A stretch of DNA of 64,000 nt from Acidobacteriota bacterium. GTDB taxonomy: Bacteria; Acidobacteriota; UBA6911; RPQK01; JAJDTT01. The notes beneath the pieces are model-generated. The model searched no databases. It was not told the DNA's origin and saw only the letters and a program-made list of their open reading frames with translations. Shown piece after piece: positions 1-64,000 of this stretch. The translations under genes were made by a program, and so were the position numbers. The stretch spans positions 1,888,001 to 1,952,000 of the forward strand of contig CBDCJH010000002.1 in the NCBI GenBank assembly GCA_965217775.1, in the 5' to 3' direction. How positions within the stretch are numbered: position 1 is the first letter of the stretch; each line of letters opens with the position of its first letter.

Positions 1-5
1 ACCAA

Positions 6-1661
6 GTGTACCGTGCCGAGAATAACGTCACCTTCGTGACGCGGGTTGAGGATGGCGTACTGAGATGCGGACATGCCACGCCGGCCAATATGGATTTAAT
101 GGAGAGAATACAAGCTCGAGTCTCCCGCGCGAGGCCTATTTCGGTACAGACGAACTTGGCCCAACCTGCTGCGGAATTCATCGTCACCTACACAGGGTTC
201 ACTTCGGAAGCCCAGGCCGCCTTTCAGCGGGCGGTCGACATCTGGGCGTCTACACTGATCACGGCTGTGCCGATCGAAATCGACGCCAACTTCGTCACGG
301 TTGACGATCTGGAGGATCCGGAAGATTTCGAAACAACGCTGGCGTTCGTCCGACCCTCCCAAACTTGGGCGATCGCTCGAATAAGTGATCAGCAAATCGC
401 TGTTCCGATTGCCCTTGCCAATCAACGTTCGGACCGCGACCGAGTTCCCGACGAACCAGACTTTGCAATGACGGTCATCGACCGCAGCGACTGGTACTTG
501 GAGCTGGACGGACGCCCTGAGAGTGATCAGTTCGATTTGGTTTCGGTCGTCCTGCACGAGATATCACACGGACTGGGAATCGTCGACAGCTTCGAATTGG
601 ACGACGACGGAAACGGCCAGTACGGATTGCAGTTCCGCAATAGAGAGGAGCGTATCCCCACGTTGTTCGATTATTTCATCCGTCTGAGGAACGGGGACCA
701 GTTGACTACAGACTTGTCCAGTCCCTCCGTCGAATTGGCTGACGCGATCACCGGCATCAAACTCTTCTGGGCGGGAGCACAGACGAGGAGAGCCAATGGT
801 GGTCTAACTCACGCCCTGCTCTGGGCCCCAAGCGAGTTCGAAGCTGCCAGCAGCATCGCCCATTTGGACGAAGATGCGTATCCTTCCGGGACTTCCAACA
901 GCCTGATGACCCCACAAATCGCCAGAGGCGAGGTGTCGCAGAGTCCGGGGCCCCTTTTACGGGCCATGCTCAAGGACATGGATTACACGGTTCGTGGCCA
1001 GGTTCTGCAGATTCCGCATTTTGGGGTCGGCGACGGCTTGAATTCGGATATCGTCGTCACGAATCGTTCTTCGTCCGAGACAGTTGCCGTGTCGGTCGAT
1101 GCCTGGGACCCGCAGGGGAGCGAGCTGGACGGTGACACCCTGTTCGGCGCGGCCGGCGCCGACCGATTCGATCTCCCCCCTTTGGGAAGCCGGACTCTGA
1201 CTTTGTCGGCCGGCGGCGGAGGCTTGCTGACCGGATCGATCACGGTATCGACGGACGACGTCCCGGTTTCGGCGGTGGTGCGTTTCGATCTCGTGGGGAC
1301 GGGAATCACCGGTGTCGGCGCCGGCCCCAGACTTCGGGCAGCCGTGGCGCCGGCGCGGCGCAGCGGAGGGCTCAGTACCGGAATCGCGGTGCGCAACACC
1401 GAGCTGGCGGAGCAGAGGGTTGACCTGACGCTCAAAGATGAAAGCGGGGAGGAGGTCACCGGCGGAACCTCCAGCAGGACAATCCCGGCCGGAGGCCAAT
1501 TCGCTGCGTTCATTCAGGAGATATTCCCCGACGCCGTGAACACTGATTTCAAAGGGGAGATCTGCATCCGGGCGCAAGCCGGCCTGGTCTCCGTCGTCGC
1601 CTTGGAACTGGAGCTCGGCAGGGCGTTCACGACGCTTCCGGTGAGTCCGATTGCGGAATGA
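6..1661 (+). CDS. Secreted zinc metallopeptidase-like protein (HExxH) with a ~215-aa C-terminal domain shared with the LRR protein; probably 5'-truncated by the window edge
   Basis: VVLHEISHGLG zincin motif; SSIAHLDE...SLMTP motif; C-terminal PHFG...RFD...GVG...FTTLPV module. Confidence 0.7.
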   Translation: MYRAENNVTFVTRVEDGVLRCGHATPANMDLMERIQARVSRARPISVQTNLAQPAAEFIVTYTGFTSEAQAAFQRAVDIWASTLITAVPIEIDANFVTVDDLEDPEDFETTLAFVRPSQTWAIARISDQQIAVPIALANQRSDRDRVPDEPDFAMTVIDRSDWYLELDGRPESDQFDLVSVVLHEISHGLGIVDSFELDDDGNGQYGLQFRNREERIPTLFDYFIRLRNGDQLTTDLSSPSVELADAITGIKLFWAGAQTRRANGGLTHALLWAPSEFEAASSIAHLDEDAYPSGTSNSLMTPQIARGEVSQSPGPLLRAMLKDMDYTVRGQVLQIPHFGVGDGLNSDIVVTNRSSSETVAVSVDAWDPQGSELDGDTLFGAAGADRFDLPPLGSRTLTLSAGGGGLLTGSITVSTDDVPVSAVVRFDLVGTGITGVGAGPRLRAAVAPARRSGGLSTGIAVRNTELAEQRVDLTLKDESGEEVTGGTSSRTIPAGGQFAAFIQEIFPDAVNTDFKGEICIRAQAGLVSVVALELELGRAFTTLPVSPIAE

Positions 1662-1741
1662 CTTCGTATCCCTGAGAGTCCAGCCCGCATTCCTCACCAG
1701 GCCGTTCTCGTCCCGATCTTGGCGACCGCGGTCAGTGGGAC

Positions 1742-3574
1742 CTATTTTCGACTCGGAATAATCGGCAGGGTGACGTGTGAGGGAAATCGGCTGTCGTGAT
1801 GAATCTTCTGCCGGGCCACCACTGAACGGGTCTCCAGGCCGATATTGTCGGCGCCCGTGTTCAAATTCCTGAGATAGTAAGGGAAGTAACTGCTGGAGAT
1901 CTCGACTCGGATGCGGTGCCCTTTCTTGAACACGTTCCCGGTTCCCCTCCAGAATTCGATCGTATACTCGTAGACCTTGTCGGGTTCGATCTCGCTCAGC
2001 CGTTCCGGATTGAACGCCCCTGCCTTTAGCGGATCTCGATGCCGCGCCCGGAGCACACCGTCACACAAGAGGGCCGCATATCCGTCGGGATGGACGTCGA
2101 TCAAGCGCAACATCCAATCCGTATCTCGAGCCGAGGTTGCCGCATAAAGTTTCGCCTCAATCGGCCCCGTCACTTCCATGTCTTCGTCCAGTGGCGCCAT
2201 CGTATAGACCAGCACATCATCCCGAATCGATGGAAGTCGCGCATCCACCGCTCCATCGATGTGGCCATTCGTAAAAGGGGCGCTAGGGGTGGGATCGGCC
2301 GGGTCGTAAACATAAGCATCCCACGCTTCCTTACCCGGCGGCGTCGTGTTCAGCACCCCGTCTCCCTTCAGCGAATTGGCCTTCCCTCCACTGTGCAGGT
2401 AGTACTTCGTCCATTTGGTTTGAGGCAGCGGCCAGTCCTGCTCCGCGTACCAGCGGTTGGGGCCCATGACAAAGACATGAACGGGCGGCTCATCGGTCAC
2501 CCCGTTGTCGATCCCCTTCAAGAAATGGTCGAACCACCGGCAGATCATTCCGTTCAGATCGATCACGGCGTCGGGACCGTAGTCGAATCCCGCGACCACC
2601 CGTTGGTTGATGGCGTGTTGCCAGGGTCCGATGACGAGGGAAGGACGGCGGGATTCCGGAGTCGCTCCGTACTGCTTCATCCCCTGGTAGTTCATGGGTG
2701 AGCCGGGATAATTCGCATCGAACCAACCCGTGATGTTCAAGGCCGGCACCGTCATCTTCGAATAGTTGTCTTTGCCCTGGTAGGAGATCTTGCTCCAGTA
2801 TTCATCCGTCGAGAGGTTTTGCCGGATCCAGGTCTCGAACCAGGGCGCATCCAGCGCTCCCTTCACTTTCGGCATGTCGAGATAGGGCAGATGCATATAT
2901 TCTTCGTGACGGTTATTGGAAAACCCTCCGTAGGGCCCCTCGCCGATCACCTGTATGGTCCGGCCGGCCATCATTCCCGCTCCCCAATCCATGGCCCAGC
3001 ACACCAAAATGCCATTCTGGTACGGAGCGTTGAAGAACTGATCCGGGGGAGCCACTTCGGGGGCGATCGCTTTCAAGGATGGGGGGGCCTGGCTGGCAGT
3101 CCACCACTGTGTCCACCCCAGATAAGAGCCCCCTGTCATGCCAACATTGCCGTTGGACCAGGATTGGCGCGCCAGCCACTCGACGAGGTCGTAGCCGTCC
3201 GCCTTGTGTTTCTCGTCGAAGATATCCGTTTCCCCTTCCGAATCGTATCGGCCGCGCAAGTCGGAAACGGCGTAGACGTAACCGCGCCGCGCGAACCACT
3301 TGGCTCGATCCGTTCCAAACCCGGGTGTCCCACCGAGATTGCTGTAACCGGTGTGAGTCAGAATCACGGGATACTTTCCCGGAGTGTCGGGCCGGTAGAG
3401 GTCCACGGAAATCCTGACTCCGTCTCTCATGGGCACCATGTTTCCCAGCACGACCTTCGTTTCGTACTCCGGCTCGGAATAGCTGCCCGAATTCGGTTTC
3501 TGGGCCCCTGCCAACGCCGGAAAACCAAGGCCCACCAGGGATAGGGTCGATACAATCCTTTGCCCGCGTCCCAT
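1742..3574 (-). CDS. CocE/NonD family hydrolase (peptidase S15-like)
   Basis: MRDGVRISVDLYRP, DLRGRYDSEG, GGSYLG nucleophile elbow, GPWQH; ATG at 3574 preceded by AAAGGAGGAG RBS; signal peptide. Confidence 0.9.
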   Translation of the reverse strand: MGRGQRIVSTLSLVGLGFPALAGAQKPNSGSYSEPEYETKVVLGNMVPMRDGVRISVDLYRPDTPGKYPVILTHTGYSNLGGTPGFGTDRAKWFARRGYVYAVSDLRGRYDSEGETDIFDEKHKADGYDLVEWLARQSWSNGNVGMTGGSYLGWTQWWTASQAPPSLKAIAPEVAPPDQFFNAPYQNGILVCWAMDWGAGMMAGRTIQVIGEGPYGGFSNNRHEEYMHLPYLDMPKVKGALDAPWFETWIRQNLSTDEYWSKISYQGKDNYSKMTVPALNITGWFDANYPGSPMNYQGMKQYGATPESRRPSLVIGPWQHAINQRVVAGFDYGPDAVIDLNGMICRWFDHFLKGIDNGVTDEPPVHVFVMGPNRWYAEQDWPLPQTKWTKYYLHSGGKANSLKGDGVLNTTPPGKEAWDAYVYDPADPTPSAPFTNGHIDGAVDARLPSIRDDVLVYTMAPLDEDMEVTGPIEAKLYAATSARDTDWMLRLIDVHPDGYAALLCDGVLRARHRDPLKAGAFNPERLSEIEPDKVYEYTIEFWRGTGNVFKKGHRIRVEISSSYFPYYLRNLNTGADNIGLETRSVVARQKIHHDSRFPSHVTLPIIPSRK

Positions 3575-3623
3575 CGCTCCTCCTTTCCGCGCCTGCTTCA
3601 TTCCCAGAAAAACCTGGGGGCTG

Positions 3624-3712
3624 GGAGGGGGGACATTCTTGTCCCCCTCGGGCCAAAGAATCGGCGGTTGGAAACCGCCGCTCCAATTCGCGGGTTTCAA
3701 ACCGCCGCCCCC
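3624..3712. repeat. GGAG-tagged REP/REPIN-like palindrome cluster
   Basis: GGAGGGGGGACATTCTTGTCCCCC followed by inverted CGGCGGTTGGAAACCGCCGCTCC and a degenerate third copy; intergenic. Confidence 0.75.
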
Positions 3713-3795
3713 ACGCTCCCCCTTATTCTGCCAGTTGGTGTTGTGCTCGCTTCTATCGTTTGGAGATGAACGGCGGCAATCAGAAATGACCGGAC

Positions 3796-5022
3796 TCAAC
3801 CCAGGGACCGGATCTTCTCGATGAGGGGCCAGAAATTCAATTGGTCCACCGCGTGGCCGCGGTACATCCCCACCGAATCGGCTCCGTTGGCCAGAGCGAT
3901 CCGGGCGGCTTCCAGCATCAGCTTGGGGTCCTGGAAACTCCCGACGTGGTAGCAGGACAGCTCCACGATCAGAGGACATCGTCCCCGGATCAATTTTGAG
4001 AACTGGCTCGTGTAGCGTTCCACTCGCCTCACGTCCGAGGTGGTCCGAAACCAGAGGTAGAGTTCGTCCATCAGCGACTCTTCGAGCCAGGCGCGGAGAT
4101 CCTGGAAAGCACCCAGGTAACGATCCCCGTGAGGCCCCGCCAGATCCTGGGCGATGACGGCTATGGTGAGGGGAGCTTCGGGGTGCCGCGCCTTTAGCCG
4201 GCGGCGCAGTTCCCGAAGCGTCTCGGTGACGAATCCCGCCCGGAAGCCGAGCCAGTCCGGGTCATGGTTCGGGAGTCCTGAAGGACTTTTTCCAAAGCGC
4301 TTCCGGTACGCTTCCACCATGGGCGGTTCGTAGCCGTGGATCGCTGCACCGTGGCTGTCCCGGAGCTCGCTCACGAACTCCACCTGCACGCCGTGTCCGC
4401 CCGATTCCTCCACGATCTCCAGGTACCGGTCGACCATGTACGACCGCACCTCGGGCACGGCCAAGCTCATGGAGAGCCGGCTCCCCAGCTTGAGCTCGCG
4501 GTCGCCTTCCCGGTCCAGCGCCCACCAGTCGGGGTGCTTCTTGGCGAACGCACCAATGCTCAGGACCGCCCGGGGGCTGTTCCAGATCGGACGATGCCGA
4601 TCCAGCTTTTCCTTGAGACGGGGGGAGCCGTAGGGAAGACCGATGTAGTTGAGGGACCAGTTGGCCCGTATCCGTCTCGCGCCATGGCTGTTGAACGCCA
4701 TGTAGGGATGCATCGCGATCCCCTTCTCTCCGGCCGCCTGGGCCAGGATCCGGGATCCGCGGGTCGGAACCAGATGGGTCACGCCATGGCGGGCGCACTT
4801 TTCGACGAAGTCGATGACGGCCGCCTCATCGGAGGGCTGAGTCGGACTGATCAATCCGCCCGGAGCACACCAGAGAGAAAACCTGGGATCCCCCGAGCGT
4901 TTCGCCGCCGAAGCCGCAGCCGCCTTCGCGGTCGTGGGTGGAGCCGCGGCGACGGCTCCGTAGGCCAAGCTCCTCTCCAGGAAACGGCGGCGGCTGAGAT
5001 TGGAGGACGACGACTCGGACAT
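3796..5022 (-). CDS. Tat-exported TIM-barrel glycoside hydrolase-like protein (GHL10-like)
   Basis: SRRRFL Tat signal; KKHPDW...LSLAVPEVRSY...GVQVEF pattern typical of GHL10-like proteins. Confidence 0.6.
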   Translation of the reverse strand: MSESSSSNLSRRRFLERSLAYGAVAAAPPTTAKAAAASAAKRSGDPRFSLWCAPGGLISPTQPSDEAAVIDFVEKCARHGVTHLVPTRGSRILAQAAGEKGIAMHPYMAFNSHGARRIRANWSLNYIGLPYGSPRLKEKLDRHRPIWNSPRAVLSIGAFAKKHPDWWALDREGDRELKLGSRLSMSLAVPEVRSYMVDRYLEIVEESGGHGVQVEFVSELRDSHGAAIHGYEPPMVEAYRKRFGKSPSGLPNHDPDWLGFRAGFVTETLRELRRRLKARHPEAPLTIAVIAQDLAGPHGDRYLGAFQDLRAWLEESLMDELYLWFRTTSDVRRVERYTSQFSKLIRGRCPLIVELSCYHVGSFQDPKLMLEAARIALANGADSVGMYRGHAVDQLNFWPLIEKIRSLG

Positions 5023-5025
5023 GAC

Positions 5026-5970
5026 CTACTTCAAGAGGGCAGCGACCTCCTCTTCGTTCCCCTCCTGGGCCAGGGTCCGGGCGGTCTTGCCGTCCTCGTT
5101 CTTGGCCTTGGCGTCGGCTCCCGCCTCCAGCAGCACCTTGATCGCTTCGGCATGCCCGTTGACCGCCGCGTACATGAGTCCGGTCCAGCCCTGATTGTCC
5201 TGCAAGTTGACGTCGGCTCCCGCCTCGACCAGGGCCTTCACGGTTTCCATGTGCCCGCCCTCGGCAGCCCAGACCACGGAGGTCTTTCCATCCGGGTCCG
5301 TTCCTTCCGCATCGACTCCCTCTTCCAGCAGGGCGTTGACGCTCTCAGTATCGCCCAGTCTGGCCGCCAGCAAAACGGACGGAGATCCGTCGCTGGTCAT
5401 GGCATAGGCGTCCGCACCGTGGCTCAGGAGGGCCCGCGCCGTCTCCCCGTGTCCGGCCCCGAGAGCCATGATCAGCGCGGTTCCGCCGCTCTGGTCCGCC
5501 ACGTCCAGGTTGGCCCCCTTCTCCGCCAGCACGCCGATCACCTCTCCGTGGCCCCGTGCCGAGGCCCAAAGCACGGCGGTCCGCTTCCGGTTGTCCTGCG
5601 CCTCCACATCGGCGCCAGCCGCCAGCAGAACTTGCACCGACCCGGCCTGACCGCTCGCCGCAGCGGCCATGAGGGGTGTCCGCTGCTCGGAATCCCGGAT
5701 CTCCATGTCGGCGCCGCCACCGATCAGGGACTGGACCACGGCGTCGTGGCCGTGACCGGCCGCCAGGATGAGGGCGAGCTGTCCCTTCTGTCCCTCTTCC
5801 TCGCTGGCGACATTGGCGTCGGCCCCCTGCACCAGGAGTTCCTTGACGGCGGCGTCATCCCCTTTCCCCGCGGCATCGATCAGGTCCTCGTTGATGTTCC
5901 CGCCACAGCTGCAGAGCAGAAGAAGAGAGGGGGCAAGCAGTGTCACGAATCCCCGAAAATTCAGCATCAT
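5026..5970 (-). CDS. Ankyrin-repeat lipoprotein
   Basis: About 8 repeats of TALxxAAxxGHxxxVxxLLxxGADV; lipobox-like LLLCSC; AAGGAG RBS before ATG 5970. Confidence 0.9.
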   Translation of the reverse strand: MMLNFRGFVTLLAPSLLLLCSCGGNINEDLIDAAGKGDDAAVKELLVQGADANVASEEEGQKGQLALILAAGHGHDAVVQSLIGGGADMEIRDSEQRTPLMAAAASGQAGSVQVLLAAGADVEAQDNRKRTAVLWASARGHGEVIGVLAEKGANLDVADQSGGTALIMALGAGHGETARALLSHGADAYAMTSDGSPSVLLAARLGDTESVNALLEEGVDAEGTDPDGKTSVVWAAEGGHMETVKALVEAGADVNLQDNQGWTGLMYAAVNGHAEAIKVLLEAGADAKAKNEDGKTARTLAQEGNEEEVAALLK

Positions 5971-6145
5971 GGATCTCCTTTCTGAGTTGCGGGACGCGGA
6001 CCGAGCAGTAAATAAATCCGCCACAGGAACGGCCCTCCACCGCCCTTCGGGGTGTTCGGGCCAACGAGCCCTCTCCGAATTGTGTCGGAGTTGCTGGCAT
6101 GATAACACAGCACTTGGGAAATTTACCGGGGAGGAGACGAAGGGG

Positions 6146-7843
6146 TTGAAGAACCGGAAAAGGCAGAATCTGCGCAGCCGCGAGTGGTTCGACACCCCCG
6201 AGCTGTACGGGTGGACTCGACAGGCGGCCTTGCAGGGACTCGGGCTGGACCCCGCGGTGTACCGGGACCGTCCCCTCATCGGAATCTGCAACACCTGGAG
6301 CGAGTTGACCCATTGCAATGCCCACCTGCGCACGTTGGCCCAGCGGGTCAAGGAGGGAGTCTGGCAGGCGGGCGGAGTGCCCTTCGAATTTCCGGTCATC
6401 TCATTGGGCGAGTTCAACATGCGCCCCACCTCCATGCTCTTCCGGAACCTCTTGAGCATGGACGTGGAGGAATGCATCCGGGCCAATCCACTGGATGGCG
6501 TCGTCCTTTTGGGAGGATGCGACAAGACCACGCCGGGACTGCTCATGGGAGCCGTGAGCGCGGACCTGCCGGCGATCCTCGTGACCGGCGGACCGCAACT
6601 CACCGCCCACTGGCGGGGCCAGGAGCTGGGATCGTGCACCGATTGCAGGCGCTTCGAGGTCGAACTTCGAGCCGGGAGGATCGGTCAGGAAGACTGGCTG
6701 GATCTCCAGGGCGCCATGATCCGGAGTCCGGGCCACTGCATGACCATGGGCACGGCCTCCACGCTGGCCACGCTGACCGAAGCCCTGGGACTGGCGCTGC
6801 CCGGGAACGCCGCCTATCCGGCGGCCGACTCCCGCCGGACTCGTCTGGCGCACCGGGCCGGACGCCAGATCGTGCGCCTGGTGGAACTGGACCTGAAACC
6901 GTCCCGGCTGCTGAGCGCCGGCTCGTTCGACAACGCCATCCGGACGCTTCACGCCATCGGCGGCTCCACCAACGCCATCGTTCACCTCCTCGCCGTGGCG
7001 GGGAGGACCAACATTCCACTGTCCCTCAAGAGGTTCGACGAACTGTCCCAGACTACGCCGATGCTGTTGGATCTGAAGCCGTCGGGCCGTTTCCTGATGG
7101 AGGACTTCGCCTACGCAGGCGGCGCCCCGGCGCTCTTGCAGGAGATGGCGTCCCTGCTGGATCTGGACCAGCCCACGGTCACCGGCCGGAGCCTGGGCGA
7201 GAACCTCCAGGGAGCCCGCAACGACAATCCGGAAGTCATCCGCACCATGGACCGCCCCCTGGAGGCCTCCGGCGGCCTTGCCGTCCTTCATGGCTCGCTG
7301 GCCCCGGACGGATGCATCATCAAGCACAGCGCCACGACTCCCGAACTCCTGCGCCATCAGGGTCGGGCGGTCGTCTTCGAAGACCACCACGAACTGATGG
7401 AGGGAATCGACGACCCGGACCTGGACGTCGGTCCCGAGGATGTGCTGGTGCTTCGAGGCGCCGGGCCTCTCGGCGGGCCGGGCATGCCCGAGTGGGGCTT
7501 GCTTCCGATCCCTCGTAAGCTGCTCCGGGCGGGCGTTCAGGACATGGTCCGGATCAGCGACTCACGCATCAGCGGCACGGCTCGCGGAACGGTCGTGGTC
7601 CACGTTTGTCCGGAAAGCGAGGCGGGAGGCCCGCTGGCCGCGGTCCGGACGGGCGATCAAATCCGGCTGAACGTCCCGGCCCGGCGATTGGACCTCCTGG
7701 TGGAGCCGCGGGAGATCCAGCGCCGACTTGAACGCGTCCGACCGAGAGTTCGACCGGCCGCAAGAGGTTACCGCCGGCTCTACTTCAAGCACGTCCTGCA
7801 GGCGGACCAGGGATGCGATTTCGACTTCCTGCGGGCGGGGTAA
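6146..7843 (+). CDS. IlvD/Edd family dehydratase (sugar-acid or dihydroxy-acid dehydratase)
   Basis: ELTHCNAHL, GGCDKTTPG, GHCMTMGTAST, GGSTN, GPGMPE, SDSRISGT motifs; TTG start at 6146 after GAGGAG. Confidence 0.9.
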   Translation: MKNRKRQNLRSREWFDTPELYGWTRQAALQGLGLDPAVYRDRPLIGICNTWSELTHCNAHLRTLAQRVKEGVWQAGGVPFEFPVISLGEFNMRPTSMLFRNLLSMDVEECIRANPLDGVVLLGGCDKTTPGLLMGAVSADLPAILVTGGPQLTAHWRGQELGSCTDCRRFEVELRAGRIGQEDWLDLQGAMIRSPGHCMTMGTASTLATLTEALGLALPGNAAYPAADSRRTRLAHRAGRQIVRLVELDLKPSRLLSAGSFDNAIRTLHAIGGSTNAIVHLLAVAGRTNIPLSLKRFDELSQTTPMLLDLKPSGRFLMEDFAYAGGAPALLQEMASLLDLDQPTVTGRSLGENLQGARNDNPEVIRTMDRPLEASGGLAVLHGSLAPDGCIIKHSATTPELLRHQGRAVVFEDHHELMEGIDDPDLDVGPEDVLVLRGAGPLGGPGMPEWGLLPIPRKLLRAGVQDMVRISDSRISGTARGTVVVHVCPESEAGGPLAAVRTGDQIRLNVPARRLDLLVEPREIQRRLERVRPRVRPAARGYRRLYFKHVLQADQGCDFDFLRAG

Positions 7844-8196
7844 CACCGCCAAATTCCGTAGAACGGCCAGGAGGGGTTGGATTGGACCTAAACTTAGGGC
7901 ATAGATTAAGGGGAAGATCCATTTCGGGAGTGGTGATGGTGGGCAAACCCATCTCCCGGGGAGTTGGGAGTCAAACAGAGCAGATCATAGCTTATGCCGT
8001 GTGCCATTGGATTGTTGCGCCTGTCGGGTCCAATTGATTTCGTACCATCCAGAAGCATACATATTCCGTATAGATGTTTGGTCGAAGCAATTCCTTTCCC
8101 GTGAGGAATAGGTGCCCGTCAATGTTAAAATCCTCTTCTCTGGTGGACTTGCGACTCAAGGGACAACAAATTGACATCCATCGGACAGGATGACAA

Positions 8197-9060
8197 ATGA
8201 CAAGCAATCAAGGACAGCTTCCGCTTCGAGAGATGACCCCAACGACCTATCACGGTCTACGCAAGGCAGTTATAAACTTGACTAAGGCTTTCCGCAAGGC
8301 AACAACCCAATTGGAGAAGCTCAAGCGGACTACGAACATGAATGAAACTCTGTTAGTGCTTGATAGGACCATTGCTGCCCTACGGGCGATTGGCCTTGAA
8401 GATGCAATCCAGAGATTTGACAGCAAGCGTACCACGTTGGTCCAAAAGAGAGATCAGGCGCTGAAATCTCGGCGTGAGGACCTCGTTCGCTCTGCGAAAG
8501 ATGCCGGGTGGAGAGTAAGGCGGTTGAAGCGCTACGACTTTGTTGGTTGCTTTCAGGTGAACTACCGTCACCAGAAAGTGATACTACGCATAGGGAGTGA
8601 GACGCTCAAAACTCTCGACGAGGTGGATGGAGTGAGCTTATTCTCGCGCCTGCAGGCAGAACTACAGGCGCTGGACACATCCCCGTTTTCGCGTAGCAGC
8701 TTCTTGGGGTCGATCAAGGGGGCTATGACACTCGCCCGAACTCAGGGTGTTGACCGAAATGGCAAAGTGCCTATTCGCAAACTCTTTCCTTTAGTCGTGC
8801 TCGTCCGGCAGAGTCAGGACCAACGCTTCCTGAAGCGGCCTGCCGTCAGGTCTTTCGTCGACTACTCGAGCGCTCAGTTCGTCTATGACTTGGCAAGATT
8901 TGGACGAAACGGGTGGCGAACGGACCAAGGCGAGCGCCTTTGCAACCAACCACCAAACATGGGGTCCATAGCCAAGGGCACGACGGTGACGCTCCCGTCG
9001 CTTAAAGGGGACGGTAGTGGCCGTATACAAATTGGCGCGGTTTGGGTCAAGAAAGGATAG
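8197..9060 (+). CDS. Hypothetical protein with coiled-coil N-terminus; first gene of the ATPase-helicase operon
   Basis: 287-aa ORF, helical and charged N-half, YSSAQFVYDL segment; 6 bp from the next gene. Confidence 0.7.
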   Translation: MTSNQGQLPLREMTPTTYHGLRKAVINLTKAFRKATTQLEKLKRTTNMNETLLVLDRTIAALRAIGLEDAIQRFDSKRTTLVQKRDQALKSRREDLVRSAKDAGWRVRRLKRYDFVGCFQVNYRHQKVILRIGSETLKTLDEVDGVSLFSRLQAELQALDTSPFSRSSFLGSIKGAMTLARTQGVDRNGKVPIRKLFPLVVLVRQSQDQRFLKRPAVRSFVDYSSAQFVYDLARFGRNGWRTDQGERLCNQPPNMGSIAKGTTVTLPSLKGDGSGRIQIGAVWVKKG

Positions 9061-9066
9061 TCTGCG

Positions 9067-10257
9067 TTGAAACTCGTCGAGGTGCTGGCCCATCTTGCGG
9101 AGCAAGGTACACCGCCAAATGATGGTGAAGCCGTCTTACGCGTCTCAGCAGGTTTGAACAAGTCCTTGGAAAGGATCGCGAAAGAGACACTTCCATTCAT
9201 CGCCAGCGGGGGCGGCGAACTCCAGTTTGTCTTCGGACCTTATGGACGTGGGAAGACACATTTCCTCAAGGCGCTATCGCAATGTGCGCTGCAACGAGGT
9301 TTCGTTACGGCCTACGTAGACTGTCAAGAAAATCAGAGCCCGTTCAAATCCCTTATCGAAACGTACCGAGCGATCGCTGCCACCATGACACCATCAGGGA
9401 AGCATCAATTCCTCGGCACCTCCGGAATCGCAAAGGTTATCGAAGCGCAATTTATTGGCAGGGACGCGACAGCGCAGCAGGCGCTGGTCGATCGCCTGAA
9501 GAAGAACACAGCTTTAACACCGGATTTCAGAAATCTCGTCATAGCCTACGGTAAAGAAGTATGTCGCGGCGACGAAGATCTTGCCGAACGTCTCGATGCG
9601 CTCTTGGCAGCGAAGCGAACCTACCGCGTTACCCTTGGTTACTTGTACCGAAAGTATCCGGACTTGCCCAGGCCGTTGGGAAAACTCTTTCGGCGCAATG
9701 CAGCCGTCTGGCTACGTGCGGCCCTTTCGCTGCCACAGGCACTCGGATATTCTGGATTACTTGTTCTTTTCGATGAAACCGAAACCGCTTTGCTGCGTAG
9801 CGGACCTCGTCAGAAACAGACCCATCTGGCACATATTCGTACATTTGTCGATCATATGGCGACTGGAGCGTTTCGCGGTTGCGCAGTCTATTACGCCGTT
9901 GCAGAAGAGTTTATTGAGATCGCACATGATAACCTCGCAGCGTTGAGCCAGCGCATAGATCGAGCCAAAGTACCTGAATTGGGGAATAAGCGTAACCCAC
10001 GTGCGGTCTGGGTAGATCTTGACGAGTTGACTGTGCCGGGACCAACGAATCCTTCGTTCTTCATGGAATTGGCTGAATCTATCGTCAATATTGGCCTCGA
10101 GTCTGGCCTGAATCCCTCTGCCGTACCTCCTATCATGGGTCTCCTAAAGAGACTGGCCCACAACCACGCCAGGAGCATAAACGAAGGCAATGTGCGTGAG
10201 TACGTCAAGGAAGCTGCCTCGATAGTTGCAAATAAACTATTTATGGACACGCCGTGA
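9067..10257 (+). CDS. BrxD/DUF2791-like P-loop ATPase 1
   Basis: Walker A GPYGRGKT, Walker B LLVLFDETE preceded by GYSG, ALSQR arginine-finger-like motif. Confidence 0.8.
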   Translation: MKLVEVLAHLAEQGTPPNDGEAVLRVSAGLNKSLERIAKETLPFIASGGGELQFVFGPYGRGKTHFLKALSQCALQRGFVTAYVDCQENQSPFKSLIETYRAIAATMTPSGKHQFLGTSGIAKVIEAQFIGRDATAQQALVDRLKKNTALTPDFRNLVIAYGKEVCRGDEDLAERLDALLAAKRTYRVTLGYLYRKYPDLPRPLGKLFRRNAAVWLRAALSLPQALGYSGLLVLFDETETALLRSGPRQKQTHLAHIRTFVDHMATGAFRGCAVYYAVAEEFIEIAHDNLAALSQRIDRAKVPELGNKRNPRAVWVDLDELTVPGPTNPSFFMELAESIVNIGLESGLNPSAVPPIMGLLKRLAHNHARSINEGNVREYVKEAASIVANKLFMDTP

Positions 10258-10267
10258 GAGACTAGAT

Positions 10268-11554
10268 ATGAACGAGAATGAAGCAACACAACTCTGGGCG
10301 ACATTGGGAGCGGAAGGCAAATCACCAACAGAGCTTTCGCGTGCGTCACAGGTTCTACCAAGCTACACCGTTGGGATTGATCCGTGGATTGATCGACTTT
10401 CAGGACGGTACCTAAAAAACCTTTGTCGAGAAGCCGCTCACTTCAAGCTTATCTTGGCACCTTATGGCGGAGGAAAGACACACTTCCTTCTAAGTCTTGG
10501 CGGACGGGCACTCTCGGAGAATTTTGCCGTCTCTTACGTCCCTTGTAGCGAGGGCGTAGGGTTGGACAATTCGCTTGCCGTCTACAAGGAAGTTGTCAAA
10601 AACCTACAACTGCCTGACCGACGACGTGGTGTGCGAGTACTCTTGGAAGAAGTCGTCCGCTCAAAACGAGAAGAAATTCGGCGCCTTGGTGTTCCAGAGG
10701 TGGAAGTTGCCTTTCGACGTTGGATGTACACAATTCGCCGAGGCGACTATCCGGAGAACGCCTTTGGACGTGTGATGAAGGCAGCTTTGGAGGCGGCAGA
10801 TTCGGGCGACGACTCGCCTATAGGCGAAGCTGCTTTACGCTGGTTACAGGGGGATCCAGACACTCTCACGAAAACCGAATTGCAGGAGCTGCGCTTGGCT
10901 AGGGTTCCTGCGGCGAGCCGAAAACAATTTGGGCGGGATCTACTACTATCTGCCGTCAAGTTCCTACCCCACGCAGGCGTGCATGGGCTTGTACTTCTAA
11001 TGGATGAAGTAGAGACCCTGTTTCAAGCACGAGGGAAAGCGTTACTCCGGATACTCGCCGCCATGCGTGTCATTCTGGACATGCCAACCGGTGTCCCCGG
11101 CGGTCTTCCATTATTTGGTGTCTTTTCAGCGACACCAGACGTGCTTGAAGAGTTTCGTCGCTACCCGGCTCTAGAGCAACGTATGGCCGTGCGCGGAGCC
11201 ACGTTCGGTGAGGGCAACGACTTGGCCACACAGCTACCCCTCGAAGAGGTTCAGAGTCAAGAAACATTCCTAGCGGAAATCGGTGAAAAGTTGATCGAAG
11301 TCGGGGCAATTGCTACCGGCCATTCATTCGACAACGAATTGCAGAAATCTAATGCTCAACTATTGGCGCATGTGGCCTCCGAGCGAAGCCTCGACGTTGA
11401 TGCTCGCCGAGTATTTATAAAGACTTGGGTTGGCCTGCTTGATTTCCAGCGGGTCGAGGGTGAGCGGGAGTTTGATTTTAACGAACTGGCAGGTCGCTAT
11501 TCAGGTTCGTTTCACTCATTCATAGAAACCGAATCCGAGAGCTATGAGCCGTGA
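10268..11554 (+). CDS. BrxD/DUF2791-like P-loop ATPase 2
   Basis: FKLILAPYGGGKTHFL, ALRWLQG, GLVLLMDEVETL, YPALEQR, all characteristic of BrxD-type ATPases. Confidence 0.85.
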   Translation: MNENEATQLWATLGAEGKSPTELSRASQVLPSYTVGIDPWIDRLSGRYLKNLCREAAHFKLILAPYGGGKTHFLLSLGGRALSENFAVSYVPCSEGVGLDNSLAVYKEVVKNLQLPDRRRGVRVLLEEVVRSKREEIRRLGVPEVEVAFRRWMYTIRRGDYPENAFGRVMKAALEAADSGDDSPIGEAALRWLQGDPDTLTKTELQELRLARVPAASRKQFGRDLLLSAVKFLPHAGVHGLVLLMDEVETLFQARGKALLRILAAMRVILDMPTGVPGGLPLFGVFSATPDVLEEFRRYPALEQRMAVRGATFGEGNDLATQLPLEEVQSQETFLAEIGEKLIEVGAIATGHSFDNELQKSNAQLLAHVASERSLDVDARRVFIKTWVGLLDFQRVEGEREFDFNELAGRYSGSFHSFIETESESYEP

Positions 11555-12912
11555 GATCAGGCGAGAGGATTCAGCACCCAGAACTGGGCGACGGAACAGT
11601 GAAATTCGTTATCTCGCGCGGCGGCAAGGCCGGTGCACAGGTGGACTTTGGCTACATGTCCGCGTGGATATCGCGGGAGGAACTGGGTTTTCGCGAGCAG
11701 CATGACCGATTGCCGGGCCCCATATCAAGCCCGTCAGAAACTGCGGCCACAGAAATCCACCTACCGACATTATCCAATGATGTTGTGGAGGCAAGGCGCG
11801 CAATCCTAGCGCTCAAGCTCGGTCAGGTTCTTGAGGAGAACGTCCTCGATTTGAGTATTGGAACGGACGACATCCGAACCTCATTAGAGCGGGCTGTTGG
11901 CGGTGTCGCCCGTAGGCGACCGGCCAGTATCCTGTTTAAGGGTTCCTGGGGTAGCGGTAAGACCCATCTGCTCACGATGCTGAACAAATTAGCCGCCGAC
12001 GGGGACCTTGCGACGGCGTCGGTAATACTGGATGGCGAAGGTGTCAGATTTTCGGAGCCGATGGGCTTAATGGAGACACTTCTTGGCTCCCTTAGGTATC
12101 CAGGCGAAGCCGTACCGCGGGGCATCAGCGAACCGGTGGTTTCCCTGCGGCGCAAGTTCACCTACAAATATGAGGTGGAGCGGCGTTTGGGTTGGCGGAT
12201 TGCGAATGCGATCTTTCAGGTACCGATGCGTTGTCTGGATGAACCCGACACAATAGACGTGTTAGAAGATTACTTCAGGATGACGTTGCCTGCTACGCAC
12301 GCAAACGTGAAGCTTTGGCGCCTCGGCAATCGGGGAATTGCCCTTCCTCCACTGAAGGCATGGAGGGTCGCAGAAAGGCCTAATCGATTTTGTAATCTCT
12401 TGAAGGGGTGGGCGGAGTTTTGTGCATTAACCGGAGCCAAGGGGCTGGCCGTCGCATTCGACGAAGTAGACGTAGAATACGCGAGCACAATTTCTAACGG
12501 CCATCGGCGCTGGCTACGAAGAAACTTGCTGAAGGCGTTTCGAACAATTCTAAAAAAAAACGTTCCGCTTCTGCTCGCGTTTGGGAGCGCCCCGGCCAGC
12601 GATGTCGATGACGAGAACGACGCCGTCATAGACTTGGTCCGAAGCGTTGGCAGGATGGATCTTGAGATAGAGGTGCCGCAGCCCGATCTTGAGCAAACGC
12701 GGGAACTAGGCCAACGAATAATCGGCTTGTATGCAAAAGCATACCCGGATCGGATGTCCAACGTCGACGTTCAGAAGCTGAAGCTCCTGATCGACCGATT
12801 CGCAGAACATCACCAACGAGGACTTAATCCTGCACCCCGCAACTTCGTGCGCGGGGCGCTTGAACGGCTCGACGTGGCTCCCGGTCTGGAGAGCTATATC
12901 AAAATTGGTTGA
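11551..12912 (+). CDS. BrxD/DUF2791-like P-loop ATPase 3 with N-terminal Tudor/SH3-like module
   Basis: GERIQHPELGDGTV N-terminus; ARRAILALKLGQV; Walker A GSWGSGKTH; Walker B AVAFDEVD; GTGA overlap with the upstream gene. Confidence 0.8.
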   Translation: MRSGERIQHPELGDGTVKFVISRGGKAGAQVDFGYMSAWISREELGFREQHDRLPGPISSPSETAATEIHLPTLSNDVVEARRAILALKLGQVLEENVLDLSIGTDDIRTSLERAVGGVARRRPASILFKGSWGSGKTHLLTMLNKLAADGDLATASVILDGEGVRFSEPMGLMETLLGSLRYPGEAVPRGISEPVVSLRRKFTYKYEVERRLGWRIANAIFQVPMRCLDEPDTIDVLEDYFRMTLPATHANVKLWRLGNRGIALPPLKAWRVAERPNRFCNLLKGWAEFCALTGAKGLAVAFDEVDVEYASTISNGHRRWLRRNLLKAFRTILKKNVPLLLAFGSAPASDVDDENDAVIDLVRSVGRMDLEIEVPQPDLEQTRELGQRIIGLYAKAYPDRMSNVDVQKLKLLIDRFAEHHQRGLNPAPRNFVRGALERLDVAPGLESYIKIG

Positions 12913-12936
12913 GCGCCATATGCGACCGATATAACC

Positions 12937-15123
12937 ATGGCTAATGATAAATATATCGTCAAATCCTTAGGTACGATTGGAAGTGCGTTTTTCGGATCTT
13001 TTCGGACGCTTCGCGAAGTTCAGAGAAGGACGATTCCACCGATCCGTTCAGGGAAAGATGTCCTTGTAGCCTCGGCGACTGCGTCTGGCAAGACCGAAGC
13101 CATAGTGGCACCACTCATTTCAAGGACGCTGGATGGGACGGCAAGAGGCCTGCCCCGGATTCGCGTGCTTTTGACCGCACCAACCCGCGCCCTCGTCAAC
13201 GACTTGGCAGCAAGGATCGAGCCGCCGCTAACGCGGCTCGGATTGAGCTGCGGGCGCCAGACCAGCGATCACCGGGACAAAGGTAAGGAACCGTTCGTAC
13301 TTATCACTACTCCAGAATCGTTCGATTCGATGTTAGTGCGCGATGCGCGGTTGGAGGCTGGGAGGGTGACTGACCATCTACTTGCCGGCGTGTCGGCAGT
13401 ATTCATCGACGAGGCGCACCTCTTCGACGGAACTGCTCGTGGTGACCAAATGTCCTGGCTCCTAGGTCGTCTTCGTCGTCTGCGCCAACTAAATGCGGAC
13501 GGCGGCTCAAGCGACGCAAAGCGTTTACAGGTGTGCGCAGCCAGTGCCACCATCAGCGATCCGGGGGGTCTCGCGTATCGGCTCTTGGGAACCGATGCAG
13601 TCGCGGTCCAAGTTCCAGGCTTGAGGCAGATCGATGTATTCGGAAACTCGGCTGCACCTGACTGGTTTCCACTTGAATCGTCGATAACGATTGAGAACTT
13701 GCGCGATCGTCTGGGAATCGTGACATTCACAAATTTCCTCGAACAGGCGGAGAGACGAATCTGGCAGGCTTTGTCCAGCGGAGACGATGATCGCATGCGA
13801 AAAGCGCTTGTGTTCGTTCCAAGCCGCAAACTATCCGATGAACTCTCCACCCATCTCAATAGCACATTACCCTTGCACCGCGATCTGAAGGTGCTGCCGC
13901 ACCACGGTAGCTTGGCACAGGGTGTCCGGGAAAACTCTGAGCGGACGTTCTCCTCGACGCGCGACGCTGTGCTAGTAGCGACAACTACCTTGGAAGTAGG
14001 TGTCGACATTGGGGATGTGGACTTGGTCGTTCTTGTCGGTTCGCCACCCGGTACGCGCTCATTGTTGCAGCGGATTGGTCGGGCGGGCCGCAGAATCGGC
14101 CGCACTCGAGTCTTGGCTCTTCCTCGGACCGGGATCGAGCTCGCAGCCATCGCAAGCATGCTGATTTCCGCGCGGGACGGGATTCTGGAGCCCGAGGGAT
14201 ACGCTCGCAGGTGGTCCGTGTTCGTCCAACAAGCAGCCAGCTTCGTCGCTCAAGGTAGACCTCGCGGTCGGAGACGATCCGATTTGCTCGATTTAGCGCA
14301 GGATGTCTGGCCAGAGAAAGGGAGGGGAACGCCAGACGAGATCGTGGACCGACTACTCGACGCCGAGTATCTCGTCGAGGGTCGAGGCCGACTTGCGATA
14401 GGTGAGCATTGGGCAGATTTCTTCGACGTTGGTGGTCCGGGTATGCACGCAAATTTCGGATCGTCCAGTGGAGGCATTCCGGTGGTGGACGCCAACACTG
14501 GCGAGGTCGTCGCACACGTTGCTCAGAGGCCTTCCGAAGATAGAGAGATTGCTCTAGGAGGGCAACGATGGGACTTGCAAGCCATCGATGGCGAACTCCT
14601 ACTAAAACCCAAGGGAGCTGGACCTGTTCGCGATAGTTTTCAATACGCGGCGCGGCGTGGTCCGACTGATCTCGAATACGCTGTGCATGTAAGGCGTGGC
14701 TTAGGACTTGGAGAGGACGATGCACCGCTCATAAATTCGCCTCGTGGCTGGATCTGGCTTCATTTTGGTGGCAGCGCATATCAGACATTATTGTGCCATC
14801 TCTTGCCGGGCCTTAGTCCGACCGCTGGGTTGGCTGGAGTGGCGGTTAAGGGAATTCCTAGTGATGGTGAACTAAACCAACTAGCTACTGACCGTGACGA
14901 ATTGCGTGTTGCGGTAGAGGAACATTTTGAGGAACTTGAACGACTACTCGCGGTGGGTCCATATCAGCGTTACCTCACCAAGCATTGTCGTCAACGAGTT
15001 GTGACGGGGCTGTTTGACCTGCCGTCATTCCAAGACTGGCTGAAGACTCGCCGTGTGCGAGAAATAGCACCCGACGATCCGTGCTCGAAATACATATGTA
15101 CAGCACTCGTGGAAAGACGGTAG
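12937..15123 (+). CDS. Lhr/BrxHI-like SF2 DEAH-box helicase
   Basis: SATASGKTEA, PTRAL, TTPES, DEAH, SAT, HHGSL, ATTTLEVGVDIGDVD, QRIGRAGR. Confidence 0.9.
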   Translation: MANDKYIVKSLGTIGSAFFGSFRTLREVQRRTIPPIRSGKDVLVASATASGKTEAIVAPLISRTLDGTARGLPRIRVLLTAPTRALVNDLAARIEPPLTRLGLSCGRQTSDHRDKGKEPFVLITTPESFDSMLVRDARLEAGRVTDHLLAGVSAVFIDEAHLFDGTARGDQMSWLLGRLRRLRQLNADGGSSDAKRLQVCAASATISDPGGLAYRLLGTDAVAVQVPGLRQIDVFGNSAAPDWFPLESSITIENLRDRLGIVTFTNFLEQAERRIWQALSSGDDDRMRKALVFVPSRKLSDELSTHLNSTLPLHRDLKVLPHHGSLAQGVRENSERTFSSTRDAVLVATTTLEVGVDIGDVDLVVLVGSPPGTRSLLQRIGRAGRRIGRTRVLALPRTGIELAAIASMLISARDGILEPEGYARRWSVFVQQAASFVAQGRPRGRRRSDLLDLAQDVWPEKGRGTPDEIVDRLLDAEYLVEGRGRLAIGEHWADFFDVGGPGMHANFGSSSGGIPVVDANTGEVVAHVAQRPSEDREIALGGQRWDLQAIDGELLLKPKGAGPVRDSFQYAARRGPTDLEYAVHVRRGLGLGEDDAPLINSPRGWIWLHFGGSAYQTLLCHLLPGLSPTAGLAGVAVKGIPSDGELNQLATDRDELRVAVEEHFEELERLLAVGPYQRYLTKHCRQRVVTGLFDLPSFQDWLKTRRVREIAPDDPCSKYICTALVERR

Positions 15124-15426
15124 CTTAATGGGCACCGTGACGGAACACGAGAGGACAACCTCATCGGGTCAGTCAGGTCAGGGTCCGAGCCACAAACCCA
15201 AGTTGATAGTCATCTACTCTGAGGTGCCAACGCCGCGGCGCGGTTCCACGAAGCTTCGAGGAATTGATCGAGTAAGATAGCGGCCGGTCCGGTCATTGCC
15301 CAACCTAGCTTATGTACCGCAAAGTGGAAAGAACCGCTCCGCAGCCACTCAGACAACCATGGATCGGCTGGGGCCTTACTCCTCGGCTCGTTTTTGAACC
15401 GCATTGATAGAATCGCGATCACCACG

Positions 15427-15684
15427 TCAGGCGCCGAGATCCTGGAACAGTTCCTCGGCGCTGTTGAATCGTTTGCCCCTGCCTTGGTCCAATTCCTCCA
15501 TTGCCTTGGCGGTAGCAGCATTCGGCACCCGGACAGCGAACGGCAGCCGCTTCTCATCTGCAACCCGCAGCAGCAACAAACGAATGGCGTCTGACACCGA
15601 CAAGCCCATTTCATGAAGAGCTTTTGCCGCTCGTGCTTTGGTGTCGCTATCGATCCGTGCGCGTACGACAGTATCGTGACTCAT
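15427..15684 (-). CDS. dinJ: RelB/DinJ family antitoxin (orphan)
   Basis: VVRARID...GLSVSDAIRLLL...LPFAVRVPNAATAKAMEEL...FNSAEELFQDLG. Confidence 0.85.
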   Translation of the reverse strand: MSHDTVVRARIDSDTKARAAKALHEMGLSVSDAIRLLLLRVADEKRLPFAVRVPNAATAKAMEELDQGRGKRFNSAEELFQDLGA

Positions 15685-15833
15685 CCACATGCCTCCGAGT
15701 TTATAGCTCTATTGTAGCTACATTAGTCCCTCATCGCTACGCTTGGAGGATCCCGGTCAATGGCAGATATGTTCCGTCTACAACTAAGAAAACACTTCGC
15801 TCACTTCAAGGTGGGGGAGCAGGAGCGGCGGCT

Positions 15834-16588
15834 GTGCGCCAGGCTAACTGGCACAAGATAGGCGGTGAAAGTCCGCTGAAACGAAGGATTAACCATCCAC
15901 GTTTCCCCGCGAGCCGTGCGTGGGCATTAGGAGGCTGTCCGAGAACTCGGTTTTCGTCCAAATCGACATCTTTAAGTTATTGATTTATAAGAGGATAGTT
16001 TTTTCGGAGTCGTGAGTTTTCGAGTTCTCGGACAGGCTCCTAGTAAGGGTGTCGGCGAAGCGTCGGTAGCGGTGCGTATGGGCAGGCTATTGAGCACCGA
16101 AAGCTCCATGATCGGAAGCGCCGAGACTGTAGTCGCGGTCGAAGGTAACACTGGCTGGACCGACAGGGTGAGGGACAGCCGGGCTCCGCGGTGTCATAGA
16201 ACCCATGCACGTACGTAAATCTCGTGTCGGGACCTGGGAGGGCTTGCTCTCTCCCCGGCGAGAGCCGGGGCCTTGTGGGAAAGGAGAAAGCCGTAACCCA
16301 TGAGGGGAGAGAGGAAGCAATCGGATTCATCCATGGTAGTGATGAAGCGGGCGAACAAGGAGGGGGAACTCTCTGCGGAGTCCGTGAAGCGAAGGGATAG
16401 AACCAAGGGGAATTCGGCTCACCAAAGTACGGACCGGACCCAGAGCCGGGTAGCCGTGACACAGGCGGGGGTCGGATACGGCTGGCGTCGCAGCCAGCCG
16501 TCATTACCTGAGGTAGGAGCCGTGTGCCTTAACGGGCACGCACGGATCTGCGCGGGGGGCGCTGGGCAACCGGCGTCCCTACCGCGAC
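15834..16588 (+). ncRNA. ORF-less group II (IIB-like) intron
   Basis: 5' GTGCG; domain V GAGCCGTGTGCCTTAACGGGCACGCACGGATC with AGC triad at 16518; domain VI ending CCCTACCGCGAC; recognisable DI-DIII motifs; no RT ORF in DIV. Confidence 0.9.
15930..16040. mobile_element. 111-bp MITE nested in intron domain I
   Basis: TIRs GGAGGCTGTCCGAGAACTCG / CGAGTTCTCGGACAGGCTCC (19/20 match), AT-rich core, TA on both flanks. Confidence 0.8.
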
Positions 16589-16715
16589 TTCCAGCCGCCG
16601 AATAGGAGCGGCGGAATTCTTGCCGCCGAACTCCAGTGGTGCAATGGGATAAAGAGGGAGCGGGGGAATGGAAGAATGGGCGACTGGAAAGTCGCCCCTC
16701 CCGTCGCCCCTCCCG

Positions 16716-18599
16716 TCACTTTTGCCGCAAGCACCAGCGGACGGCGTTCTTCATCAGGCGCTGGTACATGGGATGAAACAGCGGTTCGGCCGGGTGGCCG
16801 CTGGCCAGATGGCAGACTCTTCCCTTCCCGACCTCGCGGACCCAGCCGGCGGGGACTGCGATTCCGTTGTCCATACGACTCTCCAGAATCATGTGGACCT
16901 GACTCTCGTCGTAGAGGACAGGCGTGTGCTGCTCGTCCGCCGTGGTGAAATCGCCGACCCCCTCGGTGATGGGATGGTCCGGGTCCACGACCTCGACGCG
17001 GAAACGCTCGTAGGGTCCGTGGCCGATGTACCGGCCTCCCACCAGCTTCAGGTAGGGTCCGGCGGGAGGATAGAGACCCAGGGAGTTGTGGAGATTCAGG
17101 AAGGAGCCTCCCTTCTCGACGAAATCCGCCACGGCCCGCTCCTGATCCAGGGTCATCCAGGTCTTGATCTCCCCATGAAGGGGATCCACCAGAGTTCTCA
17201 AGAGTTCCCGGCCCTCGCCCACGCGTTCCACTTGACGGCCGTCCCGCAGAATGACCAGCAACTGGACCCGGGACAGGTTCTTCGCGGACAGGGCGTTCAC
17301 GTCCACGGTGAAGTGGGGAGTGACGCCGGAGGCCTGGAACACCAGACTCAGCGCTTTCCGGATCGGAGCGGGTGGATGGGGACTGTCCCCGATCAGGACC
17401 AGCGCATGGGCACTGGAGTCGCCGGGTTGGGGCGGACGGCCGTGGAAGGGAGCGTTGGGGACCGTGAGCTCCCGATAGACATGGGCAACCTGTGGGTCTC
17501 TGGGGCGCGTATGGGTGGTCCAGTACTGCAGTCCGTCGGGAATCCGGACATATTTCTGGACCTCGGGCAGGGAGAATCCGATGGCGATCCCATAGGCGAC
17601 CTCGTCGCGGAGCTCCACCAGGAGGTCCCGCAGCCGTTCCACCATGCCCGAACCGGTCCAGGAACCGAATCCGGGAACTACCTCCCGGGCGCCAAGTTCC
17701 TGGAGGCGCTCCAGAACCTCGATCCAGGCTGCGGTGTCCTTGCCCGCAGGATTGAATCGGATCCCGTTCATGACCAAAGGACCACCGAAAAGGACTTTCT
17801 CTTTCTGGAGATAGAGGGCCCCGGCTCCCTCGTCCCAGACCTCGTCCAGGGGCAAAAACTGGATGGACCGGGCCGAATCTCCCACGAATCCAGGACTCGA
17901 CAGGGCCGTCACCATCGACGGGTCCAGATCCGGCATCCCGGCCAAGAGACGCTCGCGGATCCTGGAGGAAGTGAGGATTTGGGTCACGCCCCCCTTGACC
18001 AGCGCGCCGACCAGAGGAGCGATGGGATCCAACCCCATCGGTTCGGCGGAGCGATACCAGCGCTTCTCCACTGGCTCGTAGGCCGAGGAGGTCCCCCAGG
18101 ATGGATCTTCCCAGATGTGGGTCAAGACCAGACGCCGGGCGGGCCGGATACCCTTGCCCGTGACCCGGTCCAGATAGGCCTCGACCGATCGGCCTCGGGG
18201 CAGGTCGATCAACAATGTCTCCCCATCCAACTCCACCCACCCGCAGTTGGCACTGGCAAATTGGTGGGAGAAGCCGGCGGCGTGAACTCCGGGACCCAGT
18301 TCCGCGTGGTGAGGGAGAAGTTGCGGTTGCGACTCGGCAGTCATCAGTCCTGTGGAGAGTACCAGAATCAACAACAAGCCAAACGGTCCGAGCCTCTTAC
18401 CAGGAGGGGCGATTTCCAGTCGCCTCTTTCTCCGTTCCGCCCTGCGCTCGTTCTCGTCTGTTTCGGCCGGAGTTCGGCGGTTGGAAACCGCCGCTCCCAG
18501 CGACTGACCATCGGGTCCGAGCCTTGAAGAATGCGGGATGGCTCCCAATACACTCGATCCCCCGAAACAAGCTGTCGAATTGGCCCCGTGAAATGACAT
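16716..18599 (-). CDS. MBL-fold plus ThuA (class I glutamine amidotransferase-like) domain protein; start uncertain
   Basis: ANCGWV...LIDL...LVLTH, VVPGFG degenerate MBL motifs; C-terminal GGSFLNLH...HPIT...DEQH...GKGRV...GH ThuA motifs; AGGAGG before ATG 18599. Confidence 0.7.
   Translation of the reverse strand: MSFHGANSTACFGGSSVLGAIPHSSRLGPDGQSLGAAVSNRRTPAETDENERRAERRKRRLEIAPPGKRLGPFGLLLILVLSTGLMTAESQPQLLPHHAELGPGVHAAGFSHQFASANCGWVELDGETLLIDLPRGRSVEAYLDRVTGKGIRPARRLVLTHIWEDPSWGTSSAYEPVEKRWYRSAEPMGLDPIAPLVGALVKGGVTQILTSSRIRERLLAGMPDLDPSMVTALSSPGFVGDSARSIQFLPLDEVWDEGAGALYLQKEKVLFGGPLVMNGIRFNPAGKDTAAWIEVLERLQELGAREVVPGFGSWTGSGMVERLRDLLVELRDEVAYGIAIGFSLPEVQKYVRIPDGLQYWTTHTRPRDPQVAHVYRELTVPNAPFHGRPPQPGDSSAHALVLIGDSPHPPAPIRKALSLVFQASGVTPHFTVDVNALSAKNLSRVQLLVILRDGRQVERVGEGRELLRTLVDPLHGEIKTWMTLDQERAVADFVEKGGSFLNLHNSLGLYPPAGPYLKLVGGRYIGHGPYERFRVEVVDPDHPITEGVGDFTTADEQHTPVLYDESQVHMILESRMDNGIAVPAGWVREVGKGRVCHLASGHPAEPLFHPMYQRLMKNAVRWCLRQK
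18403..18497. repeat. REPIN-like inverted REP pair
   Basis: GGAGGGGCGATTTCCAGTCGCC ... CGGCGGTTGGAAACCGCCGCTCC. Confidence 0.75.
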
Positions 18600-18726
18600 G
18601 TCGATCCTCCTAATGAACAGGAAGCGGTCTCAGGACGGCCCCAAAGGCCGATCCGGCGTCAGTCTACTATGAGTCCGTGCCTGCCGCGAAAGCCGTCCCG
18701 GTACGCGACGAACCCTGCTTCCCGCG

Positions 18727-19710
18727 TCAAGGGACCAGGACCGCGGCCCCATCGAGTTCGCCCTGCTTCAACCGCCGGAGGGCTTCGTTGGCTTGATCCA
18801 GAGGAAACTCCTCGGTTTCGGTGCGCACCGGCACCCGCGGCGCCACGTCCAGAAACTCGACCGCGTCTTTCCGGGTCAGGTTGGCCACCGAACAGAGCCG
18901 GCGCTCCTCCCAGAGCAGGCGGTAGGGAAACGACGGGATGTCGCTCATGTGGATTCCGCCCAGGACCACCGTTCCTCCCTTGTCCACGGCTTCGAGCGCC
19001 AGCGGCACGAGAGGACCCACCGGAGCGAAGATGATGGCGGCATCCAGCGGTTGCGGCGGTTTCCCATCCGAGCCCCCGGCCCAGACCGCTCCCAGCGAAC
19101 GGGCGAACTCCTGCGCCGTCCGATCGCCGGGACGGGTGAAGGCGTAGACGCTTCTGCCCTGGTGACGGGCCACCTGGGCGACGATATGGGCGGCCGCTCC
19201 GAACCCGTAGAGGCCCAGGCGGCGACCCGGACCGGCCATGACCAGCGACCGATAGCCGATGAGGCCGGCGCACAGGAGTGGGGCCGCCTCCACGTCCGAG
19301 TATTCCTGGGGCATGGGAAAACAGTAGCGCTCGTGGGCCACGACCTCCTCGGCGTAGCCTCCGTTCAACGTATACCCGGTGAACCGGGCCCGCGTACAGA
19401 GATTCTCCCGGTCCGACCGGCAGTAGCCGCACTGCCCGCAGGTCCATCCCAACCAGGGGATTCCGACCCGGTCACCGATGCCGTGCCGCCGCACGCCGGG
19501 ACCCAACTGGGTCACGACACCCACGATTTCATGCCCGGGGATGATGGGTAGCTTGGGGTCGGTCAGATCTCCGTCCACCACGTGGAGGTCGGTCCGGCAC
19601 ACGGCGCAGGCCCGTACCTGAACCCGCACCTGACCCGGCCCCGGCTGCAACGGCGGCAGATCCACCTCCTCCAGGCTCGTCCCCGGCCGCCTCAGGATCA
19701 TGGCCCGCAT
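18727..19710 (-). CDS. Zinc-dependent alcohol dehydrogenase
   Basis: CRTDLH, PGHE, CGQCGYC...ENLC, PLLCAGLIG, GFGAAAH. Confidence 0.93.
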   Translation of the reverse strand: MRAMILRRPGTSLEEVDLPPLQPGPGQVRVQVRACAVCRTDLHVVDGDLTDPKLPIIPGHEIVGVVTQLGPGVRRHGIGDRVGIPWLGWTCGQCGYCRSDRENLCTRARFTGYTLNGGYAEEVVAHERYCFPMPQEYSDVEAAPLLCAGLIGYRSLVMAGPGRRLGLYGFGAAAHIVAQVARHQGRSVYAFTRPGDRTAQEFARSLGAVWAGGSDGKPPQPLDAAIIFAPVGPLVPLALEAVDKGGTVVLGGIHMSDIPSFPYRLLWEERRLCSVANLTRKDAVEFLDVAPRVPVRTETEEFPLDQANEALRRLKQGELDGAAVLVP

Positions 19711-19711
19711 T

Positions 19712-20536
19712 TCAATGCTCCCGCCCGGGCACGCCTGCGTTCCCTCGAAGATGGTCCAACAGAAGATAGAGGAAGGATTCCAATTCGCCCGGATGTTGAA
19801 GCTGGTAGTGGGCTTCGGTGGCCGAATCGACCCCGCCCACCACGACGGTCAGTCCCTTCCCGCTCAGCGCCTGAAAGGCCGTCTCGTCGGCCGGGCACGT
19901 CCCCGCGTAGAGGGGGATTCGTCCGGTTCCCGGCGGCGCCAATTCAGCCGCGATCCGTCTCGCCGCTCTTCCCCGATCCCATTCCAACCGGGGCCGCACC
20001 TGCAGTCCGTCCCGGTCGCGGATCTTCCGGAGCCGAGGATATCCCCTCAGAACCGAATCGAGAATTCGCTCCACGTCATCCGCGCGGGTACGGGCGGCCG
20101 GATCCAGATGGAGGCGCAGGGTGATGTTCCTGGGATCGACCAGTACTCCGCTCGTTCCCAGGAACGCCTGGACCAGATCGGCCGCAAGGGAGCGAATCCG
20201 CACCACCCACTCCGCCTTGGTTCGCGCCCCGCTGCCCAGTCCCGGTCCCGAGAAATCCAACCCGTCGCTGCCGGCGTGAAAGAGGCCGTCGATATCCACC
20301 ATGGAGGCCAGGTCCTGCCGTCCGCGCCGACTCACGATCACCGTGGGACATCGACCGGCCAGTTGGCGGAGGACCTCTTTCATTCCCCGGGACAGTACCG
20401 CCATGTCTTCTCGTGAGACCAGAGGCGCCAGCGCGCCGTCGTAGGACAGAAAAAGCAACGGCTGCCGGCCCTGAAGGCGATGCCTGATCCGCGGCCAGTG
20501 GGCCAGGGCGGCAGGCAACCGGCGATCCACTACCAT
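19712..20536 (-). CDS. Trehalose-6-phosphate phosphatase (OtsB)-like HAD protein with degenerate catalytic motifs
   Basis: FLSYDGALAP, HAGSDGL, VRPRLEWDRG, YAGTCPADETAF align to OtsB motifs. Confidence 0.7.
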   Translation of the reverse strand: MVVDRRLPAALAHWPRIRHRLQGRQPLLFLSYDGALAPLVSREDMAVLSRGMKEVLRQLAGRCPTVIVSRRGRQDLASMVDIDGLFHAGSDGLDFSGPGLGSGARTKAEWVVRIRSLAADLVQAFLGTSGVLVDPRNITLRLHLDPAARTRADDVERILDSVLRGYPRLRKIRDRDGLQVRPRLEWDRGRAARRIAAELAPPGTGRIPLYAGTCPADETAFQALSGKGLTVVVGGVDSATEAHYQLQHPGELESFLYLLLDHLRGNAGVPGREH

Positions 20537-20663
20537 CCAAGCCTCCAGTCATTCCAGTGTCAGCGTCGTCGGGTCCGCATTGTTTCTGCCCCTTCCCACC
20601 GAGTCAATTGAACCCGCCGCGCCTTGACTCACCCCGGTGTGGAAACTACCATCCCGAACCATC

Positions 20664-21869
20664 ATGAACGCGCGTCAACTCGTCGGTTTCTCTTGGTGCA
20701 CCCTGCTGGCGGCCGGAAGCATGGCCCTGGCTGAATCGTCCGATCTTCCGGTGAATTGGAAGAAATTGCCCGAACCCTTCCACACCAAATCGGCCAGCAA
20801 CCGTCCGCAGGTCGTCCCTCGCCCTGAAGGTGCGAAGCTCAATCTCCCCGACGGCTTCCAGGCCGAAGTCATCGCCAGCGGTTTCGAGAAACCGCGCTTC
20901 ATGCTCCTGGGTCCGACCGGAGAGGTCCTGATCACCGACAGCGGCAAGCGCAACGAGCCGACAGGTTCGGTGGTCCGGCTCATGCACGGCAAAAAAACCG
21001 TCCTGCTGGAAGGATTGGATCGTCCTTACGGGTTGGCTCGCTACCAGGGCCACCTCTACGTGGCCGAGCCCACCTCCGTCAAACGCTACCCCTACCAAAA
21101 TCAACAGATCACGGGAGAGGGGGAGGAGGTTTTCTCCCTGGCGGGTTTCGGCAAGGGCCATTGGACGCGGACCCTCCTCTTCGACCGGCAGCGGGAGAAG
21201 CTCTACGTGACGGTGGGTTCCAGCTCCAACATCGGCAAGGGTGACCCGGCCGTTCGGGCAGCCATCAACCTGATCAATCCCGACGGCAGCGGACACGAGA
21301 TCTTCGCCACCGGTCTGCGCAACACCGTGGGCCTGCGCTGGCGCCCGGGGACGGATGAACTCTGGGGGAGCGTGCAGGAACGGGACGGCCTGGGCGACGA
21401 TCTGGTGGACGATTACCTGGTCCACATCAAGCGGGGTGGATTCTACGGTTTCCCCGACGCCTATTCCGGCCCTCACAAGGAGCCGCGCCACCAGGAGACG
21501 GACCAGGAGAAGGTCGACAGCAGCCTCTACCCGGACGTCCTGCTGGGCGCCCACGTGTCGGTCCTGGACATTCTCTTCTACAGCGGCAGCCAGTTCCCCG
21601 AGAAATATCACGGAGGCCTCTTCCTGGCCTTTCGCGGCTCCTCCAACCGATCGGTGCGAGTCGGATACTCCATCGCCTTCATCCCCTTCCTGAAGGGACG
21701 CCCCACCTCGGGCCCCACCGACTTCCTCACGGGCTGGATGTTGGCGCCGGATCGGCCGGAGGTCTGGGGACGGCCGGTAGGGCTGCTGCAGATGGTCGAC
21801 GGATCGCTGCTGATCTCCGAAGACGGGGCCGGCACGATCTGGCGGGTGTCCTACGAACCCCAGAGTTAA
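20664..21869 (+). CDS. PQQ-dependent sugar/L-sorbosone dehydrogenase
   Basis: HWTR, VGSSSN, GLRNTVG, ERDGLGDDL, GRPVG...DGSLL; signal peptide. Confidence 0.9.
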   Translation: MNARQLVGFSWCTLLAAGSMALAESSDLPVNWKKLPEPFHTKSASNRPQVVPRPEGAKLNLPDGFQAEVIASGFEKPRFMLLGPTGEVLITDSGKRNEPTGSVVRLMHGKKTVLLEGLDRPYGLARYQGHLYVAEPTSVKRYPYQNQQITGEGEEVFSLAGFGKGHWTRTLLFDRQREKLYVTVGSSSNIGKGDPAVRAAINLINPDGSGHEIFATGLRNTVGLRWRPGTDELWGSVQERDGLGDDLVDDYLVHIKRGGFYGFPDAYSGPHKEPRHQETDQEKVDSSLYPDVLLGAHVSVLDILFYSGSQFPEKYHGGLFLAFRGSSNRSVRVGYSIAFIPFLKGRPTSGPTDFLTGWMLAPDRPEVWGRPVGLLQMVDGSLLISEDGAGTIWRVSYEPQS

Positions 21870-21966
21870 CGGAAAGGAGTCCGTGGCAAGCGTCGCCGCG
21901 GGCTGACGCGGTGCGACACGGCGCACAGGCCCGCTCCGGCGATGGCCCATTGCGTCCCAGACGGGA

Positions 21967-22626
21967 ATGGACCTCATGTCCGGGAAGAGCCTGAGCCAAG
22001 CCGGCTTCGCCCTCAGCGTACCGCTTCTGTTCGGCTTGACCCTCTTCCCTTCCCCGGATTTCTCCCACCCGGTTCATCTCGATCTGGGTCTGGCCTGCAC
22101 CCGGTGTCACGCCGGAGCCGAAACCGGCCGTCTCGCCGCCGACCAGATGTTCCCGCAACCCGCGGTCTGCCTGTCGTGCCACTCCGGCGGCAAGACCACC
22201 CCTCTCGACCCGGACCGTCTCCGCTGGACCGCTCCGGAGCGCACCTACCGGTTCGACCACGCCTTCCACGTCCGCCTGGGCGACCTCGCCCCGCTCCTGG
22301 CGGCCGCCATCGACGGCGGGAAGTATTTTGGTTCACCTCAGATCCGGCCCCTGCTGGATCGGGCCAGCGGCTGCACAGCCTGCCACCGGGGACTCGAAAC
22401 CAGCGAGGCCACTCCCCTTCCCGTCATGTCGGACTGCCTGGTCTGTCACTCGGAGATCGACAACCCCTTCAGTTGCAGCTACTGCCACCTGGAGGGGGTG
22501 AACCTGCGCCCCGCGGATCACACACCGGAATTCGCCGACCTTCACTCCACAGGCAAGATCAAGCTGGACAAGGCCAGTTGCCTGCCCTGCCATGGAACCA
22601 ACTTCGAGTGCCGAGGCTGCCATTGA
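21967..22626 (+). CDS. Multiheme cytochrome c (7 CxxCH motifs)
   Basis: CTRCH, CLSCH, CTACH, CLVCH, CSYCH, CLPCH, CRGCH; FSHPVH and FDHAFH distal-ligand motifs. Confidence 0.9.
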   Translation: MDLMSGKSLSQAGFALSVPLLFGLTLFPSPDFSHPVHLDLGLACTRCHAGAETGRLAADQMFPQPAVCLSCHSGGKTTPLDPDRLRWTAPERTYRFDHAFHVRLGDLAPLLAAAIDGGKYFGSPQIRPLLDRASGCTACHRGLETSEATPLPVMSDCLVCHSEIDNPFSCSYCHLEGVNLRPADHTPEFADLHSTGKIKLDKASCLPCHGTNFECRGCH

Positions 22627-22655
22627 GACTGATTCTGCCCAACGAACCGGGTGGG

Positions 22656-23924
22656 ATGTATGCCCCCTTCCTCCCCACTGCCGAGATGAGCCGCCACAAC
22701 GGCCTCCTCTACGTCGTGTCCATGTGCATCTTCATGTTCGCGGCGCCGGTGGTCTACGTGGGAGTGGTCCAGGCCGGGCTGCTGGACAAGCTGGGGGCCA
22801 GCGCCATGGTGGCCAACCTCCCGGCCTCCACCTATCTCCTGGGCGCCTTTGCACCGCCCCTCCTGTCGTGGCTGGTCCCCCACCGGTTCGTCCGAACCAC
22901 CGCCGTGGTCGCCTGCGCCGTGACCACCACCATGATCTCGGTGGTCTGTATCTGTCTCTTCGCCCCGGTCAGCGATATGGCCCGCTTGACCGCCGTCATC
23001 GGCCAGGGCCTGATCCAGGGTTTTTCCGCCTACACCTTCCAGGTGTACAAGTACCAGTGCCTGAAACGCGGCACCACACCCGAAGGGCGGGCCTGGGCCT
23101 TCAAATGGACGTTCGCCCTGGGTCCCATCTTCGCCGTGGCCGGCTCCCTCTGGGCCCAATACGTGCTGGGGGGCGGGATCGAGTGGCTCCCCTATCCCTA
23201 CGACTTCGGCCTGCTCTACCTGATCGGGGCGCCCTGCATGGGCATGGCCTGCTACCTGACGAGCCGATACCATCTGGCGCGGGTCCCGGAGACCCCGCGT
23301 CAACCCTTCGTCCAATACTATGCGGACAGCTTCAGATCCTTCGTTCGCCAGCCCACCCTGGTCTACCTGTGGCTGGGCTTCTTCATGTGGTTCATGGTCT
23401 TCACCGCCATGCCCACCCTCTCCCTCTACAGCCGGGAGGTCCTGGGCGGAGATCCCAAGGACTACTCGGGTTGGGTGATGGCCCTGCGCTTCGGCTTCAA
23501 GGCCGTGGCCGGGTACGCCCTGGGCGTCATCACGGTGCGGTACGGCCTTCGAGCCTCCCTCTTCGTCTGCATGGTGCTGTTGGGGACCTCCATCATCTGG
23601 GGCTGGACGGTTCCCGGCTACTTCTACCTGATCGCCTTCGGATTGATGGGAGCCGGCGAGCTGGGGGGCGCCTACTTCCCCAACTACATCGTCGGGATCT
23701 CACCACCCGCGCTCTCCACCATGAACATGTCGATTCTGATGATGACCAGTTGCGCCAGCTTCTTCGCTCCCAGCACCCACGGGGCCCTGGCGGACCACTT
23801 CGGTTTCCACGCCAGCTTCATCTTCGCCCTGGTGGCGGCGGTGGTATCCCTGTTTCTGATCGCCAAGCTTCCGAGAGTCCAGGCCAAGGACGAGGCGACG
23901 AGCTCGACATCCGGGGAGGCGTAG
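22656..23924 (+). CDS. MFS transporter
   Basis: About 12 hydrophobic segments; GALADHFG motif. Confidence 0.8.
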   Translation: MYAPFLPTAEMSRHNGLLYVVSMCIFMFAAPVVYVGVVQAGLLDKLGASAMVANLPASTYLLGAFAPPLLSWLVPHRFVRTTAVVACAVTTTMISVVCICLFAPVSDMARLTAVIGQGLIQGFSAYTFQVYKYQCLKRGTTPEGRAWAFKWTFALGPIFAVAGSLWAQYVLGGGIEWLPYPYDFGLLYLIGAPCMGMACYLTSRYHLARVPETPRQPFVQYYADSFRSFVRQPTLVYLWLGFFMWFMVFTAMPTLSLYSREVLGGDPKDYSGWVMALRFGFKAVAGYALGVITVRYGLRASLFVCMVLLGTSIIWGWTVPGYFYLIAFGLMGAGELGGAYFPNYIVGISPPALSTMNMSILMMTSCASFFAPSTHGALADHFGFHASFIFALVAAVVSLFLIAKLPRVQAKDEATSSTSGEA

Positions 23925-24019
23925 CGTCGAATGCCGCTACGGCGTTGCCACGGTCCATCTGCAAGTACATGCTTGCGGAACGTGAACGTGACCCGCACGG
24001 ACCCGCCCTCCGGTGAAGA

Positions 24020-26536
24020 ATGAGAGCAAGCGGACAGACCCGGAAGTGGACCTACCCTCTGCGCATCGGGGCACTCGCCAGCTTGTCGGTGGCCCAGCCG
24101 ATCCTGGATCTGCTCTCCCAGCAACCGGAGTATCTGGTCGCGCGCCAGGCCGGGCTCGTGGAAGTGTGGTTCCTGATCTTCTTCCTGATCCTGGCTGTTC
24201 CAGGTTTGGTCGTCGCCGGCGCATATCTACTGGGATGGGCCGTAGGCGTGAAGAGTTGGTTTCAGAGCGCCGGCATCGGCCTGTTTGGTTTTCTCCTCGG
24301 TCTGCTGGTCGTGAAAACTCTCAAGCAGGACCCGGGAATAGTTCTCATCAGCCTCGTAGGACTGCTCGCTTGTTTGACCGCTCTCGCCTACCATCGCTTC
24401 ACAGCCACTCGCCTGTATCTGACACTCCTGTCGCCGGCCATTCTCATCGTTCCGGCGCTTTTTCTGGCTGATCCCTCGGTTCAACGAATCCTCAATCCAG
24501 CCACGTCGCAAGGCGCTGCATTGGAACGCGGCAAGACGGATACGCCGATCGTCATGGTCGTCTTCGATGAACTCCCCCTTAAATCCCTCCTGGATTGCCA
24601 GGGCGGGATCGACTCCCTACGCTTCCCCAATTTCGCCGAACTGGCCGATGAAGCCACCTGGTTCCGGAACACGGCGACCGTTTCACCCTCCACCCGATAC
24701 TCGGTCGCGGCCATGTTGACCGGGAAACTCCCGCAGCCGGACCGGACGGTTCTGCCCGCTCTGGCCAACTATCCGGACAATCTCTTCACCTGGCTCCGAA
24801 ACTCCCATCGGCTCAACGTCTCGGAATCGACGACGCACCTCAGACCAGACGGTCCGGGACACAACGGCTTTCACTGGCAGAGTCTGCGCCAGTTTCTGGT
24901 GGACGTCTCGGTGATCTATCTCCATCTCGTCCTGCCGGAGCGCCTGACGTACCGGTTGCCCGACATCCGCTACGGCTGGTCCTGGCGTTTGGATCACCCC
25001 GTCGGGCAGTTCGACGTGTTCCTGCAATCCATCCCGGCACAGAGAGAGCCCGGGCTGCATTTCATCCATATTCAGATTCCCCATCTGCCCTGGGTCTATC
25101 TCCCGTCGGGCAAGCGCTATCTGCCTGGCGGGGACATGGCCTTGTTCTCCAAGAGGGGTATCTGGACCCGGCATGAAACTCTGGTGACTCTGGCATACCA
25201 ACGCCACCTGCTCCAGGTCGGTTTCGCCGACCGGCTCCTGGGCCGCCTGCTCCGGAAACTGAAGACTCACGATCTCTACGACCGGAGCCTGATCGTCGTC
25301 GCATCGGACCATGGAGTCAGCTTCCGCCCCGGCGGAAGCAGGAGGCATCTGACAGACGCCAACTTCAAAGACATTTTGGCCGTGCCGCTTCTGATCAAGG
25401 CTCCCCATCAGAAACAGGGCCGGGTGTCGGATCGTCCGACACGAACCACGGATATTCTCCCCAGCATCGCCGACATCCTGGGCGTTCCCCCTCCCTGGCC
25501 CACCGATGGAATATCGGTGACGGAAACCGGGACTCAGGAGAACAGAGACCTGGCATCCACGGCCCTGAGCATCGTTCGCCCTCTCGCGTTTCTGCGTTGG
25601 CGAACGACGGTCTGTCTGGAAGGCCGGGCTTTCGAAGTGACCCAAACGGAAACCCGTGCCCATCTGGATGTAGTGAGCGAGAGTGGTAACCGCGTTGTGT
25701 TCTTCGGCTGGACGGCAGACATGGAAACCCTGGAACCGGCCGATTCCATCCTCGTTTTCGTCAATGGCGAGTTGGCCTACCGGGGAATGCCTCGGCACCC
25801 GCGCCCGGATGTGGGCGAGCATTTCAAGGCCGCAGAATTGGAGAATTCCGGGTTTCTGCTCGAACTGGACCGGGAACTCTTCGAAGGGGGCCCACAGGTT
25901 CGATGCTTTGCCTCATTCGGGGACCGAATCCGGGAAGTCAAATACCCGGCGGGTTTCCCCTGGCCTGCCGAATCGGAAGACTTTTGGGAAGAGGCCGGGT
26001 CCCCCGATGCCGGCCGGATCTGTTCCCTCGATCAGAACGCGCAGCGTTCCTTTCTGATCACACGATCACTCACCCCGGCGACCCTCAGGAAGGCTTTTGA
26101 ACCCAGTGAATTCGAGATCCGTCTTCAGCAGTTGGCGTGGGATGCCGGCGAGGATGGCTTGTTCCAGCCCGTTCCCTTTCGTGCACTGATCGGGAAGCGG
26201 CTGGATCAACTATCCATACGGCCGACCCCGGGCCTCCAAATCGAGTTGGACAAGCCAGGCCTTCTTTCGAGGATGAGGCGGAGACTGGATCCCGACTTCA
26301 TTCCGGCCGCCGTCGAAGGACGAGTCTCGACGAAGTACGCGGAGATTTTGGCAGTGGCCGTGAACGGAATCGTCCGGGCGGTTGCTTCCACATTCGTCGG
26401 ACCGAGGGGCGGCCGGCGTTTCCAGGCGATCGTCCCCGAATCGTCGTTGCTGGAGGGGACGAACCGGATTCAGGTGTTCGCGGTGGGGCAAACGAACGGC
26501 GACATGATCTTGTTTTCCTCAGCCGAGGGCGACTGA
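24020..26536 (+). CDS. Membrane-anchored sulfatase/LTA-synthase-like hydrolase or transferase
   Basis: Five N-terminal TM segments; VVFDEL, PHLPW, VASDHG, VPLLIK, DILPSIAD. Confidence 0.8.
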   Translation: MRASGQTRKWTYPLRIGALASLSVAQPILDLLSQQPEYLVARQAGLVEVWFLIFFLILAVPGLVVAGAYLLGWAVGVKSWFQSAGIGLFGFLLGLLVVKTLKQDPGIVLISLVGLLACLTALAYHRFTATRLYLTLLSPAILIVPALFLADPSVQRILNPATSQGAALERGKTDTPIVMVVFDELPLKSLLDCQGGIDSLRFPNFAELADEATWFRNTATVSPSTRYSVAAMLTGKLPQPDRTVLPALANYPDNLFTWLRNSHRLNVSESTTHLRPDGPGHNGFHWQSLRQFLVDVSVIYLHLVLPERLTYRLPDIRYGWSWRLDHPVGQFDVFLQSIPAQREPGLHFIHIQIPHLPWVYLPSGKRYLPGGDMALFSKRGIWTRHETLVTLAYQRHLLQVGFADRLLGRLLRKLKTHDLYDRSLIVVASDHGVSFRPGGSRRHLTDANFKDILAVPLLIKAPHQKQGRVSDRPTRTTDILPSIADILGVPPPWPTDGISVTETGTQENRDLASTALSIVRPLAFLRWRTTVCLEGRAFEVTQTETRAHLDVVSESGNRVVFFGWTADMETLEPADSILVFVNGELAYRGMPRHPRPDVGEHFKAAELENSGFLLELDRELFEGGPQVRCFASFGDRIREVKYPAGFPWPAESEDFWEEAGSPDAGRICSLDQNAQRSFLITRSLTPATLRKAFEPSEFEIRLQQLAWDAGEDGLFQPVPFRALIGKRLDQLSIRPTPGLQIELDKPGLLSRMRRRLDPDFIPAAVEGRVSTKYAEILAVAVNGIVRAVASTFVGPRGGRRFQAIVPESSLLEGTNRIQVFAVGQTNGDMILFSSAEGD

Positions 26537-26556
26537 TTTCCACCGGCCCCCAATTG

Positions 26557-26672
26557 GGAGCGGCGGCTTTCTTGCCGCCGATTCGGGGGGTCTAGGGGGG
26601 ACGGAGTCCCCACTCCGCGTAGCGTCTTCCAACCGGGCGAAATGAAGAATGGGGGACAAGAATGCCCCCTCC
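26557..26672. repeat. REPIN-like pair containing an empty intron target site
   Basis: GGAGCGGCGGCTTTCTTGCCGCCG ... GGGGGACAAGAATGCCCCCTCC. Confidence 0.8.
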
Positions 26673-26753
26673 CAATTGTGAGACCGCCGTGGACCCAGAT
26701 ATAGTTATGTTCCACCGGCCGGATACGAGGGCCAAGCGACTCAGATCCCCACC

Positions 26754-28166
26754 ATGACGACAGACCTGCAAATCTTCGACATCTCGGTCGGATCCATCCT
26801 GGTTTTCAACGGCCTCGCGGTGTTCCTTCTCTGGGGGTCCGTACGCTCCAGGAGCAGCATCGAACTACCCACCTTCGCCGTCTGTTGGCTTCTGTACGGC
26901 ATCCGGATTCTGGGCCCGGTCGAGGCGGTCCGTACCGCAACACCAATCCCCCCCATTGGTTGGGACTACATCACCTTCGGGGCCTAATACACCCAAGGAA
27001 TCGCCGCCTGGTTCTTCGTCGAAGTCTTCTGGAGGACCAAAGCCGTATTTCGTTGCTTCCGCCGAATCTGGCAGTTCCACATCATCTTCGTGATCGTCGC
27101 GATGACGGTCGACCTCTACAACGGCACGCCGGGCTCGATGCTCCCGTACCACGTCAATCTGCTCCTGATCTACATCCTGGCCACCATCGCAAACTACTTC
27201 ACCGGACACATCCGGTACGAACGGGAAACCGCCCCCGCGTACATCGCCATGGTCATCGCCTCCGTCATCATCCTGCACGATGTGTTCGCGCGTCTCGGGT
27301 GGCTCCCATGGACCGTACTGCTGGGTGCAATCGGCAATTTCGTGCTCGCCGCCGCCATCTGCTACGCCTTGTTGCACCGCGCGCTGAACAACGAGAAGCG
27401 GCTCGCCACCATCAACGCCGAGCTGAACGCAGCCCGGCAGATTCAACATTCCCTCCTTCCCCGGCAGGGCCCAAGCATCGAAGAGGAATTGTTGAGCGTC
27501 CGGTATATCCCCATGGACGCCGTCGGCGGCGACTTCTACGACTTCATCCCCATCGACGATCACCGGTTCGGCATCATGGTCGCCGACGTCACCGGCCACG
27601 GCATTCCGGCCGCGCTGATCGCCACCATGGTCAAGACGGCCTCCGCATCCCAATCCCATGCCGTGGCGGAACCCTCCCGCGTCCTGGCCGGGATGAACGA
27701 TGCCCTCTACGACCAGACGGACCTCCACTTCGTGACCGTCACCTACGCCTATATCGACCTGGAAGCACACGAACTGCGTGTCGCGAGCGCCGGCCACCCG
27801 CCACCGCTGATCTATTCGCCGACGCGGAAGGCCGGCAACGAGATCGACATCAACGGTGTCGCGCTGGGCGTCCTTCCCCTCCAGAGTTACGAGACCGTAA
27901 CGGTCCCTCTGGCTCCCGGCGATCGCATCGTCATCTACAGCGACGGCGTGACGGAAGCCTCCGCGCCCGACGGCGAGGAATTCACAACAGAACGCCTGCT
28001 CAAGATGCTGGTGGAGCGTTCCAACACCACCACCGATGAATTCGCCGACTACACCCTCCGGCAACTGATCGATTGGACCCGAAAGCCCAGGCTCGCGCTG
28101 GACGACGACCTGACTCTCCTCGTCATCGACGTGCCTGAGAACGGGGAACGCACAACCCGCACGTGA
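26754..28166 (+). pseudogene. Membrane PP2C/SpoIIE (RsbU-like) phosphatase with one in-frame TAA at 26985-26987
   Basis: VGGDFYD, VADVTGHG, SAGHPP, YSDGVTEA, DDLT; ORFs 26754 and 27090 share a frame and hydrophobic sequence continues past the stop. Confidence 0.75.
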
Positions 28167-28199
28167 ATGTACAATGGTGCCTGATTGGAGAACACGAGC

Positions 28200-28433
28200 A
28201 TGGCAAATTTCGAGTTGTTGTCCCGCATCACATCGCGTTCAGATGTCTTTGGGGGAAAGCCCATCGTTCGCGATATGAGAATCTCGGTGGAACTGGTCCT
28301 GAGCCTGTTGGCCCAAGGCGTTACCGCCGAGGCCATCTTGGAGGATTATCCTGGATTGGAGCCGGACGACATTCGCGCTTGCACTGCATACGCCCACGCG
28401 GTGATCAGACCGACGACATCGATTGGAGCATAA
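28200..28433 (+). CDS. DUF433 family antitoxin-like protein
   Basis: RIT...VFGGKPIVRDMRISVELVL...ILEDYPGLEPDDIRAC. Confidence 0.85.
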   Translation: MANFELLSRITSRSDVFGGKPIVRDMRISVELVLSLLAQGVTAEAILEDYPGLEPDDIRACTAYAHAVIRPTTSIGA

Positions 28434-28680
28434 ATCGATCCTAATGCGAAAATCACAGTTCGTAGGATTTCTGCTGACACTCTGTTTCGGACCATTTGGA
28501 TTACTCTATTCGAGTGTCCCAGCAGCGTTGATATTGATCTTCATCGGACTCTTCATCGGACTTTTTACTGCGGGGATAGGAGCCATTGTCATTTGGCCTA
28601 TCTCAATTCTCGTCGGCTTTGTCACAGTCGCTCGTTGGAATGAGCGTTTGAGAAGACATACAACTGCACCACCGTTTTGA
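28423..28680 (+). CDS. Small membrane protein
   Basis: KSQFVGFLLTLCFGPFGLLYSS plus two TM segments; start uncertain. Confidence 0.6.
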   Translation: MEHKSILMRKSQFVGFLLTLCFGPFGLLYSSVPAALILIFIGLFIGLFTAGIGAIVIWPISILVGFVTVARWNERLRRHTTAPPF

Positions 28681-28929
28681 CGCAGTCGCTTTAGAATCGT
28701 ATTCGTTTCTAGAATCGCGTGCAGAAGAAGTTGCTTATGTGAATGCTCACCGGAACATGTTGGTCCACAGGACTACCGGATCATTAGGCCTCGCTATCCT
28801 TACACTTACCGGACAATCGGACGTACTTGGAAATATCCTTTGACATATTTCTAAACACACCTGTAGTTGTAGGCTTTATGGTGAAAACATGCCCTCACAC
28901 GGACACGGTACAGAGCTCCTTGCATCCGC

Positions 28930-30333
28930 CTACCAGATCCCCAACACCTTCCACCACAACCCACCGGCGACGAAGTAGATAAGGATATTCACCACGCTCA
29001 GGAGGCCGCCCAGCTTCCACCAGTCGCTCATCTCCACGTATCCCGTCCCGAAGAAAACGGGTGCCGGTCCGGTGCCGTAGTGGGTCATGCCGCTGAACAG
29101 GTTGCTGAAGTAGCCCAATACCAGCGCCGCCAGCAGGGGCGGGGTTCCCACAGCGATGGCCACCGCCAGGAAGGGACCGTACATGGAGCTGATGTGCGTC
29201 GTATTCCCGGCGAACAGGTAGTGGCTGTAGAAATAGAGCAAGCTCAGGAGGAGAAACGACCTCATCCAGTGCCCTTCCCCCAGGACGGCGGCCAGTTGGT
29301 CTCCGAACCAGGGGATCAGACCCATCGAGTTGAGGTGGCTGGCCAGGTTGATGAGGACCCCGAACCAGATGAGCGCGTCCCAGGCTCCCCTTTCCCCCAG
29401 GATGTCCTTCCATCTCAGCGTCCCGGTCAGGAGCAGGATGGCAAGCCCGGTCAGCGCCGCCACGGCGCTGCTGATTCCCAACTTGCCGCCGAAGATCCAC
29501 AGGATCAAGAGGAGGACAAAGGTGCCGAGCATGACCCGCTCCGATGCCTTGAGCGGCCCCATCTCTTCCAGCTTTCGCTTTGCCATCCGGGCGGCTCCGG
29601 CCGTCTCGGTGATCTCGGGAGGATAGATCCGGTAGAGGATCCAGGGGCCCACGGCGAGACACACTAGTCCGGGAACCAGAGCGGCCAGGAACCAGGTGGT
29701 CCAGTCGATCTCGATTCCCATCCCTGCAGCCAGCCCGGCCGCCATGGGATTGCCCGCCATGGAGGTGAGGAACATGCCGCTCACCACGACGCCGCCCTGA
29801 TAGGACGCCTTGATCAGAAACGCTCCCAGCCGGCGGGCGGTGGCGCCGTCCGGCCGGCTCCCGAAGGAGACGGCCACGGATTGCAGGATGGGGCAGATGA
29901 CGCCGCCGCAACGGGCCGTGTTGCTGGGGATGGCCGGGGCCAGGACGAGATCGACTCCGATCATGCTGTAGGCCAGCCCCAGACTCTTTTTCCCCACCGC
30001 CGCCATGAACAGGTACGCGATTCGCAGGCCCAGGCCGGTGACCAGGAATCCCCGGGAGATGAAGAAGGCGGACACGATGAGCCAGACCACCGGGTAACCG
30101 AAGCCGGCCAACGCCTCGTCCGGCTTCAGGACTCCGCTGAGCATGGAGACGATGACCCCCAGCATCGCCATGGCGCCCAAGGGCAGGGTCTTGGCCAAGA
30201 TCCCCACGATGGTGGCCAGGAAGATAGCCAGGAGTCGCCAGGCCTGGAGCTGCACCTCGTCCGGAGGCGGCACGAACCAGACCAGGAGGCCGATCAGGAT
30301 CGGGGGGAGGAATCGCAGCGGCAGACCGTTCAT
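28930..30333 (-). CDS. DASS family di/tricarboxylate transporter
   Basis: PSNTAR, MFLTSMAGNP, HYLFA, THYGTGPAP, WWKVLG; ATGA overlap with the upstream gene. Confidence 0.93.
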   Translation of the reverse strand: MNGLPLRFLPPILIGLLVWFVPPPDEVQLQAWRLLAIFLATIVGILAKTLPLGAMAMLGVIVSMLSGVLKPDEALAGFGYPVVWLIVSAFFISRGFLVTGLGLRIAYLFMAAVGKKSLGLAYSMIGVDLVLAPAIPSNTARCGGVICPILQSVAVSFGSRPDGATARRLGAFLIKASYQGGVVVSGMFLTSMAGNPMAAGLAAGMGIEIDWTTWFLAALVPGLVCLAVGPWILYRIYPPEITETAGAARMAKRKLEEMGPLKASERVMLGTFVLLLILWIFGGKLGISSAVAALTGLAILLLTGTLRWKDILGERGAWDALIWFGVLINLASHLNSMGLIPWFGDQLAAVLGEGHWMRSFLLLSLLYFYSHYLFAGNTTHISSMYGPFLAVAIAVGTPPLLAALVLGYFSNLFSGMTHYGTGPAPVFFGTGYVEMSDWWKLGGLLSVVNILIYFVAGGLWWKVLGIW

Positions 30334-33167
30334 TGCTCGGACGATGGGTAGGTCACCCAGACGGGAGAGCCCCAAGCCACCATGCCGTCCTGCTGCAGGA
30401 CCCGCACGTAGTAGTAACGCTCGCCCGCCCCGGCGTCGGCGTCCACGTACTCGAAGGAGATCTCTTCCTCGTCGTCGGGGGACACCTGGTAGACGATGGC
30501 CTCATCCCGGATGACGTCCACGCGGTGGAGCGGATCGGTCCCCACCACTCTCGCCTTCAGGCGCAACGGTCCGGACACGGTGAACTCCTCACCCATGAGA
30601 TGCTCGCCCCCGTCGTGGACGAAACGCACGTCCAGGATGATGTTGTCGGTGGAAGCGTAGGCGCGGCGGCTCCGGATCGCCTCCATCAGGCTCTCCAGGG
30701 TCAGGTCCTCGGCCAGTAGGCAGGCGTAGCTCATGTGGGTGGAATGGTGGTCCGAGGAGGCGATGAATCCCAACCGGTACCCCTTGGCCAGAGCGTTCCA
30801 AACATAGCCGGGACGTTCCTCGGAGTCCCGGGGCTTCAAGGTTCCCGGCTGGGGCGCCCCGGCGTGCTCGTAGGTGTCCCGGAGACCCTGGTAGATCTCC
30901 ACCAGGGTCTCCACCTCGGGATCGTTGTCACGCCAGTCGTTGGACCTGCCGGTGGTGTGGGGGATGGAGGTGCCCCCGTGCCGCCGGAGGTACCAGAAGA
31001 GCCGCTCGGCGCCCTCCTGTCCCCGCTCCTCAGGCCCCAGGATGGGATGGATGGGCTTCCCCCGTTCGGTGAAGAAGATGTTCCGGTGGCCGCTGGGGAA
31101 ACTGAGCGATCGCTCGTAGCCGTAGAAGGCCACGAAATTCTTCAGTTGGAAGAGGTCGGCGGTTTTCTGGCTCCGCCACCAGGTGTAGGGCTCGTCAACA
31201 TGGTGAGTGTGATCGCTCACTCCCAGGAAATCCAACCCACCCGCATCCACGGCATACCGGTAGGCATCCAGGAGGGTGCCGTCCGCCGCACCGTCCACCG
31301 AGATTTCCGTATGGCGGTGCAGATCTCCCCGGTAGATGGAGTAGGTCTTCCCCCGATGCTCCACCCGGAAAGCGCGGATTCGGTCCAACTCTTCCTCTTC
31401 GTCGGGATGGATGGGCGGGACCGGAGGATCCTCTGCCGGCGGAGGGGCGGGAACCAGGGATACGCCTTGTTCCAACTCCGGCGGCTGCAGCTTGGCCAGG
31501 AAGACCTGATTGTGTTGCTGCATGTAGCTCTTGGCGTTTCGGTGATCCGTGGCCCACGTGAGCCAGAACGCGCCGTCCGGGGTCCTGGCACCGGAGGGCA
31601 TCAGGGCGTTGCGGCCGCTGGTGCGGGCCAGACGTATCGGTGCACTCCATTGGCCGCCCCGGTATTGGGTGAGGTGAATATCCCAGCGCGGATAGTAGGC
31701 GGGTCCCAGCCTGCCCCTCACTTCCCGGATGTCGGGCTGGCGCAGGTACAGTTTTCGGACCAGCAGCCAGGGTTCGCCGGAGGGCCCCATCTCCAAGTGG
31801 GGCATCTCCCAAAGGTCTCCGATGAAGATCGTCGAGAGAGACCCCTCCGTGTCCAACCGCTGCTCTCCGTCCAGACAGACGATCCGGATTTCCCTGGACT
31901 CGCGAAGCTGTGTCCCTTGCACCCGGGACAGCCGGCCCGAGTCCTTGCCCCACTCGACGCCCGACTCCTGCCAAGCCACCCAGATGCGGCCTCCCGGGTC
32001 TACAGTGACCGAAGGGTTGGCCTCGAAGCGGGCGGTTCCCGCCACCGTCCGGACCGGCATCCACTGGCCCGAGGACCAGACCCGCAGATAGACGTCGTAG
32101 CTGCCGGAGGCGTAACCGTCCCAGACCACTGCCAGCGTGCCGTCGGGTCCGGCCGCGGCGACCGGCCACCAATTGTTGCCCGCGGCGGAATCCCCCGTGC
32201 TGATCTGCCGGGGCGGCAACCAGCGGTCCTTCTCCAAGCTCCGGGCCATGATCTGCGCCCGGTCTCCCGGGACGGCCCGCCAGATCAGCCAAAGACGTCC
32301 CGAGGCATCCCGGACCAGGCTGTGGTGGATGTCGGGACCCGCGCCCTCGGTGAGCCGTTCCAACCCGGACCAGCGGCCTCGTTCATGGGATCGACCGTAG
32401 AGATCCCAATTGCCGTCCACCTGCATGGACCAGACCACCCAGATCCGCCCGGAGTCGTCCTCCGCCACCGCCGTCTGGAACACGTCCGAATCCGTCGCCA
32501 GCACCTGGATCGGTCCCGAGGAATCCCCCAAAATGTTCCGGACGCAGACCGAATCGGAGTCGTTCTCATACTCCTGCCAAGCGACCCAGAGTTCACCCGA
32601 GTCGGCAGCCCAGATCGCCGGGTAGTCCTGTTGTCCCGCGTACCGGGAGTCGACGGCCAGCGGTGAAGGAATAGCCTCGACCAGGACACCCCCCTCCAGG
32701 AACTCGGCGGCCGAAAATGGAGGGAGTTCCCGGGGAACGAAGGAAAAGGCGCCCCGGACGGTTTCGATCTGGACCGGCCCGTGGGAGGGGTTCTCCCAGA
32801 CCTGGACCAGGACGCTGGGATACTCCAGTTGGAAGGCCTTCGGATCCCGCATCCACGTCTTCCGCGAGCTGACGACCCAACTGGAGCCGGTCCGGACGTA
32901 GTCGTTGGGGAAGACCGGGTCCTCGCCGGTCGCGATGTTGTGCTCCCGGAGCAGATCAGGAAGCACCTGAATCCGTTGTCCCGAGGAGAGGACCAAGCGC
33001 CCGCCCCACGCGGTCGGGACAGTGTCCTGCAGTCCGAAGGTGAGGCGATAGGTGGCTTCCGGGACCGGAGGCTGGCTCGCCGGCCGGTTTGAAACGGGGG
33101 TCGAGTCGAGGGCACAGCCGACAACCAGCGCCAACGGCAGAAAGAGAGCCCATGTGCGGATCGGCAT
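30330..33167 (-). CDS. Lipoprotein with beta-propeller region and DUF3604/PHP-like metallohydrolase domain
   Basis: LVVGC lipobox; GDLHRHTEIS, VSDH, GHRN, IPH, GFIASSDHH, YYYVRV...WGSPVWV. Confidence 0.75.
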   Translation of the reverse strand: MPIRTWALFLPLALVVGCALDSTPVSNRPASQPPVPEATYRLTFGLQDTVPTAWGGRLVLSSGQRIQVLPDLLREHNIATGEDPVFPNDYVRTGSSWVVSSRKTWMRDPKAFQLEYPSVLVQVWENPSHGPVQIETVRGAFSFVPRELPPFSAAEFLEGGVLVEAIPSPLAVDSRYAGQQDYPAIWAADSGELWVAWQEYENDSDSVCVRNILGDSSGPIQVLATDSDVFQTAVAEDDSGRIWVVWSMQVDGNWDLYGRSHERGRWSGLERLTEGAGPDIHHSLVRDASGRLWLIWRAVPGDRAQIMARSLEKDRWLPPRQISTGDSAAGNNWWPVAAAGPDGTLAVVWDGYASGSYDVYLRVWSSGQWMPVRTVAGTARFEANPSVTVDPGGRIWVAWQESGVEWGKDSGRLSRVQGTQLRESREIRIVCLDGEQRLDTEGSLSTIFIGDLWEMPHLEMGPSGEPWLLVRKLYLRQPDIREVRGRLGPAYYPRWDIHLTQYRGGQWSAPIRLARTSGRNALMPSGARTPDGAFWLTWATDHRNAKSYMQQHNQVFLAKLQPPELEQGVSLVPAPPPAEDPPVPPIHPDEEEELDRIRAFRVEHRGKTYSIYRGDLHRHTEISVDGAADGTLLDAYRYAVDAGGLDFLGVSDHTHHVDEPYTWWRSQKTADLFQLKNFVAFYGYERSLSFPSGHRNIFFTERGKPIHPILGPEERGQEGAERLFWYLRRHGGTSIPHTTGRSNDWRDNDPEVETLVEIYQGLRDTYEHAGAPQPGTLKPRDSEERPGYVWNALAKGYRLGFIASSDHHSTHMSYACLLAEDLTLESLMEAIRSRRAYASTDNIILDVRFVHDGGEHLMGEEFTVSGPLRLKARVVGTDPLHRVDVIRDEAIVYQVSPDDEEEISFEYVDADAGAGERYYYVRVLQQDGMVAWGSPVWVTYPSSEQ

Positions 33168-33216
33168 CACCTGTTCCCTCCGAAATTCAATGGCTCCCGT
33201 CCCGGGACGATCGCCC

Positions 33217-33801
33217 TCAATTCGAATCCAGCAGGCCGGCCGCTTCCAGTGGACGCCAAAAGGCGTAGTCGGCATGGTGGACGATGGTCACGTGTAGAGA
33301 ACGGCGGACCAGCTCGCCTTCGCCCGAGTGGCAACCGGCGGCGTGGCAGACTTCCTCGGGCAGTCCCACCACCAGGCAAACGTGGGTTCCGTACTGGGGA
33401 TGGCGGATGGGCGGCCAGCCCGAGGCGGCGGGCTGGCTCCTCCAGCGCGCCTGCCGCTCGGGATCGAACTCGTAGGGCTTGCCCACGTCGTGGCAGAGCG
33501 CGCAAGCCGTGAGCAGGTCTCGGTCGATGGGGAGCTGCGGAAACTGCTCCTTGAGGGTGTCGCCCAGCGCCAGAGCCAGACGGGTCACGCCCCGGATGTG
33601 GTCGGTCTGGGTGCCCCCCTTGAGGGTGGGCGTGTCGGGATTTCCCGAGGGCCGAATCTCGTCGATGGACTGAAAGGAACTCTGGCCCAAGCAGTAGGCC
33701 CAGGCGTCCACCACCAGATTCCGGAGGGTTTCGTCGGAGATTTCCGACAGCTCGGGCAGTGATTTCCGGACCGATTCCCGCAAGTCCTCACGTATTTCCA
33801 T
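33217..33801 (-). CDS. HD domain protein
   Basis: DH...ALCHDVGK...HS...HHAD. Confidence 0.85.
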   Translation of the reverse strand: MEIREDLRESVRKSLPELSEISDETLRNLVVDAWAYCLGQSSFQSIDEIRPSGNPDTPTLKGGTQTDHIRGVTRLALALGDTLKEQFPQLPIDRDLLTACALCHDVGKPYEFDPERQARWRSQPAASGWPPIRHPQYGTHVCLVVGLPEEVCHAAGCHSGEGELVRRSLHVTIVHHADYAFWRPLEAAGLLDSN

Positions 33802-33995
33802 GGCTTCACCCCCAGTGCGGTCAAGCTATCCCCGACCCGGAGGGGTGTCAAGTCGGGGCGCGGGCCGTCCACGGGATGACAGGGTCGTTGGAGCCGCTCA
33901 GCGGCGGGGTGCATGTAGAGGCAAGGAGTCAGGCCAAGGATCAGACACGGACCGCCACCCTGGATTGCCGTCCAGGCATGGCGATTCTCATCATT

Positions 33996-34208
33996 TCAGC
34001 TGTCTCTAGTTGGCCTTGAGAGCCTACCGGGCGCAGGAAATCCTTCGTCACCAGAACAAACGACACGCGTATTGGATGCGTCCCGAAGGCGCTTTTTGAT
34101 ATAGGTCTGCTCCTCCTCGAAGGTCATGCCTTCGATCTCGTCACTGATGCGATCCCGAATAGAGCGCATCATCTGCACGGCGTCGAACGTTTTTTTAATC
34201 TCTGCCAT
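33996..34208 (-). CDS. Small antitoxin-like protein preceded by a PIN-toxin C-terminal remnant
   Basis: KKTFDAVQMMRSIRDRIS...MTFEE; overlapping upstream frame ends LEIRTPREVID. Confidence 0.55.
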   Translation of the reverse strand: MAEIKKTFDAVQMMRSIRDRISDEIEGMTFEEEQTYIKKRLRDASNTRVVCSGDEGFPAPGRLSRPTRDS

Positions 34209-34362
34209 AGTCGATGACCTCCCTGGGCGTTCGAATCTCCAGGATAGACGGTTCTTGTCCGTGTTCTTTGCCTGGACCACTTCCTCGAATTTCCTCTGCG
34301 CCCGAGAACCTCAGTACGAATGCTCGACGCCAATTCAAGAATCCAGGTATCCTGATTTGATT

Positions 34363-35253
34363 ATGCCCCGGCTGCCGCTGTTGAGCCGTTTGGTCCAAGA
34401 CGTACCCCTCATCTCGGATGGGGCCACCGGAACCTACCTCCAGATGCACGGTCTGGAGCCGGGCGGTTGCCCCGAAGCCTTCAACGCCGATCATCCCGAA
34501 ATCGTCCGTGGAATGGCCGCCGCCTACTCCGGTGCAGGGTCGGAGATGGTGCTCACCAACTCCTTCGGCGGCAACCGTTTCATGCTCAAGAAATACGGCT
34601 ACGGCGACCAGCTTCACCGTTTCAACAAACGGGCGGCCCAGCTCGCTCGGGAAGGCGCCGGCGAGGACTGCTACGTCGTCGGTTCCATTGGCCCCACCGG
34701 AGAGTTCGTCGAGCCGCTGGGCGAGGTCACCGAACGGGAAATGTACGATGCCTTCGCCGAGCAGGCTGCGGCTCTGGCCGAGGGAGGCGCCGACGCGATC
34801 CTGGCGGAAACCATGACCGCGGTGGAAGAGGCGACGCTGGCCATCCAGGCTGCCAAGGAGGCCACCGGTCTTCCGGTCCTCGTCTCCATGACCTTCGACA
34901 AGGGTCCGCGCGGCTATTTCACCATGATGGGGGTGTCGCCCGAGCAGGCCGTCCTCAAGCTGCGCGCCGCCGGCGCCGACGTGGTGGGAACGAACTGCGG
35001 GAACGGCATCGAGAGAATGGTGGAGATCTCCGACATCATGCGGGACCTGACCGACCAGCCCCTGGTGGTCCACTCCAACGCCGGCATCCCCAAACTGGTC
35101 GACATGAAGATCGTCTACGACGAAGAGCCGGTCTGGATGGCGAAACGCTTCCGCCGCATGGCCGATATGGGCATCAAGATCATCGGGGGCTGCTGCGGCA
35201 CCACGCCCGAGCACATCCGCGAACTGGTCAGGGCGGTCCGGCCTGCTGCCTGA
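34363..35253 (+). CDS. Homocysteine S-methyltransferase family protein
   Basis: DGATGT, TNSFGGN, GSIGPTG, ETM, GTNC, NAGIP, IIGGCCGTTPEHI. Confidence 0.93.
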   Translation: MPRLPLLSRLVQDVPLISDGATGTYLQMHGLEPGGCPEAFNADHPEIVRGMAAAYSGAGSEMVLTNSFGGNRFMLKKYGYGDQLHRFNKRAAQLAREGAGEDCYVVGSIGPTGEFVEPLGEVTEREMYDAFAEQAAALAEGGADAILAETMTAVEEATLAIQAAKEATGLPVLVSMTFDKGPRGYFTMMGVSPEQAVLKLRAAGADVVGTNCGNGIERMVEISDIMRDLTDQPLVVHSNAGIPKLVDMKIVYDEEPVWMAKRFRRMADMGIKIIGGCCGTTPEHIRELVRAVRPAA

Positions 35254-35348
35254 ACGGCATAGCTGAAGCCGTCATCAAGGTGCATTCCTCCCAAGACGGT
35301 CCCTCCGACCCCGGTTCGGAAACATGGGAGAAAGCTGAGGACTAGTCA

Positions 35349-35693
35349 ATGACCGTGTCGAATTTGACGGATTTAATCACAAAAGCGCCGTGGCGCGAGG
35401 CGACCACGTACCGCAATACTTGGCCTCACGAGTACGTTCTCATCAGGAAGGACAAGCAGCAGGCATTGCTCGACGCCTTCTGCGAACGCATCCGGAACGG
35501 CGAGGGTATCGACGGGAAGTTCTTCAGCAAGTCGTTCACGTACCTCTTCATCGGGGAGTACAAGTATTGGACCTACACCCCCTGCATGAAGATCGACCTG
35601 GATTCGACCGAACACGAGTTCGTCCTGAACCGGGCCCGTTTGTACCGGGACGGGCGGGATTTCATGGTTCGGGCGGGAGACAAGGGAGTCTGA
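35349..35693 (+). CDS. Hypothetical protein
   Basis: 114-aa ORF with GAGG RBS; WREATTY...PHEY...YKYWT pattern. Confidence 0.65.
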   Translation: MTVSNLTDLITKAPWREATTYRNTWPHEYVLIRKDKQQALLDAFCERIRNGEGIDGKFFSKSFTYLFIGEYKYWTYTPCMKIDLDSTEHEFVLNRARLYRDGRDFMVRAGDKGV

Positions 35694-35695
35694 CA

Positions 35696-36760
35696 GTGTC
35701 GCTGTCTCTCTACGAGAAACTAGCGGATATGGCCGTCGCCAGCCTGGAGATACAGGCAGGGCAGTTCGTTGAAGTCCGCGGCGACGCTGCCATGTGGAAT
35801 TGTATCGAAGCCGTATCGCTCGCCGTAGAAAAAGCCGAGGCGGTCCCCTGCCTCAACGTAACCTCGATTGCTCACGAGGCAGAACGCATTCGGACGTTGC
35901 CCATCGATTGGCTTCGACGTCCGTCACCGTTTCTGTTGGACCTCGCGACCAGGGCTAATGCCGCCATCGTCATCGAGCGTGACTGGCGTCCATTGACCGA
36001 ATCTTGTCCTTCCGAGCGACTCAAGGCATGGAACCAAGCTGTAGGAGTGCTTTTATACCAACAAGAATCCAGACACGTTCCCAATTGCATGATCGCGCAT
36101 CCAGGAACGGTGCGGCAGGATGAGCTCCTGGTCCTCAGAGGGGACATTTATCGCACAATGGAGAACGCCATTGACGTGGACATGGCCGAATTGGACAGGC
36201 GTGTACGATCCGTCAAGCAGATCATTGAAAATGGAAGCGTTCTGGACATGAGAACTCCCAATGGCGGTCGCCTGAAGTGTCAACTTGGCAGCAGACCTGT
36301 ATTCGAGAACGATGGCCGCCTCAATAGTCTCGTTCTAAACCTGCCATTCGGTGCAATATCGTTTACCGTACCGGAAACCACCGTTCAGGGCTCCATTTGC
36401 ATCGAACGGTGGAGAAACGTCCATGATCTGACTCTTACCTTTGTCGACGGTCGTATTTCTGAGATTTCGGCGGCCAACAGCCCGAAATCCTTTACCGACT
36501 TTATCGGCACACATTCCGGCCACCGTGATCGAATAAGCCACATCGGGATTGGAGTAAACCCGGGCATCCACTCCCCAACGGGACTCATAGGCGTAGATGA
36601 ATGTAAATCAGGGATGCTGTTCTTTGCTTTGGGAGAAAACAGGTACCTGGGTGGAAAGAATGAGTCCACCCTGAATATGGATCTTACCTGTCCAGGTGCG
36701 ACCGTGTCTGTCGGGTCACGATGTATAGTCCGAGACGGGCGATTGACTCTCGATAGCTAA
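35696..36760 (+). CDS. M29-like aminopeptidase homologue with degenerate metal ligands
   Basis: NLPFG, LTFVDGRI, IGIGVNP, DE, FALGENRYLGGKNES. Confidence 0.65.
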   Translation: MSLSLYEKLADMAVASLEIQAGQFVEVRGDAAMWNCIEAVSLAVEKAEAVPCLNVTSIAHEAERIRTLPIDWLRRPSPFLLDLATRANAAIVIERDWRPLTESCPSERLKAWNQAVGVLLYQQESRHVPNCMIAHPGTVRQDELLVLRGDIYRTMENAIDVDMAELDRRVRSVKQIIENGSVLDMRTPNGGRLKCQLGSRPVFENDGRLNSLVLNLPFGAISFTVPETTVQGSICIERWRNVHDLTLTFVDGRISEISAANSPKSFTDFIGTHSGHRDRISHIGIGVNPGIHSPTGLIGVDECKSGMLFFALGENRYLGGKNESTLNMDLTCPGATVSVGSRCIVRDGRLTLDS

Positions 36761-37710
36761 TCCCGAGACCGCTCGTTGATCCGGTTGATGAGGACCGCGG
36801 CCAGGATGAGCGCGCCGCGGACGACGTGCTGCCAGTACTCGTTGATGTTCATCAACGTCATGCCGTTGACCAGGATGCCCAGGAAGATGACGCCCATCAG
36901 GGTGCCCCGGATCCTCCCTTCCCCGCCCATGAGACTGGTGCCGCCGATGATGACCGAGGCGATGACGTTCAGTTCCCAACCCCGGGCCGTGGTCGCCGAT
37001 CCGGACATGATCTGGGCCGACTGCATGATCCCCGCCAGGGCGGCCAGGCAGGCCACGCTGGCCATCACCACCACCTTGATCCGTCCCACCCGGATTCCGC
37101 TGAGACGCGCCGCCTCCGGATTCCCTCCTACTGCATAGACCGAACGTCCGAACGAGGTGTACCCCATGAGGACATGGGTGGTCAGGAAGACCAGCAGGAA
37201 GACCAGCGCGGGAAAGGGCACGCCGAAGAGATAACCCCCGCCGAAGAAGTTGTACCACTCGGGAAAGGGGGTCAGCGGAAAGCCGCCGGTGATGAGCTCG
37301 GCGACTCCGGTCAGCACCGTCATCCAGGCCAGGGTGATGATGAAACTGGGGACGGCGAAGCGGACCCGGATCAGGCCGGTCAGCGCTCCGATGCTCATGC
37401 CCAGGAGAAGCGTCGAAACCATGGCCAGGGGCAGGGCCATCACCATGGACAGTCCCAGTGCGGCCAGCCACTGCGCCAGCCAGGCGGTGACGCAGCCGGC
37501 AAAGGCCACGGCGGATCCCACGCTCAGGTCGATCTCGCCCGAGATGATGACCATGGTCATGCCGAAGGCGATGATCCCCTGCATGGAGACGTTCCGCAGA
37601 ACGTTGAGCAGGTTGACCAGGGTGAAGAAGCCCTCGGCCTGAAACGCCAGCACCAGGCAGAGCACCACCAGGACCAGCTCCAGGATGAAGCTTCGGGCCC
37701 AGACCATCAC
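36757..37710 (-). CDS. Sugar ABC transporter permease (RbsC-like)
   Basis: IDLSVGS, VPSFIITL, GGNPEAARLSGI, IGGTSLMGG. Confidence 0.92.
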   Translation of the reverse strand: MMVWARSFILELVLVVLCLVLAFQAEGFFTLVNLLNVLRNVSMQGIIAFGMTMVIISGEIDLSVGSAVAFAGCVTAWLAQWLAALGLSMVMALPLAMVSTLLLGMSIGALTGLIRVRFAVPSFIITLAWMTVLTGVAELITGGFPLTPFPEWYNFFGGGYLFGVPFPALVFLLVFLTTHVLMGYTSFGRSVYAVGGNPEAARLSGIRVGRIKVVVMASVACLAALAGIMQSAQIMSGSATTARGWELNVIASVIIGGTSLMGGEGRIRGTLMGVIFLGILVNGMTLMNINEYWQHVVRGALILAAVLINRINERSRD

Positions 37711-37730
37711 TCGGGAAGGGGTCAGCCGGA

Positions 37731-39224
37731 TTACATGCACTGGACGAAGAGTTGGTCGGCGGTCGTGTTTTCGGGCCGGACCTCCTGCCGAATCCGACCG
37801 TGCTTCATGACCAGGATACGGTGGCACACCTCCACCAGTTCCTCAAGCTCGCTGGAGACGAAGAGGATGGCGATCCCCTGGCGGCTCAGGTCCCACATCA
37901 GTTGGAAGATCTGCTGCTTGGCCTGGAGATCGATCCCGCGCGTGGGCTCGTCCAGGAGCAGCACCTGCAAGGAGGTGCCGAGCCACTTGCCCACCACCAC
38001 CTTCTGCTGGTTGCCGCCGCTCAGCGAGGAAACGGCCTCTTCCACGTCGGGAGCCTTGATGTGCAGGCGATCCACCTGGTCCCGGATCAGTTTCCGCTCC
38101 CGCCGCCGGCTCAGGAATCCCCGACTCGAAATCCGGTCCAGACTGGCCAGGCAGAGGTTGGACCGGATGCTCTGAGTCTGGACCAGCCCCTCCTGTTTCC
38201 GGTCCTCGGGGGCGAATCCGAGACCCAGCTCCTTCATCTCGGGTGGAGTGACTCTACGGCAAGTCCTTTCGGAGAAAAGGATTTCACCGCGATCGAAGGG
38301 CAGGGCTCCGAAGATGGACTTCAGCAACTCGGTGCGTCCCGAACCCAGCATGCCGGCGATTCCCAGGATCTCTCCGCGGTGAAGGGTCAGATCCACGTCC
38401 TGGAACTCCTCTCCCCGGGACAATCCCCGGACCTGCAGGACAGGCTCCCGGCCGGCCAGGAGATCGGCGGGACGCTCCTTCTGTACGGTCTTGCCGAACA
38501 TGTAGTGGACGATCTCCTCGGCCGTGGTTTCGGACATCTCCACCGTCGCCACGTGGTCGCCGTCCCTGAGGACCGTGACCCGGTCGGCGATCTCATTCAA
38601 CTCCTGGAGGCGATGGGAGATGTAGAGGATGGCGACGCCCCGCTCCGCCAGTTGGCGGACCAGCCGGAAGAGGCTCCGGGTCTCGTGCCGGGCCAGACCC
38701 GAGGTCGGTTCGTCCAGCATCAGGACCGAGGGCCGGAAGGACATGGCCTTGGCGATCTCCACCGTCTGCTGCTGGGCAAATCCCAGCCGGCCCACCGGCT
38801 CGTCCACGTCCATCTCCACTTCCATCGTGGCCAGCACGGCACGGGCCCGCTCGGCAGCCGCCGTCCAGTCGATGAAGGGTCCGCGGCTCCGGGGCATGCG
38901 TCCCAGGAGGATGTTCTCGGCCACGCTCAACCCCGGCACCAGGCTCAACTCCTGGTAGACGGTGGCGATCCCCCGCTGGAACGCGTCGCCGGGCGATCTG
39001 AGCGCCACCGGTTCGCCGTCGAGCAGGACCTGACCGGCGGTGGGTTGAGTGGAGCCGGCCAGAATCCGGACCAGGGTGCTCTTCCCGGCGCCGTTCCGGC
39101 CGATGAGGGCGTGCACCTTGCCCCCTTCGAACCGCACGGAGACATCCTTGAGGGCGACGGTTCCCGGATATTCCTTCCGGATCCCGCGGGCTTCGAGCTG
39201 GATCGGCTTGGGGACTGGACTCAC
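37731..39224 (-). CDS. Sugar ABC transporter ATP-binding protein (RbsA-like)
   Basis: GRNGAGKST, LDEPT twice, LSGGNQQK. Confidence 0.95.
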   Translation of the reverse strand: MSPVPKPIQLEARGIRKEYPGTVALKDVSVRFEGGKVHALIGRNGAGKSTLVRILAGSTQPTAGQVLLDGEPVALRSPGDAFQRGIATVYQELSLVPGLSVAENILLGRMPRSRGPFIDWTAAAERARAVLATMEVEMDVDEPVGRLGFAQQQTVEIAKAMSFRPSVLMLDEPTSGLARHETRSLFRLVRQLAERGVAILYISHRLQELNEIADRVTVLRDGDHVATVEMSETTAEEIVHYMFGKTVQKERPADLLAGREPVLQVRGLSRGEEFQDVDLTLHRGEILGIAGMLGSGRTELLKSIFGALPFDRGEILFSERTCRRVTPPEMKELGLGFAPEDRKQEGLVQTQSIRSNLCLASLDRISSRGFLSRRRERKLIRDQVDRLHIKAPDVEEAVSSLSGGNQQKVVVGKWLGTSLQVLLLDEPTRGIDLQAKQQIFQLMWDLSRQGIAILFVSSELEELVEVCHRILVMKHGRIRQEVRPENTTADQLFVQCM

Positions 39225-39226
39225 GG

Positions 39227-40228
39227 CTAGGACCCGGGGCTGGCGATGAGTTCCTGCAGCCGCGTCCGGTAGGCGCGGACGTTCTCAAGATCCCGGCGTT
39301 CGAGCAGGACTCCCGACATGGAGACGTGGCTCTCGACTTCCGTGCCCTGGATCACGGCGACGGCCGCCTTGACCGCCTGGTAGCCGATTTCGAAGGGTTT
39401 CTGGCCGGTGACGGCTTGCAGGATCTGGTCCTCCGACAGGAGGAAACCGAGCATCTGATCGCTCACGTCGGTCCCGAAGACGGCGATCTCGCCTCCCCGT
39501 CCGGCGTTCTTGACCGCCATGACCGCCCCCACCGTACCGCCCTCGTTGGCGCACCAGATCAGGTCGATCCCGGGATTGGCGGTGAGGATGTCGCCGGCCT
39601 TGCGGATGCCCATCTCCGGCAACCAGGCATCCTGCTCAGCCACGATCTCGACTCCGGGCAGATCGGCGATCTGACTCTTGAAACCGTTGGTCCGAGCTTC
39701 GCTCTGCTCCGTCAACGCCGACTTGAAGGCCAGGATGGCGATCTGGGCCTGTCCGCCCAGCTTCTCCTCGATGTAGGCGCGGGCCACCTTGCCGGTCTGG
39801 GCGCCCAGGTTGGACTGGTCGCTCTCGATGAAGGTGGCCGTGAGCCCGCCCTCGACGGTGGAGTTGTAGGCGATGACGTGGATGCCGGCTTCCCGCGCCC
39901 GCCGCAGAGCCGTGACCGACGCGGTGGCGCTCAGGGGCGAGAGGACGACGGCGTCCACCTGCCGGGCGATGTAGGTGTTGACGAGCTGGAGTTCCTTTTC
40001 CGGCTTGCCGTCGACGGTGGACAGCAGTAGCTCGGCTCCTTCCTCCCTGGCCGCCTCCTGCATCCCGAATCGGACCAGACGGAAGAACTGGTCCTCCTGC
40101 ATGAACATCCCGGCGATCTTCATGCGATCGTCCTCTTCCGCTGCCGGCCCACAGGCCGTCGCCGCGAGCACCAGCAAGAGGGAGAATCTGATCAGGAAGC
40201 GAAATTGTGGTCGATGTCTCATGGCCAC
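39227..40228 (-). CDS. Sugar ABC transporter substrate-binding lipoprotein
   Basis: ATAC lipobox; RbsB-like periplasmic binding protein pattern. Confidence 0.9.
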   Translation of the reverse strand: MAMRHRPQFRFLIRFSLLLVLAATACGPAAEEDDRMKIAGMFMQEDQFFRLVRFGMQEAAREEGAELLLSTVDGKPEKELQLVNTYIARQVDAVVLSPLSATASVTALRRAREAGIHVIAYNSTVEGGLTATFIESDQSNLGAQTGKVARAYIEEKLGGQAQIAILAFKSALTEQSEARTNGFKSQIADLPGVEIVAEQDAWLPEMGIRKAGDILTANPGIDLIWCANEGGTVGAVMAVKNAGRGGEIAVFGTDVSDQMLGFLLSEDQILQAVTGQKPFEIGYQAVKAAVAVIQGTEVESHVSMSGVLLERRDLENVRAYRTRLQELIASPGS

Positions 40229-40431
40229 GTCATTCTAGCAGCCCGTCGCGAAAGTCAAACGGAGCACCGGAATCGGGAATGTTTTTGCGTGGAGAGGCTG
40301 GTCTGGTTTTTCGAGAGTGAACAGGCCTGAAGCATCAGCCGGGTACCGTACTCACTTGGCCAAACGAATCTGTAGATGCAGGCTGCTTCTGGTTCTTTCG
40401 GAGAATCTGCCTTGCGGCCGGCTGCTCCCGA

Positions 40432-40890
40432 TCAGGGCCGCTCGTGGACCCGCTTAGGCAAAACCGGATCGACCACTTTCAGAAACGGGAATTTCCTGAA
40501 GTCCCGGTCGTGGGTGTAGATCGTCCGGATGCCATGGGCTCTTGCCAGCGCTGCCAAGTGTGCGTCCGGCACCAGGTTGCCACGCGCAACGACCTCGATG
40601 GCGACCTCGCGGTAGGCCGCCAGGAAATTTTCCGGCTCGGTCACCACGCGACACCGCGGCATCCGCATCAGCACCCCGACGTTATCAATGGCCTCGCGCG
40701 GGGTCATCGGTCTCTCAAAAATCCGGGGATGAGTGGCCATGCGAACGTAGGCCATGAGGACTGGCCACGTGAGGCAGAGAATATCGGGATCTCTCGGACG
40801 GTCGCGCAGGAACGCGCCCGCGGCCTCGTGGAACGGCGATGTCCGATCCGAGGCGTAGAGCAGGATGTTTACGTCGATGGTGTAACTCAA
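40432..40890 (-). CDS. vapC: VapC PIN-domain toxin
   Basis: IDVNILLYA, GNLVPDAHLAAL, THDRDF. Confidence 0.92.
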   Translation of the reverse strand: MSYTIDVNILLYASDRTSPFHEAAGAFLRDRPRDPDILCLTWPVLMAYVRMATHPRIFERPMTPREAIDNVGVLMRMPRCRVVTEPENFLAAYREVAIEVVARGNLVPDAHLAALARAHGIRTIYTHDRDFRKFPFLKVVDPVLPKRVHERP

Positions 40891-41120
40891 GAGCCGTCGT
40901 CGATGATCGCGTAGACAGCCTCCTTGTCGGCCAAGTCTACACGTGCGCGCATCGACTGGCTGAACCAGTCAAGCTCAGGATCGATCTGATCGGCACAGCG
41001 CGAACGGAGTCCCTCGGCCAACAGCCCGGTGACCAGTTCGCCCAACGTACCGCCTTCCTTCTTCTGAATGCTCTTTAACTCCTCCATAATCGGCGTAGCA
41101 ATGTTGATGGTCGTCCGCAT
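40887..41120 (-). CDS. vapB: VapB antitoxin
   Basis: MRTTINI...TLGELVT...ARVDLADKEA; overlaps the vapC start. Confidence 0.85.
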   Translation of the reverse strand: MRTTINIATPIMEELKSIQKKEGGTLGELVTGLLAEGLRSRCADQIDPELDWFSQSMRARVDLADKEAVYAIIDDGS

Positions 41121-41243
41121 GATGTAAGATGCTAATTGGAGACGCATCAGATGTCAAACCATGTATTTTCTTATCCAATTCATATTTCGAGTGTCCGATC
41201 CTACTAGCACGTGATCTATCGGGTACTGCGGCCCTGCCGGCCC

Positions 41244-42041
41244 TCACAACTTTTCCAGCAACTTGCGGACCTGGGACGGCGGGTCCATGTTCGGCACCGA
41301 TTTGGCGTTCTCCAGATACCCTTCCAGCAGTTTCCGCGCTCTCGGATACAGGGAGGAGCGTTTCGCTTCGATCCACGCTTTGGCCGCAGTCAGCCAAAGT
41401 TTGCGGTTGTCGGGATCCCGTGCGAACGCGGCGTCGAAGAGTTCGTCGCTCCCCGCATGCTGGCGGCGCCTGGAGAGGAACGCGGCGTGTTCCGCCAAGT
41501 ACTCAGTGTTGTCCGGGGCAAGTTTGCGGGCCAGCGCATACTGCGCGGATGCATTCGCAAAGTCCTTGTCGTGCTCGAAACAGGCGGCCCAGGCGATGGC
41601 GCCTCGCGCCTCGTCGAGCTGTTTGATCCGATCCGCTATTTTCCGGGTCTCGGCCTTGTTTCCTCCCACCATACCGGGGGCCTCAAAGTGGAAGTTCTGA
41701 AGGGCCTCCAGCGCGTCAAGACTTGAACCGTCCAACTCGACGGCGCGTTCGAAATGCGCTTTCACCTTCTTCGCCAGACCCATGGCCCGGAAGCGGCCAA
41801 AACCCGTCATGCCTTCGGCCCGACGCCCCATCGCGACTCCTAGCCAAAAATGGTAGGTCGAGTTGCCGGGATCCTTGCTCACGGCTCGTTCCAGCGATTT
41901 CTGCGCACCCTTGTAGTCCTCGATCCCACACAGGCGGCGCCCTTCCTCCCAGTCCTCCCGGCCCGGCTCGCCGGCCGCAAGGGTCGCGATGCAGAACAGC
42001 GCAAGTGCCAAACTCCCTCTAGCCATCATCGTCGCTCCCAT
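41244..42041 (-). CDS. Secreted TPR-repeat protein
   Basis: Signal peptide; TPR-like helices (LERAVSKDPGNSTYHFWLG); APGMVGG. Confidence 0.75.
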   Translation of the reverse strand: MGATMMARGSLALALFCIATLAAGEPGREDWEEGRRLCGIEDYKGAQKSLERAVSKDPGNSTYHFWLGVAMGRRAEGMTGFGRFRAMGLAKKVKAHFERAVELDGSSLDALEALQNFHFEAPGMVGGNKAETRKIADRIKQLDEARGAIAWAACFEHDKDFANASAQYALARKLAPDNTEYLAEHAAFLSRRRQHAGSDELFDAAFARDPDNRKLWLTAAKAWIEAKRSSLYPRARKLLEGYLENAKSVPNMDPPSQVRKLLEKL

Positions 42042-42183
42042 TCACATGACCTTGGATTCTTCGTTTCCCTGCTGAGCCGGGCCTCATTCTCCATGACTCG
42101 AGTGTCCGCCGGCAACCGTACGTCGTTCATGTCTAGTCCAATTGGCGTCCCGTGGCGTGGCTCTCCGCACAGAGTGAGGCTAT

Positions 42184-42341
42184 CAGCCCGTGGCAAAAGT
42201 CGTCACGGCATTCGACCGTCCCTGCATCCCGGCGGACTGCGTTGCGACTCGGTCACATACTCCCGGTATGCTCCCTCATCGCGCCTTGTCCGGCGGGCGC
42301 AGGAACGGTCTCGGTGCTCGCGAGACTTTCACCACGGGCTG
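42184..42341. mobile_element. 158-bp MITE, copy 1
   Basis: TIRs CAGCCCGTGGCAAAAGTC / GACTTTCACCACGGGCTG; flanks CTAT and CTAA; closely similar to 50294-50451. Confidence 0.85.
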
Positions 42342-42349
42342 CTAAAGTA

Positions 42350-42560
42350 GGAGGCTCCCTGTCAATGGTCGTTGACAGACAATGCGTGGCGAGAGCCTGG
42401 AATCGGCTCAGGGGCCGGAGCTGGCCGGAGAAGATCGTAGTGGACAATGGGTCGGAGTTTCGAGGGCGGATCCTGGACCGATGGGCCTATCAGACGGGAA
42501 GAAAGCTGCATCTCATCGAGCGTGGGAAACCGATGCAGAACGGGTTGCCGAGCACGGTCG
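42350..42560 (+). pseudogene. IS3-family transposase (rve) fragment
   Basis: PEKIVVDNGSEF...LDRWAY...IERGKPMQNG. Confidence 0.8.
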
Positions 42561-42608
42561 AAAAACCTTGAGCCGAGTCGATACTTGATCTCCCTTAAAG
42601 GATCTTGA

Positions 42609-43613
42609 TCAGCCGCAATTGGCACTTCCGGCATCATGGTGTGCGGCGAGCGAGGCACACATGCGGGCCAGCCGGTGGCGCAGCCTGGCCGGTTTCTCCA
42701 CCGTGACGCCGTCGCCCCAAGTGAAGAGATGCCAGCACATCTCGTCGAGACCGCCGGCACGGAAACGCACTGTCAGCGAGCCGTCAGGGTGCTTGGCGAG
42801 GGACTGGCCGGGATGGAACAGGAATGCGGCGGCATCGCCGGCCACCCCGGCCTCGAACCGCAAGACCGTCTCGACGAGTGGTTCCTGGAACACGCCAAAC
42901 GAACGCTCCGCAAAGCGCTGTAAATCGAACGACCGGTCGCGCTCGAACGTTTCGTTGGTAGCACGAGCCTCACTCATGTTCGCGAGCCGCCAAAGTCGCA
43001 TACCGTCCGCCCAGTCCGTCCGCCCGACCAGGAACGCCCGGTTTCCGTAGAGTACGCCGTAGGGCTGGACGCGCTGCGAGCTGCGCCGCCCGGTCGACTG
43101 GGAGATGTAGTCGAATTCCACCGCGCGTCTCGCCTTGATGGCACCGCGCAGCAGTGAGAGCAGGCCTTTTTCGAGGTGCGGTCTGGGGCCGGCGCGCATG
43201 GCGAGTCCCTCAGCCCGCATGAGCACCTCCAGATCGGCATCGAACTCCTCCGCGTCGAGGGGACGCCGCAGGGCGCGGAGCTTGCCCGCGAGTTCCCGGA
43301 GCACGTTGGCCCGTTCGACGAGGCCGGTCCGGTCCAAACTCTTGGCGGCGGACTCGACTTCCGCCAGTTCCTCGGGCGAGATTCGGATAAGCGCGCGCAA
43401 GGCGCTGGATTGGAGCCGCCAGTGGTGCCGCCTGTCGTCCCTGTCCACCATCTGTAGCGGACCGAACGCCGCCTCGACTGCATCGCGCATCCGTTCCGCC
43501 GTACGGCGGCTGACGGAAAACTCCTCGGAGATGTCGTCCAGCGTCAATCCGCTCCAGGTTCCCTGGAGCCGAATCGCCAAGCGCAGGATGTCAATAGCCC
43601 GTCGGTAACGCAT
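42609..43613 (-). CDS. HTH-WYL-WCX transcriptional regulator
   Basis: GLTLDDISEEFSVSRRTAERM HTH; VQPYGVLYGNRAFLV...WRLANM WYL; FHP...W.DGVTVEKP. Confidence 0.9.
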   Translation of the reverse strand: MRYRRAIDILRLAIRLQGTWSGLTLDDISEEFSVSRRTAERMRDAVEAAFGPLQMVDRDDRRHHWRLQSSALRALIRISPEELAEVESAAKSLDRTGLVERANVLRELAGKLRALRRPLDAEEFDADLEVLMRAEGLAMRAGPRPHLEKGLLSLLRGAIKARRAVEFDYISQSTGRRSSQRVQPYGVLYGNRAFLVGRTDWADGMRLWRLANMSEARATNETFERDRSFDLQRFAERSFGVFQEPLVETVLRFEAGVAGDAAAFLFHPGQSLAKHPDGSLTVRFRAGGLDEMCWHLFTWGDGVTVEKPARLRHRLARMCASLAAHHDAGSANCG

Positions 43614-43644
43614 ACCGCCGATTCCTTTGTCTATTCCCAGACCT

Positions 43645-45777
43645 TTACCCTTGCCCAGCCCTTGACACTGATCCGAGAAGATCGCTGGCACTCCACGACC
43701 TTCGGAAGCCAATCGCTGTGGGACAATTTGGCTTGGCTTCGCACTCCTCGCGCAGCATGGCGGCGAGGGCCTCCGGGTCTCCCAGCTTGTCGAGGATCTC
43801 AGCCTTCCGGCGAACCACGGCAAAATCGCCCGGGGTGAGGCTGGCGAGATCCGTGATTCCCGCGGGGGGCGTGAGGTCAAAGAAAGTGCGGAAGGCCGCC
43901 GTCGCCTGCCCGGGGCCAAGGTAGTCAAGCGTGATCTTGAAGTCGAAACGTCGCAGGGTCGCAGGATCTAGGCGCTCGCTGAAGTTGGTGGTGCAGGCGA
44001 ATGGCAGGGGATGACTTTCCATCCAGGTCAGCATTTCGTTGACTTGACTCAACTCCCATGACCGCTGGGCCAGGCTCCGGTCGGCGAGCAGCGAGTCGGC
44101 TTCGTCGAAGACCAGGAATTGTTCTGCGTCGCGCGCCTCGGCGAAGGCGGCGGCGATGCGCTGCTCGGTTTCCCCCAGCCACTTGGACATCAGGTCGGAG
44201 GCGCGTTTCTGCACGACCTGCAATCCCATCCGCTCGGCCAAGTAGCGGACATAGGCGCTTTTCCCGGTGCCGGGTGGTCCATTCAGACAAAGCGAAACCC
44301 GTCTCGCGCCGAGCGCGGCCAAGCGTTCGGCAAGCACCGCCGGATCGAGATCGGTGCGAATCAGGGCAGGATCGAACTTGGACGGCGCTCCTTGAGGAGG
44401 GGTTTCGCCCGACAACAGTCGCGACAGGCTGCGCACACCGCAGCGAACCGTGGCGATATCACCGCCTTCCACGAGTCGGGCGGCGGCGGTGACCCCGGCT
44501 GCCACGCCTGGCGTCACGTCGTACTCCCTGGCCAGAGACTCCGCCTCCCCGGCGCCCGCTTCGATGCCGTGACGGGCGAGCTGCCGGGCCCAGATACGCG
44601 CCCGGACCCGGGGCGTGGGCTGGCGCAGTTCCAAGGCGAACATCATGCGCCGCAACACCGTTGGACAGGTCTGCCGGGCGGAGTTGGAAGTCCACAATGT
44701 AGGCACCGCGTTCTGTTCCAGCAACCGGTTCATGAATACCTTCGAACCCTCTGCCCGAAGCCGGCCGCGGCCGGACTGTTTGAAATACGGCATGCCCATG
44801 AAAGCCGGATCCCGAAGTAGATCTTCCATTTCGTCAAACAACAGAATCGAATCGCGACCGCTGGACAGCAGGCGCTGCGCAAGCCGGAGTTCCTGAAGCC
44901 TTTCGAAACGATTCGGCTCGTTACCCCACTCGTCCGCTTCGCCGACGCTGTAGAGCTTCACCTTCAGCCGACGGGCGAGGGTACTGCAGAACTGGGTTTT
45001 GCCGGTCCCCGGAGAACCGTAGATCAAGACGTTGACGCCCGTTTCGCGCGCCTGCAGCGCGCCCTTGAGCAGGCTTTCGGCGTGGTCGCGGCCTTCAGCG
45101 ACATGCTCGAAGTCCGACCATTCGAGTTCACCCGGCGGCCCCACGTCGAACAGAAGGCACCGCGCATCGATGCCGGTATCCCCGGGGGTATGTACGAGCC
45201 GCTTCAATCGAGCGATGGGTTTAAAATCCCCATCGTTGTCGATGGACAAAAGGCCCGACCGCACGAGCGGCGCGTGGGTTGCAAAGCGGCCGAAACACGA
45301 GCCAAACGTCAGCCCGAGAAGATCCGGCAGCACGCGGCTCCCGACGTTGAAGACATTCACGAACCTTCTGTCGCCACTCCTGACAACGTTGTCGACGATC
45401 GACTCGATGGCCGGCTGCGTCTGGTAGCGCAGCAGAAACTCGAGAATCACGATATCGGTTCGAGAAAGCTCCATCTCGCGTCCGAGACGCCGGATTCGGA
45501 GTGCCGTCCGATCGGCGCGAACGTGTTTCGTCTCCGCCTGCTGACCCTTGAGGATGTCCCGTAGTTGCTGCCATCGTGCTGCGGTCAATTCTCCGTGGGA
45601 GTAGGCGTAAAGTCGTTCTTCAATTCGTCTCGCGTCACAGTCGGCGACCGTCAGATGGTCAGCCCGCTCGGCTACGCACTCGGCCAGCGCCCGTGCTTCC
45701 GGGCGATTGTGATGCAGGCGCGAGGCCAGGTTCGAGAGGTACCCCAGAATCAGGCGCCGTTCGTAGCCGTTCAGCAT
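43645..45777 (-). CDS. Double-domain AAA+ ATPase
   Basis: GSPGTGKT/LLFDEME and GPPGTGKS/LVFDEAD; TTN...LDPATLRRF. Confidence 0.9.
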   Translation of the reverse strand: MLNGYERRLILGYLSNLASRLHHNRPEARALAECVAERADHLTVADCDARRIEERLYAYSHGELTAARWQQLRDILKGQQAETKHVRADRTALRIRRLGREMELSRTDIVILEFLLRYQTQPAIESIVDNVVRSGDRRFVNVFNVGSRVLPDLLGLTFGSCFGRFATHAPLVRSGLLSIDNDGDFKPIARLKRLVHTPGDTGIDARCLLFDVGPPGELEWSDFEHVAEGRDHAESLLKGALQARETGVNVLIYGSPGTGKTQFCSTLARRLKVKLYSVGEADEWGNEPNRFERLQELRLAQRLLSSGRDSILLFDEMEDLLRDPAFMGMPYFKQSGRGRLRAEGSKVFMNRLLEQNAVPTLWTSNSARQTCPTVLRRMMFALELRQPTPRVRARIWARQLARHGIEAGAGEAESLAREYDVTPGVAAGVTAAARLVEGGDIATVRCGVRSLSRLLSGETPPQGAPSKFDPALIRTDLDPAVLAERLAALGARRVSLCLNGPPGTGKSAYVRYLAERMGLQVVQKRASDLMSKWLGETEQRIAAAFAEARDAEQFLVFDEADSLLADRSLAQRSWELSQVNEMLTWMESHPLPFACTTNFSERLDPATLRRFDFKITLDYLGPGQATAAFRTFFDLTPPAGITDLASLTPGDFAVVRRKAEILDKLGDPEALAAMLREECEAKPNCPTAIGFRRSWSASDLLGSVSRAGQG

Positions 45778-45810
45778 CGCTTTCACCCCCAAAAAATTAT
45801 TTGTGGAGCG

Positions 45811-45844
45811 AGTCTAGCAGGCGAATACGTCAGATCCGGACGTA
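45811..45844 (-). promoter_or_regulatory. Putative extended -10 promoter with adjacent palindromic operator
   Basis: Minus strand TGcTAGACT (45811-45819); inverted repeat TACGTC-N7-GACGTA at 45826-45844. Confidence 0.4.
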
Positions 45845-45989
45845 CTTCTAAGCGACAGTTAAAAAATTTCGTTTCAGGAACCCACGAAGAGTGACTGTCC
45901 CCACAACGACCGTCCCCTGTTTGCCCTGACCCTGATCATCAGCGGGGCTCACCAGACCACGGCTCATGCCGAATCATCCAACCCACTCT

Positions 45990-46190
45990 GTGAAGGGACG
46001 GTCTGGATCGACCCGGACATCAACATACCGTAGGACCCGCCCGCACTTGAGAGCGTTACAGATGCCGGACGAGCACAACGAAGGAGGTTCGACCGTCGCG
46101 TCGATGACTGGATCGCCGCCGACGCCTATCTGTTCACCGCCCGATTCAATGACGGCCTGACGACCGAGGTTCAGGTCAATCCGGAATGTC
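45990..46190 (+). pseudogene. Fragment of a conserved hypothetical secreted protein
   Basis: Reads GTVWIDPDINIP*DP...FDRRVDDWIAADAYLFTARFNDGLTTEVQVNPE with an internal stop. Confidence 0.45.
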
Positions 46191-46198
46191 GTATCGAT

Positions 46199-49100
46199 TT
46201 ATTGTTGCCAGACCGGTACCACCGGCAGTGTGGTGAATATCTGACTACCGATATCCATCTCGAGGGCCACTCCTGTGAACCTTCCCTGCCCGGACACGGT
46301 ACAGCGCACCGATCCTCCGAAGTCTGAGGAATCCATCTGTGGGAATATCTCATCGACGAAACGGGCCGTCTGCCCCTGACCGTTCAACTGGATCTCCGTC
46401 TCCGCCAGCACCGCGCCTTTGCGCATTAGTTGACAGGTCACTCCCAATTCCTTCTCCTCCAGATTGCGAATCGCGACCCCGGTGCGGATCCCTCCCTTTT
46501 GGTACCGGACCGGGAAGATCGCGTCCCGGACGGGCCGGCCAGGTTCCACCCCAGCGACGCCAACGCCTTGTATGTCAAAGCGCAGAACTCCGCCTATGAC
46601 GACATCCGCCAATACTCGAACCGATCCAGTTGATACTTCTCCCAGGCCATGGGTCGAAATCGTGAGCTCGCCCAATGGCTTCATCGCCGTTTCAACGGTC
46701 AGAGCGGGGTCGCCAGGGAACCTTTGCCGCAACTTCAGATCTCCGGTCACCTCCACGACCGATTCCGGGTCGATGGACTTGCCCTCCCGATCGTAGAAAT
46801 AGAGGGCGGGCCGGATTGGGTAGATGGACATGTTCGCCAACACGATTTCCGAAGTGATGGACTCTCCATTGGCGAAGTGCGCAAAGTTCAGGATCGTGGT
46901 ATCCAGTCGCCGCACCGACGGGAATGGCATTACCGGCACCGTGGTGAAGATCCGGTTGTCTGGATCCACCTCGATCGCCACTCCCGTAAACTGGTTCTCC
47001 TCCGGTACCGCACACCGAACCGACCCCACGAATTCGGAGGTGTCGGTTTCGGCGAAGACCTCCTCGAGGAACCGGGCGACCTGCCCGTTGGCCTCCAACC
47101 GGAACGCTGCCGTCTCCAATATGGCGCCGCCTTTCATCAATCGGCAGGTGACTTCCGCCGCTTCCTCACTCAGGTTGTGAATTGCCATCGCGGTCCGGAT
47201 CCCTCCCACTTGGCGCCGGGCCGGAAAAAGAGCGTCCCGCAGGGGTCGACTGGCACCCACCCCTGCAACTCCGATACCAGGAGCATCGAACCGTAGGACT
47301 CCACCGATGGGCCCGTTGGACACTACTCCGACTGATCCGGTCACCAGTGGGCCTCTGCCATGGGTCGTTATAGTGAGTTCGCCAAGGGGTGCCAGCTCCC
47401 TTCGGACCCTCAGAGCCCCGTCTGTTTGCATCACGAAATCCCGCATGACATCCACTACGGAATTCGCTCGAATTGGATCGCCCTTCTGGTCGGAAAAATG
47501 AATCACGGGCCGGATCGGCCGGCTCCCGATGTTCATCAACACCACGTCGGAATATATTGACTCACCGTTACCGAAATGTGGGAAATCCAGGGACAGTGTC
47601 TCCAGCACTGTCAGCGGAACGTCGGCATCCTTGAGGAGGTAGTAGCCGGAAGGATACCAATCTTCGGGTTTCGGGGGTCTCGGTAACCTTCCCAGATCTA
47701 CCGTAACGGCCGCGAGCGTGCCGGGTGTACGAGACACCTTGAAGACGGGGCTTGTCACTCTGCCCGTGGGGATGATGATTGCGGTGCGGGTAGGTTGACT
47801 CCGGACGAATTGCAAATCTCCCGCTTGGGCACGATCTTCCTCAATTGAGCCGTTGTTCACAGTCGCGGGCAGAACGATCGCAAAGGTCGCTCCAGCGTGC
47901 ACCCGGACCCGAAAACGACCTTCATCGACCAGTTCCAATGAAATGACGATAGGCAGGGGACCCGGGTTGCCATGCAGTTGGACGATGTACAGCGACTTCA
48001 GTCCGGAGAAGAGACCGTCAGTCAGACGAGTCAGACGATTGAATTCCAGGTCGAGCCAGGTCAGGGCGGAAAGTCCAAGAAAGGCCCCCTTCGCCAAATT
48101 AGTCAGGGCGTTGTAAGACAGGTCGAGGCGTTCTAGAGACGGCAACCCGGAGAACGCTCCCGCCGGAAGTGTGGTCAGGGCGCCTCCAATAAGGTAGAGG
48201 TCCTGGAGGGCATTCAATCCCGTGAAGCCCCCAACCGGCAAGGTCGTCATGCGGGTGCGAGACAGGTTGAGCCGTTCCAGGGCCGTCAGTCCGGCAAAGA
48301 CTCCGGGAGACAAGTCGGTCAGCCCGCAGTCAGACAGATCAAGACGCACCAGGGACGACAGCTCGGAGAAGATTCCGGGAGGTAGTCGAGCAAGATCATT
48401 ATCTGACAGACTGAGCCATTGGAGCGAGGGGAGTTCCGAGAAAACTTCCACTGGCAGGCCAGTTAGCGCGTTCTTGCTCAGACTCAACTCCTTGAGTGCC
48501 GCCAGTCCTCCAAAGACTCCCGTCGGTAGTGTGGTCAGGTCATTCCGGGCCAGACTGAGCCACTGCAGTGAGGGGAGTTCGAAGAAAATCTCTTCGGGCA
48601 GAGCGGTCAAGTTATTGGAAGTCAAGCTGAGTCGCTGTAGCGCCGGCAACCCGGAGAAGGCCCCGACCGGCAGCGTCTCAAGTTCGTTGTAACTCAGATA
48701 GAGCACCTGTAGCGCTGATTTTCCAGAGAAGACCCCGCTCGGCAGTCCGGTCAAGTCGTTGTACCTTAGGTGGAGTCTCCGCAGGGCAGACAACCCGGCG
48801 AAGACCTCACGCTCCAGTCCGGACAAGCTGTTGTCGCTCAAATAGAGTTCCTGCAGACCCGTTAGCCCGGAGAAGACCCCGACCGGCAGGGTGGTCAGGG
48901 CGTTGTCATTCAAATAGAGACGCTGGAGTCCCCTTAGACCGGAGAAAAGTCCGGCCGGAAGGGTAATCAGATCGTTGTGAGACAAGTTCAGCCATTGCAA
49001 CGATGGAAGTCCGGAGAAGACATTGGCCGGCAGGCTGGTCAGGTGATTGTACCGAAGTGTGATCGCTTCCAGCGACGAGAGTCCGGAGAAATCTCCAGCC

Positions 49101-49429
49101 TTCAATTCCATCAACGGTTCGGAGAGGTCCCCCCCAATATAAGGGGCCTGGTAAGGATCCTGGAAAGTAACTTCGTGGGGACCGACCAGTCGGAGGACAC
49201 CCTCTATCCCGGCCAGATCCGCCTCGTTCACATCGGCACAATCATTCTTGCCTGGAACTAATTTTACGATCGCGTCGCGGACACCCGGAGTCCGGTCACA
49301 GACCGGCGTGATCTGTGCCATTGTCCATTTCGGGACGGCCATCACAAGGATTCCCAACATTGTGGTCAGGGGAATTCTCGTGGATCTCATTCGGTGAAGA
49401 GGTGGAATCCTCAGGCGGGTCACTGACAC
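46199..49429 (-). CDS. Secreted leucine-rich-repeat protein with two copies of the shared C-terminal domain; start uncertain
   Basis: VCDRTPGVRDAI cap; about 16 24-aa repeats LxxLxLxxNxLxxLPxGxFxGL; duplicated PHF(G/A)NG...RFD...FTT(L/V)PV modules. Confidence 0.9.
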   Translation of the reverse strand: MSVTRLRIPPLHRMRSTRIPLTTMLGILVMAVPKWTMAQITPVCDRTPGVRDAIVKLVPGKNDCADVNEADLAGIEGVLRLVGPHEVTFQDPYQAPYIGGDLSEPLMELKAGDFSGLSSLEAITLRYNHLTSLPANVFSGLPSLQWLNLSHNDLITLPAGLFSGLRGLQRLYLNDNALTTLPVGVFSGLTGLQELYLSDNSLSGLEREVFAGLSALRRLHLRYNDLTGLPSGVFSGKSALQVLYLSYNELETLPVGAFSGLPALQRLSLTSNNLTALPEEIFFELPSLQWLSLARNDLTTLPTGVFGGLAALKELSLSKNALTGLPVEVFSELPSLQWLSLSDNDLARLPPGIFSELSSLVRLDLSDCGLTDLSPGVFAGLTALERLNLSRTRMTTLPVGGFTGLNALQDLYLIGGALTTLPAGAFSGLPSLERLDLSYNALTNLAKGAFLGLSALTWLDLEFNRLTRLTDGLFSGLKSLYIVQLHGNPGPLPIVISLELVDEGRFRVRVHAGATFAIVLPATVNNGSIEEDRAQAGDLQFVRSQPTRTAIIIPTGRVTSPVFKVSRTPGTLAAVTVDLGRLPRPPKPEDWYPSGYYLLKDADVPLTVLETLSLDFPHFGNGESIYSDVVLMNIGSRPIRPVIHFSDQKGDPIRANSVVDVMRDFVMQTDGALRVRRELAPLGELTITTHGRGPLVTGSVGVVSNGPIGGVLRFDAPGIGVAGVGASRPLRDALFPARRQVGGIRTAMAIHNLSEEAAEVTCRLMKGGAILETAAFRLEANGQVARFLEEVFAETDTSEFVGSVRCAVPEENQFTGVAIEVDPDNRIFTTVPVMPFPSVRRLDTTILNFAHFANGESITSEIVLANMSIYPIRPALYFYDREGKSIDPESVVEVTGDLKLRQRFPGDPALTVETAMKPLGELTISTHGLGEVSTGSVRVLADVVIGGVLRFDIQGVGVAGVEPGRPVRDAIFPVRYQKGGIRTGVAIRNLEEKELGVTCQLMRKGAVLAETEIQLNGQGQTARFVDEIFPQMDSSDFGGSVRCTVSGQGRFTGVALEMDIGSQIFTTLPVVPVWQQ

Positions 49430-49638
49430 TTGGATCTATTCCTCCTGGCAGGGATTGAAGCGTTTCTCAGTATTCAATGATGCGGGGAGACCGCCCAGGG
49501 TCGAATCCAAGTACAGGTGATTGATTCAAGTGCCCAACGGCAGTAGGCATTCCGCCCGAATCGGCTCGGAGAGGCCGGTAGTGGAAGCCGTAGTCGGCGT
49601 TCCAAATCATGTGAGGCAGGGTGGACGATCCGTCCCGA

Positions 49639-50892
49639 CTACCGGGTCCAGTCTTCCGGAGCCGGGATCCCGCGGCTGGTCAACCTCTCCAATCCCGGGT
49701 CCAGCGACAACGCGGACGCCGTGTTACCTCGGATCAGCGCCGCGAGGGTGACATCGCGAAGGATGCCGCGAATCTGGCCGGTCGCCGGACTGCGAAGGAT
49801 GGTCACCGGTCGGTCGGTTTCCTGGTCCAGGGTGACCGAGCCGCCGGGGACGGACAGCGTGATGCTGGCCAACTGGTCAGCCCACTCGGGCTGTACGGGC
49901 AGGACGAAGGCGAAAGAGGATCTCCCACCTCCGTCCGCCACCTCCGGCATTTCGAAGCTCAGAGAGAAAAGCTCATCTCCGGCGGCGGTTCGCCCGTGGA
50001 TCTCATGCGTGCCGGTGGACCTTGGCAGCGACGCCGGGGCCTCCACCACGAACGCCGGCTCGAGGAACGGAGCACCTCCGGCGCCAACACCTCCCCAGAG
50101 CACGAGGGACTTTGCCGGGGCGGCGACCAAAGACGGCAGCTCGCCGCGGGCGACAGTGGGCAAGCGGTACCGAAGCGCGTTGGTGAAATGGTAGTCGCTG
50201 ATCCATTTGGAGTCGCGGAGATTGCAATAGGACATCAGGTCCGGCCAGATCGGGGGCACCAGCCGGCCGCCGATTCGGAAGTCGTATCCCCAGCAGCCCG
50301 TGGCAAAAGTCATCACGGCATTCGACCGTCCCTGCATCCCGGCGGACGGCGTTGCGATTCGGGCACATACTCCCGGTATGCACCCGAATCGCGCCTTGTC
50401 CGGCGGGCGCAGGAACGGTCTCGGTGCTCGCGGGACTTTCACCACGGACTGCCAGGTGCCGACTGACCCGTCGGCCGCGGGAAACGACGGGTCCAACATC
50501 GCGGGACCGCCACACGGCGCATGTTGGAGATTCAAGTTGTGTCCAAGTTCGTGCGCAATTGTCGTCGAGTTGACCGTCGAAAAGCTTGACCAGCCGGGGC
50601 GGTAGGCGATTCCAACGACACCACCAGTGATTTCTCCTGCCATCATGCCCATGTAGTAGCTATAGGCGCCCTCCATGGCACGGATCAATTCAGTTTCGTG
50701 AAGCAGGTCATAGCCATTGTTGGTCGAGCTCAATACAGACTCGTGGGCGGTCACCTCCAGCTTGCCGATCGGCAGCAGCGTGCGCGTGTCCCAGAGCGAG
50801 GAATGCCCCTCAGGATTCAGGGCCATTCCATTAGCCACTGCCAGGACCGAAGAATCGGGCTCCTGGCGCCATAGAAAGGGAATCACGGTCAA
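49639..50892 (-). pseudogene. N-terminally truncated M66-like metallopeptidase with in-frame MITE
   Basis: IAHELGHNLNLQHAPCG, WGYDFR, DLMSYC, WISDYHF; begins mid-domain with no signal peptide. Confidence 0.75.
50294..50451. mobile_element. 158-bp MITE, copy 2, with CCAG target-site duplication
   Basis: CCAG at 50290-50293 and 50452-50455; TIRs as in copy 1. Confidence 0.88.
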
Positions 50893-51472
50893 ATGGAGTC
50901 GCCCGATAACCGGGAGTGATCTCGAAAGGCCGCTCAGGCTCTCACGCCCATGACGAGATCAGCAACAGCAACAGTGCAGCCAAAGGTCCCCAGAATTTCA
51001 TCGTGGACATGGATAGCCTACTTGCTCAGACGAGACCCATCCCTCTGGGTCCGGCAAGGGCTCTCTCCTGGTGAATCACTCGCCGCTCGGTGCTGTTCTC
51101 ACTGTCCCCAACAAGCGACGTAGCCTAATAAAGAAGCGGGAGGTCTACCTGGGATGACCTCCCGCAGGTAATGCCCGTGCGATGGTGACGGATTGTCATC
51201 AACTAATGTACCAAGTCGTGACGTCCCAGAGTGTGCGGACAGCGCTCCTCCCCTCGTATGACGCGCCCCATGCGTCCTTGACGTGGGGGCGCTAATAGCG
51301 ACGACTGCCCGGGCGGACGGTGGTACCGCGTGGAGTCATGTGTACGAAAAAAGCAAGAGGTTGCGACGGTTCCAGTGCATCGGTACCTTGGTGCCATTAA
51401 TTTATGCGGTCCGGTTTTTCGGACCGATGACCGTCAGGTTAAACATCGGAAACACGACTGAAAGGGTACGAC

Positions 51473-52198
51473 ATGGTTGAATCACGAGACCTTGATAGAA
51501 ACGGATTCTCACTTGGCGTTCTGGTCATTGGATCGCTGTACTGGGAAAACAAACCTAAGCGTAAAAAATGGCGGCGAGAACGTCTCAATCTTAAACATAA
51601 GCGATACGTCTGGACACCGATTCGCTACGGACGCTGCTCGCAGACCCGTGGAAAGTCCTACACTATGGTTTTTTCTGCGGGTCTCAACAAAGCAAAATTC
51701 GGACGTGCAATCGTAATCCCATGTAACTCTCAGAACATAGTCGAGGAAGCCAGACACCTTTGGGCTGCTGAAGGCGGTAAGAATGGAATTTCGGCGTGTT
51801 GGGGATGTGTGGGACTCCTTCTAAACCCGAATTCTAAAGTGCCAGCTAAGCAGCTCCACAGCTGGTGCGAGCTTGTCGCAAATGAATCGTGCTACGGACA
51901 GCTTTCGTCTGCAAGAGATGAGCCCGTCGCGGTCAATAGTTGCGGTTTCTTAAATGTCCCCTGGCCGAAACCCGAGGGTGACTCAAATCTGGAGCTTGAC
52001 GCGCTGCTTGCGACCGCTACTAGCCCGAAGATTGTCAACGAATGCTATCCATCCGTCAAACGGATCGCGAAAGCGTGGGTTACCCCCCGGGGTAGGGAGC
52101 ACGTTGACTACTTCTGTAAGAACAGGGAAAGCGGTATACAGACCTTTCAGGACGACGATATCCTCAAACATCTTCGGGACTTTGGCCACGTGTATTGA
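51473..52198 (+). CDS. Hypothetical protein, lower GC; possibly GGCT-like fold
   Basis: 241-aa ORF with AAAGGG RBS; VIGSLYW N-terminal motif. Confidence 0.6.
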   Translation: MVESRDLDRNGFSLGVLVIGSLYWENKPKRKKWRRERLNLKHKRYVWTPIRYGRCSQTRGKSYTMVFSAGLNKAKFGRAIVIPCNSQNIVEEARHLWAAEGGKNGISACWGCVGLLLNPNSKVPAKQLHSWCELVANESCYGQLSSARDEPVAVNSCGFLNVPWPKPEGDSNLELDALLATATSPKIVNECYPSVKRIAKAWVTPRGREHVDYFCKNRESGIQTFQDDDILKHLRDFGHVY

Positions 52199-52390
52199 CA
52201 CGGTCTCGGCACTTTTTGCATCGCGTTCACTATGACACTTACTTGAGCCCTCAGCGGTTCAGGTCATATCGTAACTCCCCCCGCCACTAGCGCTTGGCTT
52301 GGGAGTAGGTGCTTCGGTCAGTTGTGATCAGTGTGCAAGCGCGCGCGTCTGTCCGTCTGGAGGGTGAAATTTGTTCAAGGCGATTCCGTG

Positions 52391-53947
52391 TCAGGATCGG
52401 GAACTGGGCCGCCAAACGGTGAGTCCTGTGAGATCCCTGCCGTGCCGGCTTCCGATCAGGAGGCTGACGAAATAGGCCACTCCGAAGAGCAGCAGATTGG
52501 CGAACGCGCTCACCCAGTAGTTGTCGGGCACGTACGCGGACAGGCCAGGAAAGAGCTGCTTGCCGAAGGGAGTGTCCACAAACAACCAGGCGCCGACTGA
52601 GAGGACCGTGACCGCGGTGGCGGTCAGGGCAGCCCGGCTGTCCACGCGCAAGGTGACCATCCCCACGACGAACAAGCTGAAAAGACCCCCTCCGAGGATC
52701 GAGAGGAACATTCTGGAAAGATCGTCCAGAGTCTCGGAGACCCGATACAGATGGATCGTACAGGCGGCGGTGATCATCACCACGCTAAACAGCAGACTGA
52801 TCAGTCTTCCGACTTTCGCATAATGGCGGGGGTCCTTATCCTTGGCCCATAGTCTTCGGTAAAAGTCGGTGGTGACGGTAGCCGCCGTGGCGTTGATGCT
52901 CGAGTCCAAGGTCGACATGGCGGACGCGAGCAGTCCGGTCAACACCAGCCCGGCCAAGCCTGCGGGGAGTTGGGTCAGGATGAATCTTGGGAATATGGCG
53001 TCCGCTGGGAGTCCCTCCAGCCCGGTGTTCGGAACCACCTTCACGAAGACGTAAAGAGCGGTCCCCAGAAACACGAAGTAGGTCCAGGTCGGCACCGCCA
53101 GGCAGCAGCCGATGACGGCGCCCCGGGAGGCGTCTTTGTCGCTCTTGGCGGCTGCGTAGCGCTGGACGTTCGTCTGATCCGTACCCGTAATCTGCAGCAA
53201 GATCATGAGTTCGGCGACCACGTAGGCCCAGACGGTCTTCCCGTGGAGGGTGAGGCCGGTGCTGCCCAGATCGAACTTGTTGTCGGCCTCGGCTACCCGC
53301 AGCAACTCGGCAAAACCTCCGGGCAGTTGGGAAACGATGATGGGCAGACACAGGAGTCCTCCCCCGATGAGGGCGATTCCTTGAAAGACGTCCGTCCAGA
53401 TCACCGCCTGGAGCCCTCCCAGGATGGTGTAGGCGGAGACCAGGATTCCCGCGATGACGATGATCACGGGCAGCGAAGCCTCGTCCGTCCCCAGGATGGA
53501 CTGGATCGCCAGTGAGACCGCATAGAGCACCAGTCCGGTCCGAAAAAATTGGAAGAGCACGAAGGCGGCGGCCGCGTAGACCCGTGCCCACAGGCCGAAT
53601 CTGAGTTCCAGATACTCGTAGGCCGAGCGCACACGCGTCGCCCGGTAGAAGGGAATGAACAGATAGACGGCAACCAGGACCGCCGGAATGTAGGTGAAGA
53701 GGGAGAGGACATTGCGCCAATTGGCGTCTCCGAAGGCGAAAGCGGGAAGTCCGAGGAAGGTCAGGGAGCTGACGATGGTGGCCATCAAGGAGAAGCCCAC
53801 GACCCAGCCCGGCATGGATCTGCCCGCCAGGAAGTAGCCTTCATCCGTCTGGCTGCGGCGGGAGCAGCGGATTCCGATGAAGACCAGCAGCAGGAAACCG
53901 AGGCCGATGATGATCTGGTCGAGCAATCGGATGTTGAGTTCCGGCAT
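52391..53947 (-). CDS. Sodium:solute symporter (SSS family)
   Basis: YFLAGRSMP, SAYEYLELRFG, GGLQAVIWTD, VQRY, ASAMSTLDSSIN. Confidence 0.93.
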   Translation of the reverse strand: MPELNIRLLDQIIIGLGFLLLVFIGIRCSRRSQTDEGYFLAGRSMPGWVVGFSLMATIVSSLTFLGLPAFAFGDANWRNVLSLFTYIPAVLVAVYLFIPFYRATRVRSAYEYLELRFGLWARVYAAAAFVLFQFFRTGLVLYAVSLAIQSILGTDEASLPVIIVIAGILVSAYTILGGLQAVIWTDVFQGIALIGGGLLCLPIIVSQLPGGFAELLRVAEADNKFDLGSTGLTLHGKTVWAYVVAELMILLQITGTDQTNVQRYAAAKSDKDASRGAVIGCCLAVPTWTYFVFLGTALYVFVKVVPNTGLEGLPADAIFPRFILTQLPAGLAGLVLTGLLASAMSTLDSSINATAATVTTDFYRRLWAKDKDPRHYAKVGRLISLLFSVVMITAACTIHLYRVSETLDDLSRMFLSILGGGLFSLFVVGMVTLRVDSRAALTATAVTVLSVGAWLFVDTPFGKQLFPGLSAYVPDNYWVSAFANLLLFGVAYFVSLLIGSRHGRDLTGLTVWRPSSRS

Positions 53948-53957
53948 GGTTCAGCTA

Positions 53958-54053
53958 GGAGGAGCGACTCTCTTGTCGCCCACTCCGGTCTTGTCCGCTC
54001 CCGCCTCGGGGTTTCGTTACTCGGGAGTTCGGCGGCAAGAAAACCGCCGCTCC
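53958..54053. repeat. REPIN-like inverted REP pair
   Basis: GGAGGAGCGACTCTCTTGTCGCCC ... CGGCGGCAAGAAAACCGCCGCTCC. Confidence 0.75.
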
Positions 54054-54093
54054 CATGCCTCCCCTATCTCCGATCTTGTAGGCGCAACCGTGG

Positions 54094-55593
54094 TCACTCT
54101 CCTCCGTGGGGCTGGAACCAGAATGCGTAAAGATCCGCCTCGCGCATGTGGAAACGCAGCCGTACGGCTCGGTCGCGCAACGAATCCAGTTGATAGGCCC
54201 GCTCCCAGCGGATCATCTGACGGAGCCCGTCGGAGCGGATCGGAACACAGTCTTCGGCGGAATAGCCGGGAAAAACGCCTCCGTCGGAGTCCAGGAGCTC
54301 AACCTTCAACTCCCCTTGGACGTCGGCATTCACGAACAACGATCCCCCCGGCAGGCGTAGAGCCTTGGTCATGACCGTTCCCGGTTCCCGAGTCGCCGAT
54401 AGGGAAACGAACCCATCCAGACGGAGTGTAGCCAAACCGATGGCCCGCTGCATCCGCTGCCCGTCTTCGATCCAACCTTGCTGCACCCGTTCCATGGCGT
54501 CCCGCCGATACGGATGATTCCACGCGCCGTAGTAGATCCGGATCTGGCCGTCACGGACGATGGGAGTGTTCAGGGAGACCATTTCAGAGTCCCACGTACC
54601 GGGTGCGCCGAGGGGGAACGCAACCCTCCCCGGGAAGATCCTCTTCCAATCGACGCCGTCCCGGCTGGTCACCAACTCGAAATGCGATTCCCGGTCCTTC
54701 CAGACCCAGAGCCAAGCGACGTAGTAGTGCTCGTAGATCAACGCCGGAAAGCCCTTGTAGTCCAGATCCTCCCGCTCCGGAGCCAGCACCAGCTCCGGCT
54801 CGGACCACCGGAGAAAGTCGTCGCTGGTGGCGCGGAAGATCGAGATCTGCGACTCCTGCGGGGAGGATCCGGGCGGATACATTCGGATGTAGACGACATA
54901 CGTCTCTGCGGTTGGGTCCCAGCCCAGCACGTTGGTCCCGTTGCCGCCCGGCCGCCAGGGCTTGCCGTCCACATTGCGTTTCCAGCGAATCCCGTCCGGC
55001 GAGGTGGCTTTGGTGATTCCGGCGAGTTGCCGGTAGTCGGTCCGTGGCCAATCGCCGACGACATCCGTATAGAGCATCTTGAAACGGCGCTGGGGGTCCG
55101 CGTCCCGCGGGTCCCGGATGACGTTGGGCCGGCGCATCCAATGCTGGCCCCAGGGGAGGATGTTGTTTCGGCGGGAGCCCGACCACTCCACCAACCCCAA
55201 ATTGGGTTTGGTCCATTGGACTCCGTCTTCGGAGAAGGCGTAGCAGACCTTGTACCTCAGACCACTCGGAACCGCGTCATCGAAGGTCGGGGAGAGGTAC
55301 CACATCTTGAACAGCCGGTCGTCATCGTCGTAGAGAACTCCGCGACCATTCAGGTAGACGGTCCATTTCTCCCAGGGATTGTCGCCGACGATCAGCGGAT
55401 TTCCCGGCCAGCGCTGAGGCTTCTTGAGAACTCGCGAGATGTTGTGGGTGGAATCGACGACCCAGTCGTCCAGGAATAGCTGTTTCTGCCAGCCAACCGT
55501 GAGCTCCGTTTGCTCCGGAGGCGCCGCGGACAGCCATGCCGTGGCCGTCAGGGCGGCAAGAAGCACCGAAAACGAGCTGTTTGATCCCATCAT
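54094..55593 (-). CDS. Secreted five-bladed beta-propeller glycoside hydrolase-like protein (GH32/43-like clan)
   Basis: QLFLDD, FKMWY, repeated SxDGxxW boxes, LRLDGF, LFVNAD, LYAFWF. Confidence 0.7.
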   Translation of the reverse strand: MMGSNSSFSVLLAALTATAWLSAAPPEQTELTVGWQKQLFLDDWVVDSTHNISRVLKKPQRWPGNPLIVGDNPWEKWTVYLNGRGVLYDDDDRLFKMWYLSPTFDDAVPSGLRYKVCYAFSEDGVQWTKPNLGLVEWSGSRRNNILPWGQHWMRRPNVIRDPRDADPQRRFKMLYTDVVGDWPRTDYRQLAGITKATSPDGIRWKRNVDGKPWRPGGNGTNVLGWDPTAETYVVYIRMYPPGSSPQESQISIFRATSDDFLRWSEPELVLAPEREDLDYKGFPALIYEHYYVAWLWVWKDRESHFELVTSRDGVDWKRIFPGRVAFPLGAPGTWDSEMVSLNTPIVRDGQIRIYYGAWNHPYRRDAMERVQQGWIEDGQRMQRAIGLATLRLDGFVSLSATREPGTVMTKALRLPGGSLFVNADVQGELKVELLDSDGGVFPGYSAEDCVPIRSDGLRQMIRWERAYQLDSLRDRAVRLRFHMREADLYAFWFQPHGGE

Positions 55594-55627
55594 GTTTTAC
55601 GCAAGGGTGTAAGCACTTTAGGTGTGA

Positions 55628-56800
55628 TCAAGATGCCGGCATCGCCTCGCTCAACTGCCGAGCCAATCCGACAAATGCTTTCTCCGCTGCTTCGATCGCG
55701 CCATCGTTGGTCGCAAACGCGAGAACGGTGTTCTTGGCAGGCAACAACATCAGCAAGGCGTACCAGAGCGTGTTACTGCCATTGTGCCAAAGCACCGGTC
55801 CGCCCGACCATTCCCGGTTGTATCGAACCCAACCCCACGCGTAGTTCTCGAGAAACGGCGTATGCAAACGTTCCCAACTCTCCTGCGGTAGCAAGGATGT
55901 TGCAGTCCCGCTATCTCCCTGGAGGTGGATGGAGCCGTAACGCGCCAAGTCCCGGATGCTCAGATGCAACCCGCCGGCCGGCGCCATTACCGGCGTATTG
56001 TCGGCGTGCGATTCGAATGGATCGATGGCGAACCGAAACCACAACAATCTCATATGACCGAGCGGTTCCTGGTTGGGCTTGTCGCCCTTCAGCGGACCGA
56101 ATCCAGCGCTCTTCAGTTCCAGTGGAGTGAACACCTTCTGCGCAATCAAGGTTTCGTACGGGACACCGGCGATGGTCTCGGCGATATGGCCGACAATGGT
56201 GTAACCGACGTTGGAATAAGAGTAGCGCTCCCCGCAGGGGGATTCCGGTTCCTCGGCCAGAATCTCCGCTATAAATCTGCGTCTCGTGGCGACGAGCTCT
56301 TCCGCGGTGTCGGGCCACACCTTCAGGACCTTCATCGGAAAGTTGGCGGGCGCGCCGGCGGTGTGGGTCAGCAGGTTTTGCAGTGTGCAGGGACGCCAGC
56401 CGGCGGCCATTTCGATATCGGGCAACAATTCGAGCATAGCGTTGTCGATGGATAGCATGCCTTCGTGTTCCAGAACCGCGATCAAAGTAGCCGTCATCGA
56501 CTTGGCTATCGAGCCGACGTGCCAGCGGTCGTTTACGGTCACCGGGATTCCGGTACTGCGACGGCGTTCGCCGTCGACGGTCACACCCTTAAACCGGCCA
56601 TCGGTCATCACGGCGGCCGCGACGCCTGTGAGACCCGCGTCCGATCGAAGCTGCCGCATGCTGGACTCCAGAACGGTTTGGAAGTCTCCGGCGGACCAGT
56701 CGACAGCAACCCCCTCTGAACTGGAGCACGCAGTCATTAACGCCATGATGACGGTCGTCAGGCCGGTGGTGACGAATAGGCAGAGGCGGCAGAGTCCCAT
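55628..56800 (-). CDS. Serine hydrolase (class C beta-lactamase fold)
   Basis: GSIAKS (SxxK), LLTHTAG, YSNVGY, WHNGSN. Confidence 0.9.
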   Translation of the reverse strand: MGLCRLCLFVTTGLTTVIMALMTACSSSEGVAVDWSAGDFQTVLESSMRQLRSDAGLTGVAAAVMTDGRFKGVTVDGERRRSTGIPVTVNDRWHVGSIAKSMTATLIAVLEHEGMLSIDNAMLELLPDIEMAAGWRPCTLQNLLTHTAGAPANFPMKVLKVWPDTAEELVATRRRFIAEILAEEPESPCGERYSYSNVGYTIVGHIAETIAGVPYETLIAQKVFTPLELKSAGFGPLKGDKPNQEPLGHMRLLWFRFAIDPFESHADNTPVMAPAGGLHLSIRDLARYGSIHLQGDSGTATSLLPQESWERLHTPFLENYAWGWVRYNREWSGGPVLWHNGSNTLWYALLMLLPAKNTVLAFATNDGAIEAAEKAFVGLARQLSEAMPAS

Positions 56801-56852
56801 ATCTCCCTATAAACCGTTATTCTAGACGGAATCTCCCACGGGGTCGCTGGTC

Positions 56853-58514
56853 ATGAGAAACCTATCCCGGCAACGATTCATTCTCATCGCGATCGGCTTC
56901 CTGGCTCTGATTCTCTGCCTGTGGATCATTCGGGATGGACCAAAGGACGGCTCCTCGATTACCACGAATCGAACTCCGCAAACCACCAGTGACGATGGAG
57001 CACCGGATTCCGTCTCGATGCGCAATCAAGTCACCGAACGAGCGCGGGTCAGATTCGAAACGCCGGGGTCCACAAATCCGGAGGAAGTCCCGCCGAATCG
57101 ACGCAAGCTCCCACCGTCCGGCGGCTCGGAGAAACGACGGCCGGTGCAATCGACCATCGCCGGCATCGTCGCGAACAGCCAGGATGGAACTCCAATACCA
57201 GACGCACGCGTCAGGCTATCTGCGCTTGGCAGCGCGGAGGTACCGCTCGAAGCCTTCAGCGCTCACGACGGCAGGTTCCAAATGACCATCCACAATGCAG
57301 GGCGGTACATGCTCCATGCCGTGGCAGACGGCTTCCAGCCCTACTTCATCGACCGGCTGCTCATTACTCCCACGCAGGGAAGCCTGCAAAAGAACATCCT
57401 GATGACACCGGAGGTGGAACTTCGAGGCAGAGTCGTAGATCGCCACTCCCGAGGGATCGCCAAAGCGTCAGTATGGCTCCGAGAGGAGACCGAAAGAGGA
57501 TTCAGTCAGTCTTTCATGGCGCAGACCGAGGAATCAGGCTTTTTTCGGACGGACAGAGCGCCTCCTTCGGGGACTTACTTCGTCGAAGCCGCGCATCCTG
57601 AGTACGAACTCGATTCTCCCGTCCCAGTTACATTGCCCAGGGATGACGAGGTGGTCGTCACAATGCGTCGGGTGCCCGATACGCTGATGGCCTCCCTATC
57701 CGGTCACGTGCGGGATGCGAACGGACGTCCCATTCAAGGAGCAGAGGTAAGACTCAAGACAACTGAGTCATGGGGACCGCTATTGAACGGGTTGGGACAC
57801 TCGTCGACAGACCCGACGGGCCGCTTCTTTTTTCCCAGAGTTCGTCGGGGCAAGTATCAAGTCATGGCGTATGCAACAGGCTACGCCCGACAAATCTATG
57901 GGCGCGGGATTAAGGACGTGACGGTGGATTCAAACGGTGAAAACGAGATCGACCTGGTTCTGGAGAATCAGACGAGGGTTCACGGTGTCGTTCTCAACCC
58001 GGACGGTCTGCCTCTTGCCGACGCGCAAGTCAGGGTACGGTGGGAAATGGGATCAGGAAGTACAGCTATTGGTGTTGGTACATCCACTGACGGTACTTTC
58101 GACATTTCAGGAATTCCTCCTGGAAGACACCAGATACAGGCGACTCACAGCGACTACGTTTCCTATGAATCCGGTGTAGTAACGCCTACGGACGATTTCT
58201 TCACTATCACCCTGCATGCCGGACTATCTTTGACCGGTTACGTCGTGGATCAAAACAATGAACCAATAAGAGGATTCTCCCTTCGACTGTCCCCGGCAAC
58301 CGGCCAGCACTACGACAAGTTAGCGGACGTCTCCCCGGCGGACGGGTATTTCTCCGTCAAGGGTCTCTCTCCCCAGACGTACATTCTCTCTGTGGACCAG
58401 CCGAACGCAGACGGCCGGTTTACCCGATTCGAACTGCTGGAATCGACAAGCGTTACGATCATGCTAAATTTGTCAGACTCTGGCTCCCGCATTCGGGTCC
58501 GCAACTATTGGTAA
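56853..58514 (+). CDS. Membrane-anchored carboxypeptidase-regulatory-like (transthyretin-like) repeat protein
   Basis: N-terminal TM; five GxVxDxxGxPIxGAxV...GxF...GxY repeats. Confidence 0.85.
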   Translation: MRNLSRQRFILIAIGFLALILCLWIIRDGPKDGSSITTNRTPQTTSDDGAPDSVSMRNQVTERARVRFETPGSTNPEEVPPNRRKLPPSGGSEKRRPVQSTIAGIVANSQDGTPIPDARVRLSALGSAEVPLEAFSAHDGRFQMTIHNAGRYMLHAVADGFQPYFIDRLLITPTQGSLQKNILMTPEVELRGRVVDRHSRGIAKASVWLREETERGFSQSFMAQTEESGFFRTDRAPPSGTYFVEAAHPEYELDSPVPVTLPRDDEVVVTMRRVPDTLMASLSGHVRDANGRPIQGAEVRLKTTESWGPLLNGLGHSSTDPTGRFFFPRVRRGKYQVMAYATGYARQIYGRGIKDVTVDSNGENEIDLVLENQTRVHGVVLNPDGLPLADAQVRVRWEMGSGSTAIGVGTSTDGTFDISGIPPGRHQIQATHSDYVSYESGVVTPTDDFFTITLHAGLSLTGYVVDQNNEPIRGFSLRLSPATGQHYDKLADVSPADGYFSVKGLSPQTYILSVDQPNADGRFTRFELLESTSVTIMLNLSDSGSRIRVRNYW

Positions 58515-59755
58515 CCATCAGGGGCTACCGGCCGGCAACGTGCGGTTCGGGAGTTCGCCGACATCATGAGAAAGCCATCCCAGCCTCGGTTCATCCTCAT
58601 CGGGATCGGCATCTTGGCTCTGATCTTCTGCTTGTAGGTCATTTTGCATGGACCACGGGACGATTCCTCAAATACCGCCAATCTCACTCCCCAGACGACT
58701 CGTGACGATGGAGACCCGGATTCTGGCTCAGTGCGCAATAGAAACGCTGAACGAGCGCACGTCAGGCTCCAAGGGTCAAGATCGGCAGTCCCGGACGAAT
58801 CCGTTCCAAATCAAGGCAGGCCTCCGCAATCTATTGGCTCGAAGAAGCGACGGGCAGCGCAATCGACCATTGCCGGCATCGTCACGAACAGCCAGGATGG
58901 CGCTCCAATCCAAGGCGCACGCCTCAAGTTATCGCCGGTTGGCAGCGAGGACGTGCGGTCCGAAGCCGTCAGCGGTCACGACGGCAGTTTTCGGATGACC
59001 ATCCGCGACGCAGGGCGATACACGCTCCGTGCCCAAGCGGACGGCTTCCGCCCCTATTCCACCGACGGGATACTCATTACGCCTGCTGAGAGAAGCCTCC
59101 AAAAGAACATCCTGATGACACCGCGGTTGGAACTTCGGGGCAGAGTCGTAGACCGCCATTCTCGAGGTATTGCTGGAGCGCAGGTCCGGCTCCGAGAAGA
59201 GACCCCAGGGCGGTTCGGGCGGTTCAAATCTTGTTGTGGCGAGCAGAGTGACGAATCGGGCCGTTTTCTGGTTCCCAGACCACCGGTTTCCGGAACCTTC
59301 CTCGCCGAGGCTGCGCATCCTGAATACGAACTTGATTCTCGCGTTTCTGTGACATTGCCCAAGGATGACGAGGTGGTCATCACGATGCGCCGGGTGCCGG
59401 AACCGCTATTGGCATCGATATCCGGTCACGTCTGGGATGCGAAAGGACATCCTATACACGGGGCAAGTGTCGGATTAATTGAACGTGAACAAGACAGTCG
59501 CGTTTCGAACTATCTTGGAGACTCGTCGACAGACCCGACGGGCCTCTTTTTCTTCCCCCGAGTTCGTTGGGGTACATATTCGATCCGTGCGGACGCCGAA
59601 GGCTACGCGGAACCAAGTTATGGCCAAGGGAGCAAGGAGATAGTAGTTGAATCAAGTCAGGAATATGAAATCGATCTGGTTCTGAAAAGTCAGACCACAG
59701 TTCAAGGGGTCGTTGTCGACACGGCAGGTCAGCCCCTTGCCAAAGCAGGTGTACT

Positions 59756-61752
59756 CCCAGATTATTCATCACGCAAACATAAAATGAGCAAGCGTGTCCG
59801 TCATGTCGAGTCGGATCAGAGGGTTACCGGATACCCACAGAAAACGGCTGAGACCCGACCTGGGTGAAACGCTATCTTTGTTTTCAACGTCAGTTTAAAC
59901 CCAGGATTCAAGTGGGTCCGAAACGCAAGCAGTTCCACGGTTTTCATCCCCTCCAAGGGCGGCGAAAAGAGGTGGCGTGCCCGTCATTTGTGGTATGATT
60001 ATGGTGTTGCTAAAACAACCACAAAGAACGGAGCACGCCATGCCTGAGACGATACCGCAGATCCGACCCTCATTCAACCGATCCCTCCGCCTCGAGACCC
60101 GCCCCGAGTCGCTCAGTGCGGACACGGGAGCCCTGGTGCAGCGGGAGATGATGGATCGTAGCGGCCTCATCGATTGGTTGACCGAGCGGTTGCACGATCC
60201 GCGACACCCGAGTTCGATCCGCTATCCGCTGTCGGATCTGCTGCGGACTCGACTCCTGCTGTTGGGGCAGGGCTGGCGCGACCAGTCCGACGCCGACCGC
60301 CTGCGTCACGATCCGAGCTTGCGGGTGGCGAGCCAGACCCGTCGGGGCACGGCGGCCTTGGAGGAGGGCCAGGGGCTGGCGTCACAGCCGACCTTGTCCC
60401 GACTGCTGGACACGCTCAGCCGGGAGGAGAACCTTCCGGTCCTGCACCAGGCGGTGACCGAGCTGGCGTGCCGTCGGATCGAGATGATCGAAGGCCGGCG
60501 GCGAAAACGGGGGAAAAAGACCCCACGGAAGAAGAGACGGAAAAAGACGATGTACCTGGACGTGGACGGTCTCCCGGTGGAGGTCCATGGGCATCCCCTG
60601 GGAAGCGAGTGGAACGGATACTATCGCCAGCGGATGTACCACGGGTTGGTGGCGAGTTGTGCCGAGACGGGGGACCTGATCGACGGGGAGATTTTTCCGG
60701 GAGCCAGCTACCTGGGAAAGAAGGCGCTGAAGTTGACGCTCCGGGTGGTGGACCACTGTCGGGGGCGTCTGTGCGGCTCAATGATCGTGCGGATGGATGC
60801 GGGGTTCCCGGAGCCGGGGCTGCTGAAGGGGCTGGAGTCGAGAAGCGTGCCCTATATCGCTCGAATCCGCAAGAATGAGGTCCTGAACCGGATGGCGAAG
60901 CCCTACTTGACCCAACCGGCGGGGCGATCCCCGGATGCACCACCGAGGCTCTGGTTCCATGAGCTGACCTACCAGGCGGAGAGCTGGGATCGGGCGCGCC
61001 GGGTGGTGCTGGTGGTGCGGGAGCGACCGGGGGAGTTGTATCCGGATCATTTCTGGTTGCTGACGAGCCTGAGCCGGAAGCGTTATGAGGCGGAAGCGTT
61101 GCTGGCAAAGTATCGCAAGCGGGGGAAGGCGGAAGGGCACATGGGGGAGTTGATGGACGTGCTCGATCCGGCCTTGTCCTCCGCGAGCCGGCCCAAGACA
61201 CACTATCGGGGCAAACCACTGAAGCCGGGAGCCAAGCCGGAAGCGACGACGGAGGCCGGGGTTCGACCCCACAACGAAGTCTTGTTCCTGCTGAATCTGC
61301 TGGGGTACGAGATCCTGCACCTGGGTCGGGTGCTGATGGAGCAGGCGACGCGTCGGGGCTGGAGTCTGCGTCGTTTTCGCGAGCGGGTGTTGCGAGTGGC
61401 GTCTCGGGCGCTGCGCCAGGGGAGGCGATTGATTTTCGTCATCAGTCAAGGGGCGACGGACTGGAAGCGGTTGTGGAAGAGACTGGCGCGGGTGTCCTGG
61501 GCGCCGGGATAGTGGACGGAGGAGGAATCGGGCCCATGGAAGGGACCGAAACGGTGGGGATTTCTCACCGGAAAGTCAACCTGTCGGCGGATGACGGTCC
61601 CCCTGGCCGGAAAACGGTTTATGACTGGTTCAATCGTCTTGTTTTTGAGCCGATTCAGTCGAATCGACAGAGGTTCAACAGAAACCGGGCTCCGACCGCA
61701 CGAAAACGCCGGGTTGGAAGCCCTTATCAACATGTCCCATGAATAATCTGGG
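59756..61752 (+). mobile_element. IS1380-family insertion sequence (1997 bp)
   Basis: Perfect 14-bp TIRs CCCAGATTATTCAT / ATGAATAATCTGGG; GTACT direct repeats at 59751-59755 and 61753-61757. Confidence 0.92.
60040..61512 (+). CDS. IS1380-family DDE transposase
   Basis: LASQPTLSR, LDVD, VRMDAGF, YRKRGKAE motifs. Confidence 0.92.
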   Translation: MPETIPQIRPSFNRSLRLETRPESLSADTGALVQREMMDRSGLIDWLTERLHDPRHPSSIRYPLSDLLRTRLLLLGQGWRDQSDADRLRHDPSLRVASQTRRGTAALEEGQGLASQPTLSRLLDTLSREENLPVLHQAVTELACRRIEMIEGRRRKRGKKTPRKKRRKKTMYLDVDGLPVEVHGHPLGSEWNGYYRQRMYHGLVASCAETGDLIDGEIFPGASYLGKKALKLTLRVVDHCRGRLCGSMIVRMDAGFPEPGLLKGLESRSVPYIARIRKNEVLNRMAKPYLTQPAGRSPDAPPRLWFHELTYQAESWDRARRVVLVVRERPGELYPDHFWLLTSLSRKRYEAEALLAKYRKRGKAEGHMGELMDVLDPALSSASRPKTHYRGKPLKPGAKPEATTEAGVRPHNEVLFLLNLLGYEILHLGRVLMEQATRRGWSLRRFRERVLRVASRALRQGRRLIFVISQGATDWKRLWKRLARVSWAPG

Positions 61753-62749
61753 GTACTAGCAATTTTCGAAAGGGGAACGGGAAGAACAGGTAGGGGTATT
61801 TTTACTCCCTCCGACGGCACTTTCAATATTCCGGAAGTTCCCCCTGGCAAACATTGGATACAGGTGACTCATCGCGATCACGTTACCCATGAATTCGAAT
61901 TGGTGACGCCTACAGATGAATTTCTCACCGTCACCCTGCAGCCGGGACTCTCATTGACCGGCAACGTCACGGATCAAAATAATGAACAGATAAGAGAATT
62001 CTCCCTTCGACTGTCCCCGGCCGGCCGCCAACACGACGTACCTGCCTCCCCATTCGACTCTAAGACGGCAGACATCTCCCCATCGGACGGATTTTTCCGC
62101 GTCAGCGGTCTGGCGCCCCAGACACACATCCTCTCTGTGAGCCTGCCGAACGTGGAGAGCTTGGAAACTCGTCTCGAACTCTTGGAATCGACAAACGTCA
62201 CCATCGTGCTCAACCCGGCAGACTCGGACTCACCGCTCCAGATCCGCAAATCCTGGTAGACATCGGGATCCACAGGACGGTAACCCGCGGTAATACGACT
62301 CGTCGTGAGACACCGGACGTCCTTGGCTTCCTTGCCCTGGGCCGTCCGCCGTCGCTACACTTTCCGGCAGAGATGGAGTGCCCGCGGGTTCGAAATCGGC
62401 TTCAGCCATGAAAGTTCTTTCGACAAGCATAAGCGCGGGTTCCGCGCTATTGGTCTGCCTGACCGCTGCTCTGGCTTCCCCTTCTGATCCCGCCTCCCTG
62501 AATTTCTTCGAAAATAGGGCATCCAGCACGGCTACCCTCATGTTCTTCTCCGACCTGTCGCAGACATCGGACTCACTCAGCAGTCGACCCCCTCCCGTGG
62601 ACCAGCTGCCTCGGAATCAGCAGTAGCTGCGCCGGCAGAAACGTACTGCGCGAGGCCAAGCCCGAAGAACACAGCCGTGATGACAAACTGGGTGTCATTC
62701 CGGCGTAGCGCCCCGAGGTCGAGCCCGAGCCCCGCCCGACGAATGGTTT

Positions 62750-63720
62750 GGGGTCGAAGTCGGCCACTTGGGACGGGTCACCGGTCTGCGCATGTGGGGC
62801 AACGGTATCCGGGGTCCCATTCCGCCGGAACTCGCGTGGCTCGCCATGTTGGAACGGCTTGAGCTCGAGTTCAACGGTCTGACAGGGCCCATTCCGCCGG
62901 AACTTGGAAGATTGCCGGAACTCGAGCGGCTTCTGCTCAACACGAACGCCTTGACCGGCTCCATCCTGCCGGAACTGAGCAGCCTTTCGATGCTCCGCGA
63001 CCCTGGGTTGGCACAGAATGAGCTTTTCGGAACGATACCGTCTGAATTCACCGGTCTGACCAGCCTCTCGACAATGGATCTTTACCGCACCTCGGCGACG
63101 GGCCCGGTGCCCGGGTGGATGGGCCGCATGTCAGCCCTCACCCGCCTCAGCTTGGCCGACAGCGACATGTCGGGACCCCTTCCGCTCAGCCTTAGCGGGA
63201 TCGAGGGACTGAACGAGCTTCTGGCCGGAGGTACCGACCTGTGCGAAGCGGACGATGAGCGATTCCGGAGCTGGCTGTAGGCAGTACGGACGCAGCGAGT
63301 CCATTCCTGTGCCGGGGTAGACGGGGGATCCACCGCCTATCTGACCCAGGCCGTATAGTCGCGCGAGTTCCCGGTCCTGCTGGTGACAGGCGAGGAAGCG
63401 CTGCTGCGTGTGTCCGTGGTGGCGCCCCAGGCTTCGGGACGGCCCATACCGCCGGTGCGGTCGACCTTCCATGTCAATGGAACGGAGGTCCAGGTGTTGG
63501 ACATCCATCCGGATGCGTCGATCATCCGCGATGAGGTGGACGAGAGTTCACCCAATTCTTCGGCCGACGCCCTGATCCCGGCGTCGGTGATTCGACCGGG
63601 GCTGGAGATGGTGGTGGAGATCGACCCCGACGGAACCCTGAACTTGGCATCCAGGCGGATCCCCTAAACGGGGCGGATCGCTGTGGATGTGCGGGAGATG
63701 CCTGTCATGCGCCTTACGCC
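62750..63720 (+). pseudogene. Degraded plant-type LRR protein; N-half of the LRR-M66 peptidase family
   Basis: LTGPIPPELGRL repeats; YLTQAV*SR, RPGLEMVVEIDPDG, DVREMP; in-frame stops at 63278, 63356 and 63665. Confidence 0.75.
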
Positions 63721-64000
63721 TCCCGATCCGCCCCGGCCGACGACGGTCACGGTGACGCCGACCATCACAGAGCTGGCATCAGTACCGGGGGACTCTGTGC
63801 CCAAGCAAGCTATTGTGCGCGGAGTGTCCGGAGGCTCGCACGGCAGCATTCGTGGCACGTCTGGCAGCGCCAGCGGGATCAGGCGGTTCGTCCGTCCTGC
63901 CCCTACCCGCGTTACTTCCCCGCCCTGCGCTCACCCACGTCTGGACTGCGAGGCTCCACCTTGCCCTCCCTGACGGCAACCGCTATGATTCAGTTTGTAC

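Follow-up and report, generated by a model that had tools for sequence, protein, structure and literature searches.

Five co-oriented, tightly spaced genes (g1 to g5) lie on the forward strand at positions 8197-15123 of the window, that is, of the whole 64,000-nucleotide stretch of Acidobacteriota DNA that was analyzed (Table 1). With the starts adopted here the gaps between them are 6, 10, -4 and 24 bp, in agreement with the first-pass annotation, the start of g4 overlapping the stop of g3 by 4 bp; the longest ORF of g3 would begin with a TTG at 10226. The cassette occupies an island whose GC content is visibly below that of its flanks, as also noted earlier (0.51-0.58 in 1-kb windows from ~7500 to 16500, versus 0.63-0.68 on both sides), and which holds, besides the cassette, only a RelB-type antitoxin gene and small ORFs. 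The flanking ilvD and ThuA genes were assigned by Pfam, and no flanking direct repeats suggesting an att site were found around the island. BREX core genes, TerB and any recognisable nuclease or methylase are missing, as reported earlier: no such match was obtained for the five proteins in Pfam, PADLOC or NCBIfam, for 28 neighbouring ORFs in Pfam, or for 35 other ORFs of the window in PADLOC.

Table 1. Features of the cassette and its surroundings (window coordinates).
Feature	Position	Strand	Description
g1	8197-9060	+	287 aa ORF
g2	9067-10257	+	396 aa ORF, TTG start
g3	10268-11554	+	428 aa counted from ATG
g4	11551-12912	+	453 aa ORF, GTG start
g4 Tudor-like N-terminus	11551-11685	+	UvrD/PcrA-type, about residues 1-45; PDB profile search
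g5	12937-15123	+	728 aa ORF
Low-GC island with cassette	7850..16500	.	Between ilvD (+, ends 7843) and ThuA-like gene (-)

Three of the proteins belong to family PF10923 (BrxC_BrxD), as had been supposed; against a gathering score of 22.2, Pfam gives 95.4 bits for g2, 103.0 for g3 and 60.7 for g4. The most canonical of the three is g3, whose PF10923 match (2.3e-29) extends across nearly the whole profile and is accompanied by PADLOC matches to BrxD (1.2e-22) and SngB (9.2e-12). The g2 protein matches PF10923 (4.8e-27) and the BrxD models of PADLOC (8.3e-27) and NCBIfam (92.3 bits), and g4 matches PF10923 (1.6e-16; best stretch only residues 81-167) and PADLOC BrxD (3.7e-11). Homologues of g3 number 285 at E<=1e-5, the best 120 of these 285 being at least 55% identical, and 425 at E<=1e-3 in a search of 1.84 billion representatives. 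The Walker A (GxxGxGKT-H) and Walker B (D-E) motifs, earlier described as intact, are invariant or nearly so among orthologues (20 for g2, 15 for g3, 17 for g4). The ALxQR arginine is kept in 20/20 g2, 15/15 g3 and 114/116 other PF10923 sequences, and is R in just 7 of the 17 g4 orthologues; strict conservation of this family-wide arginine has been lost in g4, which is new here.

In the tree of the family g2, g3 and g4 are each monophyletic, the stem branch of g4 being long (1.7), and the common ancestor of g2 and g3 spans 108 of the 116 other PF10923 representatives. The earlier statement that the ATPase is triplicated is therefore right as to number but not as to a recent triplication; that the three ATPases are old lineages is likewise new. 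Prediction of a g3+g4 complex gave a score of 0.46 (best of three controls 0.00), with runs sharing at least 37% of contacts and a partner pLDDT of at least 77, a result classed as 'weak support' for a heteromeric ATPase assembly in which g3 may contact g4. Of 80 solved complexes 58 reach the mark used, as do 2 of 110 mismatched pairs; scores of 0.60 or under account for only 7 of the 80 solved complexes and for both passing mismatches. These benchmark counts hold only roughly for g3+g4, because its prediction used alignments prepared for this analysis.

The g5 protein has the features of the intact SF2 DEAH helicase first described: Pfam detects DEAD (2.4e-28) and Helicase_C (9.3e-20), and 16 orthologues show no variation in motif I (GKT), DExH or the arginines of motif VI. 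Its likeness to Lhr and BrxHI is borne out by PADLOC (BrxHI 1e-70, residues 22-551; SngC 1.6e-54), by the best PDB sequence matches (Lhr 5v9x, 4.6e-21; 7lhl) and by Foldseek, where the top match of the AlphaFold2 model (pLDDT 81.1) is Lhr (5v9x_A, E 1.5e-21, TM 0.62 over the whole model). It scores under every NCBIfam helicase cut-off. Lhr is a repair helicase, and given that role a housekeeping-like function of the cassette is conceivable, a point counted against a defence reading.

A profile of the 17 g4 orthologues matched 9dqs_A (1.1e-4), 7egs_B (5.1e-4), 6yi2_A (5.9e-4), 4c2t_A (residues 698-729, 9.7e-4) and 7egt_B (3e-3) in the PDB, followed by CarD at E 0.15-0.44; among single g4 sequences 4 of 11 match PF21196 (E 0.0045-0.05), all under the Pfam cut-off, the best with 17.3 bits against a gathering score of 23.9. 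By these alignments, the N-terminus of g4 carries a UvrD/PcrA-type Tudor domain, a feature new here. Some 35-45 N-terminal residues align with the C-terminal Tudor of PcrA/UvrD (PF21196), including a conserved HxxxGxG stretch; however, the g4 copy is N-terminal on an AAA+ ATPase, whereas theirs is C-terminal on an SF1 helicase. PcrA/UvrD Tudor domains are described as binding RNA polymerase (PMC5397179, PMC8318588, 10.1101/2020.07.06.189035), and UvrD/PcrA as suppressing R-loops (PMC8318588).

The marker gene of the cassette, g1, encodes a basic protein (median pI 9.8) for which Pfam, PADLOC and NCBIfam yielded nothing at E<=0.1. Its 151 homologues (E<=1e-3) contain no Pfam domain save one read-through artefact, and no longer fused forms were found. 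The label of coiled-coil protein fits in part: in the AlphaFold2 model (pLDDT 84.9) residues 18-102 form three long helices, but a sheet of five strands and an alpha/beta domain come after them. In PDB and BFVD Foldseek found no structure matching g1 at E<=1e-3, and the g1 profile found nothing in the PDB below E 0.05.

With g1 as bait 24 loci were fetched, one of them the window's own contig. The genes g1-g5 occur in the same order and on the same strand in 18 of the 24 (17 of 23 when the window's contig is left aside), which belong to Acidobacteriota, Binatota, Alpha-, Beta- and Gammaproteobacteria and Verrucomicrobiota, so that the five-gene association exceeds chance; uninterrupted matches for every gene are present in 14 of the loci with this order. 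The remaining other loci comprise four remnants and two cut by contig ends, and no sixth gene family common across phyla was found among the loci. A transposase lies near three of the four remnants (ISAzo13 in L013, DDE_Tnp_1 in L015, DDE_3 in L016), one chromosome carries both an intact (L014) and a broken copy (L012), and in 15 of 16 loci the cassette is poorer in GC than its flanks. The window's copy is closer to those of a Gammaproteobacteria MAG (g3 71%, g5 67%) and a Binatia MAG (69%, 66%) than to Vicinamibacterales copies, with which its identity is about 63%. A self-contained, horizontally mobile five-gene module is the best explanation. A search of 72,556 plasmids gave no convincing match to g1 or g3, and one of 50,697 phage records gave none to g1, and thus no vehicle of transfer was seen.

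PADLOC matches (E<=1e-8, within ~6.5 kb) accompany the cassette in 10 of the 23 other loci and vary from locus to locus; they include REase_I (4e-174), REase_III (3e-130), gRAMP (5e-248), HEC-01B (5e-200), Septu PtuB, RmrT/RmrA, PDC-S02 and MADS-like mad2/5/6/7. Scanning the flanks of the other loci revealed no PglZ, BrxC or TerB. At 1e-8 such matches are found for 19 of 111 flank ORFs versus 3 of 35 control ORFs, and at E<1e-50 for 12 versus 1; over this control, which is small, from one genome (35 ORFs from the rest of the window) and crude in its ORF picking, the excess of defence neighbours is no more than suggestive.

Gene content, conserved order, intact motifs, domain assignments and genomic contexts are direct observations; homology and neighbourhood together point, with a probability of about 0.5, to an anti-phage or anti-plasmid defence module that stands alone, consists of a helicase regulated by ATPases, and resembles Shango and BrxD-BrxHI. 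The first-pass annotation had put forward an independent defence module; the order is conserved without a BREX core, so the cassette is probably a so far unnamed relation of the established anti-phage systems built on helicases, but a defence role is suggested solely by its relatives and neighbours. As far as the tools used can show, the cassette was found not to be embedded in BREX, to match no named system and to keep its order across genomes; because that order is conserved across phyla, nothing found overturns the proposal. All parts look active by their sequences, the Walker A/B motifs being conserved and the helicase motifs invariant. Counted against defence are the lack of a recognisable nuclease or effector domain in any of the five proteins and the 13 of 23 loci whose scanned flanks gave no defence match.

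In the mechanism proposed, the paralogous AAA+ proteins g2, g3 and g4 would form an asymmetric hetero-oligomer, in which g4 is given an end position as the only one of the three to have relaxed the family-wide arginine; the overlap of the g3 stop with the g4 start is also counted in favour of such an assembly. Through ATP binding and hydrolysis the assembly would detect DNA that is foreign or aberrant, and would load the Lhr-like g5 onto it or license g5 there; g1 could serve as sensor or adaptor, filling the place of Shango's TerB-like protein, and the Tudor domain of g4 might tether the complex to a partner, possibly RNA polymerase by analogy with PcrA/UvrD. Since no nuclease domain is recognisable, interference would proceed via helicase action itself or a recruited host nuclease.

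There is a small but real chance that the cassette is an accessory that depends on a modification or restriction system next to it, much like BrxD-BrxHI in type 2 BREX, and lends its helicase activity to any methylase or nuclease system close by. The cassette in L024 is divergent from and directly adjoins a MADS-like operon (mad2/MTase_II 2.7e-226, mad5, mad6/PglW-like NERD-kinase 2.4e-112, mad7 4.5e-114, without mad3/mad4 between mad2 and mad5), type I REase and Mrr-like genes lie directly upstream of it in L018, and a DUF1016/YhcG nuclease does so in L003 and L010, all in keeping with an accessory role for a cassette that has no recognisable nuclease of its own. However, the neighbours differ between loci with no extra gene family common across phyla, more than half of the loci (the 13 of 23) have no defence match nearby, the window's island contains nothing else but the RelB-type antitoxin gene and small ORFs, and Shango, of similar make-up, is reported to have worked as three genes cloned alone (10.1101/2022.11.11.516204).

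A patchy distribution, low-GC islands, copies inactivated by insertion sequences and a duplicate on one chromosome form a pattern typical of dispensable, fast-turnover genes, and PADLOC's characterised systems for PF10923 relatives are BREX and Shango; a role in DNA repair or transcription-replication conflict, with the Tudor domain targeting the Lhr-like helicase to stalled RNA polymerase as a horizontally spread option for host maintenance, is unlikely, even though g5 has its closest solved relative in Lhr, the genes around many loci are metabolic or unannotated, and the Tudor domain of g4 finds its matches in UvrD/PcrA, where such domains bind RNA polymerase and suppress R-loops (PMC8318588). 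It is quite improbable that the cassette replicates or maintains an integrated mobile element that went unrecognised, with ORC/Cdc6-type initiator-like ATPases and a helicase serving the element's own DNA. BrxD-type ATPases are indeed classed with ORC/Cdc6 AAA+ proteins (PMC12839542), the island is low in GC, and transposases occur near L004, L012, L013, L015, L016 and L024, but these lie in or beside disrupted copies and are not part of the five-gene unit. Integrase, recombinase, partition and conjugation genes are not consistently linked, the window lacks flanking direct repeats, and the plasmid (g1, g3) and phage (g1) collections gave no convincing match.

For the defence module preferred here, heteromeric ORC/Cdc6-type AAA+ loaders are a comparison of working only. 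Common to both are several AAA+ paralogues whose ATP sites are conserved, a trans-acting arginine relaxed in one of them, and a helicase encoded alongside; for the cassette, assembly, DNA binding and loading are hypothetical, the g3-g4 contact is a weak prediction, and the ORC/Cdc6 class of BrxD is taken from PMC12839542. Lhr (large helicase-related), a DNA repair helicase of mycobacteria and E. coli, is the best solved relative of g5 by sequence and fold, with DExH motifs in common, but has a long C-terminal extension that the 728-aa g5 lacks, and is encoded alone, whereas g5 belongs to a mobile five-gene cassette.

The BrxD-BrxHI pair of type 2 BREX (Pgl), called a 'tightly linked dyad' in which a helicase-loading role is proposed for BrxD (PMC12839542), gives the best PADLOC matches (BrxD 8.3e-27, 1.2e-22 and 3.7e-11; BrxHI 1e-70) and likewise has the ATPase encoded beside the helicase. 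However, PglZ, BrxC/PglY, PglX and PglW occur neither in the window nor, for 22 of the 23 other loci, in the flanks scanned, the exception being L024, whose PglW-like kinase and methylase nevertheless match MADS best; the NCBIfam BrxD scores (92, 79 and 40 bits for g2, g3 and g4) are far under the equivalog cut-off of 350, and the BrxHI model spans only residues 22-551 of g5. PADLOC-DB 2.0 has no models specific to this five-gene cassette, and no description of it was found in the literature searched. Shango, made up of a TerB-like protein (SngA), a PF10923 ATPase (SngB) and a DEAD/DEAH helicase (SngC), is reported to protect against phages, and to be effective with its three genes cloned alone (10.1101/2022.11.11.516204). 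Shango and the cassette are both stand-alone operons of a small non-enzymatic protein, PF10923-type ATPase and SF2 helicase without methylase or recognised nuclease, and PADLOC SngB matches g2 (5.4e-9), g3 (9.2e-12) and g4 (2.3e-4), as SngC does g5 (1.6e-54). They differ in that g1 has no TerB or SngA match and no known fold, in that the BrxD and BrxHI models outscore SngB and SngC on the cassette proteins, and in that Shango has one ATPase, whereas the cassette has three from deeply separated lineages, one with a Tudor domain.

An alignment of 25 homologues of g1, the orphan protein encoded by the first gene of the cassette, was used as bait to search one genome per species of GTDB, and 24 loci were returned, including one (L001) counted as the window's own contig; gene content was scored by tblastn of the five cassette proteins (g1, the PF10923 ATPases g2, g3 and g4, and the Lhr-like helicase g5). 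The gene order proposed in the first-pass annotation proves to be conserved: all five genes occur in the same order and on the same strand in 18 of the 24 loci, and in 14 of these 18 complete loci every gene gives an unbroken match. Split matches occur in L002, L007, L012 and L021; in L012 about 1.9 kb is inserted between g1 and g2, g3 is split, and the helicase is cut at residue 521 beside a Mu-type transposase. The cassette is cut by contig ends in L020 and L023, and four loci are remnants. In three of these a transposase is close by: ISAzo13 immediately follows g2 in L013, DDE_Tnp_1 immediately follows a g3 fragment in L015, and L016 has DDE_3 on both sides, ~200 bp upstream and at 2.6 kb downstream. 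The fourth remnant, L010, has no transposase; its g2 fragment is followed by a family-less ORF, with a type III restriction enzyme beyond.

The hosts (NCBI taxonomy) are Acidobacteriota (including Vicinamibacterales and Candidatus Multivorans), Candidatus Binatota, Alpha-, Beta- and Gammaproteobacteria, Syntrophobacteraceae, Planctomycetaceae and Verrucomicrobiae. Most g1 and g3 homologues come from metagenomic contigs, and the cassette is common in environmental bacteria. The five genes diverge in step, L024 being the most distant for each gene, followed by L018 and L019. All-against-all comparison of 323 greedily picked ORFs gave no further gene family common to several phyla; the only recurring extra families are those syntenic among Vicinamibacterales. 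In that order alone, a large divergent ORF (up to 1255 aa, minus strand) lies directly upstream of the cassette in L005, L009, L011, L012, L013 and L015; it has no Pfam or PADLOC match, and may represent either plain synteny or a lineage-specific partner.

In the window, the five co-oriented, tightly spaced genes and the low-GC island described earlier were both found: the genes are separated by 6, 10, -4 and 24 bp, and GC is 0.51-0.58 at ~7500-16500 versus 0.63-0.68 in the flanks. The cassette is preceded by ilvD; after it come an antitoxin gene of RelB type, which is on the other strand, then small ORFs and a gene resembling ThuA (Pfam). The RelB gene is just 3' of the cassette, inside the same island; the adjoining 74-aa ORF, at the position expected for a RelE-type toxin, was considered as its partner and set aside, since Pfam returned nothing for it at E ≤ 0.01. 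A 22-nt inverted repeat is found in the stretch from the RelB gene to a 154-aa ORF. The longest call of the ThuA-like ORF is overlapped in its 5' part by a tRNA-Ser(GGA) gene; the true start is probably well downstream, since the ThuA domain occupies residues 411-623. Elsewhere in the window a WYL-domain protein adjoins an AAA ATPase, and the two may form another small defence-type pair. Around the cassette in the window no att-like or integration-site repeats and no clear sigma-70 promoter were found; one promoter-like site occurs, inside g5 on the minus strand, versus 4.0 expected from shuffles. The cassettes of the window and L001 are not letter-for-letter the same, their proteins being 98.7-99.7% identical (tblastn); the M written at the TTG/GTG starts of g2 and g4 accounts for some of the mismatches, and the translations show real substitutions, four in g4 and one in g3.

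Features of the window and of other loci carrying the cassette (positions refer to the stretch named in the first column; entries for L002 to L024 are PADLOC matches unless described otherwise)
Stretch	Feature	Position	Strand	Description
Window	Cassette	8197-15123	+	g1 to g5
Window	g1	8197-9060	+	ORF, 287 aa
Window	g2	9067-10257	+	ORF, 396 aa
Window	g3	10268-11554	+	ORF, 428 aa from ATG; longest ORF from TTG 10226
Window	g4	11551-12912	+	ORF, 453 aa
Window	g5	12937-15123	+	ORF, 728 aa
Window	ORF after RelB	15210-15434	-	74 aa
Window	RelB antitoxin ORF	15427-15690	-	PF04221, 4.9e-23
Window	Inverted repeat	15928-15949 / 16021-16042		95% complementary, arms 71 nt apart
Window	ORF	16040-16504	-	154 aa
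Window	ThuA-like ORF	16716-18599	-	Longest ORF call
Window	tRNA-Ser(GGA)	18447-18536	+	tRNA gene
Window	WYL protein and AAA ATPase	42609-45792	-	PADLOC WYL 7.2e-28; 715-aa ATPase with IetA-like matches (7e-26)
L001	Cassette	10001-16927		Contig CATOST010000027.1
L002	HEC-01B ATPase; mad1-like MerR			
L003	PDC-S02; PDC-S01; ClpB-like AAA protein			PDC-S02 is a DUF1016 nuclease; ClpB-like match generic
L005	PtuB			
L008	PDC-M57B			
L010	PDC-S02; type III restriction enzyme			
L013	PD-Lambda-1			Fragment
L018	Type I restriction enzyme; PDC-S02; RmrT; RmrA			PDC-S02 is Mrr-like
L019	Type III-E gRAMP	7881-11528	-	Cas7-11-like, 5.4e-248
L020	GajB-like helicase			
L024	mad2, mad5, mad6, mad7	357-9644	-	MADS-like operon
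L024	rve/TnsB-like gene	19259-20620		Downstream

The claim that all three ATPases carry PF10923 (BrxC_BrxD, formerly DUF2791; Pfam gathering score 22.2 bits) is borne out by HMM, with 95.4 bits for g2, 103.0 for g3 and 60.7 for g4, and the Walker A and B motifs reported as intact are conserved in all three (20 g2, 15 g3 and 17 g4 orthologues). The best PADLOC model for each is BrxD and the second is SngB, the ATPase of Shango; the SngB scores are weak (33.6, 42.8 and 18.3 bits for g2, g3 and g4) and lie below the BrxD scores, PADLOC models having no curated cut-offs here. BrxC on the P-loop of g4 (E 0.001, 15 bits) and mad8 on that of g2 (E 0.004, 14.7 bits) are marginal PADLOC matches only. 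The three proteins fall far short of the 350-bit cut-off of the NCBIfam BrxD equivalog (NF033438), at 92.3, 79.4 and 40.3 bits, and are members of the PF10923 superfamily without being BrxD proper. The idea that their nearest non-orthologous relatives are genuine BrxD or SngB was also rejected, as the BrxD model gives no more than 59-161 bits to any of the 23 representatives sampled and the SngB model gives lower scores still; the PF10923 family is therefore broad and mostly unnamed or unclassified. The arginine of the ALxQR motif, kept family-wide, is present in 114 of 116 other members, in 20/20 g2 and in 15/15 g3 orthologues, and in just 7 of 17 g4 orthologues; from its position it is presumably an arginine finger.

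Recent tandem triplication of the ATPases was rejected on pairwise scores and phylogeny. Identity is 27% over 89 aa between g2 and g3 and 25% over 251 aa between g3 and g4, while g2 and g4 align at the P-loop only. At least 285 homologues of g3 are known at E ≤ 1e-5, and a separate phmmer search with g3 against 1.84 billion representatives returned 425 proteins at E ≤ 1e-3. The FastTree phylogeny (midpoint root) comprised 168 sequences: the 20, 15 and 17 orthologues of g2, g3 and g4, and 116 of 150 representatives that had been picked by their likeness to g3, the other 34 being left out because their lengths fall outside 360-500 aa. Each of g2, g3 and g4 is monophyletic (support 0.998-1.0), and 108 of the 116 other family members descend from the common ancestor of g2 and g3; the branch leading to g4 is long, which is also a caveat to the tree. 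On these relationships the three ATPases are old paralogues.

A heteromeric ATPase assembly had also been proposed, and of this the g3-g4 pairing receives weak support from complex prediction, with a score of 0.46 against 0.00 for the best of three controls, agreement between runs in at least 37% of contacts, and partner pLDDT of at least 77. Of 80 solved complexes, 58 reach the prediction mark, as do 2 of 110 mismatched pairs; these counts hold only roughly, since the g3-g4 prediction was made with the author's own alignments; 7 of those 80 solved complexes, and both passing mismatches, reach it with a score of 0.60 or under. The g4 protein is also marked by its N-terminus: for a 17-orthologue profile of its first ~35-45 residues the best matches are five UvrD/PcrA Tudor chains of solved structure (E 1.1e-4 to 3e-3), CarD coming next at 0.15-0.44, and a whole-g4 profile finds the same Tudor chains at 0.0096-0.036 and nothing else. 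On single g4 sequences PF21196 scores at best 17.3 bits versus a gathering score of 23.9, and four of 11 orthologues match at E 0.0045-0.05. These residues are thus predicted to form a UvrD/PcrA-type Tudor-like domain; such domains in PcrA and UvrD bind RNA polymerase, according to portions of three papers (PMC5397179, PMC8318588, 10.1101/2020.07.06.189035).

The label "Lhr-like" for g5 is justified by its DEAD and Helicase_C domains (Pfam), by its nearest solved relatives in sequence, the Lhr structures 5v9x and 7lhl, and by its fold: for an AlphaFold2 model from 16 orthologues (pLDDT 81.1) the top Foldseek match is Lhr 5v9x_A, over the whole length (E 1.5e-21, TM 0.62 normalised to the query, 853 alignment columns). 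In PADLOC g5 matches BrxHI at 1e-70 (residues 22-551) and SngC, the Shango helicase, at 1.6e-54, the 183.9 bits of SngC being below the BrxHI score on models with no curated cut-offs here. NCBIfam helicase cut-offs are not reached (TIGR04121, 142.5 vs 850; NF010338, 133.6 vs 849; NF007284, 75.5 vs 1496); the modelled fold thus points to an Lhr-like SF2 helicase that lies outside the orthologue groups of Lhr and of the ligase-associated helicase.

The remaining protein, g1, has 151 homologues at E ≤ 1e-3 and is basic (median pI 9.8); in its model (pLDDT 84.9) three long helices are accompanied by a five-stranded sheet and an alpha/beta domain. At E ≤ 0.1 the protein has no hit in NCBIfam, in Pfam (TerB included) or in PADLOC-DB 2.0 (SngA included). 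Foldseek comparison of the model with PDB and BFVD yields nothing at E ≤ 1e-3, helix bundles at E 0.04-0.2 being the top hits; the profile finds only helix-bundle noise in PDB, and the ESM Atlas yields hypothetical-protein clusters only. On these family, Foldseek, profile and ESM Atlas searches, the readings of g1 as a TerB-like protein, a nuclease or another known fold were rejected. An apparent g1-ATPase fusion (P0096, 484 aa) was treated as a gene-call or frameshift artefact because g1 runs into the g2 N-terminus and then into seemingly out-of-frame text; a search for longer fused forms of g1 gave none, which is weak evidence. No recognisable nuclease, toxin or membrane domain occurs in any of the five cassette proteins.

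Homology and neighbourhood together suggest a role in anti-phage defence. The flanks scanned reached ~6.5 kb from the cassette in each of the 23 other loci and comprised 112 ORFs for Pfam and 111 for PADLOC; 10 loci have one or more PADLOC matches at E ≤ 1e-8, and 13 have none. Matches at 1e-8 amount to 19/111 flank ORFs versus 3/35 window ORFs outside the island, and at E < 1e-50 to 12/111 versus 1/35; the three control matches are all generic (ankyrin repeats, WYL, AAA ATPase). The neighbours lean towards defence islands, on what is a rough control and not a proper statistic. PglZ, BrxC and TerB, said earlier to be absent, do not occur in any of the 112 and 111 flank ORFs; in the window itself PglZ is missing from the five proteins, 28 neighbouring ORFs (Pfam) and 35 other ORFs (PADLOC), and the island holds no methylase, as had been stated. 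Only in L024 do BREX-like parts adjoin the cassette, namely a methylase and a NERD-kinase resembling PglW, with best matches to MADS; this is also the only adjacent methylase (best matches MTase_II and mad2). The MADS-like operon of this Verrucomicrobiae MAG adjoins the most distant cassette copy, from which it is divergent, has the gene order mad2-mad5-mad6-mad7, runs off the locus end, and is without the OLD-like mad3/mad4 pair; the part of the MADS literature consulted (PMC13662399) describes an eight-gene system in which MAD3/4 and MAD7/8 are ATPase-nuclease modules. In L019, a Methylobacillus MAG contig, the gRAMP gene comes immediately after the cassette on its downstream side. One alternative is that the cassette is an accessory dependent on a restriction-modification or nuclease system nearby, which would fit L024, L018, L003 and L010; however, the neighbours vary, and the 13 loci with no match stand against such dependence.

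In 15 of 16 loci the flanks are richer in GC than the cassette. The window copy, from an Acidobacteriota MAG, is closer to copies from a Gammaproteobacteria MAG (g3 71%, g5 67%) and a Binatia MAG (69%, 66%) than to Vicinamibacterales copies (~63%), and one Vicinamibacterales chromosome (OZ242003.1) carries an intact copy (L014) and the broken L012 copy ~1.9 Mb apart. Carriage on plasmids or phages was rejected: nothing among 72,556 plasmid and 50,697 phage records matches g1, and g3 has one weak plasmid match (26.6% identity). Absence from these collections, together with the environmental hosts, may explain why the cassette would have been missed by defence-island screens centred on cultured model species. 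The cassette may instead be a repair or transcription-conflict module, as the resemblance of g5 to Lhr and of the g4 N-terminus to the Tudor domain of UvrD would allow, but the patchy, decaying, low-GC distribution argues against it. It may likewise serve to replicate a mobile element that went unrecognised, yet no integrase or partition genes travel with it.

For a defence module, the mechanism proposed here is drawn from Shango and from the BrxD-BrxHI pairing of type 2 BREX, and beyond gene content, conservation, motifs and context it is all inference. The ATPases g2, g3 and g4 would assemble into an asymmetric hetero-oligomer with the tasks of sensing DNA and licensing the helicase g5; g1, standing in for TerB, would be a sensor or adaptor specific to this family, and the Tudor domain of g4 would tether the complex to a partner. 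A bolder version, given about one chance in ten, is nuclease-free, transcription-coupled immunity, in which three ancient ORC/Cdc6-like ATPases would assemble as an asymmetric hetero-oligomer that rides on, or is recruited to, RNA polymerase via the g4 Tudor domain, g1 would sense invader transcription, and g5, once loaded, would strip R-loops, primers or replication/transcription complexes from the invading DNA. If true, this would be a new defence logic, with helicase loading itself as the effector step.

PF10923 ATPases and Lhr/BrxHI-like helicases occur together in type 2 BREX and in Shango, and their role is understood in neither. Shango protected Pseudomonas and E. coli against phages, according to part of its description (10.1101/2022.11.11.516204), and no paper on its mechanism was found in the literature searched. 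The portion of a 2026 BREX survey consulted (PMC12839542) presents BrxD and BrxHI as a tight pair in type 2 BREX, proposes that BrxD loads or activates the helicase while calling its role "uncharacterized", and describes other relatives, DUF499- and HerA-centred only; a YprA preprint is about other helicases. No description of the five-gene unit was found in the full-text literature searched on PF10923/BrxD-BrxHI, Shango and Lhr-like defence helicases, and PADLOC-DB 2.0 (2023) gives borrowed matches only (BrxD, BrxHI, SngB, SngC), with none for g1. The cassette could be a cleaner model for ATPase control of a helicase, since the partnership is isolated, the ATPase is expanded into three specialised subunits and two parts are added; it could also show whether a helicase protects without a nuclease.

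Like type 2 BREX and Shango, its closest characterised counterparts, the cassette pairs PF10923 ATPases with this type of helicase. Unlike type 2 BREX/Pgl, it is not accompanied by PglZ (BrxZ), BrxC/PglY or PglX in the stretches scanned; unlike Shango, it has three ATPases in place of the single SngB, and g1 gives no match to the TerB-like SngA. The mad1-mad8 set of MADS does not correspond to the cassette, and MADS-like genes are neighbours in L024 only. What distinguishes it from BREX and Shango is thus an ATPase-helicase partnership without methylase, phosphatase or TerB, joined by parts seen in neither, the basic orphan-fold protein g1 and the Tudor domain of g4. On these sequence comparisons the cassette is rated as a Shango/BrxD-BrxHI-type ATPase-helicase module, whose novelty would lie in its three specialised ATPases, its Tudor domain and its orphan-fold partner.

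Follow-up and report, generated by a model that had tools for sequence, protein, structure and literature searches.

In the 64,000-nt stretch of Acidobacteriota DNA that we analyzed (hereafter the window), we identified an ORF-less, IIB-like group II intron of 755 nt on the + strand (15834-16588), which interrupts a REP exactly between the 5′ arm of its palindrome and its loop. This intron is very probably a non-autonomous member of an endonuclease-less, IIB-like intron family with EBSs complementary to REPs, a family harbored by one soil-type Acidobacteriota genus. The first-pass annotation of this region had proposed REP homing encoded by the EBSs, and had known of no good description of such homing; the flanks of natural EBS variants match their EBSs, REPs are abundant in the genome, and our search of the literature found no earlier account of exon-binding sites that direct an intron to REPs.

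The boundaries of the window intron are established by its GUGCG/AC ends, by matches to two Rfam models and by an orthologue in a sister genome (G007). The intron begins with GTGCG at 15834 and finishes with CCGCGAC at 16588, and its ends are of the GUGCG...AC type found in 13 of the 14 complete copies in the host genome, with the remaining copy (S4) starting with GAGCG. The RF02005 model (group-II-D1D4-6) matches positions 15973-16203 with 85.4 bits (gathering score, 49), and the single ORF of the intron (16300-16605) has no Pfam match, which agrees with the ORF-less group II intron originally annotated at these positions; a long copy of the family, free of the MITE-like element described below, scores 166 bits on the same model. 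The match to RF00029 (domains V-VI), at 36.9 bits, is just below the gathering score of 40 (E = 2e-5), and it spans the full model and ends at 16588, the 3′ splice site. The RF00029 alignment places domain V at 16517-16548, including an AGC triad in which the G is opposite an A (the usual partner is U), and, together with a CCUACC motif, domain VI at 16550-16588, with A16581 as the candidate bulged branch point. In addition, the domain V helix differs between short and long copies of the family by two compensatory changes (UG/CA in the short copies, GA/UC in the long copies).

Examination of the flanks of the window intron demonstrated that they are the two halves of one palindrome. The left flank, GGAGCGGCGGCT (15822-15833), and the right flank, TTCCAGCCGCCG (16589-16600), form a hairpin with 7-nt arms, 0 mismatches and a 4-nt loop when the intron is removed in silico, and the perfect REP hairpin predicted upon excision is therefore restored. 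Within the left flank, IBS2 (GGAGC, 15822-15826) includes the GGAG tag that lies 5′ of the REP stem and outside it, and IBS1 (GCGGCT, 15828-15833) is made up of the final six bases of the 5′ arm; the right flank consists of the REP loop TTCC, with its first T serving as IBS3, and the 3′ arm AGCCGCCG. An uninterrupted GGAG-tagged REP, read from the sequence, follows in tandem directly 3′ (16605-16629). EBS2 (GCUCC, 16103-16107) pairs with IBS2 at 5/5 positions, all Watson-Crick, and EBS1 (AGUCGC, 16131-16136), located in the loop of a GCCGAG...CGAAGG hairpin, pairs with IBS1 by five Watson-Crick pairs and one U-G, both pairings being as claimed from the first reading of the letters; EBS3 (A, 16196), newly located in our analysis as the base following GGUGUC, is complementary to the base that opens the 3′ exon, and it lies in domain I apart from the EBS1 loop, as in subgroup IIB. 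We assigned EBS1 and EBS2 using the Rfam consensus structure, in which EBS2 lies in a single-stranded stretch and EBS1 in a hairpin loop, and the originally annotated positions are consistent with this structure and confirmed by the covariation described below. Whole-intron minimum-free-energy folds failed to recover the canonical six-domain map, and the assignment of EBSs made no use of them.

Our analysis of further copies showed that REPs are the predominant target of the family. In a pooled set of 46 family copies from six genomes of the genus, removal of the intron restores a hairpin with 7-nt arms at ≤1 mismatch in 31 copies, compared with 1.1% of trials with random flanks, and at ≤2 mismatches in 38, and in these 38 of 46 copies the insertion lies at the junction between the 5′ arm and the loop of a tagged palindrome. 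The flanks of the other copies, which the first-pass annotation had singled out for checking, are thus overwhelmingly REPs. The tag is GGAG in 37 of the 46 copies and GTAG in 4 (S4, L068, L096 and L100), with the latter occupying a REP family that has another tag, another stem and a 5-nt loop, and in which the insertion is still at the stem/loop junction. Two further copies (L033 and L075) are found in degenerate palindromes with 3 mismatches, one (L034) is 5′-truncated, and five (F7, L099 and L040-42) occupy sites that are clearly not palindromic but agree with IBS1 and IBS2.

Tagged palindromes of this kind are abundant in the host genome (G000), which contains more than 430 GGAG-tagged hairpins; for example, the stems GGCGGTT, GGCGATT, GGGGACA, GGCGACT and GGCGGCT are present with this tag in 130, 89, 63, 54 and 43 copies, respectively, versus ≤29 copies of any one stem with the control tags GAGG, AGGG, CCTC, GCAG and GGTG. 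The control tag GGGA reaches up to 38, its commonest stems being the same REPs one base out of register. The sequence GGAGNGGCGRCT is present at 137 sites in the genome against approximately 20 expected, and GTAGGGGYRCCC at 97 sites, while the GTAG-tagged type is present at approximately 100 sites; tandem REP arrays were also seen in the flanks of intron copies. Based on a crude, GC3-based ORF call, 13 of the 14 intron sites in the host genome lie between ORFs and one (F7) lies within an ORF. The genome contains three matches to PF01797 (RAYT, Y1 transposase) at 22-39 bits, with one of these ORFs located directly 5′ of a GGAG-tagged hairpin. The locus orthologous to that of the long copy F9 contains an uninterrupted REP in both G006 and G007. 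The mutual complementarity of the two flanks could also be explained if the half-palindromes were the terminal inverted repeats of a DNA transposon with an intron-like core, and not pre-existing REPs, but this is almost certainly wrong, as it is already contradicted by the same palindrome being uninterrupted in hundreds of copies in the genome, by the intact REP at orthologous loci of sister genomes, by identical copies (F7, F9 and F10) with differing flanks, and by the canonical group II ends.

The pairing between intron and target is maintained throughout the family and changes on both sides. EBS1-IBS1 is fully paired in 42 of the 46 copies, EBS3-IBS3 is paired in 45, and EBS2 has four or more of its five positions paired in 44. 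Seven natural EBS variants occur, with each EBS1 variant matching its own 5′ flank and each variant fitting its own flanks best, such that no other of the 5040 permutations fits as well as the observed assignment. For example, copies with the EBS2 variants CCUAC and CAUGC have correspondingly changed flanks, GTAGG and GCATG, respectively, and EBS3 and the first base of the 3′ exon form A-T, G-C and U-A pairs across variants. Five EBS1 variants are found within the ORF-less lineage, and one ORF-less sublineage has switched to the second, GTAG-tagged REP family. These pooled statistics include copies that are partly orthologous across genomes (the window copy and L076, S4 and L068, and probably F8 and L032), and they therefore overstate the independence of the copies. 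Each of the EBS1, EBS2 and EBS3 pairings is backed by covariation.

In the mechanism that we propose, EBS2 would read the tag of 4-5 nt that borders the palindrome on its 5′ side (GGAG, with GTAG in one sublineage), EBS1 the six 5′-arm bases nearest the loop, and EBS3 the first base of the loop, which together would direct reverse splicing exactly to the junction of 5′ arm and loop. The unpaired tag may offer a toehold from which an extruded hairpin is invaded. It is also conceivable that the DNA hairpin is recognized as a structure, as it is by class C (IIC) introns, with the EBS matches being secondary; insertion always at a stem/loop junction, including in the second REP family, is in keeping with this, and so is the strand bias reported below, which is compatible with single-stranded targets where hairpins can extrude. 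We nevertheless find structural recognition decidedly unlikely, given the full EBS2 and the covariation of three EBSs with target sequence, the location of IBS1 inside the stem (which must then melt for pairing), and insertion inside the palindrome and not 3′ of it. In addition, the five copies in non-palindromic sites match IBS1 and IBS2, and 97 of the 137 GGAGNGGCGRCT sites are hairpins anyway, so that the occupancy of hairpins is not clearly above that expected from sequence matching alone. With a few copies in non-palindromic, IBS-matching sites, the hairpin itself may not be a requirement for targeting.

The host genome contains 14 complete copies of the family and two fragments, with the complete copies comprising four that are ORF-less and ten of 1917 nt. 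The earlier suggestion of RT-encoding relatives with the same EBS was borne out, since these ten long copies, all in the same genome, have EBS1, EBS2 and EBS3 identical to those of the window intron, and the long RT/maturase reading frame is open in nine of them, the exception (F1) being frameshifted. The intron protein, translated from copy F2, is 519 aa in length, matches TIGR04416 with 351 bits against a cut-off of 300, and resembles group II RTs of solved structure over residues 80-441. With E values of up to 5 admitted, RVT_1 was still the only Pfam domain found in this protein; an HNH/En domain was not matched, and residues 455-519 contain no detected domain. Among annotated relatives, the closest are ltrA genes carried by proteobacterial plasmids, with 52-58% identity. 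Seven distant relatives with proteins 50-55% identical (L045, L046, L048, L050, L052, L053 and an intron from a Klebsiella plasmid) are flanked by no REP-like sequence in 7 of 7 cases, and REP homing is thus not a trait of the whole subtype; an Rfam scan of five of them (L045, L048, L050, L052 and the Klebsiella plasmid intron) returned the same subtype, D1D4-6. Reading of the intron protein through domains V-VI was considered as a class feature but is not supported, since the annotated ORF of the Klebsiella relative stops 54 nt earlier.

The sense strand of the intron is strongly biased toward the direction of the replication fork. We observed that it runs with the fork in 13 of 14 copies in the host genome, 10 of 10 in G002, 10 of 11 in G005 and 7 of 7 in G006, with the termini of the last three genomes assumed to be opposite dnaA, which gives 40 of 42 copies overall (binomial p = 4e-10). 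Vacant tagged REPs in the host genome are split 47:50 between the two orientations (Fisher p = 0.0015 versus introns). In the insertion route that we propose, which is established for RmInt1 and other introns lacking an endonuclease, the intron would reverse-splice into the lagging-strand template, and a nascent strand would prime the synthesis of cDNA. Selection could produce a similar bias if co-transcription with leading-strand genes, i.e., read-through, were favored, since group II introns are described as having no promoter of their own (PMC12584367), and, according to the crude GC3-based ORF call, approximately 8-9 of the 14 copies in the host genome lie 3′ of the adjacent ORF and are read in the same direction. 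Such agreement with the preceding gene is, however, much weaker than co-orientation with the fork (13/14), vacant REPs have no orientation bias, and several intron classes are documented to insert with a strand bias (PMC8919778); we consider selection for read-through to be rather unlikely, and insertion into the lagging-strand template remains our preferred explanation.

We compared contigs from 4 of 23 sequencing runs (two RNA libraries and two runs of unrecorded type) with positions 15600-16800 of the window, and these contigs contain intron relatives, mostly MITE-free. In the RNA libraries, ORF-less-form contigs comprise a 629-nt contig in X15 and a 3′ junction from intron to REP in X17; these may derive from DNA carry-over, and we read them as evidence neither for expression or splicing nor for the absence of either. 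Contigs of the four runs contained no exon-exon joint skipping 15834-16588, which is no argument against splicing.

The ORF-less copies form a lineage of their own. The 22 ORF-less copies that we identified in four genomes are 640-648 nt in length (755 nt with the MITE), and S2 is shorter than the long copy F2 by 1270 nt; these near-uniform lengths point to one shared deletion. Outside domain I, S2 and F2 are 62-85% identical, and the short form is therefore not a fresh in-place deletion of the long form. Three pairs of ORF-less copies that are 100% identical (L074 and L080, L086 and L092, and L081 and L087) are present in different REPs, with flanks that are entirely different and a boundary that falls precisely at GUGCG...AC. 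As judged from sequence comparison, these identical copies in different REPs, together with the retargeted EBSs, argue that the ORF-less lineage has moved on its own, and recently.

It could be proposed instead that the ORF-less copies are immobile remnants that only splice, having arisen by in-place deletion or by DNA duplication or recombination, and not by retrohoming. Bacterial ORF-less introns are described as rare and mostly non-mobile (PMC4424553), S2 and S3 are 1.2 kb apart and have at least 45 nt of 3′ flank in common, which suggests duplication or recombination at the DNA level for that pair, two genomes with ORF-less copies (G006 and G007) have no close RT, and the window copy is without sign of recent movement. 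This proposal is very improbable when set against the near-equal length of all 22 copies, the limited identity of S2 to F2, the identical copies with different flanks and exact ends, and the joint alteration of EBS1, EBS2 and EBS3 to suit new targets.

With mobility of the ORF-less lineage the preferred reading, its copies would be spliced and mobilized in trans, with the long copies supplying the protein, and with REPs providing abundant, harmless and never-saturated landing sites, and with EBS changes allowing sublineages to follow REP subfamilies. Related RT-encoding introns are present in ten copies in the host genome and in one copy in G005. In G006, which contains seven ORF-less copies, the RT that best matches the family protein has 36% identity to it, and G007 (94% complete, with at least two ORF-less copies) has no RT match to the family protein at E ≤ 1e-20, which leaves mobilization in trans by a cognate protein unexplained in these two genomes. 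A fuller reading, in which the ~640-nt lineage parasitizes the REP system in the manner of a SINE and has become independent of its cognate protein, is unlikely, if worth bearing in mind. The lineage would then read the same tag-plus-hairpin as the REP transposases do, and joint shifts of EBS1/2/3 would let it track REP subfamilies and even switch REP family; it would also have multiplied recently in G006, where identical copies occupy different REPs despite the nearest RT being 36% identical, and movement in that genome would be by way of a distant heterologous RT or a route free of intron RTs.

Two further features were identified within the window copy. Alignment of short and long copies identified a domain IV remnant on the + strand (16300-16510), the decayed 5′ part of a former RT ORF, with approximately 1270 nt absent relative to the 1917-nt copies, and ORF 16300-16605 is what is left of the start of the intron protein gene, approximately its first 60 codons. 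We rejected the possibility that it encodes a conserved mini-protein, since frame and start codon differ among ORF-less copies. The second feature is a nested MITE-like element of ~111 nt, with terminal inverted repeats of ~16 nt and flanked by TA (15930-16040), which takes the place of a small, GNRA-capped domain I hairpin that is CCC-GUGA-GGG in all other copies. This element is missing from 26 other aligned intron copies and present in the G007 orthologue (L076, also 755 nt), which is identical to the window copy at 748 of 755 positions; four more full copies of the MITE occur elsewhere in the genome, with 82-88% identity.

The REP occupied by the window intron sits between relB and a ThuA-domain gene, and the intron is antisense to both. 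The intron also opposes the replication preference of the family: at 1.904 Mb, it is situated beyond the skew maximum (1.70 Mb) and beyond the antipode of dnaA (1.87 Mb). No empty allele of this site was found among the eight other genomes of the genus; an orthologue of the left flank is present only in G007, where the site also bears the intron, with the others containing only a 74%-identical paralogue. The window copy shows no sign of recent movement. Based on the MITE in domain I, the sharing of this copy with a sister genome, and its orientation against both the fork and the neighboring genes, it is probably an old resident that may no longer move, i.e., a relic of an active family.

Bacterial group II introns are usually present at few copies, since specific homing sites are scarce and soon filled. 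Guides tuned to hundreds of harmless repeats would sidestep this limit on copy number, and small changes in the guides would let sublineages track REP subfamilies. The seven EBS variants with their matched targets amount to a natural retargeting series, as used in targetron design, and the ORF-less form is a multi-species, proliferating bacterial lineage of a kind that reviews call rare and short-lived. Each insertion splits a REP, and the introns may therefore interfere with REP/RAYT dynamics.

RmInt1 of Sinorhizobium meliloti is an endonuclease-less, IIB-type intron of class D, and its ORF-deleted derivatives can be mobilized with the protein supplied in trans. Endonuclease-less introns are described as using strands at the replication fork as primers (PMC4424553, PMC8632793), and RmInt1 as preferring sites in the lagging-strand template (PMC8632793). 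The present family is like RmInt1 in having an RT/maturase protein without a detected endonuclease domain, and in its targeting by EBS1/2/3-IBS pairing, its multicopy, non-essential target and its apparent preference for the lagging-strand template. The two differ in the target itself, which for RmInt1 is the insertion sequence ISRm2011-2 and here is a 25-nt host palindrome.

Class C (IIC) introns recognize a hairpin structure, use only short EBS1/3 pairings, and insert 3′ of an intrinsic terminator or of an integron attC stem-loop. A strand bias toward the lagging-strand template is described for them (PMC4424553, PMC8919778, PMC12584367). Like these introns, the present family exploits abundant intergenic palindromes, lacks an endonuclease domain and is strand-biased; unlike them, it has an EBS2, reads REP sequence with three EBSs, inserts inside the palindrome, and belongs to the Rfam subtype D1D4-6. 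Membership of class C (IIC) was ruled out by the co-varying EBS2 and by insertion inside the palindrome.

The TeI3/TeI4 introns of Thermosynechococcus elongatus are chloroplast-like IIB introns with an endonuclease domain. Their ORF-less derivatives, as described by Mohr et al. 2010 (PMC2882425), come from a single ORF deletion, outnumber the ORF-containing copies, are mobilized in trans, and have split into families diverged in EBS1/2/3 for new targets, with high temperature invoked to explain target access. In that species, insertions are into other introns, an IS200-family element and various intergenic sites (PMC2882425), unlike the REPs targeted here. Shared with the present family are the ORF-less derivatives, an apparent single deletion, the EBS-diverged families and, as proposed here, mobilization in trans.

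Several insertion sequences also use REPs as landing sites, but these are DNA transposons or recombinases, unlike the ribozyme retroelements described here. Elements of the IS110 family also read their target by an RNA guide, as does IS621, which targets REPs. IS1397, ISPpu9, ISPpu10, ISPsy8 and ISPa11 are reported to insert specifically into REPs, where they do no harm (Tobes & Pareja 2006, PMC1525189), and the same source describes a group II intron of P. putida KT2440 as REP-associated in only 2 of 9 copies (PMC1525189). Base pairing by a ribozyme would thus be a third mechanism of REP targeting, beside those based on transposases and on guide RNAs.

Our analysis of the window confirms the presence of an ORF-less group II intron (W), as the first-pass annotation had described. 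Domain I is recognized by Rfam at 15973-16203 (RF02005, 85.4 bits, gathering score 49) and domains V-VI at 16515-16588 (RF00029, full model, E = 2e-5, 36.9 bits and so just below the gathering score of 40), and the last base of the RF00029 alignment, in which both domains appear intact, coincides with the proposed 3′ splice site (16588). Read from the sequence, the intron begins with GTGCG at 15834 and ends with CCGCGAC at 16588, giving a 755-nt element with no reverse transcriptase (RT) ORF, located between the 5′ half (GGAGCGGCGGCT, 15822-15833) and the 3′ half (TTCCAGCCGCCG, 16589-16600) of a REP. Its removal restores the perfect REP hairpin previously reported from the sequence, with 7-nt arms that pair perfectly around a TTCC loop. 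W is antisense to both neighbouring genes, i.e., the RelB antitoxin gene relB just upstream (15427-15690, minus strand) and a ThuA-domain gene (16716-18599, minus strand). Also just upstream, on the plus strand, 12937-15123 encodes a DEAD/Helicase_C protein with a weak Cas3-like C-terminal match.

An orthologue that shares the flanks of W and its length of 755 nt, and is 748/755 identical to it, is present in another genome of the genus (L076 in G007), where about 3.8 kb of DNA that is extra relative to the window (G007:C27:74862-78647) lies approximately 45 nt upstream of it. Both orthologues carry, at the same place, a MITE-like insert of about 111 nt (15930-16040 in W) with terminal inverted repeats of about 16 nt (GGAGGCTGTCCGAGAA...), an A+T-rich centre and TA flanks. 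This insert replaces the small CCC-GUGA-GGG hairpin of domain I, which is why W scores 85 bits with RF02005 vs 166 for a long copy. The window's own genome (G000; 6.43 Mb, 62% G+C) contains five copies of the MITE, namely the one nested in the intron and four further full copies (G000:C2:4661196-4661310, 2696214-2696329, 5060898-5061011 and 2781454-2781570).

The same genome contains 14 complete intron copies and two end fragments. Four copies are ORF-less (W, 755 nt; S2 and S3, 643 nt; S4, 642 nt), and ten (F1-F10) are 1917 nt each, with the long reading frame open in nine and frameshifted in F1. EBS2, EBS1 and EBS3 of W are common to all of these copies except S4, and the ten long copies are thus RT-encoding relatives with the same exon-binding sites. 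The protein translated from F2 (519 aa) scores 351 bits with TIGR04416, for which the cut-off is 300, and aligns over residues 80-441 with solved group II RTs; RVT_1 is its only Pfam domain, no HNH match being obtained with the E-value limit relaxed to 5, and its nearest named relatives are from MAGs labelled Acidobacteriota. F7, F9 and F10 share one sequence at different locations, and have therefore moved recently. In F2-F10 (e.g., L010:138-1694, minus strand) the protein frame continues without a stop codon across domains V and VI and terminates 1 nt short of the 3′ splice site; the annotated ORF of a Klebsiella relative ends 54 nt earlier, so the open frame through these domains in G+C-rich sequence may be incidental. 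The fragments are a 67-nt 5′ intron end behind a REP 5′ half (G000:C2:3009691-3009757), with similar 61-67-nt fragments in G002, G006 and G007, and a separate 92-nt 3′ end followed by a REP 3′ half (G000:C2:3645111-3645202).

We identified 22 ORF-less copies in G000, G005, G006 and G007, all of 640-648 nt, or 755 nt including the MITE. This uniformity, together with the 1270 nt missing from S2 relative to F2, indicates one shared deletion, which spared about 225 nt at the 5′ side of domain IV, among them the former start region. Identity between S2 and F2 is 97-100% across most of domain I (approximately 1-200) and 62-85% elsewhere (domains II-VI). The short form is thus an old and separate, possibly mosaic lineage, and the pattern suggests that the targeting domain was recombined or converted between the ORF-less and ORF-containing lineages. 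Identical ORF-less copies occupy different REPs (L074 and L080; L086 and L092; L081 and L087), and the lineage contains five EBS1 and two EBS2/EBS3 variants, demonstrating that it has been moving and retargeting. G005 contains ten or more short copies alongside a single long one, and G006 contains seven short copies (L066, L074, L080, L086, L092, L095 and L096), some 100% identical in different REPs; the best RT match to the family protein in G006, a single-contig, 97%-complete genome, is 36% identical, and G007 has no match at E <= 1e-20. S2 and S3 (G000:C2:4405417-4407265) share an orientation and are separated by 1.2 kb, with 3′ flanks identical for 45 nt and different 5′ flanks, suggestive of DNA-level duplication or recombination.

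The consensus structure has EBS2 in a single-stranded stretch and EBS1 in a hairpin loop, the positions occupied here by GCUCC (16103-16107) and AGUCGC (16131-16136); the base following GGUGUC (16196) behaves as EBS3. The EBS1 and EBS2 columns vary among copies and change in step with the flanks: for EBS1, AGUCGC occurs with GCGRCT, AGUCCC with GGGACT, AACCCC with GGGGTT, AAUCGC with GCGATT, GGGUGC with GCACCC, GGUCGC with GCGACC and GGAUGC with GCATCT, and for EBS2, GCUCC occurs with GGAGN, CCUAC with GTAGG and CAUGC with GCATG. The EBS3 base likewise follows the first base of the 3′ exon (A with T, G with C, U with A). EBS1-IBS1 pairing is complete in 42 of 46 copies, EBS2 pairs at four or more positions in 44 of 46, and EBS3-IBS3 pairs in 45 of 46. 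With L034 excluded on account of its replaced 5′ end, pairing the seven EBS types with their own flanks gives a better fit than any of the other 5039 assignments. Covariation and permutation therefore settle the EBS1 and EBS2 positions originally assigned from the sequence, and show a IIB-type recognition mode.

These 46 copies come from six genomes of the genus: G000, G004, G005, G006, G007 and the record of L031-L044 (its ten copies coincide in coordinates with the ten G002 matches). Joining their flanks restores a hairpin with no more than one mismatch in the 7-nt arms in 31 copies and no more than two in 38, vs 1.1% of trials with random flanks; GGAG is the 5′ tag of 37 copies, and four carry GTAG, which is the classical tag of REPs (PMC3733652). 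Hairpins of the form GGAG-N-stem-loop-stem number in the hundreds in G000 (GGCGGTT, 130; GGCGATT, 89; GGGGACA, 63; GGCGACT, 54; GGCGGCT, 43; GGGGGTT, 22). Control tags GAGG, AGGG, CCTC, GCAG and GGTG give at most 29 per stem, and GGGA up to 38, its commonest stems being the same REPs one base out of register. GGAGNGGCGRCT occurs at 137 sites in G000 vs about 20 expected, with the hairpin present at 97 of them, and a second REP family, GTAGGGGYRCCC (97 sites), is the target of S4 and its relatives L068, L096 and L100. Three weak Y1-transposase matches are present in G000, one directly followed by a tagged hairpin. G006 and G007 both have an uninterrupted REP at the orthologue of the F9 locus, showing that the intron entered a pre-existing REP.

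The eight remaining copies are F7, L099, L040-L042, the 5′-truncated L034, and L033 and L075, which are in degenerate palindromes. F7 (G000:C2:3929720-3931636) is at a non-REP site inside an ORF, with same-strand ORFs 1-3 nt away on its flanks, and probably interrupts a gene in sense orientation; with matching IBS1 and IBS2 and a mismatched IBS3, it looks, from these flanks, like an ectopic retrotransposition. L040-L042, three copies in G004 (EBS2 CAUGC, EBS1 GGAUGC, EBS3 U), share an identical site in non-palindromic repeated sequence (...GCATGGGCATCT|A...), possibly the beginning of a repeated gene or insertion sequence.

The introns are also strongly biased with respect to replication. In G000, where dnaA is at the cumulative GC-skew minimum (5.01 Mb) and the maximum is at about 1.70 Mb, the sense strand runs with the fork in 13 of 14 copies, i.e., the IBS-bearing strand is the lagging-strand template. 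The same holds for 10/10 copies in G002, 10/11 in G005 (leaving out three fragments <400 nt, all also fork-aligned) and 7/7 in G006, taking the terminus as opposite dnaA in these three genomes. The total is 40/42 (p = 4e-10, a figure inflated by the inclusion of some orthologous copies from different genomes). Vacant tagged REPs in G000 are split 47:50 by orientation (Fisher p = 0.0015 vs introns), and co-orientation with the upstream ORF, crudely called, is much weaker (about 8-9/14). W is the only G000 copy oriented against the preference, and is most plausibly a long-established resident belonging to a family that is active. The bias agrees with that described for endonuclease-less introns in the published work consulted (PMC4424553, PMC8632793, PMC8919778). 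We propose that these introns would reverse splice into the lagging-strand template and prime from a fork-derived strand, with the unpaired tag perhaps serving as a toehold to open the extruded hairpin; REPs would then offer a non-saturating safe haven, and short copies would be mobilised in trans. Contigs from sequencing runs neither reveal nor exclude splicing.

By DNA search, seven of the eight other genomes of the genus contain the family, compared with 0 of 32 searched outside it. Relatives with 50-55% identical proteins are introns in other Acidobacteriota and one Klebsiella plasmid; all five distant relatives scanned are of Rfam subtype D1D4-6, and none of seven examined has REP-like flanks. 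Our full-text literature searches, with subscription journals and supplements outside their reach, returned no description of REP homing by group II introns, and "palindrom" is absent from the main text of the surveys checked. The nearest published observation comes from Tobes & Pareja 2006, who tabulate 2 of 9 intron copies of P. putida as lying near REPs (PMC1525189), and Gomes et al. 2025 mention just two specialised contexts in their Introduction, terminator targeting by IIC introns and a start/stop-codon family (PMC12584367). In T. elongatus, trans-mobilised ORF-less introns that have diverged into different EBS families are already known (PMC2882425).
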